In this document: positions 1 to 64,000 of the stretch, piece after piece
How the letters are laid out: each line of letters starts with the position of its first letter
Position numbering within the stretch: position 1 is the first letter of the stretch
From: Candidatus Nanoarchaeia archaeon
GTDB taxonomy: Archaea; Nanobdellota; Nanobdellia; Pacearchaeales; GW2011-AR1
Assembly: GCA_035548435.1 (NCBI GenBank)
Contig: DASZSY010000003.1
Span: 5,311-69,310 of the forward strand
DNA length: 64,000 nucleotides
Direction of reading: 5' to 3'
Notes under the pieces: model-generated
What the model saw: only the letters and a program-made list of their open reading frames with translations
The model's database searches: none
What the model was told of the DNA's origin: nothing
Made by a program: the position numbers and the translations under genes

Positions 1-709
1 AAATTGTATTTCTATCTATTGTAAAAAATTGTCCCAAAATATCAATACCATCAACATGATTATTAGTTATAGTATTGTTTCTAATAATAATTCCGTTTGA
101 ATAAGTATTGTCTGTTGAATATCCCGATGCAATGTTTATACCTGCCTGCGAGCAATTAGATAAAAAGTTATTTTCAATTATTACTCTTGCAGTATTTCTT
201 ACATATATGCAACTAACTGAGTCTCCATATCCCACTGCATCCTTTACAGTAGAATTGGCAAAAACAAAACCAGTACCTCCAGGTCCGCTTGTTGCGGCAT
301 AAGCGATAACTCCGGGTACTCCTGTTCCTACCAAAGAAGAGTTGGCTGAGAAATTAGATATTTCAAAGAAATTTATAGTGACATTCGAGACTCTAGAATC
401 TATAGAAATACTACTACCTAAAAGAACCGGGCGGGTAGATGAGTTTGAAGTAAGCAAAGTATTGTTTTTAGAAATTGAAAGATTTTGAGAGTAAGTTCCA
501 TTTTCAACAACAACCGTATCTCCATTCAATATGTTGTTTAAAGCATATTGGATATCTCTCCAAGGAGCATTTAGACTACCTGCACTAGAATTAGAGCCCC
601 AAGTAGCTACATAATAGGTGTTTGCTTCAACAGAGTAAGTCAAAAAAATGCATATAAATATCAGAAAAAACAAAGAAGAGTACCTCTTACTAAAAGTTAA
701 TCCGAACAT
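1..709 (-). CDS. Secreted right-handed parallel beta-helix repeat protein, partial (C-terminus beyond window edge)
   Basis: Hand-translated minus frame from ATG at 707-709 is open to position 1. It starts MFGLTFSKRYSSLFFLIFICIFLTYSVEA (signal peptide), then NTYYVATWGSNSSAGSLNAPWRDIQYALNNILNGDTVVVENGTY, the typical N-terminus of pectate-lyase-fold/DUF1565 proteins. PbH1-like repeats follow (IIIRNNTITNNHVDGIDI). About 10 N-x-S/T sequons are present. It is not in the ORF track because it has no in-window stop. Confidence 0.5.
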   Translation of the reverse strand, partial: MFGLTFSKRYSSLFFLIFICIFLTYSVEANTYYVATWGSNSSAGSLNAPWRDIQYALNNILNGDTVVVENGTYSQNLSISKNNTLLTSNSSTRPVLLGSSISIDSRVSNVTINFFEISNFSANSSLVGTGVPGVIAYAATSGPGGTGFVFANSTVKDAVGYGDSVSCIYVRNTARVIIENNFLSNCSQAGINIASGYSTDNTYSNGIIIRNNTITNNHVDGIDILGQFFTIDRNTI

Positions 710-811
710 AAAAAAGATAACTAATATTCAGTTAAATACTTAACGAATAATTTATCAACCTTTCTAATAGACAACCACAACTTTATTAACGCTATTTAGA
801 CTGATTTTTGT

Positions 812-2179
812 ATGTTAGAAAAGCTTTCAGAAGCATTGAAAAAAACAACAGACAAGATAGCAAATGCTGTATTTCTTGACAAAAACCTTGTAGACCAGAT
901 AGTGAAAGATCTCCAGCGCGCCCTAATAGAAGCAGACGTTAATGTTGCCCTTGTTTTAGAAATAACCAAGAAAATAAAGCAAACTGCACTTGACGAGAGA
1001 ATTTCAGGACTTGAAAAAAAAGAACATATAATCAAGCTTCTTCATGATGAACTTCTTAAACTTCTTGGGGAGAAGAAAGAACTAAAGCTTTCTCCAAAAA
1101 GAAATGTCTTTATGATGCTTGGTTTATATGGACAAGGAAAAACAACAACAATATCAAAACTCGCATTATATTATGCAAAGCGTGGACACAAAGTCTGTGC
1201 AGTTGGACTTGACGTACACAGACCTGCGGCTTCAGAACAGTTAAAACAACTTTGTGATAAATTGAACATTGCTTGCTTTATCCAGCCCGGAGAGAAGGAC
1301 GTAAAAAAGATATGGAAAAAATATGAAACTCAAATTGAGGAATACAATCTTGTTTTAGTTGACACTGCAGGACGTGATGCACTTTCAGATGACTTAATAA
1401 AAGAAATAAAAGAAGTTTCAAAATTCTCAAAACCTACTGAAACAATTTTAGTAATGTCTGCAGATGTAGGACAAACAGCAAAGAAACAAGCTTCAACTTT
1501 CAAAGAAGCAGTAAACATCACGGGAGTAATAATCACTAAAATGGATTCCACTGCAAAAGCGGGTGGTGCTCTAACAGCCTGCAGCGAAGTAAAAGCACCA
1601 GTAGTATTTATTGGAACTGGAGAAACTCCTGCCGATCTTGAACTTTTCAATCCAGAATCATTCCTTTCTCGTCTTCTTGGAATGGGAGACCTTGCTTCAT
1701 TGATGGAAAAAATACATTCAATAATGGACAAAGATAAAATGTCTGAAGCTCAGAGAAATTTAGAGCAAGGAAAATTAACAATGACTGATTTTATAGGACA
1801 GTTAGATTCAATGTCCTCAATGGGTGGAATGGATAAACTTCTTTCCTACATTCCAGGTCTTGGTAACGCAGCAAGCAAGATTCCGAAAGAAGCATTAGCT
1901 CAGCAAGAAGCAAAAGTCAAACGTTGGAAAAACATTTACAATTCAATGTCAAAAGCAGAGAGAGAAAATCCAGAACTCCTTGAAAAACAAACAGCAAGAA
2001 TGCAGCGTATTGCCAAAGGCAGCGGCACAACAACCACTGAAATTCGTGCATTACTAAAACAATACAAACTTCTTCAGGACATGGTTAAATCACAATCTTC
2101 TCTAAGCAGCTCAGGCCAAATGGACCAAAAAACAATTATGAAAATGGCCAAGAAATTTGGCAGGAAAATGAAATTCTAA
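812..2179 (+). CDS. srp54: Signal recognition particle protein SRP54
   Basis: N domain plus GTPase G domain with P-loop GLYGQGKTTT, DTAGR and TKMD motifs; Met-rich C-terminal M domain. Confidence 0.9.
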   Translation: MLEKLSEALKKTTDKIANAVFLDKNLVDQIVKDLQRALIEADVNVALVLEITKKIKQTALDERISGLEKKEHIIKLLHDELLKLLGEKKELKLSPKRNVFMMLGLYGQGKTTTISKLALYYAKRGHKVCAVGLDVHRPAASEQLKQLCDKLNIACFIQPGEKDVKKIWKKYETQIEEYNLVLVDTAGRDALSDDLIKEIKEVSKFSKPTETILVMSADVGQTAKKQASTFKEAVNITGVIITKMDSTAKAGGALTACSEVKAPVVFIGTGETPADLELFNPESFLSRLLGMGDLASLMEKIHSIMDKDKMSEAQRNLEQGKLTMTDFIGQLDSMSSMGGMDKLLSYIPGLGNAASKIPKEALAQQEAKVKRWKNIYNSMSKAERENPELLEKQTARMQRIAKGSGTTTTEIRALLKQYKLLQDMVKSQSSLSSSGQMDQKTIMKMAKKFGRKMKF

Positions 2180-2181
2180 AT

Positions 2182-2673
2182 ATGGTAGACTGGATTACAG
2201 TAATAATCTCCGTTCTTTCAGCAATTATTGTCACAATTATAGGTGCGATAACTACACCCTATTTTCAACATCGGAGAAATTTAGAATTAATTCGACAAGA
2301 AGCTATTTTTAAAATAAGATTAGATAACTATCATTTTATATCTGAAACTTTAGATAATAGAATTAATCTTTATAATAAAATATTAAGAGACATTTGGAAT
2401 GGTTCTAGCAACATAGAGAAAGAAAACGTAGATTATATTCACAACTCGAATAAAGAATTAGACGAAGATATTTCGAAAAGATTATCTGCTTTCAGCACAT
2501 TCTCCTGGAAAGAATATGCTGCATTGAGTACAAAAGAAACACTTTTACTTATTATGCTCAAAAGTAAAGACAAGAAAGAAAACGTACAAAAAGAACTATT
2601 GAAGTTAGAAAATATAATTCATCGAATTAAATCTAAAATGTTAAAGGAATTGAATATAAATTTTAGAAAATGA
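2182..2673 (+). CDS. Hypothetical protein with N-terminal transmembrane anchor
   Basis: ORF packed between srp54 and bud32 with 4-nt overlaps; hydrophobic N-terminus; no recognisable motif. Confidence 0.3.
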   Translation: MVDWITVIISVLSAIIVTIIGAITTPYFQHRRNLELIRQEAIFKIRLDNYHFISETLDNRINLYNKILRDIWNGSSNIEKENVDYIHNSNKELDEDISKRLSAFSTFSWKEYAALSTKETLLLIMLKSKDKKENVQKELLKLENIIHRIKSKMLKELNINFRK

Positions 2674-3269
2674 CATCTAAAATACTCTTCCAAGGCGCTG
2701 AAGCAACAATAATAAAGCAGAAAAATACAATTCTCAAACAAAGGATACCAAAATTATACAGGCATCCTGAAATAGACAAGAAGCTCATAACCCAAAGAAC
2801 AAGAAAAGAAATAAAATTACTTGAAAAACTACAGGGCGTGATAAAAGTTCCAAGAGTTATTTCTTTTTCTGAAAATATAATTGCTCTTGAAGAAATAAAA
2901 GGCAAAAGACTATCAGAATGTCTTGATAAATTAGCAAATAAATCAAAAATTGCAAAAGAAATTGGCCTTTCTCTAGCAAAAATGCATAATTTAGGAATAA
3001 TTCATGGAGATTTAACAACTTCAAATATGATATACACAGGTAAAGAAATATATTTCATTGACTTTGGACTTGGCTATGAATCTGATAGCATTGAAGACAA
3101 AGCAGTTGACCTTCACGTCTTAAAAGAAGCATTAAATGCAAAACATCCAGCTATTTCACAATCTTTCTTCAAGTCAATTCTTTACTCTTACAAATCAAAA
3201 GATAGCGTTAAAGTTTTAGAAAGATTCGACATAGTAGAAAAACGCGGAAGATACAAAGCACAATATTAA
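2670..3269 (+). CDS. bud32: KEOPS complex kinase Bud32 (RIO-type)
   Basis: QGAEATII, RIPKLYRHPEIDKKL...RTRKE and catalytic HGDLTTSNMIY...FIDFG motifs typical of archaeal Bud32. Confidence 0.8.
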   Translation: MTSKILFQGAEATIIKQKNTILKQRIPKLYRHPEIDKKLITQRTRKEIKLLEKLQGVIKVPRVISFSENIIALEEIKGKRLSECLDKLANKSKIAKEIGLSLAKMHNLGIIHGDLTTSNMIYTGKEIYFIDFGLGYESDSIEDKAVDLHVLKEALNAKHPAISQSFFKSILYSYKSKDSVKVLERFDIVEKRGRYKAQY

Positions 3270-3293
3270 AAACTCAACGAACTTGCATTTGAT

Positions 3294-3602
3294 ATGCTAA
3301 AAAGAATAACAAAATTCAGAGGATTTTCAGTAACAAAAAGAGAAATTCTAGCAGATGTCTTTTTCCTCATAGTTTCATTTTCAATTTCGCTATTGGCAAT
3401 ATATATTTTTGATATCCATTGGAGCTTGTATCCAGGAGAAACCATATTTCCTCCAAGCAAACATGTAGGAATAGAACCCTCAAAGTATTATTTCTTCACA
3501 TTTGCTGGAACCATATTATTCTTCATAATATTAAAATTGATGATGCTTGGAATAAAAGAAGAAGAGAAAGAAATGATTAGTAAAGCACTTAAGAAAAGAT
3601 AG
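3294..3602 (+). CDS. Hypothetical small membrane protein
   Basis: Two predicted TM helices; no motif. Confidence 0.3.
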   Translation: MLKRITKFRGFSVTKREILADVFFLIVSFSISLLAIYIFDIHWSLYPGETIFPPSKHVGIEPSKYYFFTFAGTILFFIILKLMMLGIKEEEKEMISKALKKR

Positions 3603-3657
3603 AACTCACGGTTGGATGACAAAACCTTTTAAACCATCTTTATCCTTGTGTTATCAT

Positions 3658-3730
3658 AGCCCTGTCGTATAGTGGTCAAGTATACGGGCCTTTGGCGCCC
3701 GTGACCCCGGTTCGAATCCGGGCAGGGCTA
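3658..3730 (+). tRNA. tRNA-Gln (anticodon TTG)
   Basis: Cloverleaf folded by hand. Acceptor AGCCCTG/CAGGGCT, with the A1:U72 pair characteristic of archaeal tRNA-Gln. Anticodon stem CGGGC/GCCCG with loop CTTTGGC. T-arm CCCGG-TTCGAAT-CCGGG. Discriminator A. Confidence 0.85.
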
Positions 3731-3763
3731 TTAATATAAAAGCAAATAAATTCTGTATAGAAT

Positions 3764-4588
3764 ATGATAAAAAAGCACTTCAAAAAACAAGAAATATCTA
3801 TAAAAAAGCAATTTGAAAGTAGAAGAAAACTACTTATCCCATTCATAGAGAAATATAATGCCCCAGTAATTGTCCATTCAATTCATGATAAGAAAATATT
3901 CCATAAAATAATTACAGAAGGAAAAATAAAAATTCCTAGCAATCACAACACTCCCAGAAAAACACCATATATTGAGCAATTTTTAGATATTGATAATTGT
4001 ATATACTATAGTTTAGGATTTGTTTACTTTTCTTCATATGGGTGGAAATACAGCCTAATATTCAACCTAGACCAATTAAAAGAAATAGAGTATTACAACA
4101 ATTCTCTTAATTTTAAAGCAGCAAGAGCAGTTGTTGACTACTGGCACGATAATGATAAGCAATATTTAGACAAATTAGAAAAAGAAAATGAAACAACAAA
4201 GGCCGTTTTCAACAGATACTATAATGAACCATTTAACGGCAAGCTTAGATGCATCCTAGAATTTTGGAAAATAGAAAAAGAACTATTTGATTATATTAAC
4301 AATTATCCTCACAAAGATAAGATTATGACTTTGATTAAAGATACTAATAAGAAATTCTTTATAGAATATCCAAAATCAAAAGAAGATATTTTAGAAAATT
4401 ACACAAAAGAAAAAGCTCCAGAGATGATAAGTAGAAAAGATAACGATTTAACAAAAAACCCTTCTTTTATCGGATTTCACATTCATGGCAAGATAAGTAA
4501 AGACACCTTAAAGATATTGAAAGATAAATATAACGATAAAATAATATTTGACGGAAAAAGAATAAAAAAGATATCTGAAATAAAATGA
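3764..4588 (+). CDS. Hypothetical Lys-rich protein
   Basis: 274-aa ORF, no recognised motif. Confidence 0.3.
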   Translation: MIKKHFKKQEISIKKQFESRRKLLIPFIEKYNAPVIVHSIHDKKIFHKIITEGKIKIPSNHNTPRKTPYIEQFLDIDNCIYYSLGFVYFSSYGWKYSLIFNLDQLKEIEYYNNSLNFKAARAVVDYWHDNDKQYLDKLEKENETTKAVFNRYYNEPFNGKLRCILEFWKIEKELFDYINNYPHKDKIMTLIKDTNKKFFIEYPKSKEDILENYTKEKAPEMISRKDNDLTKNPSFIGFHIHGKISKDTLKILKDKYNDKIIFDGKRIKKISEIK

Positions 4589-4816
4589 AGAAAGCGTATT
4601 CAATAAAAATATACAGCTGCCTAGTATCCTTTCCAATTAACTTTGCTAGGCATACCTGGATAGATATAACTTATTTGGTCCAAACAGCAATACATTTACT
4701 CAAGATATAATAAATAATGCAAAACTGAAAGCTAAATTGCCTTAGAATGCAATTGGTAAGAATTATATTTTAACTTAATTAGGTATTTTTATAAAAGAGA
4801 AATATCTTGATTTATC

Positions 4817-5737
4817 ATGTTTTTGACCCTTCTAGTTATTGTAGTTGGTCTTTGTCTATTCGAAATAATAACTAGCGTTGACAACGCAATAATTAACGCA
4901 GATGTTCTATCCACAATGGATAAGAAAAACAGAAGGTTGTTTCTTATATTTGGAGTTATAGTAAGTGTATTTATTGTTCGTGGACTTCTACCTTGGATAA
5001 TAGTCTGGATAGCCAACCCTCATCTTGGGCCCTGGACTGCTTTAATCTCAAGTTTTAGTGCAGACCCTGCAATAAAAGAATCTGTGGAATCTTCTGCTCC
5101 AATGCTTCTAATAGCCGGAGGAGTATATTTGATATTTTTGTTTATGCATTGGTGGTTTGTTGAACCAAAAACCTATGGACTTGTTGGAGAAAGATTTGTT
5201 CATAGACAAGCAATTTGGTTCTATTCAGTAGTTTCATTAATATTAGCAATAATAGTCTGGCTTGCAGTAAAAATTCACCCTTGGATGGCATTTAGTGCAG
5301 TTATAGGTTCAACCGCTTTCTTTATTACCCATGGTTTCAAAGTAAACGCAGAAGAAAAAGAAAAAGACCTTAAGAAAAAACACCTATCGGATATGAGTAA
5401 AATTGCCTTCCTTCTTGTAATTGACTCAACATTTTCAATAGACAGCGTTCTAGGAGCATTTGCATTTACATTATCAGTTCCACTAATCTTCCTAGGTAAT
5501 GGAATTGGGGCAATAGTAGTTCAACAATTGACTGTTAGAGGAGTTGACAAAATAAAACAATATGTTTATTTGAAAAACGGAGCAATGTATTCTATACTAT
5601 TCTTAGGTTTAATTATGACTTTTGACTCTTTTGGAGTACATATTCCAGAATGGTTGTCTCCAATAGTTACAATCACAGTTGTAGGTTATTTCTTTTACAA
5701 ATCGCATAAAGCAAAAATTGAAAATATATTAGATTAA
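4817..5737 (+). CDS. TerC-superfamily / DUF475-like integral membrane protein
   Basis: About 8 TM helices; N-terminal FEIITSVDNAIINADVL resembles the conserved SVDNA element of TerC/DUF475 proteins. Confidence 0.45.
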   Translation: MFLTLLVIVVGLCLFEIITSVDNAIINADVLSTMDKKNRRLFLIFGVIVSVFIVRGLLPWIIVWIANPHLGPWTALISSFSADPAIKESVESSAPMLLIAGGVYLIFLFMHWWFVEPKTYGLVGERFVHRQAIWFYSVVSLILAIIVWLAVKIHPWMAFSAVIGSTAFFITHGFKVNAEEKEKDLKKKHLSDMSKIAFLLVIDSTFSIDSVLGAFAFTLSVPLIFLGNGIGAIVVQQLTVRGVDKIKQYVYLKNGAMYSILFLGLIMTFDSFGVHIPEWLSPIVTITVVGYFFYKSHKAKIENILD

Positions 5738-5883
5738 ATCTTTATTCCAGAATCTTTAGGATTTTTATCATGCTGATCCATTCTTCCAGCTATTAAACAA
5801 TCAAAGCAAGGACCTATTGTTCCATCTGCTTTCATTATTCTTCTTTTACCTTGACATTTTGGACAATCTGGTTGTTCTGCCAT
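5734..5883 (-). CDS. Small zinc-ribbon protein (49 aa), not in ORF track
   Basis: Hand translation gives MAEQPDCPKCQGKRRIMKADGTIGPCFDCLIAGRMDQHDKNPKDSGIKI with CPKC...CFDC. Its stop overlaps the stop of the convergent 4817..5737 gene. Confidence 0.4.
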   Translation of the reverse strand: MAEQPDCPKCQGKRRIMKADGTIGPCFDCLIAGRMDQHDKNPKDSGIKI

Positions 5884-5930
5884 ATAAAACACAGAAAAAT
5901 GAGACTTATAAAATTTTGTGAGATGTTGTT

Positions 5931-6248
5931 TTACTTGATATTTTGCCTAGATTCTTCAAAATCTGAATAATTTTGTAATATTTCTTCATCTTTCTTTATA
6001 TCTCTTAAAGCAACAAGATTTTCATTAAGCAAACCAATGTTTGGATTAGTTGAATGATTACAATACCTTATATCATCATGAGCTAAGTGCCATTTTCCAA
6101 GTTTTTTATCAAAGTATCCATAGTGTTTTATAATTTCCTTTTCACTTTCATTTAACTCATTGAACTGCTTTTCAGTCAATAATAAATCAAGTTTAATATT
6201 TGGACAATATATTTTCGTTCCTTTCTTTATATTTTCAGAAGCAAACAA
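5931..6248 (-). CDS. Small SET-domain-like protein
   Basis: FASENIKKGTKIY (SET N-region), RYCNHSTNPNI (NHSxxPN core) and EEILQNY (GEEL.Y-like) in 105 aa. Comparable to minimal viral/archaeal SET proteins. Confidence 0.4.
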   Translation of the reverse strand: MFASENIKKGTKIYCPNIKLDLLLTEKQFNELNESEKEIIKHYGYFDKKLGKWHLAHDDIRYCNHSTNPNIGLLNENLVALRDIKKDEEILQNYSDFEESRQNIK

Positions 6249-6301
6249 TCCAATTCCATGAACTTTACTTTTATCTAAATGTATTTGTATAAAAAAAATA
6301 T

Positions 6302-6592
6302 TTATGCTACTTTAGCCAATTGCTCTCTGTCTTGAAGTAGTGCAATTAAAGTACCTTCCATTCCCGATATGCTTCTCCAAGCTGCTTCCATCTCTTCAGG
6401 TTCTGCTTTCTTACCAGTTTTTCTATAATTGTTAATAAATTTTCTCAATCCAGATCCCTCACCCATATACATAGTATCGAATCCATCTCTGCTTAATTCA
6501 TCCAAATCTCCTCTGATTACATGATATTCTTTAGATAAAAATTGATAAAGAAAATCAAGAACAGCAAAGTCACGTATATTTTGATAATCCAT
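6302..6592 (-). CDS. Hypothetical protein, co-oriented with ribosomal protein genes
   Basis: 96-aa ORF upstream of S3Ae and L44e; family not recognised. Confidence 0.3.
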   Translation of the reverse strand: MDYQNIRDFAVLDFLYQFLSKEYHVIRGDLDELSRDGFDTMYMGEGSGLRKFINNYRKTGKKAEPEEMEAAWRSISGMEGTLIALLQDREQLAKVA

Positions 6593-6611
6593 TTTATTTC
6601 TAATTAAAAAT

Positions 6612-7169
6612 TTACTTAAGAAGTTGTGCTGGAGCCTTCACAGATTCAAGAACTCTTATTTCACAGAATGCTAAAGGGTATATCTTCTTTAGTTTTAGTG
6701 AAAGTTCTTTCTGAAGCTTGTTTGTCATCATATCTGAGAATATTTCTTGCAAAGTTCTTATTCTTACATATCCTTGTAAAAATTCTCTTGCTGTGTCTCT
6801 TAGAGAAGCTCTAACAGTTCTTGAAACTCTGTTTCTTGTTATCATAAATGGTTTTACTATAACTGTTCCATCCTTTGAATCAGTTGAGAATGAATCTTCA
6901 ACGTAATCTGTTCCTTTTCTCATGCTTCTTCTTATGAAAGAGCCTGCAAGAGCCATTCTTGATGGAACTCCATTTAGCTTATCTCCTTCTTTCTTTAAGT
7001 TCAATGTAACTTCGAAACTCTTTCCCCTTAGAGATCTTGTCATATCAAGTTTGATTGTTTTACCATCAAACTCTTCTAAATCAGTTCCATAAACATGTAG
7101 CTTTGCAGAAGTTATAGGAGCATTAACCTCAAAAAATCCTTTCTTTATTCCTTTCTTTGCTGTTGCCAT
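6612..7169 (-). CDS. rps3ae: 30S ribosomal protein S3Ae
   Basis: FEVNAPI...GKSFEVTLNL...KIYPL...IRVLE pattern matches archaeal S3Ae. Confidence 0.75.
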   Translation of the reverse strand: MATAKKGIKKGFFEVNAPITSAKLHVYGTDLEEFDGKTIKLDMTRSLRGKSFEVTLNLKKEGDKLNGVPSRMALAGSFIRRSMRKGTDYVEDSFSTDSKDGTVIVKPFMITRNRVSRTVRASLRDTAREFLQGYVRIRTLQEIFSDMMTNKLQKELSLKLKKIYPLAFCEIRVLESVKAPAQLLK

Positions 7170-7170
7170 T

Positions 7171-7533
7171 TTACTTTGCTATTTTCTCCCCTATTTCAAT
7201 TCTTGAGCTTCTTATAGCTTTTTTGATTCCCTTCATCTTGTTACACTTTTTACACTTGTACATAACTGTGATTCTCTTTGTAACTTTGGTTTTTCTCTTC
7301 CATGACTTTACAGCAGGTTTAGAATACTTTCCTTTGTTTCCGTATCCAGAACGCATTCCTCTTGCTTTTAATCTTGAAGTTGATCCACGAGATAATGGGT
7401 GAGTAGCGGAACGAGATCTTTGCTTTGCTGTTGTAACTAATTGAACTGTATGTTCTTTACATGTTGGACAATATCTTTTTGTTTCCTTTGGTAGTTTCAT
7501 GTTCCACTGGTCTATTGAAGAAGCTAACCTCAC
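7171..7533 (-). CDS. rpl44e: 50S ribosomal protein L44e
   Basis: KRYCPTCKEHTVQ ... GYGNKGKYSKP ... YKCKKCNK zinc-binding pattern of L44e. Confidence 0.8.
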   Translation of the reverse strand: MRLASSIDQWNMKLPKETKRYCPTCKEHTVQLVTTAKQRSRSATHPLSRGSTSRLKARGMRSGYGNKGKYSKPAVKSWKRKTKVTKRITVMYKCKKCNKMKGIKKAIRSSRIEIGEKIAK

Positions 7534-7635
7534 TCCGACCGAATAAGGGTAAACGCTTAGAAATACTCTGCAAAAGTGGTTTTTAAAGGTTTTGTTTAAC
7601 AGAATTTTGAAATCCGAAAGCTTTTTAATGCCTCT

Positions 7636-7980
7636 TTGCCGGTTTGTTTTATGGCAGAAACAACAGCTAAACCTGAATGGATGAAAATGTCAGCTAAAGA
7701 AGTTGAAAAATTAATTGTAGATTTAGCAAAGCAAGGAAATACTCCTGAAAAAATTGGACTTATTCTAAGAGACAAACACGGAATTCCAAAAGCAAAATTA
7801 GTAGGAAAAAAGATTTCTCAAGTTCTAAAAGAAGCTGGAATAACCTATGACACATTAAAGAACGTTCAAGAAAAAAGAATTTCTGCTTTAGACAATCACA
7901 TTAAGGCCCACAAGCATGATACTTCTGCAAAGCGTTCTCTAGCAAAAAGAATGTGGGTTGTCCACAAACTTAGTGCATAA
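7636..7980 (+). CDS. rps15: 30S ribosomal protein S15P/S13e
   Basis: PEWMKMSAKEVEKLIVDLAKQGNTPEKIGLILRD and C-terminal HIKAHKHDTSAKRSL matching the S15 family. Confidence 0.75.
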   Translation: MPVCFMAETTAKPEWMKMSAKEVEKLIVDLAKQGNTPEKIGLILRDKHGIPKAKLVGKKISQVLKEAGITYDTLKNVQEKRISALDNHIKAHKHDTSAKRSLAKRMWVVHKLSA

Positions 7981-8012
7981 TTTTTATAAAGCAACTTATC
8001 TATAATTGTTTT

Positions 8013-9329
8013 ATGCGTCAAGCAATAAAAGATTTGGTGATAAATTTTAATTCAAGTATTGCTGGAAAAAAACTTAGAATAATAAGTCATTTTGATACCG
8101 ATGGAATAACTTCTGCAGCAATAATGGCCAGAGCGTTGCAAAGAGCAGGAATTGTTTACACTCTAGATATTGTAAAAGGTCTTGAAGAAAGTTATATTCA
8201 AAAATTACCAGAAGACGAAATATTATTTTTCACTGACCTTGCTTCAGGAAGTCTTAACTATCTAGCAAATAAACCAAATAAAGTTTTTATTTTAGACCAT
8301 CACGAAATTGCTCAAAAAATTCCAAGCAATGTAACTATGGTAAACCCCCTTCTTTTCGACCATGAACAAATCTCTGGAGCGGGACTATGTTATTTATTTG
8401 CAAAAGAGCTATCTCTAAACAACAAGGATCTTGCAAAATTAGCAGTAATAGGGATGGTGGGAGATATGATGGACAAAGAAATAAACAAAGTATATAGTGA
8501 AATAATTCAAGATTCAGAAGTTGAAGTAAGAAAGGGTCTTCTACTTTATCCTTCCACTCGTCCTCTAGACAGGGCCCTTGAATATGCTTCAGGATTCTAT
8601 ATTCCTGGAGTCACTGGTTCATATAAAGGAGTTTTAGAGCTTCTAAGAGACGCAGGACTTGAAAAGAAAGATAATATGTTCAAAAGTTTGTATGAACTAA
8701 CAGAAGAAGAAATGTCTCGTCTAGTAACGGCAATAATGCTTCGTGTAGAAGATGAAAAATCAATGGAAAAAATGATTGGTAATCTGTATATAATCAATTT
8801 TCTTAATAAAAAAGAAGATGCAAGAGAAATTTCTGCGTTGATTAACGCCTGCAGTAGAATAGGTCGCTCTGATGTTGCGCTTGGATTCTGTCTTTCCAAC
8901 AAACAATACAGAGAGCAAGCTGAAAAAATATACATTGAGTATAAACAACATCTTGTTTCAGCTTTAAGATATGTTGAAGGCACTGAAAAAATAGCTGGAA
9001 AAAACTATGCTATAATTAATGCCAAAGATAACATAAAAGATACCATAATTGGAACTGTAACCTCTATAATTTCACATTCTCCTGTTTATACAACGGGTAC
9101 AATGATTATAGGTCTTGCATATAATGAAGACAAAATAAAAGTTTCAGCCAGAATAGCTGGAAGAGAAGGCAAAAACGTACGCGAAATATTATCTCAAGTT
9201 GTTGTTCCGTTAGGTGGAGAAGTCGGAGGACACCCAAATGCTGCCGGCTGCCTAATAAGTAAAGCCCATGAAGAGAAATTTATATCAGAATTACGCAGGG
9301 TTTTGGACATTGAGTTGCTAAAGGTTTAA
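8013..9329 (+). CDS. RecJ-like DHH-family phosphoesterase (archaeal GAN/RecJ-Cdc45 homologue)
   Basis: DHH motifs ISHFDTDGITSA and LDHHEI; GGHPNAAG near the C-terminus. Confidence 0.7.
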   Translation: MRQAIKDLVINFNSSIAGKKLRIISHFDTDGITSAAIMARALQRAGIVYTLDIVKGLEESYIQKLPEDEILFFTDLASGSLNYLANKPNKVFILDHHEIAQKIPSNVTMVNPLLFDHEQISGAGLCYLFAKELSLNNKDLAKLAVIGMVGDMMDKEINKVYSEIIQDSEVEVRKGLLLYPSTRPLDRALEYASGFYIPGVTGSYKGVLELLRDAGLEKKDNMFKSLYELTEEEMSRLVTAIMLRVEDEKSMEKMIGNLYIINFLNKKEDAREISALINACSRIGRSDVALGFCLSNKQYREQAEKIYIEYKQHLVSALRYVEGTEKIAGKNYAIINAKDNIKDTIIGTVTSIISHSPVYTTGTMIIGLAYNEDKIKVSARIAGREGKNVREILSQVVVPLGGEVGGHPNAAGCLISKAHEEKFISELRRVLDIELLKV

Positions 9330-9406
9330 ACATCAAAAATCAAGGATTTTTGTGGTCTAAAAGTTCTATAGGAACTTTTAAAACCCCTATCTATCTACTT
9401 TTTAAC

Positions 9407-9580
9407 ATGAGCGCAAGCAGATTCCTACGCATTGCATGCCCTAAGTGCGGGCGCACCCACGTAGTATTTGGTAAAGCAACAACTATGGTCAAATGCCACA
9501 GCTGTAATGCCCTACTTATGAAGCCAACAGGGGGTAAAACCCAAGTTAAAGCTCAGGTTAAAGACGTTCTATGGAAGTAA
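9407..9580 (+). CDS. rps27e: 30S ribosomal protein S27e
   Basis: C4 zinc ribbon CPKCGRTHVVFGKATTMVKCHSCNALLMKPTGGK. The start is taken at the internal Met at 9407, not the track start at 9350. Confidence 0.8.
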   Translation: MSASRFLRIACPKCGRTHVVFGKATTMVKCHSCNALLMKPTGGKTQVKAQVKDVLWK

Positions 9581-10263
9581 AAGAAGATGATTTTGTCCTT
9601 TGTACAGTAAAACAAATAGATGCGGCAGTTGTTTTTGTTGAATTAGAAAATGGAGAGAAAGGAAGCATTGCCATGTCTGAAGTAGCTGCTGGAAGAATAA
9701 GAAACTTAAGAGAATACGTTGTTTTAAACAAAAAAATAGTGTGTAAGGTACTTAGAAAAACTCCAGATCATCTAGAATTAAGCCTTCGCCGTGTAACAGG
9801 TAAGGAAAGAGATGAATTACTTGAGAAATATAAGAAAGAAAGAACTGCCGAAGCACTCCTAAAAGCAGCATTTAAAGGCTCAGAAAAAATACTAGACAAA
9901 ATTAAATCTGAAATGTCTCTTTCAGAATTTGTTGCCAAGGCCAGAGCCGACATAAGCTCAATATCCAAGTACCTAGGAAAAGAAGACTCTGCTTCATTAG
10001 AGAAGATACTTGCAGAAAAGAAAGAGAAAGAAAAATCTGCCAAAAAATCATTTATGCTTAAATCAAATTCCTCCGATGGACTTATGGAAATAAAAGAATT
10101 ACTTGATATAAAAAATGTGGACATAAGTTATTTAGGATCAGGTAAATTTTCAATTGAAGCCACTGCCGCAGACTTCAAACAAGCAAATGCAACAGTAGAA
10201 AAGTATGTAGAACAAATACAAAAGAAAGCTAAAGAAAAGAAAATGATTTTTGAATTAAAATGA
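9571..10263 (+). CDS. eif2a: Translation initiation factor 2 alpha subunit (aIF2-alpha)
   Basis: N-terminal S1 domain (DFVLCTVKQI...GSIAMSEVAAGRIRNLREYV...KVLRKTPDHLELSLRRV); conserved S27e-aIF2alpha adjacency. Confidence 0.8.
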   Translation: MEVKEDDFVLCTVKQIDAAVVFVELENGEKGSIAMSEVAAGRIRNLREYVVLNKKIVCKVLRKTPDHLELSLRRVTGKERDELLEKYKKERTAEALLKAAFKGSEKILDKIKSEMSLSEFVAKARADISSISKYLGKEDSASLEKILAEKKEKEKSAKKSFMLKSNSSDGLMEIKELLDIKNVDISYLGSGKFSIEATAADFKQANATVEKYVEQIQKKAKEKKMIFELK

Positions 10264-10377
10264 AACTAAAATTCTTTATAGATTCTAAAGGAAAAAAGCA
10301 ATATACTCTGAAAAATGAAGTAGGAAAAAAAGCAACCCTTGACGCACATTACAAATTTATTAAAATAAAATCAACTT

Positions 10378-10953
10378 CTAATGCAAGTTAGTTTCTTTCT
10401 TAACTATTTCCATGTCTTTTTCCCAGAGAGGAATTAATTTTCTATTGTATATTATAGCTGCTGGATGAAATAAAGGAATCAATTTTATTTTCATTCCTTC
10501 GAATTCAATAAATCTTACTTTTCCATGCAATTCTGTAATTCCTGGTTGCTCATTCATCTTATCAGGTTCAAATCCAGACAAAAAGAATTTTGTTGAATAA
10601 TTCCCTAAGCTACAAACCACTTCAGGCTTCATTTCCCTTATTTGCTGTATAAGCCAAGGAGTATGCATTTTAATTTCATCAGTTGTGGGATTCCTATTCT
10701 CTGGAGGTCTACATTTGAGTATGTTAGCAATGTAAATATCATTTGTAGTAAGTCCAACGTTTGCAAGTAATTTATCTAAGTTTTTTCCTGCAGCACCAAC
10801 AAAAGGCAAACCCTGCTCATCTTCATTTCTTCCAGGAGCTTCTCCAACAAAAAGTATTTTTGAGTTTATGTTTCCCCTCCCAATAACAATATTTTTACAG
10901 TTTTTAAAAATCTCAGTTTGTTTAACTTTCTGTATATAATCTAGTTCTTCCAT
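10378..10953 (-). CDS. udg: Uracil-DNA glycosylase, family 4
   Basis: GEAPGRNEDEQGLPFVGAAG and LKCRPPENRNPT motifs. Confidence 0.85.
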   Translation of the reverse strand: MEELDYIQKVKQTEIFKNCKNIVIGRGNINSKILFVGEAPGRNEDEQGLPFVGAAGKNLDKLLANVGLTTNDIYIANILKCRPPENRNPTTDEIKMHTPWLIQQIREMKPEVVCSLGNYSTKFFLSGFEPDKMNEQPGITELHGKVRFIEFEGMKIKLIPLFHPAAIIYNRKLIPLWEKDMEIVKKETNLH

Positions 10954-10988
10954 TAAAACAATAAAAATTAGAAACTAATAAACATTAC

Positions 10989-11477
10989 TTATACTACAAA
11001 TCCATAAATCTTATATTTCAAAAACAACAAAACAAGCAATACTATAACTGTGAAAACTACTGCTTTAGGGTTTGTCATTGCCCCATTGAATAATCCTATA
11101 TTGTTGTATTTTTTAGAGAATGGGAGCCATAAAGGCTTCGGCTCATCTTTGTGAGTTATAAAGTCAACCAAGTCATGCGCAATTAAACCTAAAAGAAATG
11201 ACTTTGCCTTAAAACCTACAAAAAAAGACAATATTCCAAAAAGAATTACTGCCGGAAATCCGTGTGCAAACCATCCTATTTGATGAAACCAAGTTTGAAT
11301 TGCCTTTGATTCAAATTTCAACATCCCTTTCAAAGTTCTAGGTTTAAACCCTGCAACTTTCAAAAAACTAAATATAAAAAAGAAGTCCAAAAAGATATTT
11401 CCAATCAAAAACCAAGTTAAATCAAGTTTGCCGTTATAAAACAACAAACCAACCAATATATGAATCAACCAATTCAT
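10989..11477 (-). CDS. Hypothetical polytopic membrane protein (possible YdjM/DUF457-like)
   Basis: Multiple TM helices; GLIAHDLVDFITH histidine-rich element. Confidence 0.3.
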   Translation of the reverse strand: MNWLIHILVGLLFYNGKLDLTWFLIGNIFLDFFFIFSFLKVAGFKPRTLKGMLKFESKAIQTWFHQIGWFAHGFPAVILFGILSFFVGFKAKSFLLGLIAHDLVDFITHKDEPKPLWLPFSKKYNNIGLFNGAMTNPKAVVFTVIVLLVLLFLKYKIYGFVV

Positions 11478-11527
11478 AAAAAGTCTAGAAACACAATCTT
11501 TAAAACACCTTCTTTCTAAATCAATTT

Positions 11528-12097
11528 ATGGTAGTAGAACAAACACTCGTGCTTTTGAAGCCAGATACAGTTCAAAGAAATTTAATTGGAAAAATAATTA
11601 CAAGATTTGAAGATGCCGGACTTAAGATTGCAGCAATGAAAATGGTTTGGGCCGATGAAAATATGGCAAAGAAACATTATCATCTAGATGAAACCTGGGC
11701 AAAAAACGTTTTCGACAAAACAAAAGCAGGATATGACAAGGAAGGAAAAAAGATGCCCTATAAAGATCACCTTGAACTCGGAAAAACAATTCAATCCTGG
11801 AATATGGATTTACTTCGTTCAGGTCCAATTATTGCTTTAGTCTTCGAAGGACCACATGCAGTTGAAGTCACAAGAAAAATGGTTGGCTCAACAGAACCTC
11901 GTCAGGCAGCTCCCGGAACAATTCGTGGGGACTTTGCAACACTTGAATCCTATGCTCTAGCAGATGTAAAGAAAAGAGTTCTTAGAAATTTAATTCACGC
12001 TTCAGACACTCCAGACAACGCAAAAAGAGAAATTTCCCTTTGGTTCTCTCCTGCAGAAGTACACAACTACAAGAAAGACTTAGACAAACACTTCTAA
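11528..12097 (+). CDS. ndk: Nucleoside diphosphate kinase with approx 35-aa insertion
   Basis: LVLLKPD ... NLIHASD catalytic His motif; 189 aa versus the usual approx 150. Confidence 0.85.
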   Translation: MVVEQTLVLLKPDTVQRNLIGKIITRFEDAGLKIAAMKMVWADENMAKKHYHLDETWAKNVFDKTKAGYDKEGKKMPYKDHLELGKTIQSWNMDLLRSGPIIALVFEGPHAVEVTRKMVGSTEPRQAAPGTIRGDFATLESYALADVKKRVLRNLIHASDTPDNAKREISLWFSPAEVHNYKKDLDKHF

Positions 12098-12129
12098 ATT
12101 TATTTAAAGTAGAATTCTCTTATTTTAAT

Positions 12130-12486
12130 ATGAAAAAATTAAAAGTTATAACTGGTTTACTAAACAGTAAAAAAACTCTTTTAGTAAGTATGAAAGTTAG
12201 TGAAGAGATATTAAGGAAACTTGATGAAATAATTGCAGATTTTGATAATTCTGAATACTTCAAATTTTACTTAGAAGAATATAATGATGTTCCAAAGGAA
12301 ATTTACAATCCTAAAAGCCCTTACCTAAAAAATAGCACAATAAGATTGTTTAAAGATGAAGAAACAGCTTTTCTAATAATAAGAGAAGAAACCTTGCAGA
12401 TGATAATACTAAAAAATTCGTCTAAATTTAAAGAACTAGAAAAGAAGTTATTTTCAGTATTTGACTTTGTTCCTGTTAAAAAATAG
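12130..12486 (+). CDS. Hypothetical protein
   Basis: Internal Met start chosen because the track start at 12040 overlaps the ndk 3' end. Confidence 0.3.
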   Translation: MKKLKVITGLLNSKKTLLVSMKVSEEILRKLDEIIADFDNSEYFKFYLEEYNDVPKEIYNPKSPYLKNSTIRLFKDEETAFLIIREETLQMIILKNSSKFKELEKKLFSVFDFVPVKK

Positions 12487-12521
12487 AATAGCTTTATAAA
12501 AAGACTTTTTGCTCCTATATT

Positions 12522-12836
12522 ATGAATAAACCCTATGAACAAGTAAATTATCAGTTATTTCTAGAGATAGCTGAAAGACAAACTCATCAAAAACCCCAGG
12601 CCAAAGGACTTGCAAGTAAAATACTAGGTTTAGCAAGACAAGAAAGAATCAGAATAGATCCATTAAATTCTCTGCCAATAAATGACTCTGACCTAACAAG
12701 AATTTACGCACATTATGCGCGGCCTGAGCAACAAGACATGCTTCCTGAAAGTTTAGGAAAGGGAGCATTTTGCGTTCTTCACAATTATTTAGTTCGTAGA
12801 GATTTGATTAGCTCAGAAGAAGTTACCTTAGGATAA
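12522..12836 (+). CDS. Hypothetical protein
   Basis: 104-aa ORF with slightly higher GC than neighbours; no motif. Confidence 0.3.
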   Translation: MNKPYEQVNYQLFLEIAERQTHQKPQAKGLASKILGLARQERIRIDPLNSLPINDSDLTRIYAHYARPEQQDMLPESLGKGAFCVLHNYLVRRDLISSEEVTLG

Positions 12837-12867
12837 TTTTAAAACACCCCTTCCTTGACTTTAATAA

Positions 12868-12941
12868 GCCCCCATAGTTTAGCCTGGATAGAACGAGACC
12901 TTGCGGAGGTCTTAACCGAGGTTCAAATCCTCGTGGGGGCG
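12868..12941 (+). tRNA. tRNA-Arg (anticodon GCG)
   Basis: Acceptor GCCCCCA/TGGGGGC, D-stem GTTT/GAAC, anticodon stem AGACC/GGTCT with loop TTGCGGA, T-arm CGAGG-TTCAAAT-CCTCG, discriminator G. Confidence 0.85.
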
Positions 12942-12942
12942 T

Positions 12943-13476
12943 TTAATTATTTATTTTCTTTTGTAAATAAGGAGAAAAGTATTTTCTGTATTTATTTTGT
13001 AATTCAGGCATTTTCCAGTCAGTAGGTCTAACAAACTTTCTACAATTTCCACTTCCACAATTACATTCAAAGTCATTTAAATGGTCGCCTTGGATAATCA
13101 AAGACTCACAAAAAGCATAATCAAAAGTAAGTTCCTCACCTTCTTTTATGTCTCTTATTGCAACCAATTTAATAGAACCATCAAAACCACAATTAGGTTC
13201 GCAAGAGTGATTAAAGACTCCTTTTTCTTCTAATTCCTTTCTGGATGTTGGTACAATAAAAAAATCTTCATCGAATTGTATGCCGACATGCCCCATAATC
13301 TTCCAGTATTTTTGTATATCATTTGCTGAGATAACAACTCCTCCCAAAACACCTACATTTTCTCCTTTTGAAATATTTTGTATTGCAATAACTCCAAGTC
13401 CTTCTATTGAAGAATTATATGCCTTTGCTTTTGAGGTTAGCCATCTATGGGTATACTTAGAATGCAAATCTTCCAT
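12943..13476 (-). CDS. SET-domain protein lysine methyltransferase with Cys-rich post-SET
   Basis: NHSCEPNC, GEELTFDY and post-SET CNCGSGNCRK motifs. Confidence 0.75.
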   Translation of the reverse strand: MEDLHSKYTHRWLTSKAKAYNSSIEGLGVIAIQNISKGENVGVLGGVVISANDIQKYWKIMGHVGIQFDEDFFIVPTSRKELEEKGVFNHSCEPNCGFDGSIKLVAIRDIKEGEELTFDYAFCESLIIQGDHLNDFECNCGSGNCRKFVRPTDWKMPELQNKYRKYFSPYLQKKINN

Positions 13477-13511
13477 AAACTTATACCCTGAAAGAACTTA
13501 AAAATATTTGC

Positions 13512-14072
13512 TTACTCAAAAACGCTTTTCACTTGCAGAAAACCATTTTTCCCTGCTTTGTTATTAATGTATTTAGTAAATTCAAAATCATCCTTATCGC
13601 ATGAAATTATTATTAGAGAGTTATCTCCAACCGGGAAAACAAAAGGATTTCCATCTCCCTTTGTAAAAACTGCTTGTCCTCCCCAGCTTGAATCCCATTT
13701 CTTTGCACTGTGATAAACAGCAACTATTCTTTTGTTTTGCTTGGCTTCATCATGTATCAGTGTAAAGTCTCTGTGTCCATATAGCCTATTTGCTCTTTCA
13801 ATTAACTTAATTTTTTTACCAGAAATCATCTCAACAAATTCTTGAAATTCTCTGCTTGATAAGAAAGTATCTCCATCTAAGGATTTATAAGAAAATAAAT
13901 CTGCTCTAAATAATTTTTTTCCTTTCTTTTTTGCAAAATGAAGCATTTGACTGTGTGCAGTTTTATCTAAAAAGTCTCCTAAAACTAAAATTCCGCCTTG
14001 CATTTTGAAAACAGAGGCCATTTCTTTCATAGTCTTTGGATTTCTATAAAGAGAATTTATCATTTTAGCCAT
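13512..14072 (-). CDS. Hypothetical protein
   Basis: 186-aa ORF between the SET and 2OG-oxygenase genes, overlapping the latter by 13 nt; no confident motif. Confidence 0.3.
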   Translation of the reverse strand: MAKMINSLYRNPKTMKEMASVFKMQGGILVLGDFLDKTAHSQMLHFAKKKGKKLFRADLFSYKSLDGDTFLSSREFQEFVEMISGKKIKLIERANRLYGHRDFTLIHDEAKQNKRIVAVYHSAKKWDSSWGGQAVFTKGDGNPFVFPVGDNSLIIISCDKDDFEFTKYINNKAGKNGFLQVKSVFE

Positions 14073-14656
14073 CCTCCAATAGCATATCTATCTTTCTTAC
14101 CTATAACTTCATCTACAGAATGCCAACTCTTGTTGCTTACAGCAAACATTGCTAAACTATTCCATTTAGGAGAATATTTTTTAACTGGCTTTCCAGGTTT
14201 TCCATTATCATCATCAAAAATGACTAATGCTCCCCCTTCTTTTTCTTTGAAATCATCACTTAAATAAAGAATATATGCAATTTTTCTGTCTTCAACTTTA
14301 TCATCGTGACAAAGAAGATAATTCGTATCTTTATACAAACTTCCAGCAAAATCAAGTACTCCAGGTTTAACATTAAGGCCTGAAACATCTTTCATAAAAT
14401 CAGCAAATTCTTTTGAAACAACAAAAGAGTGCATTTCTTTCAAGTCCTTATTTTTTGTTTGGGCTAAATCTGAAGTTTGCCAAAGATGGAACAAGTCCGA
14501 ATCTTTTTCTTTAAATTCTTCTTTTCTTATTGCCTTGGCAAGTCTCTGTGCATCTTTCTCATCTAAAAAATTCTCAATAACTAAATGAGGATAAGGCCTT
14601 GCTTCAGTAAATTTCTTATTTAGCTTCTTAGTATCGTGCTTAGATATGTCAAACAT
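14060..14656 (-). CDS. 2OG-Fe(II) oxygenase (prolyl-4-hydroxylase-like)
   Basis: PYPHLVIENFLDE N-terminal signature; CHDDKVEDRKIAYILYLS (H-x-D), later WHSVDEV (distal His) and RYAIGGWL (2OG-binding Arg). Confidence 0.65.
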   Translation of the reverse strand: MFDISKHDTKKLNKKFTEARPYPHLVIENFLDEKDAQRLAKAIRKEEFKEKDSDLFHLWQTSDLAQTKNKDLKEMHSFVVSKEFADFMKDVSGLNVKPGVLDFAGSLYKDTNYLLCHDDKVEDRKIAYILYLSDDFKEKEGGALVIFDDDNGKPGKPVKKYSPKWNSLAMFAVSNKSWHSVDEVIGKKDRYAIGGWLK

Positions 14657-14711
14657 TAAAGATATAGTAAAAAAGACGTTTTAAATATTGCTTCCTTAAA
14701 AGAAAGACAAA

Positions 14712-15401
14712 CTAATTATTTTCAACCAATTTAGTTTCATACCAAAACTCATATAACGGCCCAATGAGCATTCCTGTTAAAAAATACCAAATCATATCAT
14801 CTAAAGGCATATTTAAGAAAATAAAATTAGGAACATTAGTAAAATGCCAAAATTCTTCGACCCATCCAGGAGTTATAAGCTCAAGTAAACTATAAACAAT
14901 AAAAGCTATAAAAAGCATCAAGAACCCGGAAACGATTGAGTCTATTATCAAATCCTTACGTTTTAAATATATAATTAATGTTGGTACCGATAGAGTAATT
15001 ATTGTTGCAATAAAACTATTCAAATTAAAAAAATAAAAAGTGCCAAAAAATAAAAAAAGCATTAAAAGGGTTATCTTAAGTTCTTTAGCAAAAACTTTTT
15101 CCTTATTTACATTTTTTCTCTTTCTAATTCTCTTCTTAAACAAATCTTCATAGATAACTGTAGCAATTCCAGCAATGCAAAATCCAACTATAAAAGCTTC
15201 GAAACCTATACGTGTATTAGTTAAAGTCAGTGGACTCCACCAGTCTTGAGTATACAATATATCTGCTCCAACTCCTGCGAAACCAAAAATAAAAGATATA
15301 GAAATCATTTGTTTACGAGTATCTTCACGCCACAAATAAAGAATAAGCCAGATAATTAAAAAAATTAGACCCATGTAAGCATAGGTATACTGATAACTCA
15401 T
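14712..15401 (-). CDS. Hypothetical polytopic membrane protein
   Basis: About 7 TM helices; no motif. Confidence 0.3.
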   Translation of the reverse strand: MSYQYTYAYMGLIFLIIWLILYLWREDTRKQMISISFIFGFAGVGADILYTQDWWSPLTLTNTRIGFEAFIVGFCIAGIATVIYEDLFKKRIRKRKNVNKEKVFAKELKITLLMLFLFFGTFYFFNLNSFIATIITLSVPTLIIYLKRKDLIIDSIVSGFLMLFIAFIVYSLLELITPGWVEEFWHFTNVPNFIFLNMPLDDMIWYFLTGMLIGPLYEFWYETKLVENN

Positions 15402-15431
15402 TTATGTTAATACAAAAGATATAATTTAAAC

Positions 15432-16436
15432 TTACTCTTCTTCGTCTTTTACACCCTTAGTTGTAACATAGAACACAGTTTCATTGTCCGGTAAGTTTGG
15501 ACTATCTATTAATTTTGCAACTCTGCTTCCCTGTTTTCCACGTCTTAGATATATTCTATATGTACTTGCGTGTCCAACTATATTTCCACCAATAGCTGTT
15601 GTTGGATCTCCAAACATCATTGCAGGGTTTGCCATAACTTGATTTGTAAGATATATTGCAATATTGTGTTGCTCAGCAAGTCTCATTAATTGGTGTAAAT
15701 ATCTGTTAAGTTTATGCTGTCTGTCTGCAAGTTGTCCACGTCCAGCGAACTCAGCTCTAAAGTGTGCTGTCAAAGAGTCTATAATTACAAGTTTTATTGG
15801 TTGTCCATCTTTTATAAGTTCAGTAACCTTATCAACCAAAAGCATTTGATGGTCTGAATTAAATGCTCTTGCAACAAATATGTTTTTCAAAACTTTTTCA
15901 GGAACCGCTCCAACTCCTTCAGCTATCTGTCTTATTCTCTCAGGTCTAAATGTTCCTTCAGTATCTATGTAAACTGCCTTTCCATCCAACCCGCCTTGCT
16001 CTTTAGGCAATTGAACATTCACAGCCAATGTTAGTCCTAACTGTGTCTTTCCACTTCCAAAAGCTCCATAACATTCAGTTATTGCCTTTGTTTCTACTCC
16101 CTTTCCACCCAGAAGATTATTGAAATTTGAGCTTCCTGTAGTTATATGTCCCACATCTTCTCTTTTTTTAGCGAATTCAATTCCATCTGTGAAACCAAGT
16201 TTCATCAAATTTCTAGCAGCCTGTATTGCTTTTCTTGCAACAGCTTCTCCTATTCCAGCCATATCTGAAAGAGCAGCAGGAGACATAACTGCCATTCCCA
16301 TTAAATCATAAACTCCAGCAGCTTCTAATTTTGCAGCAATTCCTGGACCAATTCCAGGAATGTCTGTCAAAGAAGGTTCTTTTTCCTTAGAATCTTCAAT
16401 TTTCTCCTCTTTCTCCTCGGAAGATTTTCTGACCAT
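15432..16436 (-). CDS. radA: DNA repair and recombination protein RadA
   Basis: N-terminal HhH region ([16 protein letters not shown]), Walker [11 protein letters not shown], Walker B LVIIDSL. Confidence 0.9.
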
Positions 16437-16491
16437 TCAAATAATCGTTGTGTTTGCTATATAAAGATTATAACACTCAACTATACATTTG

Positions 16492-16941
16492 CTAAAAGAG
16501 TTTTAAAAACAAAAAAATCACTGCAAAAATACATATTCCCCAGAAAGTCATTTTTTCTGTAAAACTCCCCGTCGTAATTACTCCTTCAGTTTTATACCCT
16601 AGTGGCCAAAAAGGTACTATTCCTTCAACAGTTATGCTGTCAAGCAATAAATGAGAAGTATATCCTATGAAAAAAGCAAAAGCCAAAAAAGGATATACTG
16701 CTGAAATAAAGTAGCTTAAAACAAAACATAAAGTTAAACTATGAAAAACACCTCTATGTTTTATTATCCATTGTAAAGGCCTTAGAAAAAATCTGTTTCC
16801 AATAAAAGATTTAGTACTATCTATGTCAGGTAGCAAACTTGCAAAGACCGTTGTTGCAAATACTAGAACATTATAATCAAAAGAGAAAAAACAAATTATC
16901 CCCAGCAAAACTCCTAGAGCTATATGCGTTCTGAATAACAT
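16492..16941 (-). CDS. Membrane-bound metal-dependent hydrolase-like protein (DUF457/YdjM-like)
   Basis: Four TM helices with conserved His (HIALG, HSL, HLLLDS). Confidence 0.4.
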   Translation of the reverse strand: MLFRTHIALGVLLGIICFFSFDYNVLVFATTVFASLLPDIDSTKSFIGNRFFLRPLQWIIKHRGVFHSLTLCFVLSYFISAVYPFLAFAFFIGYTSHLLLDSITVEGIVPFWPLGYKTEGVITTGSFTEKMTFWGICIFAVIFLFLKLF

Positions 16942-16971
16942 GAATTTTCTAAAGGAAGAAAGAATATAAAA

Positions 16972-17904
16972 TTAAGCTTGAAGTTCTTTCAGTAAGCTGT
17001 CAAGGTTTACAGGTTCAATGCTATCTATTGAAAATTCCAAATTGTTGAAAAGTTGATTCATTTTTAATGTTCCTGAGAAATAAAGTTCTTCTCCAAGTAA
17101 TTCCTGTTTCTTAACATGAAAAGCTTCAAGAGAAAATAATTCTGCTTCTGAGACTCCAAATGCATATAATTCCTTGTCAGACAACAATGCCCTTGTGGTT
17201 TCAGTTCCATCATCAATCACTATATTTAGCAAGGCTCTTCTAACCGGTTGTATTTTTCCATGAACTGCACACTCTCCATCTATTGCCTTTTTTCTGCATT
17301 CTGGGCAAACTTCAAAATATCTTGGATCAAAAACCTGTACAATAACTGCTCTTGTTCTTATTCTATCTCCCTGTTTAGCATCCTTTAGCTCCTTCTGCTG
17401 TGTTGTCGGCTTTGTTGTAACCACCTGATCAATTGTATTTTTACTTAACTTTACATCAGAAAATGAAGAAAGATGTAGCTCTCCATTTCTAACACTTGCC
17501 CTGGATACTTCTAAAACATCTCCCTGCTTTATTTTATTCTGTTCTATTAAAGCAATGTGATTAACATCCCAGAAAACTGTTTTGACAGTTCCAGATTCAT
17601 CACCTAAAATCATATTTGCCACCTTTCCACTTCTTCCATTTTTCTCGTAACTTCTAACAGGATAAAGTGCAACAATTTTTCCTATAACACTTGCTTTTTT
17701 CATTCCTTCAATTAATTCAGCAACTTTCATTTTTTCTTCTTCAAAATTAATTCCAAGTTCTGCTGCAACTATCTGTGCAGCTCCTTCTTTAGAAACAAGT
17801 CCTGAAAGCTTGGCTCTTTTAGCTTCAACCTTTCTAGATACTTCATCTTTAGTAATTCCTGCCTGTTGTGAAACACGTTCAATTAACCTCTCATAATTAT
17901 CCAT
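16972..17904 (-). CDS. rpa: Replication protein A (ssDNA-binding, OB-fold + zinc finger)
   Basis: OB-fold segment (VANMILGDESGTVKTVFWD) and C4-type element CPECRKK...C..HGK. Confidence 0.7.
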   Translation of the reverse strand: MDNYERLIERVSQQAGITKDEVSRKVEAKRAKLSGLVSKEGAAQIVAAELGINFEEEKMKVAELIEGMKKASVIGKIVALYPVRSYEKNGRSGKVANMILGDESGTVKTVFWDVNHIALIEQNKIKQGDVLEVSRASVRNGELHLSSFSDVKLSKNTIDQVVTTKPTTQQKELKDAKQGDRIRTRAVIVQVFDPRYFEVCPECRKKAIDGECAVHGKIQPVRRALLNIVIDDGTETTRALLSDKELYAFGVSEAELFSLEAFHVKKQELLGEELYFSGTLKMNQLFNNLEFSIDSIEPVNLDSLLKELQA

Positions 17905-17976
17905 TAAACCTTCAGAAAACGACAGTTTAAAAGAATTGTTGTGAAACTTTATAAACCATGTATTTCATAATAAATT

Positions 17977-18249
17977 ATGGCTACAGTAATAGTAATAACA
18001 AAATTAATGCCTGAATCTCCTTCAGTAGACATGGCTGCAATGAAAAAAGCTGCAACTCTTGCTCTAGAAAAAGAAGGTGGAAAGAACATAAGCATTGAAG
18101 AGAAACCAATTGCATTTGGACTTAAAGCATTATACGTAAAAACAGACATGGATGAAAGCAAAGGAACAGATTTAATTGAAGAAGTTCTAGGAAAAATACC
18201 TAATGTTTCCTCAGTAACTATAGAAGACTATAGAAGAGCATTCGGATAA
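17977..18249 (+). CDS. ef1b: Translation elongation factor 1-beta (aEF-1beta)
   Basis: KLMPESPSVDM...EEKPIAFGLKALYV...VEDYRRA-like pattern typical of aEF1B, about 90 aa. Confidence 0.75.
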   Translation: MATVIVITKLMPESPSVDMAAMKKAATLALEKEGGKNISIEEKPIAFGLKALYVKTDMDESKGTDLIEEVLGKIPNVSSVTIEDYRRAFG

Positions 18250-18260
18250 GTCTTTAATTT

Positions 18261-18761
18261 TTGATATACAGATTAAAAAGCAATAATCATTATATAGTTA
18301 AAATAAGAGAGGATTATATGCTAGAAGCACTTCCCTCCTGTTCTAGAAAATCCTGGAGACTTAATTACAAAAGCCCTTCTTTTTTTGACTTTGATGCAAT
18401 AAAATCTGCTTTAGTTTCAGAAAAAAATCTTATTTACACAATCCATCATAAAGATGAAAGAAATCCCGTTTACATTGGAGCCATTGGAAAAGAAATATTT
18501 CTGATTGCAGATAATAGACTTCATGTCTATGGGGAAGAAGCTAGTTTAGATTTAGTAGCAGCTCAAATAACCCAAGGAATATCAACTGTCAGAATTGCAC
18601 AAAACCTACCTGAAATGAAAGTTAGTCAAATTACAGAACCGGACAAAGAATTCCTTGGAAGATTAGAAAAAGATTACCTTACAGTTATTGAATCTATATC
18701 TCAAACCCCTTCCTATTCGAATATACAATCTCTTAAGGCAATAATTGAAGGTTCATCATAA
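18261..18761 (+). CDS. Hypothetical protein
   Basis: 166 aa; no motif. Confidence 0.3.
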   Translation: MIYRLKSNNHYIVKIREDYMLEALPSCSRKSWRLNYKSPSFFDFDAIKSALVSEKNLIYTIHHKDERNPVYIGAIGKEIFLIADNRLHVYGEEASLDLVAAQITQGISTVRIAQNLPEMKVSQITEPDKEFLGRLEKDYLTVIESISQTPSYSNIQSLKAIIEGSS

Positions 18762-18792
18762 AAACTATAAATCCCTTCTTTCTCTATAATCC

Positions 18793-19419
18793 ATGGCATT
18801 AACACAAGAGCAAATAACTGAATTAAAAAACCAACTTCTAAGTCAAGTTCAGCATTTACCTGCAGAGCAAAAAGCAGAAGCAGAACAACAAATACAAGAA
18901 CTTTCTCCAGAAGCACTTGAAATGATGCTCTCACAACAAAGAGAAAAAAATAAAGGTCCTAAAAAAACAATATTTCGTTCGATAGTAGATAATGATGTCT
19001 CAAGCATAGTTGTTGAAGAAAACAAAATAGCAAAGGCAGTAATGGATATAACTCCAATATCAAAGGGCCACGTCCTAATAATTCCAATCAAACCTGTACA
19101 AGATGCCAAGCAACTACCAGTTGCAACATTTTCACTTGCTAAGAAAATTGCACTGCGAATATCAAAGAAACTAAACTCAAAATCAAATCTAATTCAAACT
19201 GAAAATAAATTCGGAGAATCGGTTATACATGTAATTCCGTCATACACTGAAAAAGTTTTAGATCTTTCTTCAGAAAGATCCAAAGCAAAAACTGAAGAGC
19301 TTGAATCAGTTTCATCTCTTATAAGAGCACCTGCAAAAAAACAAAGAATAGAAAAAATAAAAGTATCTAAGTCAGTGCAACCAACCAATGCTGTCCAAAT
19401 AAAAAGAAGAATACCATAA
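18793..19419 (+). CDS. HIT-like hydrolase domain protein with degenerate histidine triad and Lys-rich tail
   Basis: TIFRSIVDNDVSSIVVEENKIAKAVMDITPISKGHVLIIPIKP matches the HIT N-region, but the triad position reads SVIHVIP (only one His). Confidence 0.5.
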   Translation: MALTQEQITELKNQLLSQVQHLPAEQKAEAEQQIQELSPEALEMMLSQQREKNKGPKKTIFRSIVDNDVSSIVVEENKIAKAVMDITPISKGHVLIIPIKPVQDAKQLPVATFSLAKKIALRISKKLNSKSNLIQTENKFGESVIHVIPSYTEKVLDLSSERSKAKTEELESVSSLIRAPAKKQRIEKIKVSKSVQPTNAVQIKRRIP

Positions 19420-20197
19420 ATAGATAGGTAAGCAAGAAGACTGGCACAAATGGAATTCCTTCTTTTATCAAAACTTTTTTATTTGCCTTAATAAGTAAAT
19501 CTATTTCCTTTTCAGACAACCCATGAACTGTTGCTTTTATTGTTTTATTTCCTATTCTAACGTCTTGTTGTAACCAATCTCCAGCAGTTAATTTTTTTGG
19601 AGAGTACAGTTTGTTCATACATTTGTCCACAGAAACAAAGTAAGGATAACATAAAAGAGTGAATGAGATTATTGCAGACAAGCAAGAAATAACTGCATCA
19701 TTTAACTTAAATGACATAAAAGCTAATACGAAAACTATCGGAGCTGAAAGATAATATAGTTTAATTTTTTTCTCAAATTCTTTAATAAAACTTTTTTTAT
19801 TTACAAAAGCAATCCTTATGCTAAATAAAAAGCTGTAAATTGCACCTAAAACAAGTAAAGCTAATATAAAGATAAAAATATTTGTTAGAACTTGGTTAAT
19901 TGTTGTTCCAGGTATAAATAATGAAAGCCCCCTAAGCAACTTTGTGTCCCCTCCAGCAAAAACCTTTCCATAATAAAAAGCTAAAGATAAAACAAATAAA
20001 ACTGCAAAAGATAAAACTCCCATAAACAATACATTCCAATCTTTAGTTTCAATACCATAAAATAGCCTAGCAAAGAAACCTATACCTATAAGTGAGAGTG
20101 TAACCCAGTTTGCAACCTCTTTGCTTCTCAAATCCTGAACTGCTCCAAAAACAAGCCATATTCCTACAATTATTGAAAGAAAAATCCATATAATCAT
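19367..20197 (-). CDS. Type IV prepilin / preflagellin peptidase (PibD/FlaK-like A24 aspartyl protease)
   Basis: Polytopic; Asp about 22 (AVQDLRS) and second catalytic motif AGGDTKLL (GxGDxKL), matching the PibD D23/D80 arrangement. Confidence 0.65.
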   Translation of the reverse strand: MIIWIFLSIIVGIWLVFGAVQDLRSKEVANWVTLSLIGIGFFARLFYGIETKDWNVLFMGVLSFAVLFVLSLAFYYGKVFAGGDTKLLRGLSLFIPGTTINQVLTNIFIFILALLVLGAIYSFLFSIRIAFVNKKSFIKEFEKKIKLYYLSAPIVFVLAFMSFKLNDAVISCLSAIISFTLLCYPYFVSVDKCMNKLYSPKKLTAGDWLQQDVRIGNKTIKATVHGLSEKEIDLLIKANKKVLIKEGIPFVPVFLLTYLFMVFFFLFGQHWLVALT

Positions 20198-20232
20198 GAA
20201 TACCTATATTACCTAACGTTTATTAATCTTAT

Positions 20233-21240
20233 TTGCCTAAAATGAAAATGAAAGAGGATAATCAAAACATTAAATTTAGAGCTTCTCTTTTTTGGATAGT
20301 CCTTGCAACTTTAGTAGTTTTATCGTTTTTTATATTAAAACCGTTTATAATCCCTATAGTTTCAGCCTTTGTTTTAAGCTATCTCGCAATGCCAATATAT
20401 GAAAAGATAAAGAAATCTTCAAATCAGCATATTGCCGCAATACTAACCATAGTACTTCTAATTGGAATTGTTATTATTCCAGTAGCTTTGATGCTTAGCT
20501 CTTTAACTTCTCAAGCTCAATCAGCCATATCAGCATCAGACATTGAATCTTTAACTCAAAAAGTTAAATCTCTTGAAATATTTAATAAATTACATATAAA
20601 TCTAGAAAAACTTAAAGAAAATATTCTTGAAGCTATAATAAATTCCATAGGAAAAACCTTGAAAGAAATTCCTTCAATGATTATCTCTGTGGTTATAACC
20701 ATTTTAGCCACATATTACATGCTTCTTAAGAGAGATTCTATGGTTAAAGTTGTAAAAGAATTTATCCCATTCTCAAATAAAGATAAATTAACCTCTGAAA
20801 TAGCTTCTGCAACAAGGCACATTATGTATGGATATTTCCTTGTGGCATTTCTTGAATTTATAGTAGCAGGAGTTGGTTTTTACGCTGCTGGAATAAACAA
20901 TTATCTCATATTTGCTTCATTAATTTCAATGCTTGCATTCATTCCGGGCCTTGGCCCAGGAATTGTTTGGATTCCAACATTTATTTTGAGCGTTTTATCT
21001 GGGGATTACCTTCAAGCAATAATAATATTAGCAACAGGTCTTACAATTAGTGTTTTGATAGAAACATTCCTTCTAAGTAAAATAATAGGACACAAAGCTT
21101 CAATTCATCCTTTAATACTGTTAATAGGAATCCTGGGAGGAGTTCCAATATTTGGAATATTTGGATTTATTATAGGTCCAATTGTACTAGCATATACAAT
21201 TAAGATTCTTGAGCAGGCTGTTGGCGTGAAGAAAGATTAG
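20233..21240 (+). CDS. AI-2E family transporter (UPF0118/PerM-like permease)
   Basis: About 8 TM helices, FIPGLGPGIVWIP motif. Confidence 0.5.
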   Translation: MPKMKMKEDNQNIKFRASLFWIVLATLVVLSFFILKPFIIPIVSAFVLSYLAMPIYEKIKKSSNQHIAAILTIVLLIGIVIIPVALMLSSLTSQAQSAISASDIESLTQKVKSLEIFNKLHINLEKLKENILEAIINSIGKTLKEIPSMIISVVITILATYYMLLKRDSMVKVVKEFIPFSNKDKLTSEIASATRHIMYGYFLVAFLEFIVAGVGFYAAGINNYLIFASLISMLAFIPGLGPGIVWIPTFILSVLSGDYLQAIIILATGLTISVLIETFLLSKIIGHKASIHPLILLIGILGGVPIFGIFGFIIGPIVLAYTIKILEQAVGVKKD

Positions 21241-21353
21241 CTGTCCTCATAGCTCCGCCACGCTTAAATCTATTGAATCTTGCCTTAGCTCTTTTATCGT
21301 TCTTTGATTTTCTTCTGTCAGGTGTGGCGTAATCCATTTTAGCTTTTAGAAAA

Positions 21354-21806
21354 TTAAGCAGATGTAACGAATGTAGAACAAGCTGCAGGTTCAGAATTTC
21401 CAACAGCAATCAATTGCTTTCCAGACAATTTCTCATTAGTACAATATTCTTTTGCACTGGAAGGTGTAACTCCAGAACATAATGTTGAGAAAGTGCTTGA
21501 TACTGTTTTATCCATAACATTCTGTATAGCAGAATATTCGCATGTAGCATATATGCTTTGTCCATTAACTTCAATTTCTCTGAATTTTTGACAGTAATCT
21601 GCCTTAAGTTCCTGACTTCCCGCAATTTCACAAGCCTTTGCAGCTACATCTAGTTTAGATCCAGCCGAGTCAGTAGCATTGTTAACCTTATCAAAGAATC
21701 CAGTTGCGAATAATATTACAAGAACAACAACTACAATTCCTAAGATCATAAGTAAAATAGTTGTAAGAGTTACTCCCTCCTGTCCCCTTTTATTGTCCAT
21801 AGCCAT
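21354..21806 (-). CDS. Pilin-like protein with class III (type IV prepilin) signal peptide
   Basis: MAMDNKRG|QEGVTLTTILLMILGIVVVVLVIL: basic N-terminus, Gly at -1, Q/E after cleavage site, about 20 hydrophobic residues. Confidence 0.55.
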   Translation of the reverse strand: MAMDNKRGQEGVTLTTILLMILGIVVVVLVILFATGFFDKVNNATDSAGSKLDVAAKACEIAGSQELKADYCQKFREIEVNGQSIYATCEYSAIQNVMDKTVSSTFSTLCSGVTPSSAKEYCTNEKLSGKQLIAVGNSEPAACSTFVTSA

Positions 21807-21821
21807 TAGTTAGATTGAGTT

Positions 21822-22277
21822 TCATTTATTTATAAACCTTGTGAACTCGCCGTTAATTGTAGCTTCAGTGTTCAAATTCCACTCTCTCTTCCATATGCTT
21901 TCTCCCGCCCTTGATTGTACAAACACTCCTTCAACCTCTAATATTACCTTATTTCCATTTCTTGTTATTTTGAACTCTCCATTCTCTATTTTTGAGAAGA
22001 AATTACCCTGTCCTTCTAAGTGCAAGTCTCTTTTTTCTGCAGATTGCCTCAAAACATCAGGAGTAAACCCTTGTTTTATGAAATCTTCAATAATTAAAGA
22101 AGAAGAGCTTTCAATGTATTGCTGCATAACATTTACATCTGTTGACATCTTTGAAATATTCATAGAAGCTGCAGCGTAGTTATCATCTAAATTAAGATAA
22201 GATAATGCTGCAAAAGTGCAAGCTATCAAAGCAATAAGAGGCAAGAAAGCAAATGCAATATTTCCTTTGTTATTCAT
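21822..22277 (-). CDS. Pilin-like protein (class III signal peptide)
   Basis: MNNKG|NIAFAFLPLIALIACTFAAL. Confidence 0.45.
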   Translation of the reverse strand: MNNKGNIAFAFLPLIALIACTFAALSYLNLDDNYAAASMNISKMSTDVNVMQQYIESSSSLIIEDFIKQGFTPDVLRQSAEKRDLHLEGQGNFFSKIENGEFKITRNGNKVILEVEGVFVQSRAGESIWKREWNLNTEATINGEFTRFINK

Positions 22278-22794
22278 CTATACACCTTCCCAAATAAGAT
22301 TCAACATAATATTTTTCCTCTGGATTTAGGAAAGAGAAAGTATAATTTCTAATTTGTGAACTTCCCATGTAACCTTCTCGAGGATTTGCCACAAAGTCTT
22401 GGAAAAATGAATATTCTTTTTCTGTTCCATTTACAAAAACAACTGCTTCTTGCTTATCATTTTTAGGTCCAAATGTTATTTTATAATATAGATATAAACA
22501 TCCATTTAAAGGAGCAATTTCCTTTAATCCAGACCTCATTTCTTCATCAAGTCCATGTTTTCTAACTCCTTCAATAAAAGTCATATTTTCAAACTGCCCA
22601 GAACTGTTTTCAACATTTATTTTTTCAAAAACAACTGGCAAGTAAGTTGTTCCAAAAGCAGCTTCCTTGCTTGACAATGAGTGAGTTCCAAAAACTCCTG
22701 CCATTATTAGTGCATAAACAATCATTATAAGAAATACTGCAATAAAGATAGGCATTGCTTCAATTCCTTTATCTAAAACTCCTCTTCTGTTCAT
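22270..22794 (-). CDS. Pilin-like protein (class III signal peptide)
   Basis: MNRRG|VLDKGIEAMPIFIAVFLIMIVYALIMAGVF. Confidence 0.45.
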   Translation of the reverse strand: MNRRGVLDKGIEAMPIFIAVFLIMIVYALIMAGVFGTHSLSSKEAAFGTTYLPVVFEKINVENSSGQFENMTFIEGVRKHGLDEEMRSGLKEIAPLNGCLYLYYKITFGPKNDKQEAVVFVNGTEKEYSFFQDFVANPREGYMGSSQIRNYTFSFLNPEEKYYVESYLGRCIDE

Positions 22795-23243
22795 TTCTTC
22801 ACCTCCGACTCAACATTATTTCCAGTTAAAACATAAACTTCAGTATCTTTTCCATCTATCTTCAGATTAACTTCAGTCTTTATACATCTAGGATATTGTT
22901 CTCCCTTATCTTGCAGTCCGCAAGCCACGGTATTTCCATACCTAAAGAAAGATTCTGTTTGGGAATTTATAGAAACAATAAATCCTTTTTCAAATAATTT
23001 TTCATCAAAATTACAAGTTAAAAATAAATTAGAAATGTCTTCTTTCTTTAACACTTCAACATTCTTCAAACAATCAATTATTTTTCCAGACAACACTTCA
23101 GATTCTGACACTCTTATATCATACGGCTTTCCAGAAATAAGAAGATCTCCAACAACTATACCTCCAAGTATTATAAGTAGTATAAATAAGAAGTAAACTA
23201 AAAATATTTGGTCTCCAGATTCTGCTTTTTTATTCATTTTCAT
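22791..23243 (-). CDS. Pilin-like protein (class III signal peptide)
   Basis: MKMNKKAESG|DQIFLVYFLFILLIILGGIVVG. Confidence 0.45.
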   Translation of the reverse strand: MKMNKKAESGDQIFLVYFLFILLIILGGIVVGDLLISGKPYDIRVSESEVLSGKIIDCLKNVEVLKKEDISNLFLTCNFDEKLFEKGFIVSINSQTESFFRYGNTVACGLQDKGEQYPRCIKTEVNLKIDGKDTEVYVLTGNNVESEVKK

Positions 23244-23655
23244 TCTCCGTTCTCTTTTCTATTTTAAAGTTCAAGAAATTTTGAGGAACTCCAAGTTCCA
23301 TGCTTGTTTGCGTTACAATAACATCATTAAAGTAAGGATAGCATTTCCCTCCACTAACGCTGAGTTGAACACAAATTCTTCTATTCTTAGCATCAAACAA
23401 AAACATATTTCCAGCTTCCTGAATATCTATCCCATTTCTTTTAGCTATGCTCGTTGCCTTTTGAACTTCAAGTCTTAGCACATCTCCAGCCTGAGATGAA
23501 TCAACAACTCTTGCAAGCTCCTTGGCATAGAAATCTTCCCACAGTGCGCTACTGTTTGCTCTATTAAATAAAAATCCCCATATAAGTAAAACAAAAAAAG
23601 CTAATAAAATCAAATACATTATATTTTCAGTTAGTACATTTGCTTTTTTGTTCAT
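23230..23655 (-). CDS. Pilin-like protein (N-terminal basic + hydrophobic segment)
   Basis: MNKKANVLTENIMYLILLAFFVLLIWGFLF; the Gly at -1 is not obvious. Confidence 0.4.
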   Translation of the reverse strand: MNKKANVLTENIMYLILLAFFVLLIWGFLFNRANSSALWEDFYAKELARVVDSSQAGDVLRLEVQKATSIAKRNGIDIQEAGNMFLFDAKNRRICVQLSVSGGKCYPYFNDVIVTQTSMELGVPQNFLNFKIEKRTENENE

Positions 23656-23656
23656 T

Positions 23657-24196
23657 TTATCCCGTCTTTACTTTATTACTGTCTAATTTTATTTTAGCAA
23701 AAACAGTTTTATCACTGTTGGTTATTAAACTCATCTCACAACTTCCAACGCTTTCAGGCAAAACATATTTTTCCTGTTCCATAGAAGAATCTCCAGCATA
23801 TTCAACATCAACTCTTTGATAATCTAACTTCTGACAAACTCCCTTGCTTTGGCATTTTTCTGCCACATTTCCAGAAGCAGCCAAAGGACAAACGCATATA
23901 CAGCTATCAAAATAACACTTATCGGGTCTACCTTCCTGCCCAGCACTCCAAGCTGCCACAAACCAATTTCTAGAATTAGGGAATCCTTGAACAATAAAAG
24001 AAACATTTCCTTTCTCTGCAAATTTAAGCTTCTCAACAAATAAATCAAGAGTATTTTTGGCATTTCTGTTTTCTGAGTCCATGAAAACGCTAGCCACTTT
24101 AATTATTCCATATACTATCCCCGCAATTATTAAAACTGCAATTAAAATTGAAATAACTTCATTTAATGTTACTTCTCCTTTTCTTTGTTTATTCAT
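23657..24196 (-). CDS. Pilin-like protein (class III signal peptide)
   Basis: MNKQRKG|EVTLNEVISILIAVLIIAGIVYGII. Confidence 0.55.
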   Translation of the reverse strand: MNKQRKGEVTLNEVISILIAVLIIAGIVYGIIKVASVFMDSENRNAKNTLDLFVEKLKFAEKGNVSFIVQGFPNSRNWFVAAWSAGQEGRPDKCYFDSCICVCPLAASGNVAEKCQSKGVCQKLDYQRVDVEYAGDSSMEQEKYVLPESVGSCEMSLITNSDKTVFAKIKLDSNKVKTG

Positions 24197-25245
24197 ATAT
24201 TCCCCTCAAGAGTTCCACAAAGATTTCTAATATTATCTACACTGTATGGAAATGCCTGAAGCAAAGAACATCCTTTATTTGCTTCCTTATTATCTGAAAC
24301 AAATGTTCCGCAATATCCAGTAGCTGCAATTTGACTTTGCCATGAATTGTAAGATCCATAACCTGCAATTCCTACTGCAGCCAATGCAACTGCTCCTGCA
24401 GTATAGGGATTTGAAAATACTAATCTTGTAGCACTTACAGCAGCAACAGGTTTAGCTATGAACGCTCCTCCTCCAATAACTCCTGCAGCTGTAAGTTGAT
24501 TTTCTAAAACTTCAGGTATTGTTTTAGCTTTAATTTGCATAAATATGAAAGCAGTTTCGTTTGCCGCACTGTCTTCTATTTTAACTGAATTGTCTTGTTT
24601 AACTTCTCCTTTTCCTTCTCCCTTGAATGTTGAATAGCTGCTTGTTGCCCCATCAGTCATTGCTTGAACATAAGTCAAAGAACTTCCTGGAGTAGTATAT
24701 TTTTCCATGTATCTGTTTACGTCTACCTTACCCAATACGCTAGCAGAAACATCATTTCCTATTGCAACTCTTGTGCAAACAACACATCTTGATTTTGATT
24801 GTTCGAATCCATATCCTTCCTTTAGAGTTCCAAACAAATCAAGTTTTCCCTGTCCCATCATATTCCAACAGTTGAGCATTGAATTCGCCATTTGTTTTTC
24901 TATTTCTCTTGCCTGCTCTTCTTCTCCGGCAGCATCTTTAGCTTTATTCTTGGGCAACACAATCTTTACAACATTCTTCTCTCCAACAAATTGTTTACAG
25001 TCTCCAGCGCTAGTCTCAACAAGACATATCTTTGATGTGGTACATTGTAGTGGAACAAGTGACTGTGTTCCCTGTTTGACTTCTGCTGCAGTAGCTCTAC
25101 TTACAACTGAAAGCTTACAAACCTCATCAGAAGTATAATTGTCTGTTTTAAGTTGCATATAGAAAGCAAGCAGTATCAAAAATCCAAGTATTGCCAAAAC
25201 AATCATTATTATCTGTGTTGACGTCAATTCTCCTCTTTTAATCAT
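24193..25245 (-). CDS. Large pilin-like protein (class III signal peptide), 350 aa
   Basis: MIKRG|ELTSTQIIMIVLAILGFLILLAF; long Cys-containing, Ser/Thr/Gly-rich C-terminal domain. Confidence 0.55.
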   Translation of the reverse strand: MIKRGELTSTQIIMIVLAILGFLILLAFYMQLKTDNYTSDEVCKLSVVSRATAAEVKQGTQSLVPLQCTTSKICLVETSAGDCKQFVGEKNVVKIVLPKNKAKDAAGEEEQAREIEKQMANSMLNCWNMMGQGKLDLFGTLKEGYGFEQSKSRCVVCTRVAIGNDVSASVLGKVDVNRYMEKYTTPGSSLTYVQAMTDGATSSYSTFKGEGKGEVKQDNSVKIEDSAANETAFIFMQIKAKTIPEVLENQLTAAGVIGGGAFIAKPVAAVSATRLVFSNPYTAGAVALAAVGIAGYGSYNSWQSQIAATGYCGTFVSDNKEANKGCSLLQAFPYSVDNIRNLCGTLEGNI

Positions 25246-25284
25246 AAATTCTCAATGCAAATTCTCTTTATAACTATTACTAGC

Positions 25285-25398
25285 TTAGGTTAGCTTACTG
25301 AAGATGTATATTCCAACGCCAAAGCCTATAATCAAAAATACTATCCAAAGAAGTATTGTAACCAAATTGTCTCCTAAAAGCTGTCCCTTTCTATGCAT
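25285..25398 (-). CDS. Minor pilin-like mini-protein (37 aa), not in ORF track
   Basis: Hand translation gives MHRKG|QLLGDNLVTILLWIVFLIIGFGVGIYIFSKLT; essentially only the class III signal and helix. Confidence 0.45.
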   Translation of the reverse strand: MHRKGQLLGDNLVTILLWIVFLIIGFGVGIYIFSKLT

Positions 25399-26200
25399 TG
25401 CACTTCTCTCCTGCCTTGTTTAAATCAACAAGCAAGTATCTTCCTTCGCTTAAGTAACTTGTTCCAACCTTCTTCAAACAAAATTGAGTGCCCTGGACAG
25501 TTATTGCCGGGTTCTTAAACACGCTATCTCTCCAAATTGTTGCATTTTGGTTTATAACTATAGATTGGACCTCGTTAAATGGATTTACAGGGGCACTATC
25601 AGATGAAGATTGAACCACTCCATAAAATTCTCCATTATTATTTCCATTAAAGAATAATATTCCATACTCAGATTTTCCTTTTGAAACAAAAGCAATAACT
25701 GTTCCCCTTGAATATACTGGAGCAGTGTTTAAGGTCCATTGTCCAATTCCATAACCTATCCATCCTCCAACATTATACCAAGAAGGTTTTTCAGGTTCTA
25801 AACTCTTTGATTTTGCAATCTCAGTTACCTTAACATTATATTCTCCATTGTTAAATATTTCAGCAGAGTTCCTCTTAGACTTATCAAAATAATAATCCTC
25901 GAATATCTGATTCATTTCAGATTCTGTTGTTTCTTTCTTTAGGCCATCAAACTTTGTGTTTGTGGTTAAATCATTCCATCTTTCTCCATCATAAAGTTGA
26001 ACCTTGTCCATTTCAATATCGTATCTTACAATTCCTATCTTCATAGGCTCCTTTGAAGTATCATTGAATCCGGGAGTATTATCAAAATAATTCTGTATTT
26101 TATCAAACCCTTTCATAGGCCCAAGAAATATGATCAAAAGTAAAACAACTGCAATAATAGCTGAAAGAAAAACCCAATTTATCTGTGCTTTATTTTTCAT
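25391..26200 (-). CDS. Pilin-like protein (class III signal peptide)
   Basis: MKNKA|QINWVFLSAIIAVVLLLIIFLG (Ala at -1, Gln at +1). Confidence 0.5.
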   Translation of the reverse strand: MKNKAQINWVFLSAIIAVVLLLIIFLGPMKGFDKIQNYFDNTPGFNDTSKEPMKIGIVRYDIEMDKVQLYDGERWNDLTTNTKFDGLKKETTESEMNQIFEDYYFDKSKRNSAEIFNNGEYNVKVTEIAKSKSLEPEKPSWYNVGGWIGYGIGQWTLNTAPVYSRGTVIAFVSKGKSEYGILFFNGNNNGEFYGVVQSSSDSAPVNPFNEVQSIVINQNATIWRDSVFKNPAITVQGTQFCLKKVGTSYLSEGRYLLVDLNKAGEKCNA

Positions 26201-26204
26201 TTTC

Positions 26205-26357
26205 TTATCCTGCCCTCAGCATATTTTTAATGTAGTCTATTGCTCCGTTTCCTTTTCCACTTAAAGTCATATAAAGAATAATCATAAGTATCAAAACTCC
26301 AATTCCTATAATCCATGGAACTAATGTTTCCCATACTTGCCCTCTTTTATTATTCAT
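26205..26357 (-). CDS. Minor pilin-like mini-protein (50 aa), not in ORF track
   Basis: Hand translation gives MNNKRG|QVWETLVPWIIGIGVLILMIILYMTLSGKGNGAIDYIKNMLRAG. Confidence 0.45.
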   Translation of the reverse strand: MNNKRGQVWETLVPWIIGIGVLILMIILYMTLSGKGNGAIDYIKNMLRAG

Positions 26358-26440
26358 TCTTTTCCGAAAGAGATTTAGTTATTAAGTTTATCGTCTATGC
26401 ATAAAAGTTATAAGTCAAAAGACACTTTATTGTTCACATT

Positions 26441-27265
26441 ATGGTTTCATACAAACTAAGTCTTCATTCGCATACCTCTAATTTCGCTCATTTTCTAGCT
26501 TTCAGTCCCAACAAAAAAGAATATCTTGAAGAGTTAATAAGAAAATTGACAAAAAAACATGGAAACATTGTTCTGGGCGTTTCAAACTTCAATGATGATA
26601 GATATGGCCTTCTCCTCAAGGCAACTTCTCTTCTTTCAAAAGAATATAAAGTAAATACAGACCACAAAGAATGTTTCTTCTCAGTAAAATATCAAAATAA
26701 GAGTATTCATTTTGTCAAATCAGATGAAATAAACACTGAAAAAGGACATATCTTAATAGTAGGATATACAAAAAGCATCCATAATCATAATCTTCATGAT
26801 ATTCTAAAGGCAGCACACAAACAACATTGTATAATTATAGCAAATCATCCTCTTCACACTCCGAGCACTTCCTATTTTTTTGTTAAGAAAATCTTTGGAC
26901 TTCATTCAGACATAAGTTTAACTTCAGAAGACATTAAAAAACACAAAAAAGATTTTGATGCAGTTGAATTAAACTCTTATTTTCCAGAAGATTGGCATAA
27001 AATAAGAGAGTTCAGTAAAAAAACAGGAATTCCAACAGTATCTGATTCAGATTCCCACTTCCTCAATGAAATGTTCACTTCATGGTATGAAATAAAAGAT
27101 CTTTCTTTTTCCAGCCCAAATAAATTCAAGAAAAGTCTTAAGAAAGGCCTTAGGAAAGGTCTTCATATTCATGCAGCCAAATATGGATTTTTGGCAGTTT
27201 ACAAGCATGTTCTGCAAGTAATGATAGAACACTTTGGAAGAAAATTAGGAATATATGTAAATTAG
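26441..27265 (+). CDS. PHP-domain metal-dependent phosphoesterase
   Basis: N-terminal LSLHSHTSNF (H-x-H of the PHP fold); further His/Asp positions (IANHP, DSDSH). Confidence 0.5.
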   Translation: MVSYKLSLHSHTSNFAHFLAFSPNKKEYLEELIRKLTKKHGNIVLGVSNFNDDRYGLLLKATSLLSKEYKVNTDHKECFFSVKYQNKSIHFVKSDEINTEKGHILIVGYTKSIHNHNLHDILKAAHKQHCIIIANHPLHTPSTSYFFVKKIFGLHSDISLTSEDIKKHKKDFDAVELNSYFPEDWHKIREFSKKTGIPTVSDSDSHFLNEMFTSWYEIKDLSFSSPNKFKKSLKKGLRKGLHIHAAKYGFLAVYKHVLQVMIEHFGRKLGIYVN

Positions 27266-27321
27266 CTGTTCTTTGCAGCGCCGTGCAGTAAAGGTTTATA
27301 ACATATTTTTCCCTTGTTTGA

Positions 27322-29433
27322 ATGGTAAAAAAGATGGGAAATACAGACGAAATTATTAGTAAATACAAGAAAAGAATTGAATCTCAACTTTCAGATTCTG
27401 TCGTTTCTTCTTCAACAGAATATCAAGCTTTCAAAGGAGAAATGATTCCGCAGGTATCAAGATATGAGAAATTTGCCCTTTCTCTTGGAAATTTAATTAA
27501 AATAAACGTAGCAGAAAAAGATAAAGTAAAAATTCAAAGAGAACTTGATGCAGCACACGCAAGCGTTACTGCTTCCCAAGCAATTGCTCTTGCAATGTTT
27601 TCTCTTCTTACCTTATTTTTCCTAACTGTTGCAGCAAGTGTTTCAATATATCTTATAACTGGAACTGCTCCAATTCTTTTTGGAGTGCTAGGTTTAATGA
27701 TAAGCTTCTTTGCTTTCTACTATGCATACAGCATGCCTAAAAGATTAGCAAACGAGTGGAGACTTCAAGCAAGCTCACAAATGGTTCCTGCAATTCTTTA
27801 CCTTGTGGTTTATATGAAACATACTTCAAACCTAGAAAGAGCAATTGAATTTGCTTCACAACATCTTGAGGGTCCTTTAGCACTTGATTTCAAAAAATTA
27901 CTTTACAATGTAGAAATAGGAAAGTATTCCACAGTAAAACAATCTCTTGATTTGTATTTAGAGCAATGGAGAGATTACGCTCCAGAATTCATTGAATCTT
28001 TCCACTTAATTGAATCCTCTCTCTACGAACCTTCAGAGTCAAGAAGAGTACAAATCCTTGAAAAGTCTCTGCAAGTAATTCTTGATGGAGTTTATGAAAA
28101 AATGCTCAAATATTCTAGAAGTATTCGTTCCCCACTTACAAACGTATACATGCTTGGAATAATTCTTCCAACTCTTGGTCTCGCTCTTCTTCCTCTTGCT
28201 TCAGCTCTTATGGGAGGAGTGATAAAATGGACTCATGTCTTCCTTCTTTTCAACATAATTGTTCCTTTCCTTGTATTTTACATGTCTTCTGAAGTTTTAT
28301 TGCGTCGTCCTGGAGGTTATGGAGAAACTTCACTGCTTGAAAAAAACCCAGAGTATTCTTCATATGCTTCAAAAACTCCTTGGATTCTAGCTTCAATAAT
28401 TGCAATTCCTCTTTTGATAATAGGATTCTTGCCATTTATTTTACAGTCAGATATTTCTTTAGAGTCTCTTGGACTAGGAATGTTTGGAGAATTCCTTTTT
28501 GACTTCAAAACAATTGCCGGAGTGAGAGTAGGCCCATTTGGTCCAGGTTCTGTTCTCCTTTCTCTTTGTATTCCTATTGCTCTAGGAACTTTCTTTGCAG
28601 TTGCCTATAGTCAAAAAACTAAAAAGTTAATCAAAGCTCGTGAGCAAACAAAAACTCTTGAAGAAGAATTCACAAACTCTCTTTTCCAGTTAGGAAACAG
28701 ACTTGGAGATGGAGTTCCAGCAGAAATTGCTTTCGCTAAAGTTGCTGAAAGCACACAAGGACAAATGACTCACAATTTCTTCTCCGTTGTAAACAAAAAT
28801 ATACAACAAGGTGGAATGTCAGTTGAAAAAGCAATATTTGACCAAAGACAAGGAGCAATAATATACTATCCTTCTGCTTTAATTGCCACCGCAATGAGAA
28901 TTCTTGTTGAATCAGTTAAGAAAGGATTACAAGTTGCAGCCCGTTCTTTAATGTCAATATCTGAATATGTAAAAAACATAGATAAAATAAATCAACGTCT
29001 CAAAGACTTGCTAGCAGAAATAGTTTCAGACATGCGTTCAAATATGACTTTCCTTGCTCCTCTTCTAGCAGGAATTGTTGTCGGTCTTTCAGTGATGATA
29101 ACTTCCATACTTAACAAACTTCAATCCTATCAAACAACCGTTGGTTCTGGCGCGTCTGGCCTTGGAGCATTTGGTTCAATTCCTCAATTGTTCAATGTAT
29201 CAGAAATGGTTCCACCTTATTTCCTTCAAATGAGTATTGGTATTTACATTGTTGAAATAATCTTCATATTAACAATGGCCCTTGTAACAATTGATGCAGG
29301 CCGTGATCCTCTGCGTGAGAAGTTCGACATTGCCCAGAATATAAAGCGCGGCCTCACCCTTTACATCTTAACAGCAGCAGTGTCAACCATTGCTCTGACA
29401 TTATTATCTACAATAGCGTTGGGAAGCCTGTGA
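27322..29433 (+). CDS. Polytopic membrane platform protein, FlaJ/TadC (T2SS-F)-like
   Basis: 703 aa with large cytoplasmic segments alternating with clusters of TM helices. Its size, topology and position in the pilus locus are the basis for this call. Contextual only. Confidence 0.45.
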   Translation: MVKKMGNTDEIISKYKKRIESQLSDSVVSSSTEYQAFKGEMIPQVSRYEKFALSLGNLIKINVAEKDKVKIQRELDAAHASVTASQAIALAMFSLLTLFFLTVAASVSIYLITGTAPILFGVLGLMISFFAFYYAYSMPKRLANEWRLQASSQMVPAILYLVVYMKHTSNLERAIEFASQHLEGPLALDFKKLLYNVEIGKYSTVKQSLDLYLEQWRDYAPEFIESFHLIESSLYEPSESRRVQILEKSLQVILDGVYEKMLKYSRSIRSPLTNVYMLGIILPTLGLALLPLASALMGGVIKWTHVFLLFNIIVPFLVFYMSSEVLLRRPGGYGETSLLEKNPEYSSYASKTPWILASIIAIPLLIIGFLPFILQSDISLESLGLGMFGEFLFDFKTIAGVRVGPFGPGSVLLSLCIPIALGTFFAVAYSQKTKKLIKAREQTKTLEEEFTNSLFQLGNRLGDGVPAEIAFAKVAESTQGQMTHNFFSVVNKNIQQGGMSVEKAIFDQRQGAIIYYPSALIATAMRILVESVKKGLQVAARSLMSISEYVKNIDKINQRLKDLLAEIVSDMRSNMTFLAPLLAGIVVGLSVMITSILNKLQSYQTTVGSGASGLGAFGSIPQLFNVSEMVPPYFLQMSIGIYIVEIIFILTMALVTIDAGRDPLREKFDIAQNIKRGLTLYILTAAVSTIALTLLSTIALGSL

Positions 29434-29467
29434 GATGGAAAATAAAGATAGAAAATTTTCTCTTCTG

Positions 29468-29815
29468 TTAATTAGATTTTTTATACTTCACGATTTTATA
29501 TTTAAAACCTTCTAAGGTAATATTATCTAATTCTGAACCATATTTCATAATACCCAATCTATCTTCAACAAAACCCAAGATTGCACCTATTTGGCGAAAT
29601 TCTCTCTCTAAATCATTTTTTAGCATAGAAAAACCACCATCCGTAAAAGCCCAATAGCCTCCAACATAATTATTAATAAACTTAAGATTTTTTATATTAA
29701 CATGAGTAGCATATCCTTCAACGATTGCATCTCCGTCTTTATCACAAAAATAAAAACGAATCTCTTTAAAATTTTTTAAATCTTTTTTATTTAAGACATT
29801 TTGCATATTTGACAT
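29468..29815 (-). CDS. Hypothetical protein
   Basis: Last gene of the ATPase transcription unit; no motif. Confidence 0.25.
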   Translation of the reverse strand: MSNMQNVLNKKDLKNFKEIRFYFCDKDGDAIVEGYATHVNIKNLKFINNYVGGYWAFTDGGFSMLKNDLEREFRQIGAILGFVEDRLGIMKYGSELDNITLEGFKYKIVKYKKSN

Positions 29816-29856
29816 TTTAATTAACAGCAGCCTATTAATTTAAGCCTTTTCACCAA

Positions 29857-30129
29857 CTAGACAACACAACTAAATATTCGTGGATGAACAAATTCAAAAT
29901 AAAGATACACTAACCAAATAAGAAACATGTAGGGACTAATATATCCTAAAAAATAAGCGTCAAACCCTTGAATACTCCAGATTAAGAGCAGTATGAAGGT
30001 ATATATAATTGCTAAATAAAGATAAATCTTATTTGATATCGGATCTAATTTTTGGAGATTTTGTTGTGATTTAATATATTTTTTATTATGCATTTCATCT
30101 CCTTTCCTACACCATTCTAAGAAACCCAT
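29857..30129 (-). CDS. Small membrane protein
   Basis: Two TM helices. Confidence 0.3.
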   Translation of the reverse strand: MGFLEWCRKGDEMHNKKYIKSQQNLQKLDPISNKIYLYLAIIYTFILLLIWSIQGFDAYFLGYISPYMFLIWLVYLYFEFVHPRIFSCVV

Positions 30130-30169
30130 GCTAAGCTATATAACTTATTTTATTTAAATCTGTCTTCAA

Positions 30170-30460
30170 CTAATTTTCAACATCACCAACATAAACTGAT
30201 TTTAGAACATCGTTGCCCTTCTTACAAACACAGACTTCAGAATCTGGGTCGTAGAAACCCCATTTTGTATCTTCCCAATAAGTTGTTAAGGCAGAGTTAT
30301 CTTCGCAAACTTCATAACTACAATAATTGTCCATTCTTTCTTCATGAGCAATTGAAACTCCACCAATAATAAAAATTGAAGTTTCAAGCAAAAATAAAAT
30401 TATAAAAATTATTGCAGTAATTCTCCAACCAGAATTAACTTTATTGCTTTCTAAAGGCAT
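30170..30460 (-). CDS. Small N-terminally anchored Cys-rich protein (possible pilin-like)
   Basis: MPLESNKVNSG|WRITAIIFIILFLL then C..C....C.C cysteines. Confidence 0.3.
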   Translation of the reverse strand: MPLESNKVNSGWRITAIIFIILFLLETSIFIIGGVSIAHEERMDNYCSYEVCEDNSALTTYWEDTKWGFYDPDSEVCVCKKGNDVLKSVYVGDVEN

Positions 30461-30490
30461 TATTAATCAAATTAATACTTCTATTTAAAC

Positions 30491-32764
30491 CTATTTCATC
30501 CCAATCTGCTTGTAAAACCATTTCTTCCACTCAGGGAAAACATGTTCACTCAAAGGAAGGCCGTACTTTTCTCTTGCTTCGTCTGAAAGTCTGTGGAAAG
30601 CAGTGTTTGACTTAACTATGAACTCAGCCTCTAGAATATCATCTCTTCCCAGCGTTTCAGCAGCTTTAACAATTTCTTCTTTTATCATTGCCCTAAGGTT
30701 AATGTTATCATATACAGCATCCCAGTTTCCAGCCCATCCTTTTACATTTCCTGCAATGCTTTTTAGTATTTCACTATCTCCATTCATAAGTTCAGGAGTT
30801 GGCTCTAGCTCATCTTTCTCAACATTATATCTTAGAAGGTCTACAAATCCTCCCTCTCTCGCAGGATCGTTGTCCCAGTGCTTTCTTACTTCAGTAACCT
30901 GCATAACTCTTTTTATTGCATGCATTCCATCTGCAGTTTTAACTGGATTTGCAACTATAATCAAATCAGTAGCTTTGAAAGAAGTTGCAGGCACTCCAAG
31001 GTCGTTTACAACTCTATCAAATACTCCGTAGGGACTATCTCCGTGTATTGTTCCAGCAACAACGTTTGCGAGTGCTCCAACTCTCATTGCTTCATATAGT
31101 GCCTTAGCTTCAGTACTTCTTACTTCTCCAACAATTAAAGCGCTGTCTCCAAGTCTAAGGCTTGTTCTTATTCCCTCGCTTGCTTCAACTTCGCTGCTTC
31201 CTTCAACAAGAGCAGAACGCACTTTCATTCGGAGTACATCATAACCTATTTTCCTAAGAGCATCAATTGGAAGTTCTAAAGTATCTTCAATAACTATTGT
31301 TCTAAACTTAGGCATTATTTCAAGGAGCAAGCTTCCGAGCAGTGAAGTTTTTCCGCTGCTTCTTGTTCCAGCAACAAGCAATGTTCTATTTCCATCAATC
31401 AAAAATGAAAGAAGTCCTGCTGCAAATGGAGTAAGCATTTTATGTTTTACAAATAAAGGTAATGTCCAAGGTTTGTCTCTGTGTCTTCTAATTGAATAAG
31501 CAAGTCCTGATGGAGAAAGAGGCTCTTTTATTGCTGCAACTCTTGCTCTTATTTCTCCAAATACCATATCAGTGTCAAGAATAGGATTTGCTTCGTCTAA
31601 AGGGCGACCGGATTGCAATCTTAATTTCGCAGCCCATGAATCTCCATCTTCATAACTTGGAATGATGTTTGTTATACATTCTTCATAACTTTGATGTCTT
31701 ATGAATATTGGATTCTGTGCAATTGGAGCGTTTATTGAAATATCTTGTATCTTATCATCAAGAAGAAGTATTTCAAGTAATCCAAATCCTATAGTATATC
31801 TTACAAGAATATTTGAAAGTCTTATAAGTTCCTTATGTGAGAGAGAAACATTTCTTGTTCTTGAAAGCTCTGAAAGTAAATCTCTTGAAACATTAAAGAA
31901 AACCTGCCTTGTTCTTTCAGGGTCTGTAAATTCCTCTGCCTTTGGTCTATGTTCAGTCAAAACATTTCTTGCCAGTCCCAAGAGTAAATGATGTTCTTCA
32001 GTTAAAGAATATTCAGGAGGAAGAATATGATAAATAAATTTAGGGTCATCTATTTTCTTAAGTATTGTAACTGGAATTGTGTCTCCTTCATACGAAAGAG
32101 TATATTGGTCAACAAGCTCTGCATCATTTGGAAGCTGAGCAACAAGTCTTGTGAATGTGAAATTAGGTAATATGTCTGGTCTGAATGCTGCCTTGTACAA
32201 TTCCCTACTTCCATATGAGTATCTTGTCATTGAACTCTGGAAAGATTTCATAAAATTAGTGTTTTGCAGCATTAAAGCAAATTTTTCCAAGAATCTTATG
32301 TATTGAAGTAATCCAGAAGCATTCATTACTTCCCCAGAGCTTAATTGGTTTCTAAGTGCTGAAATTCTACTTTTTAGTTCAGAGTAACAAGCTAGTGGAT
32401 CCTGCTTAAGAAGAGAAAGAAGGTAAGAAAGGTCAGCGTGAACCTCTGGAACATTTCCAAAAAGAGAAAGTCTTTCAGTTGAAAGTATATTTTCTTGTTT
32501 TGTTAAAAAAGAATAAAGTCTTGATATATCCAAAAGTAGTTTCACCTGCTCAAAACCATGGTGATAATTTCTTTGTTGAACAAAAACTATTCTAGAAATT
32601 GAAGGGTGTTCCTGCAAAACATCTATTGTTCTTGCAAAAACAGAAGGCATATCAGCTAGTGAAGGAACAAATGGAGCATTAAGATAGTTGACATACAAAA
32701 CTTCTTCTCCCTGTCTTCTTTCTACCTCAACAGAGTATAGCTCGGCCCCTTCTTTAAACATCAT
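30491..32764 (-). CDS. Type II/IV secretion system ATPase, FlaI/PilB/VirB11 family, with approx 300-aa N-terminal extension
   Basis: Walker A GTRSSGKTSLL, Asp box IVIEDTLEL, Walker B/His box ALIVGEVRSTEA...GTIHG. Confidence 0.8.
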   Translation of the reverse strand: MMFKEGAELYSVEVERRQGEEVLYVNYLNAPFVPSLADMPSVFARTIDVLQEHPSISRIVFVQQRNYHHGFEQVKLLLDISRLYSFLTKQENILSTERLSLFGNVPEVHADLSYLLSLLKQDPLACYSELKSRISALRNQLSSGEVMNASGLLQYIRFLEKFALMLQNTNFMKSFQSSMTRYSYGSRELYKAAFRPDILPNFTFTRLVAQLPNDAELVDQYTLSYEGDTIPVTILKKIDDPKFIYHILPPEYSLTEEHHLLLGLARNVLTEHRPKAEEFTDPERTRQVFFNVSRDLLSELSRTRNVSLSHKELIRLSNILVRYTIGFGLLEILLLDDKIQDISINAPIAQNPIFIRHQSYEECITNIIPSYEDGDSWAAKLRLQSGRPLDEANPILDTDMVFGEIRARVAAIKEPLSPSGLAYSIRRHRDKPWTLPLFVKHKMLTPFAAGLLSFLIDGNRTLLVAGTRSSGKTSLLGSLLLEIMPKFRTIVIEDTLELPIDALRKIGYDVLRMKVRSALVEGSSEVEASEGIRTSLRLGDSALIVGEVRSTEAKALYEAMRVGALANVVAGTIHGDSPYGVFDRVVNDLGVPATSFKATDLIIVANPVKTADGMHAIKRVMQVTEVRKHWDNDPAREGGFVDLLRYNVEKDELEPTPELMNGDSEILKSIAGNVKGWAGNWDAVYDNINLRAMIKEEIVKAAETLGRDDILEAEFIVKSNTAFHRLSDEAREKYGLPLSEHVFPEWKKWFYKQIGMK

Positions 32765-32849
32765 CTCAAATACAGAGAGAGAACAGATTAAATATCTTGC
32801 TCATGTTATCGATAGCACGGTTTATAAAGTCTAAAAGGTTCATGTCTAA

Positions 32850-33161
32850 ATGGAAGAGGATGGTAGCCAGGTCTTTATGGACCTGAACACTAGAATAAGA
32901 GAACTTGAAGAAAGACAAAGACTCTTAAAAGATAGGACATTTTTAATTGGACGTGGAGTGGTAGACATAAAAGAAAAAGCTTCTTTGGAATTAAGAGAAT
33001 TAAGAAAAGCAGTTACAATATTGCAACAAGAAAATGCACAACTTAAAGAAACTATGCAGCTAATGTCTGAAAAATTAAATAACACCTCAAATAAAGAAGA
33101 ACTTCAAATGGTGTTAAGACAACTTAACATATTAAGAGGAGTAAAGAATGGGAACAGTTGA
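32850..33161 (+). CDS. Coiled-coil protein
   Basis: Heptad-like ELEERQRLLKD...LRELRKAVTILQQENAQLKE. Confidence 0.35.
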   Translation: MEEDGSQVFMDLNTRIRELEERQRLLKDRTFLIGRGVVDIKEKASLELRELRKAVTILQQENAQLKETMQLMSEKLNNTSNKEELQMVLRQLNILRGVKNGNS

Positions 33162-33786
33162 AGAAGTAGCTTTCATGAAAAGAGAAGGAAGATCAGATGC
33201 AGAAATAGCTTCAAATCTAAGAAAGAAAGGTTTACCTGAACAAGAAATAACTTCGGCAATATCCCAAACAAAAATAAAAGAAGCCGTTGCAGCCCCTTCC
33301 GCAGAAGAAGCACATACTCAAGAATATGGTGAAGAGCAAATGTCTCCTTCTCTTATGTCTCCTGGAGCACAGTATCAATCAGCTCCTGTAGAAGAACAGC
33401 CGCAGCAGGAAGCAGCTGTAGAACAACAATCTGCTTATCCTGAATATCAATCATATGCCCAAACAGGAAGCTACGACCAACAACAATACGCTTCTGGAAA
33501 TATTGGAGCAGAAGTCATAACAGAGATTGCAGATCAAGTTGTAGCAGAAAAACTTTCTCCAATTCTAGGTGCAATGGATAAAATACTTGATATGAAATCA
33601 AATACCGAAGCACAGCTGAGATACCTTGATGAAAGGCTAAAAAGAATTGAAAAAATAATAGATAGACTTCAACTTTCTGTTCTGCAGCGCGTGGGAGAAT
33701 ATGTTTCAAACGTGGAAGAAATAAAACAAGAAATGCAAGAAACTCAAAAAACCTTCAAAGCACTAGTTGATAAAAAAGGAATGTAA
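33148..33786 (+). CDS. Acidic Q/E-rich coiled-coil protein
   Basis: Low-complexity Q/E/A/Y stretch followed by a coiled coil; overlaps the previous gene by 14 nt. Confidence 0.35.
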   Translation: MGTVEEVAFMKREGRSDAEIASNLRKKGLPEQEITSAISQTKIKEAVAAPSAEEAHTQEYGEEQMSPSLMSPGAQYQSAPVEEQPQQEAAVEQQSAYPEYQSYAQTGSYDQQQYASGNIGAEVITEIADQVVAEKLSPILGAMDKILDMKSNTEAQLRYLDERLKRIEKIIDRLQLSVLQRVGEYVSNVEEIKQEMQETQKTFKALVDKKGM

Positions 33787-33807
33787 AAATTTGATTTTCA
33801 GTAATCT

Positions 33808-34227
33808 TTAATTTATTCTAAAAAATCTAACTTCATCTCCATATTCCGCTAAAACATCTTCAACTCTGTGTTCGTATGCATGTCCATATCCCCACTTAGA
33901 TAATATCTGACCTGGCTGCATAATTCTTCCTATGTGCGCTTGTTCTCTCATTCCTGGCAATCCAGAAATGTAAATTGCTAAATCTCCAACTTCTGGAACA
34001 TAAACTTCTCTATGTCCATCACAAAATAACACTACATCATCAAAGTAAACTGGCTTTGGAAATTGATTCCATTCAAATAAATAAGTGAGACATTGAACTC
34101 CAATCATTTCATCCATTTTTCTATTCCTTCTTTCTGCTAAGGTTATTCCATCAAATACAAATTCATCTGGATTAAGTCCATGAACTCTTGAAATTTCAAT
34201 TCTTCTTTCAGTTATAGGTAAATGCAT
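33808..34227 (-). CDS. Possible CHAP/NlpC-P60-like papain-fold domain protein
   Basis: GVQCLTYLFEW (QC catalytic-Cys context) and PEVGDLAIYISG...AHIGRIM (pGDl...gHvgiv-like His region). No signal peptide. Slightly higher GC. Tentative. Confidence 0.3.
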   Translation of the reverse strand: MHLPITERRIEISRVHGLNPDEFVFDGITLAERRNRKMDEMIGVQCLTYLFEWNQFPKPVYFDDVVLFCDGHREVYVPEVGDLAIYISGLPGMREQAHIGRIMQPGQILSKWGYGHAYEHRVEDVLAEYGDEVRFFRIN

Positions 34228-34255
34228 TATTTTCTTCTAAAAAGTCAGTTTATAA

Positions 34256-34792
34256 CTATTTCTTTCCAGGCTTTGCTGCGTCCATGGCAGGTTTAGCAAT
34301 TATGAAACTTATAACTGCAGTTATTATAATCAAAAGAATAGCTCCAAACACACGAGGAGAGAAAATCCAATCAGTCACAACTAAAATGTTTGGATCTCCA
34401 CCTGCAGGAGAGTTCCAAGGCAAGTATGGGCTAAAGTAAGATGAAAATACAACCACTCCAGAAACTACAAAGAAAACAATCAATACAATTCCAAATACTT
34501 TAGGCATTGCTTTATCCCATTCTTTAAAGTCGAAAAATCCTTTAGTCATTGCAAGAATAAGGAAAAAGCTCACAAGAAGTACTGCAAACCATGGGATAAT
34601 ACTTGAAACATATGTTCTAGGTCCAGCTGCACTTACAAATACTGTAGCAATGATGAAAGAAGTGAAAAGATGCATAAATTCAGAAGTGAATATCTTTGCT
34701 GTTTTAGATGCAGCATAAACTACAATGAAAACAACAAAATAAGTTAGTAAAGGTACAAAATATCCAAATGAAGTTAAATCTATTCCTGCCAT
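34256..34792 (-). CDS. Paralogous 4-TM membrane protein (copy 3 of 3)
   Basis: Same length class and TM layout as the two upstream copies. Confidence 0.4.
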   Translation of the reverse strand: MAGIDLTSFGYFVPLLTYFVVFIVVYAASKTAKIFTSEFMHLFTSFIIATVFVSAAGPRTYVSSIIPWFAVLLVSFFLILAMTKGFFDFKEWDKAMPKVFGIVLIVFFVVSGVVVFSSYFSPYLPWNSPAGGDPNILVVTDWIFSPRVFGAILLIIITAVISFIIAKPAMDAAKPGKK

Positions 34793-34796
34793 ATTG

Positions 34797-35342
34797 TTAA
34801 CTTCTTACAACTCCAGGTGGAGTCTTTCCAGCTGGGCCTTTTATAGGAGCGCTTTCCCAATTCCAAGGTTCTGCAATAACTACAATCAAAGCAAGTAAAA
34901 GTCCTCCAATGATTACAACAGAACCATATTGGTCCCACCAAACTCCTCCGTCAGATAAGTTCCAACCAAGGAAGTCAAATGCCTTGTAAATAACTGTCAC
35001 AGCTATAACTGCAGAAACTGCCCACATTGTTCCATACCATCCCTTAAGCCATTCTCCAGGTATAAACATTGCAGACATTATAAGTAAAACAACAAGCACT
35101 GAAAGACCTATTCCAAATCTTGGGAATATCTCAGAGAAAAATACAGGAACATAATCAAATCTTAAAGATATCAAAGCAACTGCCAAGGCAACTGTTAATG
35201 TAACTCCTTTGTTTGAACCAAGAACATTTGTAGCACTAAGTATTCCAAAAACTACTGCAAAAATTATCAAGAAGGGCAATACATAATCAAATACTCCATA
35301 TGCTTCCCAATCAGCTATAACGTTAACAAAACTAAATACCAT
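34797..35342 (-). CDS. Paralogous 4-TM membrane protein (copy 2 of 3)
   Basis: FDYVLPFLIIFAVVFGILS aligns with GVLPFILVFSLVYAVL of copy 1. Confidence 0.4.
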   Translation of the reverse strand: MVFSFVNVIADWEAYGVFDYVLPFLIIFAVVFGILSATNVLGSNKGVTLTVALAVALISLRFDYVPVFFSEIFPRFGIGLSVLVVLLIMSAMFIPGEWLKGWYGTMWAVSAVIAVTVIYKAFDFLGWNLSDGGVWWDQYGSVVIIGGLLLALIVVIAEPWNWESAPIKGPAGKTPPGVVRS

Positions 35343-35401
35343 AAATCATATACCTCTGTGTCGTTTATATATATTTCGTTAGAAAATTAGTTCTATTAAC
35401 C

Positions 35402-35929
35402 TTACTTCTTTCCTTCTTCGCTTCCGCCAGATTTTCCGCTGAAAGCCATCACAACTGCAATAGCGCCAGCCACCAAAACAACAAATAATATGTTGCTCCA
35501 AAGTCCATCACTACTTGTATCAAAATAATCTGATATTGTATCTATACTTCCAGTGTAATAAAGAACTGCTCCTGCAGTAACTATTGCTGCCAAGATTCCT
35601 ATAGCATATTTAACATATTTGTGCATTTCAAACTTTCCAGGCTCATATGCCATTCCCCACATTACCATAAATACAAGTAAAACAACAAGACCTACAGCCA
35701 ACACAGGAACAAGTTGAACAATAACACTAACTGCGTTAGCAAATGCAATTGTCAAAAGTGCAACAGAAAATGAAACTAATGCATCAAGTTGATTTTTTCC
35801 TTCTCCTAGAACCTTTGATTTTTGTAAAACTGCATAAACAAGTGAGAAAACAAGAATGAAAGGTAAAACTCCTTCAACAAAGAAAGGACTTGATAGGATT
35901 GTAAAACCGCCGTATGTTGGACTAGCCAT
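35402..35929 (-). CDS. Paralogous 4-TM membrane protein (copy 1 of 3)
   Basis: See the two downstream copies; tandem triplication. Confidence 0.4.
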   Translation of the reverse strand: MASPTYGGFTILSSPFFVEGVLPFILVFSLVYAVLQKSKVLGEGKNQLDALVSFSVALLTIAFANAVSVIVQLVPVLAVGLVVLLVFMVMWGMAYEPGKFEMHKYVKYAIGILAAIVTAGAVLYYTGSIDTISDYFDTSSDGLWSNILFVVLVAGAIAVVMAFSGKSGGSEEGKK

Positions 35930-35939
35930 TGTAAATTAT

Positions 35940-36230
35940 CTAAATTGCAGGCTCTTCAGCTTCTTCCATACCTGCATCAGAATCATCTCTATTTGGTAAT
36001 GAAGCTCTGTTAACTACTACCACATCTCCAATTGCCTTAACAAACTGGTGTGGAATAACTGCTCCTCTTGCTCCACCAAGCATTGTCATAAAGCTTCCAT
36101 TTATTCTTACTTTCCATCCATCTACCTTATTATCAGAAAGGTTAACATCTTCAATTGTTCCAAAGTAATCTCCATCAGAGGTATATACCTGTTTTCCTAG
36201 TATTTCACTAATCTTTTTTATCTTCAGCAT
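35940..36230 (-). CDS. PRC-barrel domain protein
   Basis: ILGKQVYTSDGDYFGTIEDVNLSDNKVDGWKV... pattern typical of PRC barrels. Confidence 0.55.
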   Translation of the reverse strand: MLKIKKISEILGKQVYTSDGDYFGTIEDVNLSDNKVDGWKVRINGSFMTMLGGARGAVIPHQFVKAIGDVVVVNRASLPNRDDSDAGMEEAEEPAI

Positions 36231-36310
36231 GTCAAAATCTGTTAAATTCAGTATTTATACTTTATGCTTGTCTGGTGAATATTATTTATTTGATATTATT
36301 TAGCATTAGT

Positions 36311-36937
36311 TCACTTTTTTGCCTGCATAAAAACAAGTTTTCTCTTAAGTTTAGGTTGCTTTAAAACCACTTTAAATCTTTTTTCAGACAGCTTCTGGAC
36401 TTTAAATTTTTTAAATAATTTTCTCACTTCCGCCTTGGAAAAGAAATGGCAAATAATCCCGTTCTTTTTCATAATAGTGTTTTTCTCAATAATATTTCCC
36501 CCAGATTTTTCCTGCCTTAAATCTCCTCTCATAAAATCTTCAAATATCAATACTCCTCCCTTGCGAAGAATTCTGTGCATTTCCTTTACAGCTAATTTTC
36601 TATCTTTCTCAAGTAAGTTGTTTAAAACATAATAGCAAAGAATAACATCAAAAGCTTCATCAGCAAATCCTGAATTGATTATATTTCTTTGGACAAATTT
36701 AATATTTCTTTGATTGAATTTTCTTTTGCAGATTAATATTGCTTGTTTTGATGAATCTATGGCAGAAACAAGTTTAGGTCTTTGATTGATTATTTCAGCT
36801 AAATTCTTTCCATTTCCAACCCCAATCTCCAAGATTACCTTATTTTTCAAAACTTTGGGAATAGAGTGCCTTTCCCTTCTCCATTTACTATTATTTTGCT
36901 TATATTCGTAATCCCATATTTCTTCTTGATTTTCCAT
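36311..36937 (-). CDS. Class I SAM-dependent methyltransferase
   Basis: Motif I ILEIGVGNGKN; acidic residue after beta2 (AIDSS). Confidence 0.65.
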   Translation of the reverse strand: MENQEEIWDYEYKQNNSKWRRERHSIPKVLKNKVILEIGVGNGKNLAEIINQRPKLVSAIDSSKQAILICKRKFNQRNIKFVQRNIINSGFADEAFDVILCYYVLNNLLEKDRKLAVKEMHRILRKGGVLIFEDFMRGDLRQEKSGGNIIEKNTIMKKNGIICHFFSKAEVRKLFKKFKVQKLSEKRFKVVLKQPKLKRKLVFMQAKK

Positions 36938-37021
36938 TATAAAAAGTGTAAAATAAAGCTCTTAATGCTATCGCTAATCAATATACATAATCTTTATATA
37001 AAAAGCAAAACTGTCTAGTAT

Positions 37022-37648
37022 ATGAATAAAGAGGAAATAGTGCACGTTCTGTCTGCAATAGTTATTTTTACCATAGTTTTAGCTTTTAGTAAGATAATTT
37101 CTGGAAATTTCCTTTATCTAGGAACTGCATTTATTTCTGCTGCAGTTGTAATAGTTTCAAATATCTTTGGAAAAAAAATAATGGCAAACATGCTTGATTC
37201 AGATGTTTCTCATAGAATTTGGTTTAGCAATTATTTTGGAGCAAAACAGCTATCAAAACCCTTCCCTACAGGAGTTGTTTTACCTCTTTTAGCAACACTT
37301 CTTACCTCTGGAACATTAAAAATAGGATCCATACTAGAATACGAAACTTCTGCTAAAAAGATAAGAGCTGCAAAAAGATTTGGTTACTATAGCTATGCAG
37401 AAATGACTGATTGGCACAATGCATTAATTGGAGCAGCAGGAATAGTAATGACGTTAATAATTCTAGCAATAACTTATGTAGCAGACTTTGAACCAATAGC
37501 AAAAGCAGCAGCATTCTATATGTTCTGGAATATGATTCCGGTTTCAAACACTGATGGAACTCAAATCTTCTTTGGTTCTAAGATACTTTGGACAATTCTT
37601 TCTATACTCTCATTAATGTCTGCACTATATGCTGTAGCTTTAATTTAA
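37022..37648 (+). CDS. Hypothetical polytopic membrane protein
   Basis: About 6 TM helices. Confidence 0.3.
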   Translation: MNKEEIVHVLSAIVIFTIVLAFSKIISGNFLYLGTAFISAAVVIVSNIFGKKIMANMLDSDVSHRIWFSNYFGAKQLSKPFPTGVVLPLLATLLTSGTLKIGSILEYETSAKKIRAAKRFGYYSYAEMTDWHNALIGAAGIVMTLIILAITYVADFEPIAKAAAFYMFWNMIPVSNTDGTQIFFGSKILWTILSILSLMSALYAVALI

Positions 37649-37652
37649 TCCC

Positions 37653-39194
37653 ATGGTGTTGAAAGTTCAGGCAAGAGATTATCAGAAAAAAATATATGAA
37701 ACTGCACTATATCATAACACTCTAGTTGTATTGCCGACAGGTCTTGGAAAAACCTTAATTGCTTTAATGCTTTCAGTTAAACGTCTTCAAGAACATCCAG
37801 GTAAGAAAGTACTTCTTGTTGCTCCAACCAAACCTTTAGTTGAACAACATGCTAAAAGCTTCAAAGCAGAAATACCTGAATTATTTGCAGATGTACAAGT
37901 ATTAACTGGAGAATCCAACGCAACCCTTAGAGCTAAAACCTGGAACACTGCAGATATTATAATTGCAACTCCTCAAAGTATTGCCAATGATTTAGAAAAG
38001 TATCTTTATACCCTAGAAGACGTTTGTTTGGTAATAATAGACGAAGCACATAGATGTTTGAAAAATTATGATTACACTAAAATAGTTCAAAGATATAAAA
38101 GTACTTCACCTACACAAAGAATTTTGGGTTTGACAGCTTCTCCAGGTTCAAATATTGATAATGTAAGAGAAATATGCAATCATTTAGATGTTGAAGAAAT
38201 AGAAATAAGAAATAGAGAATCGCTTGATGTTAAACCATATTTACAAGAAAGAGAACACGATAAAATAGAAGTTCCCTTTCCTCCAGAGTTTGAAGAATTA
38301 AGATTCTTCCTTAGAAAAATATATGATATGAAAGTAGATCAACTGCGAGAAAGGTCTCTTCTTTTCGGACCTGCAAACAAAATTACTTTGCTTAAGCTTC
38401 AGCAGCGTTTGGCGATGCAAGCTTCTCAAAAAAATGGAAATGCGATGTATGGAATGTCTTTAACTGCCCAAGCAATAAAAATAAGTCATGCAGTTGAATT
38501 ACTAGAAACCCAAACTCTCTCAGGACTAAAAGCATACCTTGATGGATTATTAGAGCAAGCAAATAATAAACAAACAAAGGCTGCAGAAAATTTAGTAAAA
38601 ATGCCTGAATTCAATGGAGCTTATATTTCTGTGAATAATTTATTAGCTCAAAAAAAAGAACATCCTAAAATAACTGCCATAGTCCAGCTTGTAAAAGAAA
38701 CCTTAAAGGAAAAAGCAAATGGAAAAATAATTGTGTTCACCCAGTTTAGAGAATCTGCTTCTCAAATATCTCTGCAATTAAACTCCATAGAGAATGTAAA
38801 AGCAAAAATTTTCATAGGACAAACAAAAAAGAAAGATATGGGAATGTCTCAGAAAGAACAAAAACAAATTTTAGACCAGTTTAGAAGCGGAGATATAAAT
38901 GTTTTATGTGCAACTTCCATAGGAGAAGAGGGCTTAGATATTCCTGAAGTGGATATGGTTGTTTTCTATGAGCCTATTCCCTCGGCAATAAGAAAAATAC
39001 AGCGCGCAGGTCGTACAGCCCGTCTAGCCCCAGGAAAAATAGTGATGCTTATAACAAAAGACACAAAAGACGAAGCAAACAACTATGCTTCAACTGCCCG
39101 TGAAAAAAAGATGTATTCAATAATAGAAAAAGTCAAGCAAGAAATTTCTAAAAAATCTATTTCTTTATCTAGATTTTCTCCCAAGTCTGTCTAA
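37653..39194 (+). CDS. hef: Hef-like SF2 helicase (FANCM/ERCC4-helicase domain)
   Basis: Walker A PTGLGKT, DEAH box IIDEAHRC, motif VI QRAGRTAR; 513 aa with no nuclease domain. Confidence 0.75.
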   Translation: MVLKVQARDYQKKIYETALYHNTLVVLPTGLGKTLIALMLSVKRLQEHPGKKVLLVAPTKPLVEQHAKSFKAEIPELFADVQVLTGESNATLRAKTWNTADIIIATPQSIANDLEKYLYTLEDVCLVIIDEAHRCLKNYDYTKIVQRYKSTSPTQRILGLTASPGSNIDNVREICNHLDVEEIEIRNRESLDVKPYLQEREHDKIEVPFPPEFEELRFFLRKIYDMKVDQLRERSLLFGPANKITLLKLQQRLAMQASQKNGNAMYGMSLTAQAIKISHAVELLETQTLSGLKAYLDGLLEQANNKQTKAAENLVKMPEFNGAYISVNNLLAQKKEHPKITAIVQLVKETLKEKANGKIIVFTQFRESASQISLQLNSIENVKAKIFIGQTKKKDMGMSQKEQKQILDQFRSGDINVLCATSIGEEGLDIPEVDMVVFYEPIPSAIRKIQRAGRTARLAPGKIVMLITKDTKDEANNYASTAREKKMYSIIEKVKQEISKKSISLSRFSPKSV

Positions 39195-40086
39195 GTAGTC
39201 TAGTTGGAGCTTCTCCATATTTATCAGGTCTAAATTGCCAATTCCAAGACTGTGTAAAGACATATTGAAACAATGAAGATAAAGTATGTTTAGGATCTCT
39301 TTTTCCTTTTTCAGCTAAATTTTTCCAAAAATTAACGCTTGCTAAACAAGAAGGCCAAAGATGACTAAGCCAGTGTTCTGAAGTAATCCTATAGTCCTGC
39401 GTTCCATCAACTTCTTTGACAAGCTTAAATTTAGATTTTGCACAATTTTCTAATTGACCTTGTTTAGGATAATAACAACCAAGATTTCCTAAAACGAAAG
39501 CATAATGCATATTATCAGAGTTCCAAGGTAATGAAAGAGGATTTTGTTGTACTACCAAAGGATCTGGAATTCTGTTATAATGTATTGCAGTTGTAACAAA
39601 TCTCTGCCCTCTCCCTAAAAATGAACTAACTCTATCAAATAAATCTACATATATTTTATCTTGTTTACCTTCAGCAGCATCCTGCGGAGTAACAAAGTGT
39701 TCTAAAGAACCATTTGCAATAACTCCATGAAAACTACCAACATGAAAAGGAGTAACATCTCTATAATCTTGTAAGAGTACAACAAGTCCCTTCTTATTGC
39801 ATCTTTTAACTTGTATTGGTGAGATTGTAAGTCCTACTCCAGATATTCTTCTTTCTTTAGCAGCCTCAAGCAAGGTTCCATTCCCGCACCCAATTTCCAA
39901 AATTCTACCTCCCTCTTGCGGAAGATGTAATTCATCTAAAATAAAATTGTGTTGATTTCTCTGTGCTTCTAAATAAGGAGTCAGTGGATTTCCATTGTAA
40001 ATTCCTTCTGTAAAATCTTCTATTCCTTGTCCAACCCACGAATCAATTAAATCATAAAAAGAAACTGCAGTTTTATTTCTACTCAT
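39169..40086 (-). CDS. Class I SAM-dependent methyltransferase (CFA-synthase-like)
   Basis: Motif I ILEIGCGNGTLLE; 305 aa. Confidence 0.55.
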   Translation of the reverse strand: MSRNKTAVSFYDLIDSWVGQGIEDFTEGIYNGNPLTPYLEAQRNQHNFILDELHLPQEGGRILEIGCGNGTLLEAAKERRISGVGLTISPIQVKRCNKKGLVVLLQDYRDVTPFHVGSFHGVIANGSLEHFVTPQDAAEGKQDKIYVDLFDRVSSFLGRGQRFVTTAIHYNRIPDPLVVQQNPLSLPWNSDNMHYAFVLGNLGCYYPKQGQLENCAKSKFKLVKEVDGTQDYRITSEHWLSHLWPSCLASVNFWKNLAEKGKRDPKHTLSSLFQYVFTQSWNWQFRPDKYGEAPTRLLRQTWEKI

Positions 40087-40136
40087 CTCTTTTTTCTAAA
40101 AATAATGTTAATAAATATGATTATACTTAATTTACT

Positions 40137-40772
40137 GTGCCTCTAGACATATTTAGAAAAGCAATAGAAAAAAAGCCAGAAAAAACAAAAATAATTGTTG
40201 ATTTCAGAGAGAAGAACTCTCTTGTTCCCTCAGAACTTGTCAACCTTGATTGTCATATTGATTTCAAGCAATTAGAAGTTGGAGATTACATTTCAGGTCA
40301 ATATATTATAGAAAGAAAAACCATGCAGGATTTGCAAGCATCCCTGATTTCCAAAAGAATATTTTCTCAAATTCAGTCTTTGAAATTGCAAAAAAATCCA
40401 ATTTTAATAATAGAAAATAAAGAAGAATGGAAATTAAATAAAAATGCATTTTATGGGCTTGTATTATTTATAGTAAAAACAAATATTCCTTTAATATTTT
40501 CAAATAATCCTAAAGAAACTGCTAAGTATATCAAATTATTTTCAACTGAAAAAAAGCAAAAAGAATTTTCCTATAGATTCAATAAAAAAGCAGGTTCAAA
40601 AGAAGATATTGCAAAATATGTTTTAGAAGGCTTCCCAGGTATAGGCAGGGCAACTTCAGAGAAATTGCTTAAAAAATTTGGAAACCTGAAAAATATATTT
40701 CTAGCTTCAGAAGAAGAGCTACAAGAAGTTTTAGGTAAAAAAGCTCTTGAATTCAAGAAAATTATAGATTAG
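40137..40772 (+). CDS. xpf: XPF/ERCC4-type nuclease with C-terminal HhH2
   Basis: GDYISGQYIIERKTMQDL (ERK nuclease motif) and EGFPGIGRATSEKLLKKFG (HhH). Confidence 0.75.
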   Translation: MPLDIFRKAIEKKPEKTKIIVDFREKNSLVPSELVNLDCHIDFKQLEVGDYISGQYIIERKTMQDLQASLISKRIFSQIQSLKLQKNPILIIENKEEWKLNKNAFYGLVLFIVKTNIPLIFSNNPKETAKYIKLFSTEKKQKEFSYRFNKKAGSKEDIAKYVLEGFPGIGRATSEKLLKKFGNLKNIFLASEEELQEVLGKKALEFKKIID

Positions 40773-41737
40773 CTAGCAACCTTATCTACATTCTTGTAAA
40801 CTATGCTTGAGATTTTAGACATTACTCTATCTGCCTCAAACTCATCTGCCCCAGTACTCATTATACATAAGATATATGGTTTTACAGGATGATATATAAT
40901 TCCACAATCGTGATAATGATTTATCCCCTCTGAATAAAGATATCCTACTTTATGTGAAACTGGAACTTCTTTCGGAACTCCAGCTGGAAGTTGAGTGTTA
41001 TAATCTGTTTCAGACATTATTGATAAAGCAAGTTCAGAGAAAGTTCTTCTTAAATATGCTGAGTAGTATAATGATCTTAAAATATTACTATACTGTTTAG
41101 GCCCTAGGTAGCTTATATGGTCTCCATCTATAGGTAGACCCATTGCAAGTCTTGCTTCAAGAATATCTTCTGTAGTTAAAAAGTTGGTTTGAAGAACTCT
41201 TAAAGCAGTATTATCAGATTCCTTAATTAAATATTCCAGCAATTCTTTTATTGTTAAAGTGTATCCTGCTCCTTTCTGAGCTAAAGTCCCAGACATAAAG
41301 TTTAGGTCATCCTGTGTTAAGGTGACTTTTTGCTCTAAACTTAATTCTCCTTTTTCAACTCTTTTAAGAATTGCAACCATTACTGGTACTTTCAATAAAC
41401 TAGCTGAAATGAATTCTTCTTTTTCATTTAGTCCAATCCATGCCCCTGTCTTCAAATCCTCAAAATATAGCCCATACTCTCCTTGCAAGTTTGAATTATT
41501 CATAAATTCAATTAAATCAGTTCTCATATCTTGGAATCCAACAGAATATTGATTTTGTACCTCAAGAAAATCCTCTGTTTCCATCCAAGCAATATCTGGA
41601 GAAATATGTGCAAACTTAGGAGTATACTTCACAGTATAATAATGAGAAATATAAAAGTTTAGCCCAATGGAAATTAAGAGTGAAACAAAGACTGCTGCAA
41701 GTAGTTTGTTATTCTTTAAAGTCTCTTTAATTTGCAT
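40769..41737 (-). CDS. Class A beta-lactamase-like serine hydrolase (membrane-anchored)
   Basis: SxxK (ASLLK), SDN (ESDNTA) and K[ST]G-like (HKVGY) motifs; N-terminal TM helix. Confidence 0.5.
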   Translation of the reverse strand: MQIKETLKNNKLLAAVFVSLLISIGLNFYISHYYTVKYTPKFAHISPDIAWMETEDFLEVQNQYSVGFQDMRTDLIEFMNNSNLQGEYGLYFEDLKTGAWIGLNEKEEFISASLLKVPVMVAILKRVEKGELSLEQKVTLTQDDLNFMSGTLAQKGAGYTLTIKELLEYLIKESDNTALRVLQTNFLTTEDILEARLAMGLPIDGDHISYLGPKQYSNILRSLYYSAYLRRTFSELALSIMSETDYNTQLPAGVPKEVPVSHKVGYLYSEGINHYHDCGIIYHPVKPYILCIMSTGADEFEADRVMSKISSIVYKNVDKVAS

Positions 41738-41773
41738 ACGTGAATATATATTTAATAGTTATAAATTATGCGT

Positions 41774-42973
41774 TCACTCAGGCACCACTGCCACGGTACT
41801 ATACTCTTTTATCTTTGCAACCTTTTTTACATCTGAAAGTTTTATTTTTCTTATTCTTTCTTCAAAATCATAATAATCCTCTGCCCTTCCAGTCATTGCT
41901 TCCGTAAACAATAGTTCATTCATTACATCTCCACTTTCCTCTGAAGACAGTCTCCTTAGTCCAATTATTCTAGTTTTAGCTTCTTCTAAGTCTTTTTCAG
42001 TCATTTTATCAACTTTTTTGAATTCATCTAAGATTATTTTCTTAACTTCTTCCACTGCCTCTTTTTTAGTACCAACATATATGTAATAATAACCATAATT
42101 CTTTTCTCTGCTAACATCTCCTCTCACACTATAAGCAAGTCCCTTCTCTTCCCTTATTTTCAAAAACAGTCTTGAAGACATTCCATTTGCAAGATACATG
42201 TTAAGAAGTTGCATTGCTTCAAATTCTTTTTCATCCAGAGGAGCATGCATTCCAAAAACAAAGTGTGCCTGATCTATTCCCTTTCTTTTTTCAACCACTG
42301 ATTTATTTTGCTTCTTTATTTCAACAGGATTAAAGTTAAATTCTTTCTTTTCAAATGCTTTTTCAAGTTTATCACACACCTTTTCAAAATCAGCATCTCC
42401 AACAACAACTGCAACATAATTGGAAGGGCAATATCTTTCTTTGTAATACTTGTAAACAAAATCTCTCTTTAAATTTGAAACGCTCTCTTTAGTACCTATG
42501 ACTAGTTCTCCAAATGGCTTAGCATATAGATTCTGCTCAAGCAAATTACTTGCATGCATTCTTGGACTGTCATGATACATTTTTATTTCTTCTAAAATAA
42601 CTTTTTTTTCTTTCTCAAACTTCTCTTCATCCATAATAGAGTTGTTTAGCATGTCAATGAGTATATCCATCCCTGAAAAAAGATGTTCACTTGGGAGCTT
42701 AAAGTGGAAACTTGTTACCTCGTGACTTGTAAAAGCATTCATTACTCCACCTTTCTTTTCTATTTCTCTAGAGATATCTTCATGATTTCTTGTTTTTGTA
42801 CCTGTGAAAAGCAAATGTTCTATAAAGTGAGCAATTCCTTTTGTTTTAGAATCCTCATAGCTTCCTCCAATCTTGTTAGCAATGCAAAAAGAAACAACTG
42901 GAAGCTCTCTTTTCTCCATTAAAACAGTCATTCCATTCTTTAGCTTCTTTCTTAAAAGTTTCATAACAATCAA
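41774..42973 (-). CDS. M16-family (pitrilysin/insulinase-like) zinc peptidase
   Basis: Inverted zincin motif HFIEHLLF (HxxEH) near the N-terminus. Confidence 0.8.
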   Translation of the reverse strand: MIVMKLLRKKLKNGMTVLMEKRELPVVSFCIANKIGGSYEDSKTKGIAHFIEHLLFTGTKTRNHEDISREIEKKGGVMNAFTSHEVTSFHFKLPSEHLFSGMDILIDMLNNSIMDEEKFEKEKKVILEEIKMYHDSPRMHASNLLEQNLYAKPFGELVIGTKESVSNLKRDFVYKYYKERYCPSNYVAVVVGDADFEKVCDKLEKAFEKKEFNFNPVEIKKQNKSVVEKRKGIDQAHFVFGMHAPLDEKEFEAMQLLNMYLANGMSSRLFLKIREEKGLAYSVRGDVSREKNYGYYYIYVGTKKEAVEEVKKIILDEFKKVDKMTEKDLEEAKTRIIGLRRLSSEESGDVMNELLFTEAMTGRAEDYYDFEERIRKIKLSDVKKVAKIKEYSTVAVVPE

Positions 42974-43011
42974 AGCGAAAAGCTATTAATAAAGATTTTC
43001 AGTGTAATTTT

Positions 43012-43920
43012 ATGCCAATAAATGCAGGATACGAATATTTTGCAGCCGAAAAGAAATATGCTGCTGCTAAAACAACAGATGAAAAGATAGCTGCGCTAGA
43101 AGAAATGATTAAGGCTGCACCAAAACATAAATCCAGTGAGAACTTCGTCGCTAATTTAAAACAAAGACTAAATAAGACGATTGAAAAAAAAGAAAAAAGC
43201 AAGAAAACAGGAAAATCCACTAAAAAAAGTATAAGAAAAGAAGGTTTTCAGTGCGTTCTGACAGGATTTACAAATTCTGGAAAATCTGCTCTTCTTTCCA
43301 AATTAACAAATGCTAAACCTCTAATTTCTCCTTATGCTTTCTCAACATACGCTCCAGAACTTGGAACAATGGATTTTACGGGAGTAAAATCTCAAGTAAT
43401 AGACATGCCTGCAATTGGAGCGGAAGCATTTGATATAGGCCTTGTAAACACTGCAGATTGCGTTCTTGTAGTTATAACCGATCTTCAAGAATTAAACAAC
43501 CTAAATCCCATTCTTCAGAAAGCAATTGGAAAAAGAATAATAGTTTACAATAAAATAGATTTGAAAAGTGATGAAGAAAGAAGAAAACTAGAAGCAACCA
43601 TAAAAAGCAAAAAAATTGATGCAGTTATAGTTTCAGCACAGACTGGAGAAGGAATTGAAGAGTTAAAAGAAAAAATATTTAGTAAAATGGGTGTGATGAG
43701 AATATATATGAAAGAACCTGGAAAAGAGCCTTCAAAAATACCTTTAGTTTTAGATATAGGATCCACAATCCAGGATGCTGCAGAATCCATTCTCAAGGGC
43801 TTCTCAAAAAGAATCAAAGAATCAAAAGTTACAGGTCCTTCCGGAAAATTCCCAAATCAGAAGGTTGGAATCTCCCACGTTCTCAAAGATAGAGATGTAA
43901 TTGAATTTCACACCAATTAG
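43012..43920 (+). CDS. OBG/DRG-family GTPase with C-terminal TGS domain
   Basis: G1 GFTNSGKSALLSKLT, G3/G4 regions, TGS-like C-terminus (KVGISHVLKDRDVIEF). Confidence 0.55.
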   Translation: MPINAGYEYFAAEKKYAAAKTTDEKIAALEEMIKAAPKHKSSENFVANLKQRLNKTIEKKEKSKKTGKSTKKSIRKEGFQCVLTGFTNSGKSALLSKLTNAKPLISPYAFSTYAPELGTMDFTGVKSQVIDMPAIGAEAFDIGLVNTADCVLVVITDLQELNNLNPILQKAIGKRIIVYNKIDLKSDEERRKLEATIKSKKIDAVIVSAQTGEGIEELKEKIFSKMGVMRIYMKEPGKEPSKIPLVLDIGSTIQDAAESILKGFSKRIKESKVTGPSGKFPNQKVGISHVLKDRDVIEFHTN

Positions 43921-43954
43921 TAATGTATAAAAAACAACATCTTCTAAAGAATAT

Positions 43955-44383
43955 ATGGCTCTAGTTACAGAAATTGAAGCAACAATTCTTTTTAGAATAG
44001 TTATTGCACTTATTCTCGGTCTAGCACTTGGAATACAAAGAGAAAGAAAGAAAACAGAAGAAAATAGCCTAGGTCTAGCAGGTCTAAGAACTCACACAAT
44101 AGTTACAATTGGTTCGGCGCTAGTATCTGCAATAGGATTTGTAGCAATATCTGAAGACCCTCTTAGACTAGCTTCTTCTATATTAACAGGTATTGGTTTT
44201 ATAGGCGCTGGAACAATTATTGCAGATAAAAATAGAGTAAAGGGTCTTGTTAACGCAGCAACAATTTGGACTGCTGCAACAATAGGAATGGCAGCAGGCC
44301 TTGGATTTTATGTTTCAGCAACAGTTGTAACTTTGATGACAATAGTCATTCTAGAGCTAAAAAGATTTGAGAAAGTAGAATAA
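43955..44383 (+). CDS. mgtC: MgtC/SapB family membrane protein
   Basis: RIVIALILGLALGIQRERKK ... GLRTHTIVTIGSAL signature. Confidence 0.7.
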   Translation: MALVTEIEATILFRIVIALILGLALGIQRERKKTEENSLGLAGLRTHTIVTIGSALVSAIGFVAISEDPLRLASSILTGIGFIGAGTIIADKNRVKGLVNAATIWTAATIGMAAGLGFYVSATVVTLMTIVILELKRFEKVE

Positions 44384-45409
44384 TTAACTATAAGCTTCCT
44401 TGTAAAGCTGCTGTATCTTTTTGTTTGACCTAACAGGTTCAATTAATGAATTTAGCTCCTTTGCAAAAGATTTCTTTAAATCCATAGGATGTAATTTCTT
44501 TGCAATAAAGTCTGCCTCAATTTCTTCATAAGTAGAATAAGACTTATTTCCTCCAAATTTCTCAGGTCTTTCAACAACAAATTTTTGTTTATTGTCTGTT
44601 TTCCAAACCATTATCATGTACTTCAAGAAAGGTAATATTCCATTCTGAGGATTTCCTTCTTCGCATGCAGCCTTATTTATTTTTGTTTGCACAGCTTCTG
44701 CAGAGTCAATCATATCTATCTTGCTTCCAGGAACACTTGAAGACATTTTCTGACCTATTAAACCAGGCAAGATATAATTCATTAATTCAACTCTTGGCTT
44801 GTACCCTAACTTTGGAAGAAATTCTCTAGCATAAACAAATATTTTTCTTTGATCAGTTCCTCCAAATTGAATATCTACCTTAAGATATTCTTCATCGAGA
44901 GCTTGCATTAAAGGATACATTATTCCCCCCAGTTTTGGATTCTCTCCAAGCTTAACAACTTCAGAAGCAGCCCTATTTGCATCATGCACAGTAGTCTGTG
45001 TAGAAAGCTTAAGTAAATCTTTGAAATATTCTCCTTTAAGCTGTATTGAGCTTCCTTCAACAAATTCAAGCTTCTTTACATCTACTCCTAGAGACTTTAA
45101 CATTTCTGGAATTAATGCCTTGTAATATGCTTGTCTTTTAGCCAAAATCTCCCAAGGAACTCCATCCAGTGCTGCATGAAGGTCTGCAAGTAATATTTTA
45201 ACTTTTAATCCTGCTTCTAAAAAGTCTCCTATCTTATATAATGGATAAAGATATGAAACATGAGGGCTTCCGGTAGGCATTGTTCCCCAGTAAACAGAAA
45301 CTTCCTTTTTATTTGAAAGTATTTCCTTAAGTTCATCTGATCCTATAACCTCTTGAAGATTTCTTGTTATAAGATTAAACTTCTCATCTGCACTTAGTTT
45401 CTTTACCAT
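44384..45409 (-). CDS. tyrS: Tyrosyl-tRNA synthetase (archaeal type)
   Basis: LLADLHAAL, KMSSS motif, degenerate HIGH region PTGSPHVSY. Confidence 0.75.
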   Translation of the reverse strand: MVKKLSADEKFNLITRNLQEVIGSDELKEILSNKKEVSVYWGTMPTGSPHVSYLYPLYKIGDFLEAGLKVKILLADLHAALDGVPWEILAKRQAYYKALIPEMLKSLGVDVKKLEFVEGSSIQLKGEYFKDLLKLSTQTTVHDANRAASEVVKLGENPKLGGIMYPLMQALDEEYLKVDIQFGGTDQRKIFVYAREFLPKLGYKPRVELMNYILPGLIGQKMSSSVPGSKIDMIDSAEAVQTKINKAACEEGNPQNGILPFLKYMIMVWKTDNKQKFVVERPEKFGGNKSYSTYEEIEADFIAKKLHPMDLKKSFAKELNSLIEPVRSNKKIQQLYKEAYS

Positions 45410-45455
45410 ACTCTAGAAGAGAAAAACATTAATTTAAAGGTTCCTATATAAAAAG

Positions 45456-45776
45456 GTGGAAAAAACTACCTTCCTCTTATTTCTCCTTCTGTCTGGTTCA
45501 TTTATTTATCTAACAGTTCAGTTAAATTCAAACCCTCTTGAAATAAATGATAATTCAATTTCATCTTTTCCAGAAAATACTTACCTAAAGCTCACAGGCA
45601 CCCCTACAAATATAAGGACATATCCAGAAGAAATAACTTTCAAAATAAACAATGTGAGCATTAGGGCAAGAACTTCTTTCTCACTTTCAAACAAATCAGC
45701 TGTTATTTTTGGTAAAGTAAATACCTATGAAAATCAAACTTATATTAGAGTAGAAAAAATAAAATATGATACTTGA
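45456..45776 (+). CDS. Hypothetical secreted/anchored protein
   Basis: N-terminal hydrophobic segment. Confidence 0.3.
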   Translation: MEKTTFLLFLLLSGSFIYLTVQLNSNPLEINDNSISSFPENTYLKLTGTPTNIRTYPEEITFKINNVSIRARTSFSLSNKSAVIFGKVNTYENQTYIRVEKIKYDT

Positions 45777-46950
45777 AATTTTTCTTTCTTTAATACTTGG
45801 ATTAGTTTGTGGAACAATTACAGGTCTACTTCCAGGTATTCACATAAACCTTGTTATTACATTTCTTCTTGGATTAACATTTACAAATTCATTAAGTCTT
45901 CCTTTAGCCATATTCATAATTGCTCTTTCTTTTACACACATCTTAATCGACTTTATTCCAACAACTCTTCTAGGCGTTCCAACAGAAGAAAACTATCTTT
46001 CAGCCCAACCAGCTCATAGATTAGTTATGCAAGGAAAAGCAAATCAAGCAATTAATGTAGCATTCCTAGGTGTTCTAATGTCTATTCCACTCATAATTGT
46101 TCTTTCTCCAATATATGCATTTGTTTTACCAAGTTTGTTTGAATTTTTACAAGAAATAATACCTTACCTTATTCTCTTAATGTCTCTTTATTTGATATTT
46201 CAAGAAGATAATATAATTTCAGGTATTCTGATATTCTTACTTTCTGGAATTTTAGGATTTTTTGCTTTTGACCTTCCCGTTAAAGAACCCCTGCTTCCTC
46301 TTCTATCTGGACTATTTGGACTTTCAGCAATATTTTCAAGTATGTTTTATAATTCAACAATTCCAAAGCAAGAAACTACAAAAACTAAAATAAAATTAAC
46401 AAGATTTCTTAGGCCTCTGTCAGCTTCTTTTTTTATTTCTCCTATTCTTTCATTTTTTCCAGGAATTGGAGCAGGACACATTTCATTATTTTCAGCACAA
46501 ATAATAAATCCTAGTTCAAAACAATTCATCTTCCTTAACAGTATTTCTTCAAGTCTCAATATGGCTCTAAGCATTATAGCTGCCTATTCTATACAAAAAA
46601 CAAGAACTGGCACTTCTGCAGCAATATTACATTTACTTTCCCCAATATCAATAAATATTTTATGCATTCTTATTTTATCAATTATAATTTCAATAATTTT
46701 TGCCTATAAATTAGGCAAACTAATTTGTATCCCTCTAATTTCTATTTACAATAAAATTTCATATGGCAAGATTTCTTTAATTACTGCAATATTTGTTATC
46801 TTAGTAAATACATTTTTCACAAACTCTTTAGGTTTAATCATCCTCGCATCTGGAACACTCATCGGACTAATATGCCAAAAAATAGGTGTAAGAAAAATAC
46901 AAATGATGGGTGCTCTTTTACTTTCAACCCTGTTGTATTATTTCTTGTGA
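45766..46950 (+). CDS. TctA/DUF112-family membrane protein
   Basis: Two internal repeats each with a GxLPGIG-like motif (GLLPGIH; FFPGIGAGH). Confidence 0.45.
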   Translation: MILEIFLSLILGLVCGTITGLLPGIHINLVITFLLGLTFTNSLSLPLAIFIIALSFTHILIDFIPTTLLGVPTEENYLSAQPAHRLVMQGKANQAINVAFLGVLMSIPLIIVLSPIYAFVLPSLFEFLQEIIPYLILLMSLYLIFQEDNIISGILIFLLSGILGFFAFDLPVKEPLLPLLSGLFGLSAIFSSMFYNSTIPKQETTKTKIKLTRFLRPLSASFFISPILSFFPGIGAGHISLFSAQIINPSSKQFIFLNSISSSLNMALSIIAAYSIQKTRTGTSAAILHLLSPISINILCILILSIIISIIFAYKLGKLICIPLISIYNKISYGKISLITAIFVILVNTFFTNSLGLIILASGTLIGLICQKIGVRKIQMMGALLLSTLLYYFL

Positions 46951-46984
46951 TAATGTTTAAATATTACTTTATCTTTTTAATAAA

Positions 46985-47461
46985 GTGAGAGAGGTGCATA
47001 AAGGAATATTTCCTGAAGTTCCACTATCAGATGGAAACTTTCATTCTAGAGCTTTAACCGTACTTGAAACAAATCCTTCCTTGTTTGGCGAAAGAAAAGA
47101 TACTTGCATAACAATAAATCGCGAGCCTGAAAGAAAAGACAGAAGTTTAACTTACCAAGAAAGTGTAGACTTAATTTTTATTTATGATAGACTTAAGAGA
47201 AGATCACAAAGATATGGAGTTGCAATTGAATTAAAAACAATTGAAAGAGGAGAATTAAGTTTAAGAGATAGAGCTAAAGCAGAAAGTCAATTATTTAATG
47301 GAATACGATATATATCCTCGAGATATGATAGTGTTGCACATACACCATATGGAATACTTGTAACAGTATCTCGTGAAGGAGTTTATGAGTGGGAAAGGAT
47401 ATATGCAGATGAGTTAAGATGGCGTTGGGAATTTAATCAAGAAATTAAAAGAAAACGTTAA
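46985..47461 (+). CDS. Hypothetical protein
   Basis: 158 aa, Arg/Glu-rich, no motif. Confidence 0.3.
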   Translation: MREVHKGIFPEVPLSDGNFHSRALTVLETNPSLFGERKDTCITINREPERKDRSLTYQESVDLIFIYDRLKRRSQRYGVAIELKTIERGELSLRDRAKAESQLFNGIRYISSRYDSVAHTPYGILVTVSREGVYEWERIYADELRWRWEFNQEIKRKR

Positions 47462-50400
47462 AACCACTTATTGAGCCCTTCCTGAGTTTCCTTATCTTTT
47501 CCAAATATACTTTCTATATATGATTGAGTTAATTCTAAACTTTCAAGAAGGTAAGGACTCACATTATAATTTCTTGCGAGTGCGAGTGCAGGTTCCATAT
47601 ACTTCAAAATACTTCCTTCAGAAATAGTAAATATTATTTTACTTCCACATGAAGTGCATTTTCCAACCAATGGGGGCCTTCTATATTTAGAGTTACAAGT
47701 AACGCATCTAAATCCTTGTTGAGAGAATTTTCTTAGGTTTCCTCTTGTATCTCTTATGAAGTGTCTTTCAATTATTAATCTTGCAGCATCGCTTGCATCA
47801 ACTGCTCTTATCTTTTTACATAAATGCATCATTCCATCTACCTTCTCCTGCATTGTTGGTAATGTTTTATAACTTGAACATAAAGCTCCTTTGTTTAAAT
47901 CAGAAGTATCGTGTGTGAAATTTAACTCTGTAAACTCTTTGTTTCCTCCAAGTCTATTCTTTACCTGTTCCATCTTAACTTCAGAAGGATGTTTTTTTTC
48001 TTTTGCCGCTGCATAAAGTTCATATGGAACTTCTTTTGTAACATCTAAGTCGAAAATCATATCATCAACTTCGTTTGCCCTTATTCTCATATTAAGAACA
48101 AGTGGCGCGTCTTGAGTTCCTCCCCTATGAGATGGAATAAACTTCCTTGAAAAATTCAAAAGTAAGTCCATAAGCATCATAACTGCTGCCTCGTCTCCGT
48201 CACAATCTCTTCTCATTGCCGCGTGAATATATGGACTTGCCAAAAGTGCTTGTATCTTTGAAAATCCAACAAGTCTTCCAACTGCCACTGCAGAAGTGTG
48301 TGGAGACATACAACCAAAAAGAGAACCTACAAGATCTTCTCTCTTTTTTGCATTGAAGTAGGTGTTTGTATTATATATTTTAACAAGTTCTTCATCTATG
48401 AATCTTCCAACGCTTAAGAAAACATCATCTGCTCTTTCATCAGGAGTTTCTGGACAGGCAGGCAATATAATATCATGTGGAAAAAGCTCAAGTATTTGAT
48501 TATCTGTTTTCAATTCTTCTCCATATATATCTTTTTCATAACCTAAAGAAACAAGTTTTGCAACTGAGGTTCCAACTTCTGCAGGTCTAAAATGAGTTAT
48601 AGGCATTTCAGTCATGTCATATCTTATAGTTCCGTCTTTGTTTACGTGAAGTCCGTGCTTTGCTCTTAGTAATCCCTTTGCAAGATGTTCACATACGTGT
48701 TCACTGTTAGAAGTTCCTTTCACTCCCTTAACAACACTTGGAACCTCATCATTTCTCATTCCAATTAATTTTCTAGCAGAATCAAAATAAGATTTTATTT
48801 CAATAGACCTTTCTGCTTCTCTTCCATAGCTATTTTCTTGCTTTTCAACTTCTTCAAGTTTACAATAATTCCCGCAAGTTTCACATTTTCTATATATGCT
48901 TTCTCTTTTACATGTATTACAGAAATAATTTGGAAAGTCTGCTCTTACTATTCCATTTTCAACTGCAGTTTGCACACTTCTCATTCTTCCACCTTCTTCT
49001 CCAACAGGGAAAAGAACGTGTGGACTTCCAATTAACTTTCTAAGCTTTGCTTTTTCAGGACGACCCATTCTTGCTCCAATAAAAGTTCCACTCTTGTCTG
49101 CAATCTTTACAGCACATAATTTAGAAATAATTTCTAGTGGCAACTTATCAGATTCTTTCTTTATTTCAAGTGAAATCCTATCAACTCCCTGATCTAAAGG
49201 CTCATGCATTGATAACCCTAAATTAAATAATAGTGCTTCAGAATATGGTTGTTTTATCAAAACATCTTCCAAAGCCACGTCATGTTCACAACCAAGCAGT
49301 TCTAAAGCTCTTTTACCCTGAGCAAATCTTTCTCTATGTAACTTAGAATATGGTAAAGCAAAAACTCCATTTCTTATTATTCCGTGTGCAATCCAGTCAA
49401 TCAAACCAAGAAGCTGCTCTGTAGAAATCTCTTTCCAAAAGAAAGAATATTTTGGATGGAGGGGAATGTCATACTTTTGAGAAATCTCAACTGCCTCAGA
49501 AAAAGAAATATTTTTATTTGCCTCTCCCCCTGCTTTTTTCAAATCCACTGCCCAATATTCTTCAACATATCCTGCTTTTTCTAAACCGTGGTTTCTATTT
49601 ATAAAATCACCAAATGGAACTAAAATATCTCCAAGGTAAACTATTTCTTTAATTCTTGGCTGAAGTTTAACAGCTTCATCATAATCATTTACAAATTTTA
49701 AACTTCCATCATCAAGAATAACTATAGGTCCATCAATAGTATCACATGAAGCCACAGTACATCCTTTGGTAGGTTTCTCAATTTTAAGTTGTGTTCCAAC
49801 TGCAATAAAACCATTTGTTATAGCCATTGTTGCTGGATGAACTGCCAGCGTAGAATATCCTGTTGTTCTACATCTTCCATATCTTAGTCTAAATCCTCCC
49901 GACTGTGAAGGGTGTGAAAATATAGGTCTCCCTCCTACAATGTCTTGAATATATGTAGCTCCCCCTCTTGAAGCATCAGACTTCTTTCCTTCTTTTATTT
50001 TCTTTTGAAGTTTTACAAATTCCTCAAGCCAAGTCCAATCAGAAAGTTTAAACCCTTGTTGTTTTAGTTTCAAAACTCTTTTCAAACATTTAGGAGCTTT
50101 CTGTGCCATTCCTTCAGCTCCAACAAGACAAAAACCAGAACGTAAGATGTTTGTTTCAATTCTTGGCAAATCCTTATAGTTGAAAACTTCTCTTTCTTCA
50201 CTAGGGTCTCCAGAAAGTTGTATAGGAAGATTTCTAAACATAAAGTCAAGTTCTTGTTCTGAAGGAAGATATTGCAAGTTTGTTATTCTTTCATGATATT
50301 CATAACATTCATGTATTCCTCTTTTAACTTCATCTTCAGTAGGATCATATTTAGCATATCCAAATAGCTCTCTTAAATAATCAACAACCACTAGAGAGAA

Positions 50401-50877
50401 TGCTGCTTCACTTCCTCCTGCAGATCTTATAGGTCCAGAATAATAAGGTGCAAGATAATCTTTTCCATCTGCGGTTTTCTTAACCTTAAGCTGAATAAAT
50501 CCTTCAATAGGTGAAGAAACATATCCTAATGTTAAATAACCTAAAGCAACTCTTATACCTGCCTCTATCGCTTCTAAATGACTTTTGAATTTACAGAATT
50601 TTTCTTTTGCAACTTCTTCTGCAATACTTAAAGCAACTGCAGGGTCTAAAGGACCATATTGTTTTTCAAGTTCATGCACTCTTTCAACTATTCTTTTGTC
50701 ATTTATTTGAGGATAAAGGACACTAACAAGTCCCAAGACTCTTTCAGCTAGAGAGGTTGCAACCGGCACTTCAACACTATCAGAAGGGTCTATTCCTTTC
50801 TTTCTAGCTATATTTGCATGAGCATATGCTTCTCCCACAGACTTTTCAAGTTGTTTGAAATATTGTTCAACCTGCAT
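47458..50877 (-). CDS. polD2: DNA polymerase II (PolD) large subunit DP2
   Basis: 1139 aa; N-terminal region, catalytic core and C-terminal Cys clusters (CNTC...CETC, CVTC...CTSC); no intein-sized insertion. Confidence 0.9.
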   Translation of the reverse strand: MQVEQYFKQLEKSVGEAYAHANIARKKGIDPSDSVEVPVATSLAERVLGLVSVLYPQINDKRIVERVHELEKQYGPLDPAVALSIAEEVAKEKFCKFKSHLEAIEAGIRVALGYLTLGYVSSPIEGFIQLKVKKTADGKDYLAPYYSGPIRSAGGSEAAFSLVVVDYLRELFGYAKYDPTEDEVKRGIHECYEYHERITNLQYLPSEQELDFMFRNLPIQLSGDPSEEREVFNYKDLPRIETNILRSGFCLVGAEGMAQKAPKCLKRVLKLKQQGFKLSDWTWLEEFVKLQKKIKEGKKSDASRGGATYIQDIVGGRPIFSHPSQSGGFRLRYGRCRTTGYSTLAVHPATMAITNGFIAVGTQLKIEKPTKGCTVASCDTIDGPIVILDDGSLKFVNDYDEAVKLQPRIKEIVYLGDILVPFGDFINRNHGLEKAGYVEEYWAVDLKKAGGEANKNISFSEAVEISQKYDIPLHPKYSFFWKEISTEQLLGLIDWIAHGIIRNGVFALPYSKLHRERFAQGKRALELLGCEHDVALEDVLIKQPYSEALLFNLGLSMHEPLDQGVDRISLEIKKESDKLPLEIISKLCAVKIADKSGTFIGARMGRPEKAKLRKLIGSPHVLFPVGEEGGRMRSVQTAVENGIVRADFPNYFCNTCKRESIYRKCETCGNYCKLEEVEKQENSYGREAERSIEIKSYFDSARKLIGMRNDEVPSVVKGVKGTSNSEHVCEHLAKGLLRAKHGLHVNKDGTIRYDMTEMPITHFRPAEVGTSVAKLVSLGYEKDIYGEELKTDNQILELFPHDIILPACPETPDERADDVFLSVGRFIDEELVKIYNTNTYFNAKKREDLVGSLFGCMSPHTSAVAVGRLVGFSKIQALLASPYIHAAMRRDCDGDEAAVMMLMDLLLNFSRKFIPSHRGGTQDAPLVLNMRIRANEVDDMIFDLDVTKEVPYELYAAAKEKKHPSEVKMEQVKNRLGGNKEFTELNFTHDTSDLNKGALCSSYKTLPTMQEKVDGMMHLCKKIRAVDASDAARLIIERHFIRDTRGNLRKFSQQGFRCVTCNSKYRRPPLVGKCTSCGSKIIFTISEGSILKYMEPALALARNYNVSPYLLESLELTQSYIESIFGKDKETQEGLNKWF

Positions 50878-52429
50878 TCTTTATTTCCTCCTCATCTCCA
50901 AAATCAAGAACCTTGAGTTCTCTTGTTTTCAAATTAAGAATGGGTACCTTTGCAGGATCAGGAATATTTCCAACTTTTTCTTCGAAAGGAGTCTGTGCCT
51001 GCCAGCAACTTCCAGTTATAATTAAAACACCATTATAACTTTCTATATCTAGTCTGTGAACTTCTCCTGTACATAGTACATCTGGAACTTCTTGTATAAC
51101 TAAAGAATCACTTTCCTTATTTGGAATATAGGTTACTTCTCCGTGTGTTGGAGCTAAATGTCTTCTTTTAAGCATGTGTCTTACTGCTTTAGCTGGAGTT
51201 CTGTGTGCTTTAATTTCTCGCAGTTCTTGAATTTCATTTATGAAAGCGTGAATACTTGCTCCATGATACATCAAGACCTTAAACTCTTTATCTCCTTCTA
51301 GTATCTTAACAAGACAAGGATTAGTTACTAGAACAAGATTATCAAATCCGTATAGTTCTGGAGCATAATTTTTATCAATTATTGGCTGTGGTTCTGCAAC
51401 TCTTGAAGCGTCGTGCTGCCCTGGACACATGAATATTGTTATGTCTTTAGGAATCCTTCTTATGTAAGATGCAAGCAAAGCATATTGTTCTTTCATACTT
51501 CCAAGTTTCAAAAGTTTTTCTTGTCCAGGGAAAATTCCAACCCCATCAACATTATCTCCTGTAAAGAAAACATATTTTACTTTCTTTGCCAGTTCATCTC
51601 CACTATTTATCCAATTCAAGAAATTATTAAAACTACTTTCAAGATGTCTATCGCTACCTGCGTGAACATCAGATAAGAAGGCTACACAAACCTCTTCATT
51701 AAATTTAACTTTTTCATTAATGAATGAGTCTGGGAAGAAAATGTCGTGAATAAATGTAAGGTCTTTATTTCCAGATGCTCTTACTCCCACAACATCGTCT
51801 AGTTGAAGTTCATTTGCTATAGCAAATAACTCTGCATTGTCTACCTTAACAAGACCATTTATAGTTCCTGTTAAATCTTCAAATTTAATTATAAGATTTT
51901 TATTTTTAGTCATTCTTTTTTCAGTCACCATTCCAATAAAACTAAAGAGCTGTCTATCTGATGAAACCTTGTTTAATGCAATCAAGTTTTTCAGTGCTGG
52001 TCTATTCATAAGAATTCTTTGAAGCATCTGGTATCTAGATCTAAAGTTTCCAACAAAGTCTGCAACTTCAAGCTTTTTATCTGCCTTTGTATTAGCATAA
52101 AATAATCTATAGTTTTGACTGTTTTTCTTTACTATTTCAGGCGTCTGTTGTATTTTTGTTTCTCTTTTAACTTCAATATTTATTCCAAGTTTAACAAAAA
52201 CACTTTCAACAAGACTCTTATCTGTTCCCGGTAGTTTGGAAATAGACTGATGAGATATATTCTTAGTTAGGTTGGATTTAGTTATTATTTTTTGTCCTGC
52301 TGATTGTTCGAGCTGTGCAATTAAATTTTTAGCCTCATTTGTGTCTGCAATATTTGAAACCAAGTCAAATATCTCTTTTTCTAAAAGAATTCCTTTTTCC
52401 CTTAAATAAGAAAGCACCTCGGAGTTCAT
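50867..52429 (-). CDS. polD1: DNA polymerase II (PolD) small subunit DP1
   Basis: Calcineurin-like phosphoesterase motifs FLSDVHAGSD, GDNVD, GQHD; overlaps DP2 by 11 nt. Confidence 0.85.
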   Translation of the reverse strand: MNSEVLSYLREKGILLEKEIFDLVSNIADTNEAKNLIAQLEQSAGQKIITKSNLTKNISHQSISKLPGTDKSLVESVFVKLGINIEVKRETKIQQTPEIVKKNSQNYRLFYANTKADKKLEVADFVGNFRSRYQMLQRILMNRPALKNLIALNKVSSDRQLFSFIGMVTEKRMTKNKNLIIKFEDLTGTINGLVKVDNAELFAIANELQLDDVVGVRASGNKDLTFIHDIFFPDSFINEKVKFNEEVCVAFLSDVHAGSDRHLESSFNNFLNWINSGDELAKKVKYVFFTGDNVDGVGIFPGQEKLLKLGSMKEQYALLASYIRRIPKDITIFMCPGQHDASRVAEPQPIIDKNYAPELYGFDNLVLVTNPCLVKILEGDKEFKVLMYHGASIHAFINEIQELREIKAHRTPAKAVRHMLKRRHLAPTHGEVTYIPNKESDSLVIQEVPDVLCTGEVHRLDIESYNGVLIITGSCWQAQTPFEEKVGNIPDPAKVPILNLKTRELKVLDFGDEEEIKNAG

Positions 52430-53631
52430 AGGTCTATTGCCTTATCAAGTATCTCCTTTGCTTTTGTTTTTATTTGTGGAGAAAGCATGAGTTTTATTTC
52501 TCTTGTTCTTCCCTGCCTTCCCTTACTTATGACTCTCGCATTTATTATTCCAAGCATGTCAAACTCTGCAATTATATCTGAAACTCTTCTCTGAGTTAAA
52601 ACCTCATTTCTAGTTTTTTGACAAAATTCCTGATAAACATTATAAACATCTCCCGTAAATATTTCCTCAACTTCTTTTTTATCATCTAAATTCATTATGG
52701 CCTTTAAAACAAGTTGAAATTGCTTAGGTTCGCTTTCAATTATATCAAGCATTTTATCTCTCTCAATCTTTTGATTAGCGGAATCTATGTGTGTTTCTTC
52801 TATTTTCTTTTTTCCATCTCTTTCAGCTAGTTCTCCTGCAACTCTTAATAAATCTAAAGCTCTTCTAGCATCTCCATGTTCTCTGGCAGCAAACGCAGCA
52901 CATTTAGCAATAACTCCCTCATCTATAGCTCCTTCCTTAAACGCAATCTCTGCTCTTTCTTTTAATATGTCTTGCAGCTGCAGAGCATTATATGGTGAAA
53001 ATACAAGTTCTTCTTCTCCAAGTGAACTTCTTACTCTAGGATCTAGGTTATCCATAAATGTCAAACTGTTACTTATTCCTATAATACTTATTTGAGCATT
53101 TTTAAGTTCAGTATTTAGCCTTGTAAGTGTGTAAATAAAGTTGTCATTTATTTTTTTAACTGCCTGATCTATTTCATCTAAGACAATAAGTATAATCTGT
53201 TTCTTTTTATCAATCATTTCAATAAATCTAGAATATACCTGGTCTGTAGGAAGTCCCGTAGCTGGAACAGTTCCACCCATTTCGTTAATTAATTCAGCTA
53301 AAATTCTATATTCAGTATCAGAAACTTTCTTTAATTTACAATTAATATATGTAAAAACAAGTTCATCTTTGTTCATTTGCTTCATTTTATCAATTAATCT
53401 ATTTCCTACATGCTGAACAGAAAGTGTTTTTCCAGTTCCAGTCTTTCCATAAATGAAAAGATTACTAACTCTTTCTCCTCTTAAAGCAGGAGCAAGAATT
53501 GAAGCAACAGATTCTATTTGATCATCTCTATGAGGTATTGTTTCCGGAGTATAGTTAGACTGAAGAGCAGATTTATTCTTAAATAATCCAGAAGAAGCAA
53601 TTGAATCAAATAATTTATCAATTTTATCCAT
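52426..53631 (-). CDS. cdc6: Orc1/Cdc6 replication initiator
   Basis: AAA+ Walker A GKTGTGKT, Walker B LDEID, C-terminal winged helix; 4-nt overlap with DP1. Confidence 0.9.
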   Translation of the reverse strand: MDKIDKLFDSIASSGLFKNKSALQSNYTPETIPHRDDQIESVASILAPALRGERVSNLFIYGKTGTGKTLSVQHVGNRLIDKMKQMNKDELVFTYINCKLKKVSDTEYRILAELINEMGGTVPATGLPTDQVYSRFIEMIDKKKQIILIVLDEIDQAVKKINDNFIYTLTRLNTELKNAQISIIGISNSLTFMDNLDPRVRSSLGEEELVFSPYNALQLQDILKERAEIAFKEGAIDEGVIAKCAAFAAREHGDARRALDLLRVAGELAERDGKKKIEETHIDSANQKIERDKMLDIIESEPKQFQLVLKAIMNLDDKKEVEEIFTGDVYNVYQEFCQKTRNEVLTQRRVSDIIAEFDMLGIINARVISKGRQGRTREIKLMLSPQIKTKAKEILDKAIDL

Positions 53632-54014
53632 AAATATTTTATATAAAATCTTATTATAAATGTATGTGTGTTTGAGGCATCATTTCCACTGAAAGGTTCT
53701 CTTTTCTCGAATAAAATTAATTATTAAAATAAAAAAATAATGAAAACACAGACACCTCTGTTTCTATTGGAAAATGAAAACTAAAACCTTCCAAGTTAGT
53801 ATTAACACGAACTTATATTACTATATATAATATATATAATATATAATATAAATATTTATAATATAAAATTAAAGAAAAAGAAATTTCAATTTTTCTTTTT
53901 AAATGTTTTTGTTATTTTCCATGTGAAATAATAGGGTGTGGGTGTTTGTAAAAAATATTTATCTATATAATGTAGTAAAGAAACATTTATATATCGCTTT
54001 CATTAAACTACGCT
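53632..54014. other. Predicted chromosomal replication origin (oriC): AT-rich unwinding element flanked by ORB-like dyads
   Basis: 383-bp non-coding region immediately upstream of orc1/cdc6. TTCCACTGAAA (53684-53694) is preceded by GT tract TGTATGTGTGTTTGAGG. TTCCATGTGAAA (53917-53928) is followed by GGGTGTGGGTGTTTG. They flank an almost pure (TA)n tract at 53812-53870. Confidence 0.55.
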
Positions 54015-54275
54015 ATGGTACTTGATAAAAAGCCATTAAAAGAGATTGTTGGACGCCTTGTTGTAACAAAAGAAGGTAAAAGACTTGGATTTGTAAAAGA
54101 TATTAACTTTGAAACAAGAACTGGAGAACTTATTCAGATCGTTCTAAGAGAACCTACTGCTTATGCAAAGTCATTAAATCTAGAGTCTTCTCAGGAGAAA
54201 GATGTTCTAGTTCCATACAATACAATTATTGCTATCGGTGACTTCGTTGTTATTTCTGAAGAAGATTTGATTTAA
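54015..54275 (+). CDS. PRC-barrel domain protein
   Basis: GRLVVTKEGKRLGFVKDINFETRTGELIQIVL pattern. Confidence 0.5.
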   Translation: MVLDKKPLKEIVGRLVVTKEGKRLGFVKDINFETRTGELIQIVLREPTAYAKSLNLESSQEKDVLVPYNTIIAIGDFVVISEEDLI

Positions 54276-54311
54276 CACAACATTTAAATAAGATTACCAA
54301 GAAACATTAAC

Positions 54312-54749
54312 ATGAACCTTATAGGATTTGCTTTTACAAAACTACACGCAGAGAAAGTTGCAGCTATGTCTAAAAAAGTAGCAAAGGTAAATGATATTCA
54401 TATTACAAATGTTGAGAAAGAAGAAGTTCCTATACAAATGAAAACAGATGCCTATAGAATTTCATTTAGATTTGTTTTAACTTACAATGATAAGGATGCT
54501 AAAAAAGAAGCAAAGTTAGGAGAAGTAATTATTGAAGGATATATTATAACCTCTCTTACTGAAAACGAAGGAAAAGAATTCTTTAAGAGCTGGAAAAAGA
54601 AAGAGGTTCCTGAGAGCTTTAGACCTGCAATATTTAGTTTAATAATGAAGAAATGTTCACCAAAGGCAATTGATCTTGAAGACACTATATCTTTACCTTT
54701 CCATGTTCCAATTGTTCCACAGTTAAGATTCAACAATTCTGAAAAATAA
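54312..54749 (+). CDS. Hypothetical protein
   Basis: 145 aa; no motif. Confidence 0.3.
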   Translation: MNLIGFAFTKLHAEKVAAMSKKVAKVNDIHITNVEKEEVPIQMKTDAYRISFRFVLTYNDKDAKKEAKLGEVIIEGYIITSLTENEGKEFFKSWKKKEVPESFRPAIFSLIMKKCSPKAIDLEDTISLPFHVPIVPQLRFNNSEK

Positions 54750-54757
54750 AAGCGTTT

Positions 54758-55471
54758 TTAGTTAATTTCTTTTAATTTACCAAATTCAAAGTTTTCTAAT
54801 TCATTTCCAACAGCAATTACTTTAAACTCTTCAAGTTCTAAAGGCCAAGGTAATTTAGTTAAGTAATCTCTAGGATCCGTGCCTTCATTACTACTTATAA
54901 AACTAGGACAAATAATAAAATTCTTATCTTTATATTTCCCTTCAAGAAAACACTTATACTTCTCAGATTTTACTCCATCTCTTAGAACTATAGCGGGATG
55001 TAAATGCCCTATAACTATTGTTTTTATTTTTTTATCTTTAATTAAGTCAAAATCCCTATCTCCGTGTAAAAACGCAATTTCTTCAGACAAATAATAATCT
55101 TTAATTTCTAAATTATCTTTTTTAGGTAAATAATTTATTAAAACATCATGGTTTCCCTTTGTAATTATAAGTTTTTCAGTTCTTTTTTCTAATTTTTCTA
55201 TTATTTTTTCAAATTGCTGCCTTTCTTCTTTTAATATAGAACCAAAAGTGTGTTTTATATCTCCTAAAAGAACAATTTCATTAAATTTATCTTTAAATTC
55301 AAATAACTCATCAAAAGACTTCTCAACTTCTTCAAAAATATACCTATTAATAAAAATTCCTGCCTGATTAAGTGCAGATTCGAACCCTAAATGAAGATCT
55401 CCTACAACTAGTATTTCCTTTTCTTTTTGTTTAATGATAAGAAACTTTCCTTTATACGTTATTTTGTTCAT
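54758..55471 (-). CDS. Metallophosphoesterase (Lhr-associated MPE-like nuclease)
   Basis: VVGDLHLGFE, GDIKH, GNHD, GHLH motifs; overlaps the 3' end of the Lhr gene by 20 nt. Confidence 0.7.
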   Translation of the reverse strand: MNKITYKGKFLIIKQKEKEILVVGDLHLGFESALNQAGIFINRYIFEEVEKSFDELFEFKDKFNEIVLLGDIKHTFGSILKEERQQFEKIIEKLEKRTEKLIITKGNHDVLINYLPKKDNLEIKDYYLSEEIAFLHGDRDFDLIKDKKIKTIVIGHLHPAIVLRDGVKSEKYKCFLEGKYKDKNFIICPSFISSNEGTDPRDYLTKLPWPLELEEFKVIAVGNELENFEFGKLKEIN

Positions 55472-58052
55472 TTTTTTCTCCTATTGCCTTAAGATGCAAT
55501 TGATGCATTCTTTTTAGGAAAGCAACCCTATCTTCTATCTTAATTAAATCACTCTTTCCATGCATCCAAACCCCAAGTCCGAAAGGAGAAACTATGGGTG
55601 TTTTAATCTGCTTTATCTTTATTCTTCCATCTTCTATTGCAGCAAGAACTTTTGTTGCATTCTTTAAATCCATAAGATCTTCTAGTACCTCTCTTCTTGC
55701 TTCTTGTAATATTGGGAAGGAATCACCTATTTTTCTTACAGCCGCAAAAAGAAACTCGGAATGAACTTGCTGCTTTCCTACACTCTTACTCCTACCCTTA
55801 TAACTTCGAAGTATCATTAAACTTCTTCCAGCACAGTGTCTAAATCTTCTTTTCAAAACATCTGTTTTTTCTAAAGCTTCTTTTATTATGAGTTTCAAGT
55901 CTTTACTTTTGACAAAATCAAGTATTTTCTTATCTTCCAAATGTTCTGCAGAGATATAAAATCCATTATCGTTTATTCCAAGCTCAACGTCTCTATGTTT
56001 AAGTCTTGCAGCTGCATATGCATATGCTCTAGAAAGAACGTCATTAACCCTTCTTCCATATAAGCTATGAAAAACCATAACTTCCTTCAAATCTTTGAAT
56101 TTCTCAACAACCAGTGTTTTTTCATCAGGCACAGCAGCAAAATCTCTCTGGTTTTTGAAATAGTTATATATTTCTTCAGCCACATACTTCTTGCAATATG
56201 TGTATTTTTCAATAAATTCAACACAATCTTTCTTATTGTCTAGTCTTTCCTTAACAAGTGCCCTAAATTTACCAATTGCACATGCAACATCAAAATGTAA
56301 GGGCAACATTTCACTTGCCCATGAAGGAATTGTAGGGTTTCTAGATACATCTGCCTTAACAAAAGCTTTCATCCCTCTTGTATATAGAAATTGATACTTT
56401 TTTCCTCCAAGAACAAATACATCTCCTCTTTTCATTCTTTCAACAAAACTCTCATCTACCTGTCCTACAATTGCCCCAGTTCTTTCTGCATCATTTACAA
56501 CTACTGAAATAAAGCTTTCATCAGGTATAGATCCTACATTTGTAGAGTAAATAACTTTAGCAAGCATTCCTCTTTTCCCAATCTGTTGTTTTTCTAAATC
56601 ATACCATATTTTAGCATAAACGTGTCTATGTTCAAGGGCATATTCTCCTGCTAGATAACTAAGAACGCCCATAAAATCTTCATCACTTAAGGTAGAGTAA
56701 CAGTAAGCCCTTCTTATACAATCTTTCATTTCCTGAACTCCCCAAACCTTTGTTATTGCCATACCATATATCTGCTGAGCAAGAACATCTAGCGCATTTC
56801 TAGGTATCTGAATTCTATCTATTTGTTTTTCAACCATTGCTTTCATTAAAATAGCACATTCAACAAGATCATCTCTATCCAAAACAATAAACTTTCCCTT
56901 TGGATGTTCATGAAGCTGGTGTCCTGCTCTTCCAATTCTTTGCAGGGCCCTAGCTACACCCTTAGGAGACTTAATTAAAATAACAATATCTATGCTTCCT
57001 ATATCTATTCCAAGTTCAAGACTTGTGGAAGAAACAACCACCTTCAGTTCACCCTTTCTAAGTCTTTCCTCAATCATAAACCTCTGCTCTTTACTCATAG
57101 AGCTATGGTGTGCCCCGATAAATCCAGTGTACTTTCCAGGATATCTTGTTTCCAGGTGATGTATTATTCTTTCTGTAGCGTTTCTAGTATTTGTGAAAAT
57201 AAGGGTTGTTCTATTTGCGCTTATAATCTCATCAAGCATCTTGTAAAGTTTTGTTTGACTGTCTGTACTTTCAGATTCAAGAATGTCATCTCCAGGGAAA
57301 TCAAGGTCTATTTCAATACTTTTTACAAGTTTCACATCAGCAATCAAGCAATCTCTCTGCTCTCCAACAAGGAATTTAGCAACTTCCTCTAAAGGGAATA
57401 TTGTTGCACTAAGTCCAATACGTACAGGGTCAATTAAACTCATGTGTGCTATTCTTTCCATTGTTAAATTAAGGTGAACTCCTCTTTTGTTTGTCATTGC
57501 GTGTATCTCATCTATGATTATGAATTCGAGTGCAGTCATTTTTTGAGAAAATTTGCCTGTAGTGATAACTATAGCTAAACTTTCAGGTGTTGTAACAAAT
57601 ATATGGGGGCATTTCTTAGCCATTTTACTTCTTTCATATGCAGTTGTGTCTCCAGTTCGTAGACCGACTCTAATTTCTTGCATCTGCAGTCCCTTTTTCT
57701 TTGCAAGTTCTTGCATTTCTTCCAAGGGGCGTTGCAAATTAACATAAATATCATTACTTAGTGCCTTTAGCGGGCTACAATATACTGCATATATCTTATC
57801 CTCAAGCTCTTTTTTCAGTGCAAGCCCCACAATATAATTTAAAATTCCTAAAAATGCAGATAAAGTTTTGGTTCCTCCAGTAGGTGCACTTATAAGTATA
57901 TTTTTTCTTTCGTATATATTCTTTACAGCATGTCTTTGTGTTAGTGAGAAGTCCTCAAATCTTGAAAAAAACCATTCTTTAACAAGAGGATGTAATGTTT
58001 CCTCTACTTCTTTCTTGCTAAATTCTTTTGTTTGAGTTATTTGTCCCATCAT
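55452..58052 (-). CDS. lhr: Lhr-like SF2 helicase
   Basis: Walker A APTGGTKT, DEIH box IIDEIHAM, motif VI QRIGRAGH; 866 aa including the Lhr-core C-terminal region. Confidence 0.8.
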   Translation of the reverse strand: MMGQITQTKEFSKKEVEETLHPLVKEWFFSRFEDFSLTQRHAVKNIYERKNILISAPTGGTKTLSAFLGILNYIVGLALKKELEDKIYAVYCSPLKALSNDIYVNLQRPLEEMQELAKKKGLQMQEIRVGLRTGDTTAYERSKMAKKCPHIFVTTPESLAIVITTGKFSQKMTALEFIIIDEIHAMTNKRGVHLNLTMERIAHMSLIDPVRIGLSATIFPLEEVAKFLVGEQRDCLIADVKLVKSIEIDLDFPGDDILESESTDSQTKLYKMLDEIISANRTTLIFTNTRNATERIIHHLETRYPGKYTGFIGAHHSSMSKEQRFMIEERLRKGELKVVVSSTSLELGIDIGSIDIVILIKSPKGVARALQRIGRAGHQLHEHPKGKFIVLDRDDLVECAILMKAMVEKQIDRIQIPRNALDVLAQQIYGMAITKVWGVQEMKDCIRRAYCYSTLSDEDFMGVLSYLAGEYALEHRHVYAKIWYDLEKQQIGKRGMLAKVIYSTNVGSIPDESFISVVVNDAERTGAIVGQVDESFVERMKRGDVFVLGGKKYQFLYTRGMKAFVKADVSRNPTIPSWASEMLPLHFDVACAIGKFRALVKERLDNKKDCVEFIEKYTYCKKYVAEEIYNYFKNQRDFAAVPDEKTLVVEKFKDLKEVMVFHSLYGRRVNDVLSRAYAYAAARLKHRDVELGINDNGFYISAEHLEDKKILDFVKSKDLKLIIKEALEKTDVLKRRFRHCAGRSLMILRSYKGRSKSVGKQQVHSEFLFAAVRKIGDSFPILQEARREVLEDLMDLKNATKVLAAIEDGRIKIKQIKTPIVSPFGLGVWMHGKSDLIKIEDRVAFLKRMHQLHLKAIGEKNEQNNV

Positions 58053-58163
58053 TTGTCTTCAAATCTTTGGTATTTAACTGTTTATACCAACTTTAAAGTG
58101 AATTATTTTTTGTAGGAGAAATGAAAACCGAATAACTTATAAGCACAGCTAACAAAAACAAGT

Positions 58164-58475
58164 ATGCCTAGACTATCAGAAAAGAAAAAAACAAAAATAT
58201 CAGAACAAATTCTGTATTATTTGTTCAGTTGCGCTCCAGAGTCTAAATTTACTTCAGAGATAGCAGAAGAGATAGTACGAGACGAAGAATTTGTTAAAGA
58301 TTTATTGAAAAAACTCTTTGAAAAGAAGCTAGTGGTATTAGTTTCTAAGAATTCTTCTGGCGTAGAATATCAAAAACGTCAACGCTGGCGTCTTTCAAAC
58401 CAAGCATATGAAGTGTATGTCAGTAGACAACAGTCTTTAGTTAAAAGACAGCCTTCTTTTCAACAAGATCTTTAA
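58164..58475 (+). CDS. Small winged-helix-like protein
   Basis: EQILYYLFSCAPESKFTSEIAEEIV...LVVLV resembles a wHTH. Confidence 0.35.
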   Translation: MPRLSEKKKTKISEQILYYLFSCAPESKFTSEIAEEIVRDEEFVKDLLKKLFEKKLVVLVSKNSSGVEYQKRQRWRLSNQAYEVYVSRQQSLVKRQPSFQQDL

Positions 58476-58564
58476 ATTTTTCAATAAAAAAATGGAAAAA
58501 TAATATTTCATACTACATATTAATTGCAATAATGTTTATAATCCAGTCATTTATCTAGAATATA

Positions 58565-59209
58565 ATGGATCCAATCAAAGAGGCATTCACAAAAGTTAGA
58601 CAAGATATTTCAGATTTAAAGACTTCCATCTCATTTTTAATGCAAGAAATAGAAGATATTAAACGAACTCTTAATGAACAAAAAAACACAACAATTAAGC
58701 CTATTCTAACCTCCCAAATAAGTGAAATTCCAACAAACCAACAAACAGATTCTGATAAAGTAGCTTTATACGGTCTAAAAAGCCCAAATACTCAATTTTC
58801 CAGTGGAAATAGGGGGGTTCCAACAAACAGACAGACAAACCAACAAACAGACCAACAGATTCCTAGCACGTTGGCATCCACTGTACAGGCCGTTGATTCA
58901 CTGAAATTAAGCTTAAAAAACACTTTTTTGAGCCTTACAAAGCAAGAAAGAGAAGTATTTTTGATGCTTTATGATCTCGAAGAACGAGGTTTTACCGTCG
59001 ATTATCCTTTGCTGGCGCAAAAACTTAATCTAACAGAAAGTTCAATAAGAGATTATGTTCTTAAGATGATTCGTAAAGGTGTTCCAATACAAAAACTTAA
59101 GGAAAACAACAAAAAAGTCTTCTTATCCGTTGCTCCAGAGCTTAAAAAAATGGCTAATTTAGCTTCATTTCAATCTTTATACTCTATAAAACAGGAGTTC
59201 ATCGGTTAA
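58565..59209 (+). CDS. Coiled-coil + low-complexity (PTNQQTD repeats) + C-terminal wHTH protein
   Basis: C-terminus TKQEREVFLMLYDLEERGFTVDYPLLAQKLNLTESSIRDYVLKMIRKGV aligns with the C-terminus of 59429..60064. Confidence 0.4.
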   Translation: MDPIKEAFTKVRQDISDLKTSISFLMQEIEDIKRTLNEQKNTTIKPILTSQISEIPTNQQTDSDKVALYGLKSPNTQFSSGNRGVPTNRQTNQQTDQQIPSTLASTVQAVDSLKLSLKNTFLSLTKQEREVFLMLYDLEERGFTVDYPLLAQKLNLTESSIRDYVLKMIRKGVPIQKLKENNKKVFLSVAPELKKMANLASFQSLYSIKQEFIG

Positions 59210-59428
59210 CCGATAAATTATCATAATTTCTTATATCTTCCAATAGGAAAATATTCGTATTAAAAGTTCGCACTATATCCTCACTTCTAACACTTTCTCA
59301 CAACTCTTTTTTTACCTCAGGAGCGTTGATCTCTTAACCCCAAAGCTCCCTCACTTTTGGCGGAAAATATTAACTTTCTAATACCTCTATAGCACTCACT
59401 TTTATTGTTTTTAGTGCAAACTCTCACT

Positions 59429-60064
59429 TTATTCATGTTTTTCCTCTGTTTCAGGGGCTTTTTTCTTGCCTCTAACTCTCACTTTTGCGTATTTTGACAG
59501 TTTTTCCTTCATTTCGTCAGGTATAAACACTCTCTTTTTCCCATTTTTCTCTAAAAGCTCCTCAATTAGGCCCTCACTCTTCTGTTTTATCGCATTTATT
59601 TGCCCTCTTACAGTTGATCTCTCTTTCCCGAGAAGAAGTGCTAAATCTTCATAACTCAGCTTCATTTCGCTCTGTAAAAGTGTAAATATTATTAATCTTT
59701 CATTTGAACTTAAACTCTTCAAAAAATCAGAAAAATTGCCTGTTTGAACAGGTGTTTGAACACCTTCTTGAACAGCTTGGACAGCTGTTTGTTTGCCCAA
59801 AACAGCCGAATTTTTCAACAGCTGTTTGTTTTCAGCGTTCATTTCTACCAGATCAATTCCCTCTCTTAGCGAGTCCACCTCTGTTCTAATCGACGATAAA
59901 TCTCTTTTTATTTCAGAAAGTACATCAAACAGCTGTTTGTCGGTCTCATCAAGGTGTTTAATCCACTTTCCAACCTTCTCAATATCTTCCTTAACCAAAG
60001 AAAATGATTTCTTAGTTTCTTCCTCTAATTTTTTATTGTTCTTACCAAATAACCATCTAAACAT
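59429..60064 (-). CDS. Paralogous coiled-coil + QTAVQAVQ low-complexity + wHTH protein
   Basis: SSNERLIIFTLLQSEMKLSYEDLALLLGKERSTVRGQINAIKQKSEGL, homologous to the 58565..59209 C-terminus; convergent arrangement. Confidence 0.4.
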   Translation of the reverse strand: MFRWLFGKNNKKLEEETKKSFSLVKEDIEKVGKWIKHLDETDKQLFDVLSEIKRDLSSIRTEVDSLREGIDLVEMNAENKQLLKNSAVLGKQTAVQAVQEGVQTPVQTGNFSDFLKSLSSNERLIIFTLLQSEMKLSYEDLALLLGKERSTVRGQINAIKQKSEGLIEELLEKNGKKRVFIPDEMKEKLSKYAKVRVRGKKKAPETEEKHE

Positions 60065-60477
60065 AATTGTATACCAACATCCAGGCTATATAAATATTGC
60101 GCTTTTAGAGCTTAAAAACACATATTCCAACACATCTTCTAAGTAGTAAATAAACAGCATTATCTGTACTATTTATTGACTTAAACACCCTTATTTAGTT
60201 AACAAACAGCTGTTTAATCACCTCTAAACAGGCATTTTTTAGCCTCAAAACACCTGCCCATTTTCAAAATTTTTCTTTTCTAAAAATCAAACAAAAAACA
60301 GCACTTCCAACACCCCAAAAATAAAACCAACAGCCAGCCAAACACCCCTCAAACACCTGTTTGATCTGAAAAAACAACCTAAAAGACCAAAAAAACATGG
60401 GGAAAAGTATATAAACTAAAGAGTTTTATGGTATATATGTCCTTAATCTTCAAAAACTTGAAAGGAGGGATGAAAAA

Positions 60478-60663
60478 ATGAACACAGTTGACTGGATTGC
60501 ACGAGTTCTCGTCATTGTTGGAGCACTAAATTGGGGATTTGCTATATGGGACTTTAACCTTGTAATGACCCTATTTGGCTCAGTATCATGGCTTGTAACT
60601 TTAGTATATGCTCTAGTTGGTCTATCAGGTGTCTGGGAAGTAGTAAAGCTATTCCAGAACTAA
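60478..60663 (+). CDS. DUF378-like small membrane protein
   Basis: Two TM helices with the ALNWGF element. Confidence 0.45.
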   Translation: MNTVDWIARVLVIVGALNWGFAIWDFNLVMTLFGSVSWLVTLVYALVGLSGVWEVVKLFQN

Positions 60664-60686
60664 GGACCTAAACAACCTTTATTTTT

Positions 60687-60959
60687 TTGTTTATCTTAGA
60701 TTTTATGAAGATTATGCAAACAAAACGCTCTTTTCGCCTTGAGTTTAAGCGTCAAGTTCGTTTGGCAGTGACTGCAGCTATTGGTTTTTCCATAGCCTAT
60801 GCCTGGAGACAAGCGATTTTTGACACTTTTCAAAGTTTTGTGGTCCGTTTCCTTGATGTCCCAGAAGGACATTACCTGTCTGAAAATTATACTGCCCTAG
60901 CAATCACCCTTGCAGGAGTATTAGTCATACTTTTAACCTCTAAAGTGTTAAAAGATTAA
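60687..60959 (+). CDS. Small 2-TM membrane protein
   Basis: AIGFSIAYAWRQAIFDTF aligns with AAFGLVAALAWNGAIQSLF of the next ORF. Confidence 0.35.
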   Translation: MFILDFMKIMQTKRSFRLEFKRQVRLAVTAAIGFSIAYAWRQAIFDTFQSFVVRFLDVPEGHYLSENYTALAITLAGVLVILLTSKVLKD

Positions 60960-61009
60960 GTTAAATTAACCTTATTTTCCTTAAGATCAATCTGAAAGGA
61001 GGGTAAAAA

Positions 61010-61228
61010 ATGAAAAAAGAAGTATTAGAAAAGATAGAAACCTTTGTAACTGCAGCTTTCGGACTAGTTGCAGCTCTTGCTTGGAATGGAGCAATTCAAT
61101 CTCTTTTCGCAGATGGAGGAGCATTACACTTTCTAGCTGCTGGAGGGCCTTGGGTTTACGCTGTTTTAGTCACAATTATCGCAGTGTATGTTACAATTGT
61201 AATAAGCAAGATCAAACCAACCAAATAA
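61010..61228 (+). CDS. Small 2-TM membrane protein (paralogue of 60687..60959)
   Basis: See previous feature. Confidence 0.35.
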   Translation: MKKEVLEKIETFVTAAFGLVAALAWNGAIQSLFADGGALHFLAAGGPWVYAVLVTIIAVYVTIVISKIKPTK

Positions 61229-61229
61229 A

Positions 61230-61364
61230 ATGGCAAAAAAGAACACCTCAGCTATCCTTTCAGTTATAGCAGGAATATTGGTCCTTGTTTTCCCATCTTT
61301 TTTGGCATGGGCAGTTGGACTTTATCTTTTGATAACTGGAGGCCTAGAACTACTAGGCAAATAA
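61230..61364 (+). CDS. Mini membrane protein (44 aa), not in ORF track
   Basis: Hand translation gives MAKKNTSAILSVIAGILVLVFPSFLAWAVGLYLLITGGLELLGK; it starts 2 nt after the previous stop. Confidence 0.3.
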   Translation: MAKKNTSAILSVIAGILVLVFPSFLAWAVGLYLLITGGLELLGK

Positions 61365-61429
61365 AAGCAAGTCATAAATTACTTGCTTAAACTTTTTATT
61401 TATTATTAAAACTTTCAGCATACACCAAT

Positions 61430-61442
61430 AGTTCGCATTAAT
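61430..61442. repeat. Dispersed intergenic motif AGTTCGCATTAAT (copy 1 of approx 7)
   Basis: The same or near-identical 13-mer occurs at 61651-61663, 62567-62579 (AGTTCGTATTAAT), 62495-62508, 59254-59275, 62003-62015 and 63203-63215 (TTCGCTTAATAT variants), always intergenic. Confidence 0.4.
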
Positions 61443-61782
61443 CGCATTTTTCTTAATTTTTTATTGCCTTCTTAAATCTTTATCAATCCTTTAATAGTTC
61501 TAAAACCTCTGTTTTTTGGAGGTAGATCATGGCAAAAAAAGCAAAACCAGCAAAACCACAGGATGCCCAACAACCTGCACCAACACCAGCAAACTAATAA
61601 TTTAGTTGGTAAAACAACATAAAAACTGCTTTATTTTTATTCATTTTACAAGTTCGCATTAATTTTTACCCCTTTCCCCTTCCAAAGAACAATTACCTTA
61701 ATAGTCTAGGAGGCGCGAAGCGCCGACTCGCGCCGACCTTCCAGAACCAAAAGTATATTAAGTTGAAGGTTCTAAATAGAAA

Positions 61783-61989
61783 ATGACTTTACTAACTAAG
61801 ATCAAAGAAATTACTCTAGTAGATTGGATTTTCATCCTTCTAGGAGTGGCTAGCTTAATTGTCTCAATTCTAGCTTATATTCATGCAAATGATGCAATAA
61901 CTCAGGTAAATAATCTTTATACTTCCGGCAATAATTTAGTATCTAATACTGGGGACAGCTCATTTGTGCTTGCCACCATTGGTCAATAA
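61783..61989 (+). CDS. Small membrane-anchored protein
   Basis: One TM helix. Confidence 0.3.
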   Translation: MTLLTKIKEITLVDWIFILLGVASLIVSILAYIHANDAITQVNNLYTSGNNLVSNTGDSSFVLATIGQ

Positions 61990-62077
61990 GGGTTATTTTA
62001 CCATTCGCTTAATATATCTTGTGCGAAGTTTTAGCCTATTTTAGGGTCTTTTTGACCATAATTGGAGAAAGCTAGTA

Positions 62078-62398
62078 TTAAACAGACAACTCTCTAAGAG
62101 CTTTATTATCGTTCAAATGTTTTTCAGATAAAATCCTTTGTAAATTAACATCTTTTTTGTTATATATTGTAAACTTCAATTTTTGAGTTGATTCTACCTT
62201 TTTACTAGAGTTTAGATCTGCTAATTTCTCTAAACCGGGAATTCTAACACTTACATTACCTGTCTTATCTTTCGCAGTTAAAACAGATAGCTCAAACTCA
62301 ATAGGGCCCTGAATAGTAAATTTTTCAGGTGTAGCAGAGTCTATTTTTTCCAGAGTTTTTTTGATAAAGTCTTGCAAATCCACATCTTCTTCGTTCAT
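62078..62398 (-). CDS. Hypothetical protein
   Basis: 106 aa; no motif. Confidence 0.3.
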   Translation of the reverse strand: MNEEDVDLQDFIKKTLEKIDSATPEKFTIQGPIEFELSVLTAKDKTGNVSVRIPGLEKLADLNSSKKVESTQKLKFTIYNKKDVNLQRILSEKHLNDNKALRELSV

Positions 62399-62715
62399 AA
62401 AATCATAAGCTAATAGTGACTAATAAATCTTTCTATATAGCGTAATCTTTCTAAAATCTCTTAAAACTTTCAGCATAGGATTAAACAAGTATAAAGTTCG
62501 TTTTATTATATTAAAATTATAGCGTAATGTTTTAGCTTATGATAGAAATGTTAAGCATAGACAATAAGTTCGTATTAATTAAAGTTTTAATATCTTTAAT
62601 TTGGAACCAAAATAGAAAAGATAAAAAGAAGAAGAGTTTAGACATTATATACCTTCCTAGTTGTATTTTCAACTATAGCAATCTTTAAAACCTTTAGAAA
62701 ACGTTTAAGATTTTA

Positions 62716-63057
62716 ATGAGGTATGATTCTATTCAGACAGTTAAGGATTATCTTGATGCTGTTGCTCTTTTAAAACAAGGGACAGTAGGAGATGACTATA
62801 GAGAAGCCTCAAAACATCTTGCTTCTTTAGCTTCAAAGTTGATATTTAGAGCAATAGGTCATCAAGTCACTGGAAGAGGTCATAGAGATTATAAGCTAGA
62901 TGGGGAAGTTTTACTAACTAGGTCAGTAACTCCTTCAACTCCAATAAAAGATTTACCTATAGTACTTGTTGATCCTGGAGATTATGATCTTGGATCAAAA
63001 GTTAGCATATTTGCAAATAACCACTTAAGTGACAGAGTTGTTGCTATAGCAAGTTAG
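62716..63057 (+). CDS. Hypothetical protein
   Basis: 113 aa; no motif. Confidence 0.3.
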   Translation: MRYDSIQTVKDYLDAVALLKQGTVGDDYREASKHLASLASKLIFRAIGHQVTGRGHRDYKLDGEVLLTRSVTPSTPIKDLPIVLVDPGDYDLGSKVSIFANNHLSDRVVAIAS

Positions 63058-63278
63058 AATTATCTTTTAAGAAAAGCTGAAGCTACCCAAGCAAATGCTA
63101 CAATGCAGAATCCAACTATGGTTCCTGCGAAAGCCTGCTTTGCAGTTATTTTTTGTGCCTTCATATCCTAAAGAAGAATTTATCTCTTTTAAAGCTTAGC
63201 ATGTTCGCTTAATATCTTAAGCAATGACAGCAATCTTTAAGCTTTGGCCTTATAAATTCAACAAAATCAGGTATTTTC

Positions 63279-64000
63279 TTACTTTTTATCGTTTTTTATC
63301 TGCTTATACAAATGGTCAAAATATTCATTTTTATTGGTTTTAGACATTCTTTCAACAATCAATTCAGGGGTTGATCTTGCAAGTTTACCTAAAACAGGAT
63401 TGTGGTTTACTATAAGCTCAAACTTTTCATTAAGTCCTATTGCTTCTATTCCATCAATTCTAGTATTTGCAGGCTGTTGTTTCTGAAGTTCCTGCCCTAA
63501 GTGAGTAGCGATGACCATATAACATCCCCTAGGAACAAAATACTCTATAGTTGCTTGCATTATTCTACCAGCAACTCCAGGTTCTGTAACTGCCTCAACT
63601 TCATCAGCTAAAATAATCGTTTGTTTTCCAGGTTTTATTGTTGCAAGCTGTGTTAAAAGGGTTTCAAAAGCTCCCTTACTTGCAGATCCTTTGTTTTTGG
63701 CAAAGTAATATACTTCAGAGAAAATAGGGGTCTTTATTCTGCCTTCAGAAGGAAGGCCAAGGTTAGATTGAACAATTATTTGTATTATGTGTTCAAGAAG
63801 AGTAGTCTTTCCTCCACTATTTGCTCCAGTAAGTATTGAACAAGGGAATTTCTCTGAAAGGTGGAAGGATATTGGTTCTGCCCTGTCAATTAATTTATTT
63901 TTAGATTCTTCAATAACTAATTCTGTTGATATTTCTATTCTATCGTTGTTGTTTGCAATTTCTCTTCCTATTCCTCCAACGAAATCAAGGTAAATTAGGT
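63279..64000 (-). CDS. MutS-family ATPase (MutS2-like), N-terminus beyond window edge
   Basis: Hand translation upstream of the track ORF stays in frame with no stop: ...CSILTGANSGGKTTLLEHIIQ (Walker A) ...TIILADEVEAVTEPGVAGRIMQATIEYF...MVIATHLGQEL (Walker B and TH motifs). Confidence 0.6.
   Translation of the reverse strand, partial: LIYLDFVGGIGREIANNNDRIEISTELVIEESKNKLIDRAEPISFHLSEKFPCSILTGANSGGKTTLLEHIIQIIVQSNLGLPSEGRIKTPIFSEVYYFAKNKGSASKGAFETLLTQLATIKPGKQTIILADEVEAVTEPGVAGRIMQATIEYFVPRGCYMVIATHLGQELQKQQPANTRIDGIEAIGLNEKFELIVNHNPVLGKLARSTPELIVERMSKTNKNEYFDHLYKQIKNDKK

Follow-up and report, generated by a model that had tools for sequence, protein, structure and literature searches.

The closest described systems are found in Sulfolobus, Pyrococcus and the haloarchaea. 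In Sulfolobus, oriC1 has an ORB3-DUE-ORB2 layout of ~130 bp that is needed for origin activity; each ORB is bound by one Orc1-1 monomer with fixed polarity, and the pair steers MCM to the DNA between them (PMC12141716). In Pyrococcus, Cdc6 binds ORBs that lie within dp1, a coding gene near the origin (PMC1904270), and for haloarchaea outlying ORB clusters with proposed regulatory roles were described (PMC4010727). Among DPANN archaea, the origin of the Diapherotrite Candidatus Forterrea was placed beside cdc6 by cumulative skew and Z-curve, and no ORBs were described (PMC5905446). In the literature searched, ORBs were not mentioned together with DPANN, and Pacearchaeota appeared together with replication origins only in a G-quadruplex survey. 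The locus considered here lies in a 64-kb stretch of DNA (the window). From its sequence and those of its relatives, a 383-bp gap upstream of orc1 is predicted to be an oriC1-type chromosomal replication origin module of a Pacearchaeota-like DPANN archaeon, with a probability that we put at roughly three in four.

The gap (53632-54014) is non-coding: it contains no ORF of at least 30 aa, and an Rfam search returned no match in it. On the minus strand it is followed by the orc1/cdc6 initiator gene of the Orc1-1 type (52426..53631, 401 aa; Pfam Cdc6_lid, Cdc6_C and AAA), by the gene of the PolD small subunit DP1 (50867..52429, 520 aa; DNA_pol_E_B and Metallophos), which overlaps orc1 by 4 nt, and by that of the large subunit DP2 (47458..50877, 1139 aa; PolC_DP2 N-terminal, central and catalytic domains), which overlaps DP1 by 11 nt. 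The far boundary is a divergent PRC-barrel gene (54015..54275, plus strand, 86 aa; Pfam PRC); PRC-barrel proteins, exemplified by CdpB, have a role in archaeal cell division (bioRxiv 10.1101/2023.03.28.534520). The sequence-only reading had described three replication genes pointing away from the gap, with overlaps of 4 and 11 nt, and the Pfam assignments and ORFs agree; the oriC-cdc6-polD layout that it recognized also agrees in gene order with Thermococcales (PMC1904270). The host, in contrast, is not euryarchaeal as had been supposed. Its Orc1 has a 100% identical counterpart in a 'Candidatus Nanoarchaeia' MAG and hundreds of relatives, at 64-88% identity, in MAGs labelled Pacearchaeota, Nanoarchaeota or Woesearchaeota, so that Orc1 identity and the relatives' labels place the host in DPANN (Pacearchaeota/Nanoarchaeia). 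Among proteins of known structure, Orc1 is nearest to S. solfataricus Orc1-1 (2QBY_A, 5e-105) and A. pernix ORC1 (2V1U_A, 3e-95); the structures of both were determined on ORB DNA, and both match far better than Orc1-3 and ORC2. The winged-helix recognition helix, TQRRVSDII, is identical to those of these Orc1-1 relatives, and the wing is similar.

Beyond the PRC-barrel gene, a gene for a 145-aa protein (54312-54749, plus strand) has no Pfam match and is present in 64 related loci. It is followed by a metallophosphoesterase and Lhr-type helicase pair (54758-58052, minus strand), which lies between the 145-aa gene and the genes for a 103-aa protein and for the ORB-bearing protein discussed below. 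In only 32 of 80 related loci was the metallophosphoesterase detected upstream of orc1, and in only 23 the Lhr-type helicase. A Mre11-Rad50-like pair lies on the same contig just beyond the window, at ~69.7-72.9 kb.

Three ORBs were found in the gap, two full and one degenerate. A full ORB consists of a TTCCA-NNN-GAAA dyad followed, 4 nt on, by a G-string GG(G/T)GT. As a loose dyad motif occurs here only at chance level (1 match, 1.28 expected), a 25-nt matrix based on relatives was used instead; it was built from relatives only and is thus partly circular for them, not for this window. The matrix scan of the window gave three strong matches, of 27.2, 25.6 and 24.9 bits, and none of 100 simulated 64-kb sequences scored above 20.2. 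The strongest is the middle ORB TTTCCAATAGAAACAGAGGTGTCTG (53749-53773, minus strand, 27.2 bits), with its G-string toward orc1. The distal ORB TTTCCATGTGAAATAATAGGGTGTG (53916-53940, plus strand, 25.6 bits; 53916..53948 with its GT tail) has its G-string toward the PRC-barrel gene. The two are inverted, and their dyads face an interval of 142 bp. The third strong match lies outside the gap and is treated below. The proximal element cTTTCAGTGGAAATGATGCCTC (53671-53695, minus strand, core 53683-53694) is a degenerate mini-ORB of 4.1 bits with a weak G-string; its dyad reads TTTCAGTGGAAAT and adjoins the orc1 TATA box on the upstream side. The G-string columns of the matrix contain 62-83% G against a background of 11%, although they were outside the search seed. 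Across the related loci, 186 matches above 18 bits lie at most 1.3 kb upstream of orc1, in orc1-upstream intergenic DNA totalling ~40 kb, and 49 were found in the other ~800 kb, of which ~42 represent one conserved outlying element. A scoring ORB is located at -30 to -130 from the orc1 start in most relatives. In comparison with a same-species contig, substitutions in the ORBs fall mostly at degenerate positions, the exception being an upstream T-to-C change in the middle ORB.

Enrichment of ORBs over background had been set beforehand as one test of an origin here. It is clear from the matrix scores, as the middle and distal ORBs score above all simulations, and from the distribution of hits in relatives. 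Two dyads had been proposed from the sequence alone, and both are present, TTCCACTGAAA at 53684-53694 and TTCCATGTGAAA at 53917-53928. The first, likened to the mini-ORB consensus, turned out to be the opposite-strand reading of the degenerate mini-ORB. Both were said to be accompanied by GT- or G-rich strings; the second string is indeed the conserved G-string of the distal ORB, and the first is no part of an ORB. The proposal of only two elements had overlooked the best one, the middle ORB. The GT string at 53661-53674 is on the wrong side or strand and forms a spacer between the mini-ORB and the orc1 TATA box; within the alignment described below, its GT-richness is seen only in this species. 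A two-copy GT-rich direct repeat was likewise rejected as an ORB part from this alignment, and a 9-mer direct repeat AATGAAAAC around the middle ORB was dropped as chance since it is absent from the same-species contig.

Between the inverted ORBs lies an AT tract, a candidate duplex-unwinding element (53813..53873). Among all 60-mers of the window, the segment 53813-53872 has the lowest duplex stability, -49.1 kcal/mol where the mean is -73.3 (sd 4.5), and the region also ranks lowest when stability is calculated over 40, 100 or 150 nt. It contains an AT-only run of 52 nt (53822-53873), the longest in the window. No comparable minimum was found in a further 26 kb of this contig and a sister contig. 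The sequence-only reading had seen a near-pure (TA)n tract at 53812-53870; the AT tract is real, and the repeat is less regular than that, with period 2 by TRF at 73% matches and C at 53812 and 53821. The second longest AT-only run of the window, 32 nt, lies between the middle and proximal ORBs (53710..53741). Many independent assemblies end in or beside the gap; three separate ones of a single relative (85% identity) each break off 188 nt upstream of orc1. Short-read assembly appears to be interrupted by the AT tract.

The outer parts of the gap carry two TATA-like boxes, which are putative promoter elements. The orc1 box TTTATAAT (53653..53660, minus strand) lies 22-29 nt before the ATG and is aligned in nine of nine sequences of the alignment, with one variant, TTTATATT, in one relative. 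The box of the PRC-barrel gene, TTTATATA (53987..53994, plus strand), is kept in the alignment as the opposite-strand block TATATAAATnTTTC. Both boxes are only ~20-29 nt from the start codons of the divergent genes, and this short distance suggests leaderless or near-leaderless transcripts. A conserved TTCGAG (53706..53711, minus strand) occurs ~11-17 nt upstream of the proximal ORB in the window and in six other sequences. A sub-clade motif, AGTTCGTGTTAAT (53801..53813, minus strand; consensus AGTTC(G/T)T(G/A)TTAAT), borders the AT tract at a distance of ~41 nt from the middle ORB. Exact or one-mismatch copies are found on the same strand, 40-43 nt from the middle ORB, in five relatives (L002, L004, L008, L023 and L031); the motif is also on the same strand in L007, L011 (two copies) and L022 (~60 nt away), and it is present in L005.

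The conservation of the module was followed in 80 related loci, which were fetched after an alignment-based search of a genome collection, and at closer range in an alignment of nine sequences (A2). Of the 85% relative, 188 nt of the gap were used; a relative of 88% identity was left out of the DNA comparison. DP1 follows orc1 immediately in 78 of the 80 loci and DP2 is downstream in 71. Wherever the sequence upstream of orc1 is long enough (66 loci), it contains the PRC-barrel gene, divergent in 65 of them, so the order PRC, gap, orc1-DP1-DP2 is kept across the order of archaea. In 56 of the 80 loci a gap of 310-1190 bp separates orc1 from the same 86-aa gene as its divergent upstream neighbour, and in each of these 56 gaps the 60-mer of lowest stability has a minus-oriented distal ORB on one side and one or more plus-oriented ORBs on the other. 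Conservation in A2 is block-wise, covering the ORBs, the AT tract and both TATA boxes. The middle ORB is kept, as is the position of the proximal mini-ORB, and the AT tract is preserved in its very sequence in these near relatives. The distance between middle and proximal ORBs is mostly ~76-80 nt in the near clade and 96-98 nt in every case in a distant subgroup (L043-L078), which has a conserved cttttttagtagt(c/t)ata after the middle ORB.

The reading of the gap as an ORB-DUE origin module is argued for by the significant ORBs, the architecture shared by 56/56 relatives and the Orc1-1-type initiator; the prediction of an oriC, already made from the sequence alone, is upheld on these grounds, with the reservation that no skew switch accompanies it. 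The features looked for in an oriC1-type origin are at least two ORBs above chance, present here at 27.2 and 25.6 bits, where simulation reached 20.2 at most; ORBs of opposite polarity around an AT-rich unwinding element, present here and in 56/56 relatives; an adjacent Orc1-1/Cdc6-1 initiator gene, also present; and a module that, with its gene context, is conserved among related genomes, which is observed as well. If the Sulfolobus, Aeropyrum and Pyrococcus systems are a guide, each ORB would be bound with fixed polarity by monomers of the neighbouring Orc1-1-type protein, the winged helix touching the dyad and the AAA+ domain the G-string. It is proposed that the inverted middle and distal ORBs recruit MCM to the AT tract, which would then melt. 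The proximal mini-ORB beside the TATA box may serve Orc1 in autoregulation of the orc1-DP1-DP2 promoter, and orc1, DP1 and DP2 would be transcribed away from the origin as a single unit.

A switch of strand asymmetry at the site is a further feature of oriC1. It is supportive and not strictly defining, since many archaeal origins are without clear skew and a clean pattern was found in only 18 of 224 archaeal genomes (PMC7111523). The sequence-only reading had looked to a GC-skew minimum at the gap; neither a minimum nor a switch is there, in raw or orientation-corrected values, over the ~90 kb reached by extending the window rightward with the rest of the contig (CAZZNA010000099.1, 78.5 kb, GCA_964655315.1) and then with a same-species 210-kb contig. 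To the left and right of the gap alike the raw GC skew is negative, with no minimum of the cumulative curve in between, and its sign changes only near 65-66 kb, where gene orientation flips; the minus-strand gene bias runs to ~65.8 kb. The intergenic region at 65.8 kb contains a tRNA-like sequence, recognized by eye, and neither an ORB nor a DUE. As the raw skew tracks gene orientation, the strand effect was separated from the gene-orientation effect by use of third codon positions. Left of the gap the GC3 skew, in plus-strand sense, is -0.105 for plus-strand genes and -0.26 for minus-strand genes, and the corrected values in 10-kb blocks are -0.22, -0.20, -0.21, -0.05 and -0.23, that is, ~-0.2 in four of five. 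On the right they are -0.16 (54-63 kb), -0.02 and -0.11 (63-73 kb, estimated once on this contig and once on its sister), -0.13 (73-83 kb) and +0.03 (80-90 kb). The corrected skew thus has no sign switch at the gap and fades slowly rightward over ~35 kb. The minus strand is G-rich at third codon positions regardless of gene direction, with a strand component of ~-0.2 over 53 kb (window, L085, L087 and L088). Pooled over the 80 related loci, the skew showed no flip within 6 kb, a result judged unreliable as the same few gene families are counted repeatedly. The missing switch is real evidence against the gap as a polarity switch point, albeit noisy over 10 kb. A further point against an origin at this position is the upstream Lhr helicase gene, which would be transcribed head-on to forks leaving the gap.

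These data bear most directly on another explanation, in which the gap is a conserved Orc1-binding region controlling transcription of orc1-polD and of the PRC-barrel gene, or a dormant or backup origin, and most replication starts elsewhere. On passing the gap the corrected GC3 skew does not change sign, nor does it for ~25-30 kb further on, the minus-strand gene bias continues to ~65.8 kb, and the outer ORBs adjoin the two promoters; all of this speaks for such a region. There is also a precedent in Thermococcus kodakarensis, in which an ORB-bearing origin is reportedly not used (PMC5663688). However, pure regulation leaves unexplained why an extreme, sequence-conserved AT tract lies between inverted ORBs in 56/56 cases. 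The ~90 kb surveyed, moreover, hold no further ORB cluster, no other DUE-like minimum and no second cdc6 gene that could mark an alternative start, and the skew itself is noisy over 10-kb blocks (one left block at -0.05) and fades rightward. We therefore regard a solely regulatory or dormant role as improbable, the best placed of the alternatives to an active origin.

The third strong match of the window is an outlying, fourth full ORB, TTTCCAGTGGAAATAGGGGGGTTCC (58797-58821, plus strand, 24.9 bits), in the same orientation as the distal ORB and inside a coding gene (58565-59209, plus strand). In the encoded protein, a long N-terminal helix is followed by a linker predicted to be disordered (residues 42-98, pLDDT <50) and then by a MarR/ArsR-like winged helix; the protein belongs to a family annotated as 'hypothetical', with ~860 members in Nanoarchaeota. 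A fold search returned only generic MarR/ArsR winged-helix matches and no link to Cdt1/WhiP or MCM; an Rfam match at the outlying ORB was below threshold and was set aside as a chance hit. The ORB codes for residues 78-86 (FSSGNRGVP), the sole well-conserved part of the linker. The same ORB occurs in ~35 relatives, without exception in this frame and directed away from orc1, at 1.8-5.9 kb on its upstream side; the distance is ~5 kb where the metallophosphoesterase-Lhr pair is present, as here, and otherwise ~2 kb. Its codons are unusual. Ser is encoded by TCC in 35/36 sites, against 3.6% of Ser codons in orc1 genes, Gly by GGG in 35/36 (24% expected) and Asp by GAC in 27/27 (19% expected). The codon across GAAA is GGA (31) or AGA, which encodes Arg (5), and never GGT, GGC or GGG; amino acids vary freely at spacer positions. 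The fixation of rare codons, together with Gly-to-Arg changes that keep GAAA, indicates selection at the DNA level. On this codon evidence it is tentatively suggested, at somewhat less than even odds, that throughout Pacearchaeales the linker codons do double duty as a selected Orc1-binding site for distal control of the origin, by initiator titration, by looping or by coupling the expression of the gene to Orc1 occupancy. Downstream of the ORB, an (ACAG)n-like run (58822-58870) is read as T-D-R-Q repeats, as seen also in relatives such as L035, L053 and L054, and some relatives have pure in-frame (ACAG)n runs of ~8-9 units. Such runs could slip and shift the frame before the winged-helix domain. 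Some homologues carry a second half-copy (GNxGV).

The presence of this site in a winged-helix gene raises the question of whether TTCCA-NNN-GAAA/GGGGT elements could be operators of another protein, for instance the neighbouring coiled-coil and winged-helix protein itself, the gap being then a shared divergent promoter. The gene with the outlying copy does encode a MarR/ArsR-like domain and is a conserved neighbour of the locus. Nevertheless, that protein is tied to the sites by proximity alone, the element has the make-up of the canonical Orc1 site known from Pyrococcus, Sulfolobus and haloarchaea, a mini-ORB dyad with a G-string, and the adjacent initiator keeps its ORB-contacting parts, which makes an operator of this kind very unlikely. 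As for a chance AT-rich intergenic region with fortuitous short dyads, which the chance-level frequency of the loose dyad pattern alone might suggest, it is practically refuted already by matrix scores above all 100 simulations and by position, orientation and AT tract kept in 56/56 relatives.

The layout of the gap, initiator boxes around a readily melting AT segment, is the standard one of archaeal chromosome origins, and it is common to a whole order of tiny uncultivated archaea for which, in the literature searched, no such element was described before. The ORB consensus for the order, tTTCCA-NNN-GAAA-T-n-A-A-GG(T/G)GT, and the fixed three-box architecture can be used to anchor genome starts, to help close assemblies interrupted at the AT tract and to guide work on Orc1 binding. 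The mismatch between a textbook origin module and the missing skew switch is testable from existing read data. The outlying ORB, in turn, would extend the precedent of Pyrococcus dp1, an ORB within a coding gene, to a case with codon-level evidence of selection on DNA.

Compared with Candidatus Forterrea, the other DPANN case, clear ORBs and a DUE are found here, and there is no skew switch at the site. Haloarchaeal oriC1 (Haloferax, Haloarcula) is alike in combining mini-ORB and G-string and in the GT stretches that follow some ORBs (PMC1868953); it differs in having an extended halophile-specific second G-string, which is absent here, and here one cdc6 gene was found in ~90 kb. Pyrococcus and the Thermococcales share the order oriC-cdc6-dp1-dp2, with the origin directly upstream of cdc6, as well as inverted ORBs, mini-ORBs, AT-rich regions and the same dyad core with N3 spacing. 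The core of P. furiosus ORB1, TTCCAGTGGAAAT, is identical to the 13-mer core of the outlying ORB (PMC1904270). However, in the complete P. furiosus ORB1, GAAATGAAACTCTGGGGGG, the G-string starts 9 nt after GAAA, and here it starts after 4 nt. The Thermococcales have an ORB/mini-ORB cluster in dp1, whereas no matrix match above 8 bits was found here in 50867-52429; the outlying ORB is instead a single site, in a different gene (58565-59209) and on the other side of the origin. The hosts differ too, an AT-rich DPANN archaeon here and hyperthermophilic euryarchaea there. Sulfolobus oriC1 is similar in its inverted ORBs around an AT-rich DUE, ~130-190 bp across (PMC12141716). The ucm of Sulfolobus, a non-ORB motif in or beside the DUE, has a counterpart by position in AGTTCGTGTTAAT, which is limited to the sub-clade. 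The A. pernix ORB is 22 bp long, with a short dyad-to-G-string spacing, and the spacing here is similar. It is also the initiators of Sulfolobus and A. pernix oriC1 that are closest to the Orc1 encoded beside the gap.

Follow-up and report, generated by a model that had tools for sequence, protein, structure and literature searches.

The two genes at positions 54,758 to 58,052 of the window, by which we mean the whole stretch of 64,000 nucleotides that was analysed, probably represent the archaeal two-gene form of the Lhr-core/MPE nucleic-acid repair module, composed of an aLhr2 helicase and a TIGR00024-type phosphoesterase and found here in a DPANN archaeon (Nanoarchaeia). Both open reading frames, the 866-aa Lhr-type helicase and the 237-aa phosphoesterase with GDLHLG and GNHD motifs that overlaps it by 20 nt, were found as the original prediction had described them. 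The features of the locus are the following:

54742..54751, minus strand: oligo-T tract (TTTTATTTTT) that begins 6 nt past the stop codon of MPE; judged from its sequence, a candidate terminator of archaeal transcription
54758..55471, minus strand: gene for an MPE-clade binuclear metallophosphoesterase (MPE) of 237 aa, a predicted Mn-dependent ssDNA endonuclease (ORF, Pfam Metallophos, TIGR00024)
55452..55471, minus strand: overlap of the Lhr and MPE genes, 20 nt, in different frames (Lhr stop TAA at 55454-55452, MPE ATG at 55471-55469)
55452..58052, minus strand: gene for an aLhr2-type Lhr-core helicase (Lhr) of 866 aa (ORF, Pfam and NF010338)
55478..55482, minus strand: Shine-Dalgarno-like AGGAG, 6 nt 5' of the MPE ATG and within the Lhr coding sequence, with a putative function
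58071..58098, minus strand: TATA-like boxes TTTAAAG, TATAAA and TTAAATA, 19-46 nt 5' of the Lhr ATG, a candidate operon promoter

The Lhr assignment, which had been based on the APTGGTKT and DEIH motifs, is one on which ORF, motifs, Pfam and NF010338 agree. Four Pfam domains follow each other along the protein, DEAD at 38-219 (E 5e-26), Helicase_C at 270-377 (E 1e-19), WH_Lhr at 404-568 (E 1e-34) and DEAD_assoc at 641-825 (E 1e-57), and correspond to RecA1, RecA2, the Lhr-specific winged-helix and Domain 4 (DEAD_assoc, PF08494); the window helicase has the Lhr-core architecture. Motifs I, II, III and VI are intact (APTGGTKT 56-63, DEIH 181-184, SAT 215-217 and QRIGRAGH 371-378, respectively), NF010338 matched with 1088 bits against a cut-off of 849, and the M. 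smegmatis Lhr-Core structure 5v9x matched at E 3e-112. The long bacterial Lhr (bLhr-HTH) carries a C-terminal extension of ~650 aa with HTH_42/WH modules and a glycosylase domain. A C-terminal domain beyond the core, proposed as a point to be checked, is absent from the window protein, which stops at residue 866, 41 residues past Domain 4, and in which the Pfam scan did not find PF06224. Assignment to bLhr-HTH was rejected on this ground and on the NF007284 score of 411 bits against a cut-off of 1496. The bacterial ligase-associated DEXH helicase (bLhr) was rejected as well, with TIGR04121 at 525.7 bits against a cut-off of 850.

In a neighbour-joining (NJ) tree of 850 columns, the Lhr proteins of the window, of DPANN and of Methanobacterium formed one clade with a bootstrap of 1.0, the Methanobacterium proteins being 48-50% identical to the window Lhr over the full length. 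The long Lhr of Legionella and Pantoea was the sister of this clade (support 0.735). Outside of it stood the Phyllobacterium bLhr and a Halomontanus Lhr, which we only presume to be an aLhr1, each 27% identical to the window Lhr. By its position in the tree, the window helicase is a member of the archaeal aLhr2 clade (archaeal MCL class 1 of Hajj et al. 2021), where the tree holds no curated aLhr1 or aLhr2 sequences and Methanobacterium serves as the aLhr2 reference solely through that study (PMC8301817), according to which Methanobacteriales have aLhr2 only, without aLhr1, and MTH_1802 is an aLhr2. On the same tree, the aLhr2 clade is closer to the long bacterial Lhr than to the ligase-associated Lhr-Core that is partnered with MPE in bacteria.

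The phosphoesterase contains the motifs GDLHLG (24-29), GDIKH (70-74), GNHD (106-109) and GHLHP (155-159). It matched TIGR00024 ('SbcD_rel_arch', COG1407) with 122.5 bits against a cut-off of 115.2, in an alignment spanning residues 18-236 of the protein and positions 15-221 of the 224 of the model. PdeM (TIGR04123), a ligase-associated endonuclease, was the runner-up family and was rejected as an assignment at 73.8 bits against a cut-off of 150; the Phyllobacterium PdeM is 25% identical to the window MPE (E 1.3e-5). Across 36 homologues, D25, H27, D71, H74, H108, H136 and H158 are invariant, and N107 and H156 are at least 90% conserved. The best PDB match of the MPE profile in hmmsearch was the Pseudomonas putida nuclease MPE (6nvo/6nvp, E 1.8e-7). 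The same structures were the top Foldseek matches of the AF2 model (pLDDT 87; 6nvp at E 3.9e-9, TM 0.57/0.67), ahead of Mre11 at E 2.3e-6, with ~16-17% identity in the structural alignment. When aligned with 6nvo, all seven metal ligands are present, D25, H27, D71, N107, H136, H156 and H158 corresponding to Asp33, His35, Asp78, Asn112, His142, His156 and His158 of the P. putida enzyme, and H74 and H108 correspond to its nuclease-essential His81 (GDxxH) and His113 (GNHD); ligand list and residue roles for the P. putida MPE are taken from PMC7826289. The residues that make the bacterial MPE a DNA nuclease are all retained by the archaeal one. The latter differs in being ~20 residues longer, with a conserved C-terminal beta-hairpin region (W209, F230, G231), and in its surface, where Lys38, Arg83 and Arg86 of the P. 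putida protein are not conserved and Lys171 occupies the position of Arg172. Judged by the motifs and profile matches of both proteins, neither Lhr nor MPE is a chance ORF.

As for the relation to the bacterial Lhr-MPE set that had been suggested, the factual elements of the original prediction all stood, among them an Lhr-type helicase with an MPE-clade partner; as a correction, the helicase itself falls into the aLhr2 clade of the NJ tree and not into the bacterial MPE-partnered clade. Because of this placement, and because TIGR04121 and TIGR04123 both score below their cut-offs, we consider the window pair to be the archaeal counterpart of the bacterial module and not its orthologue.

The start codon of the MPE gene is backed by the N-termini of its homologues. 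Lhr/MPE overlaps of 4-37 nt occur in eight related loci, as judged from ORF coordinates, and the public gene calls of contig CAZZNA010000099.1 (GCA_964655315.1) contain the identical two genes with the identical overlap. The 5' spacer of Lhr has 111 bp and is common to the divergent u103 gene; equivalent spacers in related loci are variable, yet TATA-like boxes are present there too. Co-transcription of Lhr and MPE is suggested by their 20-nt overlap, by the AGGAG inside Lhr and by the oligo-T tract 3' of MPE.

Linkage was surveyed in 80 related loci or genomes, 65 of them informative and 15 uninformative, over a distance of 6 kb from the MPE gene. In this test of synteny in related archaea, which had been proposed as a check, Lhr lay on the same strand at 6 kb or less in 52 of the 65 informative loci; it was not found in the MPE flanks of 13. 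Lhr was followed by MPE in 48 of the linked loci and MPE by Lhr in 4, and an opposite-strand arrangement was seen in none of the 52. The genes overlapped or were at most 110 nt apart in 23 linked pairs. Since 0.26-4.2 kb separates them in the 29 others, tight translational coupling is not obligatory; the inserted genes, where identified, are unrelated (PRPP synthetase, prephenate dehydratase, HepT). The pair is kept in distant relatives with Lhr ~50% identical, and in Methanobacterium the MPE gene directly precedes Lhr on the same strand at 5-103 nt, an order inverted relative to the window, with no orc1 nearby. The other two members of the bacterial four-gene cluster, ligase and exonuclease, gave no tblastn match (E<=1e-3) in the window or in the 80 loci; the queries were the exonuclease of Phyllobacterium and its presumed ligase, a 407-aa ORF that is the longest in an unannotated gap of the Phyllobacterium locus, L084. 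Pfam likewise showed neither enzyme among the window neighbours. A published qualitative statement is hereby quantified, with linkage in 52 of 65 informative loci and always on the same strand. Grouping of the MPE with Mre11 or unrelated phosphoesterases together with a lack of conserved adjacency, the outcome named beforehand as speaking against the original prediction, was not what we found, given the P. putida MPE as best PDB match and this linkage.

Two-gene Lhr-core/MPE clusters in archaea are already contained in Ghosh 2020 (PMC7826289), according to which many bacteria and archaea carry only the two-gene cluster, and in Buckley 2020 (PMC7437997), where Lhr-Core is stated to adjoin MPE in many archaea and bacteria. 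For DPANN genomes, a TIGR00024-type phosphoesterase adjoining alhr2 is described in Hajj 2021 (PMC8301817). In view of these papers the finding, although true, is not new; its description as notable in an archaeon was overstated, and the window pair is one ordinary example of a repair module already known. Compared with the neighbourhood of aLhr2 and TIGR00024/COG1407/cd07391 (PF1019-like) in Hajj et al. 2021, helicase clade, phosphoesterase family and lineage (DPANN) are the same and there is no essential difference; the window MAG lies outside their six DPANN genomes, and what the present analysis contributes is detail, namely the overlap of 20 nt, a conserved gene block close to the origin and the frequency of the pair among 80 Nanoarchaeia-like loci. 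With the bacterial Lhr-Core/MPE cluster (PMC7826289), the window pair shares the gene order, with the phosphoesterase following the helicase on a common strand as the Phyllobacterium locus exemplifies, as well as the four-domain helicase, the phosphoesterase fold, the seven metal ligands and the His81/His113 equivalents. It differs from the four-gene cluster in lacking a linked ligase or exonuclease gene, and from the ligase-associated Lhr-Core in a helicase of another clade with 27% identity. In the comparison with the M. thermautotrophicus Lhr MTH_1802 of Buckley et al. 2020 (PMC7437997), the Methanobacterium Lhr stood in for the MTH_1802 sequence. The Rpe of the Haloferax volcanii rpa-rpap-rpe operon (PMC3273820, PMC3376784) is likewise of a phosphoesterase type tied to ssDNA-handling proteins, with an RPA-type SSB instead of a helicase as its partner; the haloarchaeal protein is longer, with insertions, and its gene is non-essential. 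A distant MPE relative of Natronorubrum (25% identity, E 5e-16) is encoded 3' of a single-stranded-DNA-binding protein gene.

For the Lhr-MPE pair we propose the following mechanism. Both genes would be read as a single transcription unit from the A/T-rich promoter 5' of Lhr, and MPE would be translated from its own Shine-Dalgarno-like site in the last Lhr codons, so that the two proteins would be kept in step. Lhr may then act as an ATP-driven 3'-to-5' translocase, with ssDNA at forks that have stalled or broken, or RNA:DNA hybrids, as the sites where it would load and begin unwinding. The single strands, tails, bulges or flaps exposed in this way would be cleaved at the binuclear Mn2+ centre of MPE, leaving completion of the repair to other enzymes. 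Helicase polarity, preference for forks or hybrids, Mn-dependent ssDNA endonuclease activity and the cooperation of Lhr with MPE are predicted here from published relatives: archaeal Lhr is directed to forks, which it unwinds with 3'-5' polarity (PMC7437997), Tbar-aLhr2 is given as a DNA/RNA helicase in PMC8301817, and the P. putida MPE cuts ssDNA endonucleolytically in a Mn-dependent manner and also cleaves generic phosphodiesters such as bis-p-nitrophenylphosphate (PMC7826289). From the latter enzyme, with its low identity of ~16-17%, we infer the substrate of the window MPE, be it DNA, RNA or a small phosphodiester, which weakens this point of the reading.

A different reading of the pair is RNA-directed, with aLhr2 unwinding RNA or RNA:DNA and the phosphoesterase trimming RNA ends or cyclic phosphates. 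Thermococcales aLhr2 is, in PMC8301817, placed in an RNA-metabolism protein network and described as displacing RNA from RNA:DNA and RNA:RNA hybrids, the P. putida MPE hydrolyses generic phosphodiesters (PMC7826289), and no gene for a partner in DNA repair, for instance a ligase or exonuclease, was found nearby. However, the His81/His113 equivalents are invariant, and these residues are required in the P. putida MPE for DNA cleavage and dispensable for the generic substrate (PMC7826289). The M. thermautotrophicus aLhr2 has a preference for DNA forks and an associated replication phenotype (PMC7437997), a large DPANN subclade has Lhr/MPE in a block with orc1 and polD, and the haloarchaeal MPE relative lies in an operon annotated as single-stranded-DNA-binding protein, hypothetical protein and metallophosphoesterase that resembles the rpa-rpe operon (PMC3273820). 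An action on RNA thus appears unlikely. An adjacency without functional meaning, frozen in the gene order of small DPANN genomes, is improbable still further: conservation of the whole u211-to-DP1 block in the window's subclade makes linkage within that subclade alone weak evidence, and unrelated genes intervene in many loci, but the pair outlives the loss of the remaining block in the relatives with Lhr ~50% identical, is inverted on the same strand in Methanobacterium, never takes the opposite-strand arrangement among the linked loci, and has an analogue in bacteria (L084, and 276 of 319 genomes in PMC8301817).

Two further readings seem very improbable to us. Mre11/SbcD-type enzymes combine a nuclease with a capping domain and have Rad50/SbcC as a partner. 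That the MPE could be such a double-strand-break nuclease, encoded beside the helicase by chance, is prompted by the name of TIGR00024 and by Mre11 and SbcD structures forming the second tier of sequence and fold matches; the P. putida MPE is nevertheless better by ~3 orders of magnitude (1.8e-7 against 2.1e-4 for SbcD in the profile search, 3.9e-9 against 2.3e-6 in the fold search). The PDB matches to Mre11/SbcD span only profile residues 12-115, their chains have 305-481 residues against 237 aa, motif II is the MPE-like GDxxH, no Mre11 or SbcD NCBIfam model matched at E<=0.01, and no Rad50/SbcC family was seen among the conserved neighbours. An anti-virus or anti-plasmid defence module, in which an Lhr-like helicase as in Dpd or BREX would serve a nuclease effector, was considered on the basis of PADLOC matches of the helicase (DpdJ E 7e-120, BrxHI E 2e-68, SngC E 9e-59) and a weak match of the MPE to the 'anti-phage phosphoesterase' model NF053862 (E 3e-5). 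These matches reflect common Lhr ancestry, with NCBIfam DpdJ at 49.8 bits against a cut-off of 800 and NF053862 at 23 against 420; other Dpd or BREX components are absent, none of the five neighbouring proteins scanned had a defence match, and across dozens of genomes the location of the pair is constant, a housekeeping site next to orc1/polD and not a variable island. The aLhr2/MPE repair module remains the preferred reading. The retention of a helicase-nuclease pair in small-genome DPANN archaea argues for a basic maintenance job. To our knowledge, no archaeal MPE of the TIGR00024 type has been purified or characterised, and for this reason the practical value of the pair, which opens no new question, lies in marking a target that should be easy to study biochemically.

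The operon-like arrangement was borne out. That the DNA is archaeal is confirmed by 'Candidatus Nanoarchaeia archaeon', the name given by NCBI to the identical protein, and by genes for Orc1/Cdc6 and PolD DP1/DP2 among the window neighbours. The pair is located ~0.9 kb from a predicted replication origin beside orc1/cdc6-polD. The proposed position next to the origin gains support from the 383-bp spacer beside orc1, where inverted ORB-like repeats flank an AT-rich stretch on either side, and from the ~45-fold enrichment of the same motif in the equivalent spacer of 29 related loci. In the window's subclade the block u211-u214-u103-Lhr-MPE-u145-PRC-orc1-DP1 is conserved, and the origin-adjacent position appears to be a lineage-specific conserved gene order and not part of the Lhr-MPE module.

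Two observations were made on the neighbouring genes. The gene u145 beside MPE encodes a possible SecB-like protein; a SecB-like fold has reportedly been described for the C-terminal domain of the long bacterial Lhr. The wHTH gene u214, also a neighbour, carries within its coding sequence a conserved origin-recognition-box-like element, which is preserved at synonymous codon positions. It is conceivable, and in our estimate rather unlikely, that the Lhr-MPE operon is integral to an origin-proximal replication/repair island in a large Pacearchaeota/Woesearchaeota-like subclade, bounded by the orc1-adjacent origin on one side and the lone ORB-like element in u214 on the other, in which Orc1 binding would organise or regulate a fork-rescue helicase-nuclease pair and the possible SecB-like u145 would be a third, stand-alone partner, echoing the C-terminal domain of the long bacterial Lhr. 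The ORB-like element within a coding sequence is a more unusual lead than the Lhr-MPE pair itself.

The 866-aa Lhr helicase and the 237-aa metallophosphoesterase (MPE) lie exactly where the original prediction had placed them, on the minus strand at 55452..58052 and 54758..55471, and all four motifs quoted for the two proteins were found in the sequence. The genes are in different frames and overlap by 20 nt, with the MPE start codon at 55471-55469 and the Lhr stop codon TAA at 55454-55452. Public gene calls on a 78.5 kb contig (CAZZNA010000099.1 of GCA_964655315.1) are identical for both. An identical MPE protein is named 'metallophosphoesterase [Candidatus Nanoarchaeia archaeon]' at NCBI, and archaeal replication genes lie near the pair:

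52426..53631, minus strand: Orc1/Cdc6
50867..52429, minus strand: PolD DP1
47458..50877, minus strand: PolD DP2

Based on the protein name and these neighbours, we therefore attribute the window (G+C about 33%) to a DPANN archaeon. Three features, read from the sequence only, are putative operon signals:

6 nt before the MPE ATG, minus strand: AGGAG, within the Lhr coding sequence
19-46 nt 5' of the Lhr ATG: TATA-like A/T boxes, in the 111-bp spacer common with the divergent small ORF u103
Beginning 6 nt past the MPE stop, minus strand: TTTTATTTTT tract

The Lhr/u103 divergent spacers of related loci were too variable to reveal a conserved operator, and TATA-like boxes were their sole common feature.

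In Pfam, the helicase shows the domain order DEAD, Helicase_C, Lhr-specific winged helix and Domain 4 (DEAD_assoc). The C-terminal part, for which a check had been proposed, stops 41 residues past Domain 4 without the long bacterial C-terminal domain, and the domain composition is that of an Lhr-core. The NCBIfam model NF010338 was passed by a wide margin (1088 bits, cut-off 849); two further models stayed below threshold, namely TIGR04121 for ligase-associated helicases of bacteria (526 bits, cut-off 850) and the one for Lhr of the E. coli type (411 bits, cut-off 1496). The closest solved structure is that of M. smegmatis Lhr-Core (5v9x, E 3e-112). A neighbour-joining tree of 850 columns, computed with our own implementation including bootstrap, united the window Lhr, the other DPANN Lhr proteins and Methanobacterium Lhr in one clade (bootstrap 1.0), with long Lhr proteins from Legionella and Pantoea as its sister (0.735). 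Hajj et al. (PMC8301817) placed the archaeal class aLhr2 and the long bacterial bLhr-HTH in one class and found Methanobacteriales to have aLhr2 only. Because the topology of our tree agrees with theirs, the window Lhr is assigned to aLhr2, an assignment that rests on the Methanobacterium loci and the taxonomic distribution in PMC8301817 rather than on curated references. The ligase-associated Lhr-Core of Phyllobacterium stays outside this clade, as does a Halomontanus Lhr (27% identical each). Inteins have been reported earlier for some aLhr2 proteins; one related DPANN Lhr (locus L029, 60-4418, plus strand) carries a LAGLIDADG intein inside RecA2 (Pfam Intein_splicing 2.8e-40, LAGLIDADG_3 7e-19), and in another comparison locus, L006, the Lhr gene may likewise be interrupted, its match being spread over 76-4071.

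The MPE passed the curated cut-off of TIGR00024 'SbcD_rel_arch' (122.5 bits, cut-off 115.2), and the second-best family was the bacterial PdeM/MPE model TIGR04123 (73.8 bits, under its cut-off of 150). A single-sequence phmmer search of the PDB gave no significant match (best SbcD, E 0.16), and P. putida MPE came into reach only with a profile built on 36 homologues. With this profile the best solved relative was the P. putida 'Nuclease MPE' (6nvo/6nvp, E 1.8e-7), SbcD and Mre11 ranking below it at 2.1e-4 or worse. The same structures were the top Foldseek matches of an AlphaFold model of pLDDT 87 (6nvp/6nvo, E 3.9e-9, TM 0.57/0.67), followed by Mre11. In the alignment, D25, H27, D71, N107, H136, H156 and H158 of the window protein fall on the seven residues that bind Mn in P. 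putida MPE. In addition, H74 and H108 align with P. putida His81 and His113; Ghosh et al. (PMC7826289) found these two essential to DNA cleavage and not to generic substrate cleavage. Profile, fold and residue alignment therefore all favour P. putida MPE, and the grouping with Mre11 or unrelated phosphoesterases that would have spoken against the original prediction was not observed.

Linkage of the two genes in relatives was followed in 80 loci from an MPE-alignment scan with one genome per species, the window proteins being placed by tblastn. Almost all loci come from MAGs labelled Pacearchaeota, Woesearchaeota or Nanoarchaeota, with a few from Methanobacterium, and they were distributed as follows:

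48 loci: Lhr 5' of MPE, same strand
4 loci: MPE 5' of Lhr, same strand (three Methanobacterium, one Methanobacteriota MAG)
0 loci: Lhr on the opposite strand
13 loci: without Lhr, flanks adequate
15 loci: flank too short for a call

The conservation of synteny that had been put forward as a check is hence seen in 52 of the 65 informative loci. Among the linked loci, the genes overlap or are at most 110 nt apart in 23, overlaps of 4-37 nt being recurrent, and are separated by 0.26-4.2 kb in the remaining 29. The inserts, where identified, are unrelated genes, for PRPP synthetase (ribose-phosphate pyrophosphokinase), a protein with a prephenate dehydratase domain and a toxin of the HepT type. 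Three inserted-gene families were followed by locus: f10 in L017, L030, L031, L034 and L040, f43 in L001 and L019, and f20 in L028, L054 and L071. Loci without Lhr form several small groups dispersed across the MPE tree, and a search there for conserved alternative partners of MPE returned only housekeeping genes (AlaX-like, MetK, a CBS-HTH protein), which together suggests that the linkage was lost repeatedly. In a bacterial comparison locus, Lhr is followed by PdeM, in the same order as in the window, but there a ligase-associated exonuclease lies beside the pair; homologues of this exonuclease and of the 407-aa ORF, the presumed associated ligase, were absent from the window and from all 80 loci. 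The window pair is the two-gene version of the module.

The proximity of the pair to the origin was examined through the following features:

53632-54014: orc1/PRC-barrel spacer, 383 bp, predicted replication origin, beside the orc1-DP1-DP2 string
53683-53695: third copy of the origin-recognition box (ORB)-like element, degenerate, in the orc1 spacer
53761-53773, minus strand: ORB-like element, TTTCCAnnnGAAA then a G/T-rich string, in the orc1 spacer
About 53800-53900: highly AT-rich stretch, flanked by the two inverted ORB-like elements
53916-53928, plus strand: ORB-like element, TTTCCAnnnGAAA then a G/T-rich string, in the orc1 spacer

For the ORB core motif, 6 copies were counted in the window where 0.69 would be expected; its density is 2.3 per kb in the corresponding spacer of 29 related loci, compared with 0.05 per kb elsewhere (about 45-fold). 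Based on this excess and enrichment, assignment of the spacer as the predicted replication origin is well supported at the sequence level. The predicted origin is adjacent to the pair: the MPE 3' end lies about 0.9 kb from its AT-rich stretch, and two small plus-strand genes intervene. The block Lhr-MPE-u145-PRC-ori-orc1-DP1, including the small ORF u145, is kept in the subclade of the window (Lhr at least about 55% identical). In more distant DPANN archaea and Methanobacterium the origin block is not conserved, yet the Lhr-MPE pair is still present. Origin adjacency thus looks lineage-specific, and since the pair outlasts the origin block, we regard the pair as the functional unit.

Characterised aLhr2 relatives are described as 3'-to-5' translocases/helicases acting on forks and RNA:DNA hybrids (PMC7437997, PMC8301817), and P. 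putida MPE is a Mn-dependent endonuclease whose targets are single-stranded DNA, tails, bulges and positions across from nicks (PMC7826289). By analogy, the most likely role of Lhr-MPE would be to process replication and repair intermediates that are stalled or damaged: the helicase would expose a single strand that the nuclease would then cut; overlapping genes would favour stoichiometric synthesis of the two proteins. A role of the pair on RNA is less likely, and the same holds for an Mre11-like role of the phosphoesterase, in spite of its SbcD-related family call. Strong PADLOC matches to DpdJ and BrxH had prompted a reading of Lhr as part of a defence system, which was rejected on context and the NCBIfam cut-offs, and a defence role of the pair is also less likely. 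That the adjacency is meaningless is again the less likely view.

The gene pairing is already known. MPE adjoins Lhr-Core in many archaea and bacteria (Buckley et al. 2020, PMC7437997) and lies beside bLhr, the bacterial Lhr-Core, in 276 of 319 bacterial genomes (Hajj et al., PMC8301817). The observation of the pair in an archaeon was confirmed and its interpretation supported, the known module having been read correctly; the claim that the finding is notable was overstated, since the pairing had already been published for archaea (Ghosh 2020, PMC7826289; Buckley 2020; Hajj 2021) and, by Hajj 2021, for DPANN genomes.

A search of PLSDB plasmids for haloarchaeal pairs of MPE with another archaeal class, aLhr1, returned three Natronorubrum relatives of MPE only; none of them adjoins Lhr, and one lies in an rpa-like operon. 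In that operon, on the Natronorubrum daqingense plasmid NZ_CP019328.1 (locus L082:2895-6774), genes annotated as single-stranded-DNA-binding protein and hypothetical protein come first, and the third, annotated as metallophosphoesterase, encodes a distant relative of the window MPE (25% identity). The arrangement resembles the Haloferax rpa-rpap-rpe operon and is a further link of MPE-type phosphoesterases to proteins handling single-stranded DNA.

The 145-aa u145 (54312..54749, plus strand), conserved in the origin block, is convergent with MPE with 8 nt between the stops, and no family match was obtained for it. By tblastn, 45 of the 80 related loci have a homologue, which usually lies with MPE on one side and the PRC-barrel gene on the other; a homologous-protein search returned only 4 relatives. 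The AF2 model of u145 (pLDDT 69) came closest in fold to SecB and to Rv1957, a SecB-like chaperone (E 7e-4 to 6e-3, TM 0.37-0.49). Because of the few relatives and the moderate confidence of the model, u145 is tentatively called SecB-like. The C-terminal domain of long bacterial Lhr is reported to contain a SecB-like fold (PMC10953399); the structure of that domain, 7lhl, did not appear in the top 50 fold matches of u145.

On the other side of Lhr, u103 (58164..58475, plus strand) has a weak EarA-like match, and u214 (58565..59209, plus strand) and u211 (59429..60064, minus strand) have weak, sub-threshold HTH-type Pfam matches only. The gene order u211, u214, u103, Lhr, MPE is kept in about 20 related loci. 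Elsewhere in this DPANN genome, a 322-aa ORF (40769..41737, minus strand) has a strong class-A-type 'Beta-lactamase2' Pfam match (E 6e-42).

Finally, a full ORB-like element, TTTTCCAGTGGAAATAGGGGGGTTCC then ACAG-type repeats encoding TNRQTDRQ, lies within the u214 coding sequence at 58794-58830 (plus strand), about 0.75 kb past the Lhr start. Across 21 orthologues the site retains Ser as TCC in every case, although TCC accounts for just 6% of the Ser codons of these genes, and synonymous codons are likewise fixed for Gly GGG (21/21), Gly GGA (20/21) and Val GTT (21/21); the protein sequence flanking the site is poorly conserved. The extended ORB pattern matched the 64-kb window only at the two origin ORBs, the u214 site and one poor AT-rich position (45441). 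The u214 element shares one consensus with the origin ORBs beside orc1 and may be an Orc1 binding site.

Follow-up and report, generated by a model that had tools for sequence, protein, structure and literature searches.

A recurrent TTCG box near winged-helix genes in a Pacearchaeales archaeon, a candidate regulatory site array

Results

A 13-nt box is clustered far above chance within about 4 kb of DNA from a Candidatus Nanoarchaeia metagenome-assembled genome. The motif is conserved, intergenic, orientation-biased, unstructured, confined to the neighbourhood of a block of helix-turn-helix (HTH) genes and non-randomly placed relative to TATA boxes. We tentatively read it, with slightly less than even confidence, as an array of operators or upstream sites belonging to a local regulon, a predicted docking site for a transcription regulator. 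The window, meaning the whole stretch of 64,000 nt that was analysed, is from contig DASZSY010000003.1 of assembly GCA_035548435.1 (positions 5,311 to 69,310, forward strand; GTDB lineage Archaea; Nanobdellota; Nanobdellia; Pacearchaeales; GW2011-AR1). Its features are collected in Table 1.

Table 1 Features of the box cluster and its surroundings (window coordinates)
Feature	Position	Strand	Remarks
w103	58164..58475	+	103-aa winged-helix protein, weakly EarA/ArnR-like; candidate regulator
hth214	58565..59209	+	Coiled-coil, Q/T-rich linker, C-terminal wHTH; candidate regulator
Perfect 14-bp palindrome ATCGGTTAACCGAT	59201..59214	.	Overlaps hth214 stop codon; full-site box TTCG-N-TTAA-N-CGAA
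Weak box copy TTCGTATTAA	59254..59263	+	Absent from L003 alignment, not conserved
Box copy AAAGTTCGCACTATAT, type C	59263..59278	+	Between convergent HTH genes; identical in L003
9-bp hairpin, then CTCACTTTT	59320..59358	+	Arms 59320-59328 / 59341-59349
hth211	59429..60064	-	Coiled-coil and C-terminal Lrs14/Sta1/sigma-r4-like wHTH; candidate regulator
Unit ATTAAAAC-TTTCAGCATA-N7-AGTTCGCATTAAT	61405..61442	+	S2-like TATA box, conserved spacer, box S3
Box copy AGTTCGCATTAAT	61651..61663	+	Ahead of type A element; aligned to L003
Type A element, GC-rich end GAGGCGCGAAGCGCCGA..GCGCCGACC	61682..61738	+	Hairpin GGCGC-GAA-GCGCC at 61712-61724
Type B element, box-like ATTCGCTTAATATAT	62003..62054	+	Inverted relative to GCGAAGT, then TTTTAGCC..T5
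Full unit 1	62439..62508	+	GCGTAAT 62440-62446; CTTAAAAC-TTTCAGCATA 62460-62477; box AGTTCGTTTTATTA 62495-62508
Full unit 2, tandem copy	62521..62594	+	GCGTAAT 62522-62528; AAATGTTAAGCATA 62546-62559; box AGTTCGTATTAAT 62567-62579
Degenerate copy TGTTCGCTTAATA	63203..63215	+	L003 counterpart GATTGCTTAAAAT

The box is clustered and conserved

The pattern TTCGYWTWAW matches the window eight times against 2.8 +/- 1.65 expected, and a count of eight was reached in 0 of 100 shuffles. Seven of the matches lie on the + strand between 59254 and 63213 (at 59254, 61432, 61653, 62004, 62497, 62569 and 63204), and the only match elsewhere in the 64-kb window falls within coding DNA. A preliminary description of this DNA had listed about seven copies of a 13-mer. 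Their clustering beyond chance stands, but the exact 13-mer RGTTCGYATTAAT occurs only at 61430, 61651 and 62567 (four matches at up to one mismatch, 0.21 expected), and the copies listed at 59266, 62003, 62495 and 63203 are the degenerate AGTTCGCACTATA, CATTCGCTTAATA, AGTTCGTTTTATT and TGTTCGCTTAATA, respectively.

The closest relative compared is L003, with 73-80% protein identity in the neighbouring genes. It retains the copies at 59266, 61431/61652, 62003 and 62496/62568 at orthologous positions, although the open reading frames between them partly differ (for example, 68 aa against 112 aa). The copies at 59254 and 63203 are not conserved there. The latter, which overlaps the upstream region of a minus-strand 34-aa ORF with its own canonical promoter at 63193, is probably non-functional. 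A type C box occupies the equivalent place in L054, L086, L088 and L177. The same box and unit recur in metagenome contigs and in the distant relatives L005, L029, L033, L054 and L064, whose MutS2-like protein is only 43-56% identical. The consensus among relatives, which we call S3, is AAA-GTTCG-YWTTAAW.

Several scattered copies in a small region might indicate a miniature repeat of the selfish kind (MITE) or an AT-rich repeat that arose by chance. The shuffled counts speak against chance, as do orthologous positions kept across genomes down to about 45% protein identity, and neither terminal inverted repeats nor target duplications nor fold-back were found. The MITE option of the preliminary description is thus rejected, and we consider this reading highly improbable.

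The box often closes a 70-nt unit

In many cases the box is the end of a 70-nt unit consisting of GCGTAAT or GCTTAAT, TTCGCTTAAAAC-TTTCAGCAT, 8-9 nt and the box, with TTTCAGCAT as a conserved spacer. The L088 unit, measured by hand, forms a phased S1-S2-S3 triplet with G-to-G spacings of 20 and 31 bp, about two and three helical turns. The unit at 61405 is orthologous to L003 8190-8150, while full unit 1, whose spacer carries a 9-nt insertion, is 85% identical to L003 7287-7231. The companion segment AAACTTTCAGCATA was confirmed as an exact match at 61409-61422, one base from its earlier coordinate, and at 62464-62477, and it is conserved in distant relatives. The second proposed companion, AGCGTAAT(G/C)TTTTAGC, proved weak, being matched only at 62522-62536 and yielding six matches with up to three mismatches against 7.2 expected. 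Shared by 62440 and 62522 is GCGTAAT, the first of the boxes in a tandem duplication of 82 nt (family D1), and the segment at 62023-62036 is part of the separate conserved type B element.

A small structured RNA, also suggested earlier, is rejected: Rfam gives no match, and folding of the units is no stronger than that of shuffles (DNA fold z-scores -0.37 to +1.38), as would be expected of a signal read as duplex DNA. Could the units act at the RNA level instead, in the 3' UTR of the upstream gene, as termination, processing or stability signals for an RNA-binding protein or nuclease? They are pyrimidine-rich with repeated CTTTC, and their lack of structure, at least equal to that of shuffles, would suit a single-stranded binding site. 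They also begin at the upstream stop codon or within about 30 nt of it, with GCG-TAA itself providing the stop in L003, L054 and L064. Known archaeal termination signals are oligo-U, however, and the most conserved part of the box, GTTCG, is not U-rich. The DUF3096 gene upstream of one unit already has its own hairpin and T5 terminator, and a copy between divergent genes (L005 15645), together with inverted and everted pairs, fits duplex recognition better. We therefore regard an RNA-level signal as improbable.

Related genomes share the units and their order (type A before type B) but differ in the genes between them. Such sites, directly oriented, beginning at stop codons and present at one locus only, could be the borders between interchangeable cassettes of one gene each, in an array of integron-like, Xer-module-like or tandem-integration type. 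Against this, the units have no inverted-repeat or hairpin potential, no integrase or recombinase was found within +/-10 kb in five loci, gene-less tandem unit pairs occur 60-72 nt apart, and a Xer site requires a second, inverted arm, which the single boxes lack. GTTCGYW also does not match the attC R' core, which we take to be GTTRRRY. Integron attC arrays and CALINs, which have been reported in Archaea too (PMC9668308), resemble the cluster as direct repeats separating single variable genes at one locus. The attC reading failed the tests of hairpin, core and integrase, and recombination boundaries in general appear very doubtful.

Palindromes and companion elements

Of the 10 relatives compared, most keep the palindrome at the hth214 stop codon, as TTCG(T/G)TTAACCGA(A/G)CAAC. 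Two palindromic forms of the half-site can be distinguished, TTCG-N6-CGAA at the hth214 stop and TTCGC-N13-15-GCGAA in type B. Type B is 86.7% identical to L003 over 60 nt, whereas the flanking genes are about 75% identical; variants of it are present in L029, L054 and L064. The type A 17-mer is invariant in 14 of 15 aligned copies (the exception, L003, has GGCA for GAA) and is followed 8-14 nt downstream by a canonical TATA box. Across 10 loci, the hairpin at 59320 has 87.8% of cells paired vs 71.9% in shuffles, and five of its nine pairs have changed on both sides.

The box is confined to the neighbourhood of an HTH block

We compared 15 loci that carry hth211 (204 kb) with 53 related loci that do not (935 kb), the positive loci being defined by a block of an Lhr helicase, a small wHTH and two coiled-coil wHTH genes. 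The box occurs 93 times in the former and 15 times in the latter, with a maximum per 5 kb of 2-9 and 0-2 copies, respectively. The density is thus not similar elsewhere but about 28-fold higher beside the HTH block, in a comparison biased by metagenome loci picked by the unit pattern, with which the unbiased loci L003, L029, L033, L054, L177 and L178 agree. Copies are intergenic in 76 of 96 cases (79%), against 26.6% intergenic DNA (p=9e-27). The downstream gene is co-directional for 51 copies and convergent for 21, or about 29% of all copies that have a downstream gene; the convergent ones, 59266 and 62003 in the window, need an unannotated transcript or a non-promoter role.

Both w103 and hth214 are present in loci carrying the motif cluster, where hth214 is syntenic, and this synteny suggests a link between the box and the HTH genes. 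The family matches of all three proteins lie below curated cut-offs and are mutually consistent (HTH, Lrs14, Sta1, sigma-r4, EarA/ArnR). For w103 these are PF07381 EarA (E=0.0094), matched below cut-off by seven of nine orthologues, and NF041016 ArnR (E=3e-4). For hth214 they are sub-threshold HTH_11 and sigma-like matches, and for hth211 TIGR02937 (E=4e-4) and Sta1 (E=0.0017), with the Lrs14-like PDB 6cmv as best solved structure (E=0.0048). The hth211 family is very conserved, the best 120 of its 2125 homologues being 64-98% identical.

A cdc6-adjacent region that contains ORB-like boxes and an AT-only stretch is 5-9 kb away from the cluster, and one near-copy adjoins the AT-rich stretch. 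The synteny cdc6-PRC-Lhr-HTH-island is found again in other contigs. Given the long coiled coils of the adjacent proteins, the half-sites might load a coiled-coil HTH protein near oriC as a centromere-like nucleoprotein array, any effect on transcription being secondary. Loading would then serve segregation or chromosome organisation. Clustered short sites near an origin and beside DNA-binding-protein genes recall parS and plasmid iteron-type centromeres, but the intergenic and orientation bias and the fixed TATA spacing are unexpected there, and the gene tables of the neighbourhood show no ParA/SegA-type partition ATPase. We consider such a centromere-like array very unlikely.

Relation to promoters

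In this clade TATA hexamers sit at -29/-28 from the ATG and have an A-rich BRE, and a clade-specific promoter matrix was used for scoring. The preliminary description had allowed for a shared promoter. As a core promoter the box does not hold up, since each of the genes at 61783 and 62716 is preceded by a canonical TATA of its own, 28-29 nt from the ATG, and the TA half of the box scores at background (median -0.04, with 0 of 106 copies reaching 7). A canonical promoter does begin 17-21 nt after the G in 16 of 106 copies (15%), while the share at control intergenic positions is 4.6% (p=3e-5). The sole window copy that abuts one is 62567, where a BRE/TATA at 62585 (score 7.3 at 62585/6) predicts a start at about 62613. 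In eleven genes the ATG follows the box at 47-55 nt. The hexamer of the S2 box starts at -25 in 26 of 107 copies, a peak that is not independent evidence because almost all of these come from homologous S2-S3 units.

These positions might also describe a specialised promoter, in which GTTCG replaces the BRE or else forms the region where short transcripts, non-coding or leadered, would start under the S2 TATA. In both S2 and S3, TTCG invariably stands one base before the TA-rich hexamer. S2 itself comes close to a canonical TATA, and its rigid 18-nt spacing puts the usual start (hexamer + 28/29) on the C/G of GTTCG. Three conserved downstream blocks begin at or just after a box, and each reaches a hairpin or T-run within 45-110 nt. 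The transcripts in question would be types A, B and C and the leader of a 22-aa ORF. Besides the background matrix score, no protein gene was found to start at the canonical +33/34, a pyrimidine-rich tract takes the BRE position of S2, and S2 scores better on the opposite strand. Type A elements often lack a box, and it would be unusual for an alternative TFB to serve fewer than 10 promoters, all within a single 5-kb island. We consider a specialised promoter unlikely, if worth keeping in mind.

Discussion

Of the options in the preliminary description, an operator is the best supported: copies are conserved at orthologous positions and enriched between genes, palindromic variants exist, the box is restricted to the HTH neighbourhood, and a subset of boxes lies directly upstream of a BRE/TATA. 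Protein binding, the identity of the binder and the sign of regulation are steps that we infer. A sequence-specific winged-helix regulator would recognise the TTCG half-site and the adjoining A/T tract, in single boxes, palindromes or phased triplets, and w103, hth214 and hth211, encoded next door, are the most economical candidate readers. At boxes placed 1-2 nt ahead of the A-rich BRE of a canonical co-directional promoter (about -48), the bound protein may help or hinder TFB/TBP recruitment. A box that follows the S2 TATA-like box by 18 nt falls on the predicted start point and might act as a roadblock.

Lrs14/Sta1 regulators of Sulfolobales are winged-helix proteins that bind A/T-rich promoter DNA beside or over the TATA box. 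The hth211 protein matches both families, and in the box a TTCG core runs straight into a TATA-like tract, but the matches are weak (E about 1e-3) and the DPANN proteins add a long N-terminal coiled coil and a Q/T-rich linker. Compared with an archaeal core promoter, which its TATA-like 3' half and S2 resemble, the box has GTTCG instead of the A-rich BRE and the wrong start-codon spacing. EarA sites in arl/fla promoters of Methanococcus and Thermococcales are likewise short asymmetric motifs at a fixed small distance upstream of BRE/TATA; they lie 9 nt upstream of the BRE in up to three repeats, and their small winged-helix reader is encoded nearby (PMC10665913). Here a subset of boxes abuts the BRE, boxes occur in triplets, and the weakly EarA-like w103 is next door. 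The sequences are unrelated (TACATA-type vs AAGTTCGYWTTAAW), however, archaellum genes are absent, and most boxes are not BRE-proximal.

As an operator or upstream site, the 13-mer would be S3, the best-conserved box of a protein-recognised DNA signal. This signal may control a set of local promoters in a conserved neighbourhood near the origin, in many DPANN archaea of the Pace/Woesearchaeota type.

The box cluster and its conservation

The cluster of 13-mers given in the preliminary description is real. In the window, whose G+C content is 33%, the looser core TTCGYWTWAW matches eight times (2.8 ± 1.65 expected), more often than in any shuffle. Seven of these matches lie on the plus strand between 59254 and 63213, and the eighth is inside a coding sequence on the opposite strand. 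The pattern as originally written, RGTTCGYATTAAT, is exact in only three copies (61430, 61651 and 62567), and with one mismatch it matches four times against 0.21 expected. The companion blocks held up in part: AAACTTTCAGCATA is exact at 61409-61422 and 62464-62477, whereas 'AGCGTAAT..TTTTAGC' as written is not significant in the window, and the part common to its sites, GCGTAAT, opens two tandem 82-nt units (Table).

Related loci were gathered by searching for homologues of the MutS2-like neighbour and of hth211, one of three helix-turn-helix (HTH) genes beside the cluster; further loci came from scanning genome, metagenome and viral collections once each with a pattern. The neighbouring proteins of the closest relative, L003, are 73-80% identical to those of the window. 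An operator would keep its orthologous non-coding positions while the flanks drift, and four window copies (59266, 61431/61652, 62003 and 62496/62568) retain place and orientation in L003; those at 59254 and 63203 are not conserved there. Non-coding blocks are 87-100% identical between the two loci against ~75% for coding DNA, type B reaching 86.7%. Box clusters also occur in L005, L029, L033, L054 and L064 (MutS2-like identity 43-56%), in two loci obtained by way of hth211 (L177 and L178) and in a dozen metagenome contigs. All intergenic GTTCG occurrences together give the consensus AAAA-GTTCG-Y-W-T-W-A-W, with A at 53-62% from -4 to -1, T at 73% at +7 and A at 77% at +9.

The ORFs between conserved copies partly differ between the window and L003. 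Type A upstream and type B downstream are conserved around unrelated ORFs (window 61783-61989, L003 7694-8032), of 68 and 112 aa respectively, both apparently encoding membrane proteins. At this place the non-coding DNA is, on alignment, better conserved than the coding DNA. Exchanged ORFs between fixed sites could bring to mind a cassette or recombination site, a reading that we consider very improbable. The imperfect inverted repeat of an integron attC is lacking in the units, whose folding z-scores run from -0.37 to +1.38, and gene tables of five loci hold no integron integrase or recombinase domain within ±10 kb, although a CALIN would not need one. The box resembles, as GTTCGCATTAA, the dif sequence of E. 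coli, GGTGCGCATAA. A Xer/dif site has two inverted arms of ~11 bp round a 6-8 bp spacer, whereas inspection of all copies showed that single boxes lack a second arm and that only type B is roughly palindromic.

Table. Positions of the features discussed (window coordinates unless stated)
Feature	Position	Strand	Remark
cdc6/orc1	52426-53631	-	
Putative replication origin	53632-54014		adjoins cdc6/orc1
ORB-like box	53680-53695	-	reverse complement = CCTTTCAGTGGAAATG
ORB-like box	near 53761		TTCTATTGGAAAATG
ORB-like box	near 53917		TTCCATGTGAAAT
One-mismatch motif copy	53801-53813	-	AGTTCGTGTTAAT
Pure A/T stretch	53815-53875		
w103	58164-58475	+	HTH gene
hth214	58565-59209	+	HTH gene
Palindrome	59201-59214		ATCGGTTAACCGAT; overlaps hth214 stop codon
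Type C box	59263-59278		
9-bp hairpin	59320-59349		followed by CTCACTTTT
hth211	59429-60064	-	HTH gene
Type A	61682-61738		
GC-rich element	61710-61738		GAGGCGCGAAGCGCCGA..GCGCCGACC
68-aa gene TATA	61753		GTATATTAAG; usual distance before ATG
Type B	62003-62054		inverted half-site pair at 62003-62030
Tandem units	62439-62520 and 62521-62600		begin with GCGTAAT; repeat finding
113-aa gene promoter	62684		matrix score 11.3; TATA at usual distance before ATG
34-aa gene promoter	63193	-	matrix score 9.7; TATA at usual distance before ATG
tRNA-Thr(CGT)	L001 13115-13201 (window-equivalent 65830-65916)		TTCGCATTAA between canonical TATA and predicted start

Restriction to the HTH block

Across 19 loci, 76 of the 96 full matches are intergenic though intergenic DNA makes up 26.6% of the sequence (p = 9e-27). 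Every locus with a box cluster carries a block of Lhr helicase, w103, hth214 and hth211, the last two convergent. The 15 loci with this block hold 93 copies in 204 kb (2-9 per 5 kb) and the 53 related loci lacking it 15 copies in 935 kb (at most 2 per 5 kb), that is, 0.455 against 0.016 per kb, a comparison biased by metagenome loci that were chosen by the unit pattern itself. The loci free of pattern selection (L003, L029, L033, L054, L177 and L178) give the same density result. A similar density elsewhere, which the preliminary description had named as the finding that would speak against the motif, is not seen in the related loci lacking the block. Intergenic enrichment together with restriction to a regulon is expected of an operator, and the box displays both. 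On comparative sequence grounds we regard it as a genuine, deeply conserved, locus-restricted cis-element.

The block lies near the cdc6/orc1 gene. In another relative, L023 (6924-11097, compared with window 52426-65003), cdc6, PRC and p145 directly adjoin the MutS2-like gene. The segment Metallophos-Lhr-w103-hth214-hth211-island, the island being the gene-sparse box region, is missing in L023 or inserted in the window, and therefore behaves as an accessory segment. A viral or mobile origin was discarded, as the unit pattern finds only chance coding matches in IMG/VR. In PHROG and PADLOC scans the island proteins had only weak HTH-type matches and one weak holin match, none of them convincing.

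The intergenic region beside cdc6/orc1 looks like a replication origin, putatively, from its sequence features: ORB-like boxes flank a pure A/T stretch, which is abutted by a one-mismatch copy of the motif (Table). Such proximity might suit an origin-proximal nucleoprotein array, but we give that reading scarcely any weight. The boxes were rejected as origin recognition boxes because the ORB-like boxes differ from them in sequence.

Position relative to promoters

A promoter rule for the clade was derived from ~80 related loci, using the DNA in front of every ORF that is 120 aa or longer. The starts of TATA-like hexamers peak sharply at -29/-28 relative to the ATG, so that the clade is essentially leaderless, and an A-rich BRE occupies -7 to -3 of the hexamer. 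The proposal that the box is a shared core promoter of the local genes found no support. The genes at 61783 and 62716 possess their own TATA, and the TA-rich half of the box scores like background (median matrix score -0.04, with none of 106 copies reaching 7, against a median of 8.0 for true promoters). GTTCG occupies the place of the A-rich BRE. No gene starts 33-34 nt after a box; the distances seen are 36-39 (three cases), 47-55 or >70 nt.

A subset of boxes nevertheless sits just upstream of canonical promoters, defined in this test by a matrix score of at least 4.5. The promoter hexamer lies 17-21 nt after the box G in 16 of 106 copies against 4.6% of 12,600 control intergenic positions (p = 3e-5). 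These 16 boxes are 1-2 nt upstream of the BRE, at about -48, and the ATG follows 47-55 nt after the box in eleven genes. In the window the class has one member, the copy at 62567; its promoter lies at 62585 and the start is predicted near 62613. As a rival reading, the box could be a specialised promoter or start-site element; with the core-promoter scores at background, we consider it unlikely. The majority of copies are neither BRE-abutting nor linked to S2, a second box-like element, and this weakens any single mechanistic interpretation more than anything else.

A few local genes (60478, 61010 and 61530) have a GGAGG Shine-Dalgarno sequence instead of the leaderless pattern. Two micro-ORFs are unannotated. 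One (61530-61598) encodes a lysine/proline-rich peptide of 22 aa behind a strong GGAGGT ribosome-binding site and is absent from L003; the other (63060-63164, minus strand) encodes a hydrophobic peptide of 34 aa with a canonical promoter (Table). In the three tRNAs seen, 22-23 nt separate the end of the TATA box from the mature 5' end, a distance suggestive of tRNA transcripts almost without leaders. A link of the box to tRNA genes was dropped: TTCGCATTAA lies 3 nt upstream of a tRNA-Thr just past the window and is absent at the orthologous L003 tRNA and at both window tRNAs, so its presence there is probably due to chance.

Larger units and palindromic versions

Many boxes stand, as element S3, at the end of a unit ~70 nt long. 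Its order is S1, (A)GCTTAAT or GCGTAAT; ~13 nt; S2, TTCGCTTAAA(A/T)C; TTTCAGCAT; N8-9; and the S3 box. S2 also has the box-like form TTCG+TA, and a hand count in one L088 unit gave G-to-G spacings of 20 and 31 bp. In 26 of 107 copies a TATA hexamer starts exactly at -25 from the S3 G. Dyad-symmetric or phased multi-site versions, a further mark of an operator, are represented by these units, by the palindrome ATCGGTTAACCGAT, kept in relatives as TTCG(T/G)TTAACCGAAC, and by the inverted half-site pair of type B; L029 has an everted pair.

The preliminary description had also offered a small structured RNA and a miniature repeat element, and both were rejected. At the gathering threshold Rfam finds only two tRNAs in the window, and at E up to 10 only two chance-level matches in 59150-63300; single-strand folding of eight unit strands revealed no fold. 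The units occur only in direct repeat families, with neither the inverted ends nor the fold-back of a MITE. A possible pairing between the box and CGAAC/GCGAA downstream of it, considered for types A and B, was dropped since it is not conserved from locus to locus. Reversed, TTTCAGCAT reads ATG-CTG-AAA... ('MLKVLRE.RKIT') with substitutions that looked codon-like, but an opposite-strand micro-ORF was ruled out by early stops in L087, L094 and L095 and by its antisense course into unrelated genes. The gene downstream of the 76 intergenic copies is co-directional in 51 cases, convergent in 21 and absent in four. An RNA-level 3' signal is a further rival reading, which we think decidedly unlikely.

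Companion elements

The companion elements are real features, separate from the box. The 9-bp hairpin between hth214 and hth211 displays compensatory changes across 10 loci. The GC-rich element stands out in a genome of 33% G+C. Of 15 copies aligned from related loci, 14 have an identical 17-mer GAGGCGCGAAGCGCCGA, presumably a very stable GCGAAGC-type hairpin, and a canonical TATA always follows 8-14 nt farther on, whether or not a box precedes the element. The same 17-mer is found in 51 unrelated IMG/VR contigs, which suggests convergent reuse of the hairpin and not shared ancestry. CTCAC(T)TTT (minus strand, AAAAGTGAG) recurs five to six times beyond the hth211 stop codon (59280-59484), one repeat coming after the 9-bp hairpin, and once more in the C-terminal codons of hth211 (KVRV); the repeats are kept in all relatives.

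Candidate regulators and interpretation

From their sequence and location, w103, hth214 and hth211 may be the readers of the box. The hth211 family has >2000 proteins, and the top 120 listed are 64-98% identical to hth211. A coiled coil forms its N-terminal part and a winged helix its C-terminal part, an architecture shared by hth214. Among solved structures hth211 matches an Lrs14-like regulator best (E = 0.0048), and it also matches sigma-70-ECF and Sta1 weakly. w103 is weakly EarA/ArnR-like in seven of nine orthologues (PF07381, best E-value 0.0037), the window protein scoring 16.2 bits, below the 22-bit cut-off. All family matches of the three proteins are below curated thresholds. The EarA-type arrangement is the closest known to the box array. 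However, the EarA regulon has a TACATA-type motif upstream of archaellin genes, whereas the motif here is AAGTTCGYWTTAAW, and the neighbourhood gene tables contain no archaellum genes.

The Q/T/N-rich linker of hth214 (58715-58857) is encoded by CCAACAAACAGAC-type repeats, and similar repeats lie upstream of hth211 (60292-60344). The palindrome-containing ACAGCTGTTTG has three copies inside hth211 (KQLF/KQTAV codons; 59781-59942) and one in its upstream region (60200-60216). In L033 a copy directly adjoins a GTTCG box.

Recognition of duplex DNA by a protein, with the box as operator or upstream-site array of a local regulon, is the best-supported mechanism, though we hold it tentatively and somewhat short of an even call. 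The operator option of the preliminary description stands on conservation, intergenic enrichment, restriction to the HTH block and the palindromes; a subset of copies also abuts a BRE, though most do not. A more speculative reading, to us improbable, is that GTTCG+TATA boxes and the two coiled-coil winged-helix proteins, highly conserved and weakly sigma-region-4/Lrs14-like, would form a dedicated promoter-specificity system. An accessory factor, and not TFB alone, would pick a private promoter class, and non-coding 'sockets' (S1-S2-S3, types A and B) would have persisted at a conserved origin-proximal locus over hundreds of millions of years while the small genes between them were swapped.

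The core-promoter rule (leaderless, TATA at -29/-28, A-rich BRE) helps annotation of the clade. The analysis yields a concrete, testable cis-element of ~15 bits, three candidate regulators and a defined target locus common to many Pace/Woesearchaeota-type genomes. Should 'conserved sockets, variable genes' prove correct, the locus would serve as a small model of accessory-gene turnover in reduced genomes. Almost nothing is known of gene regulation in uncultivated DPANN archaea, and the interest of the box lies chiefly in the entry it offers into that regulation.
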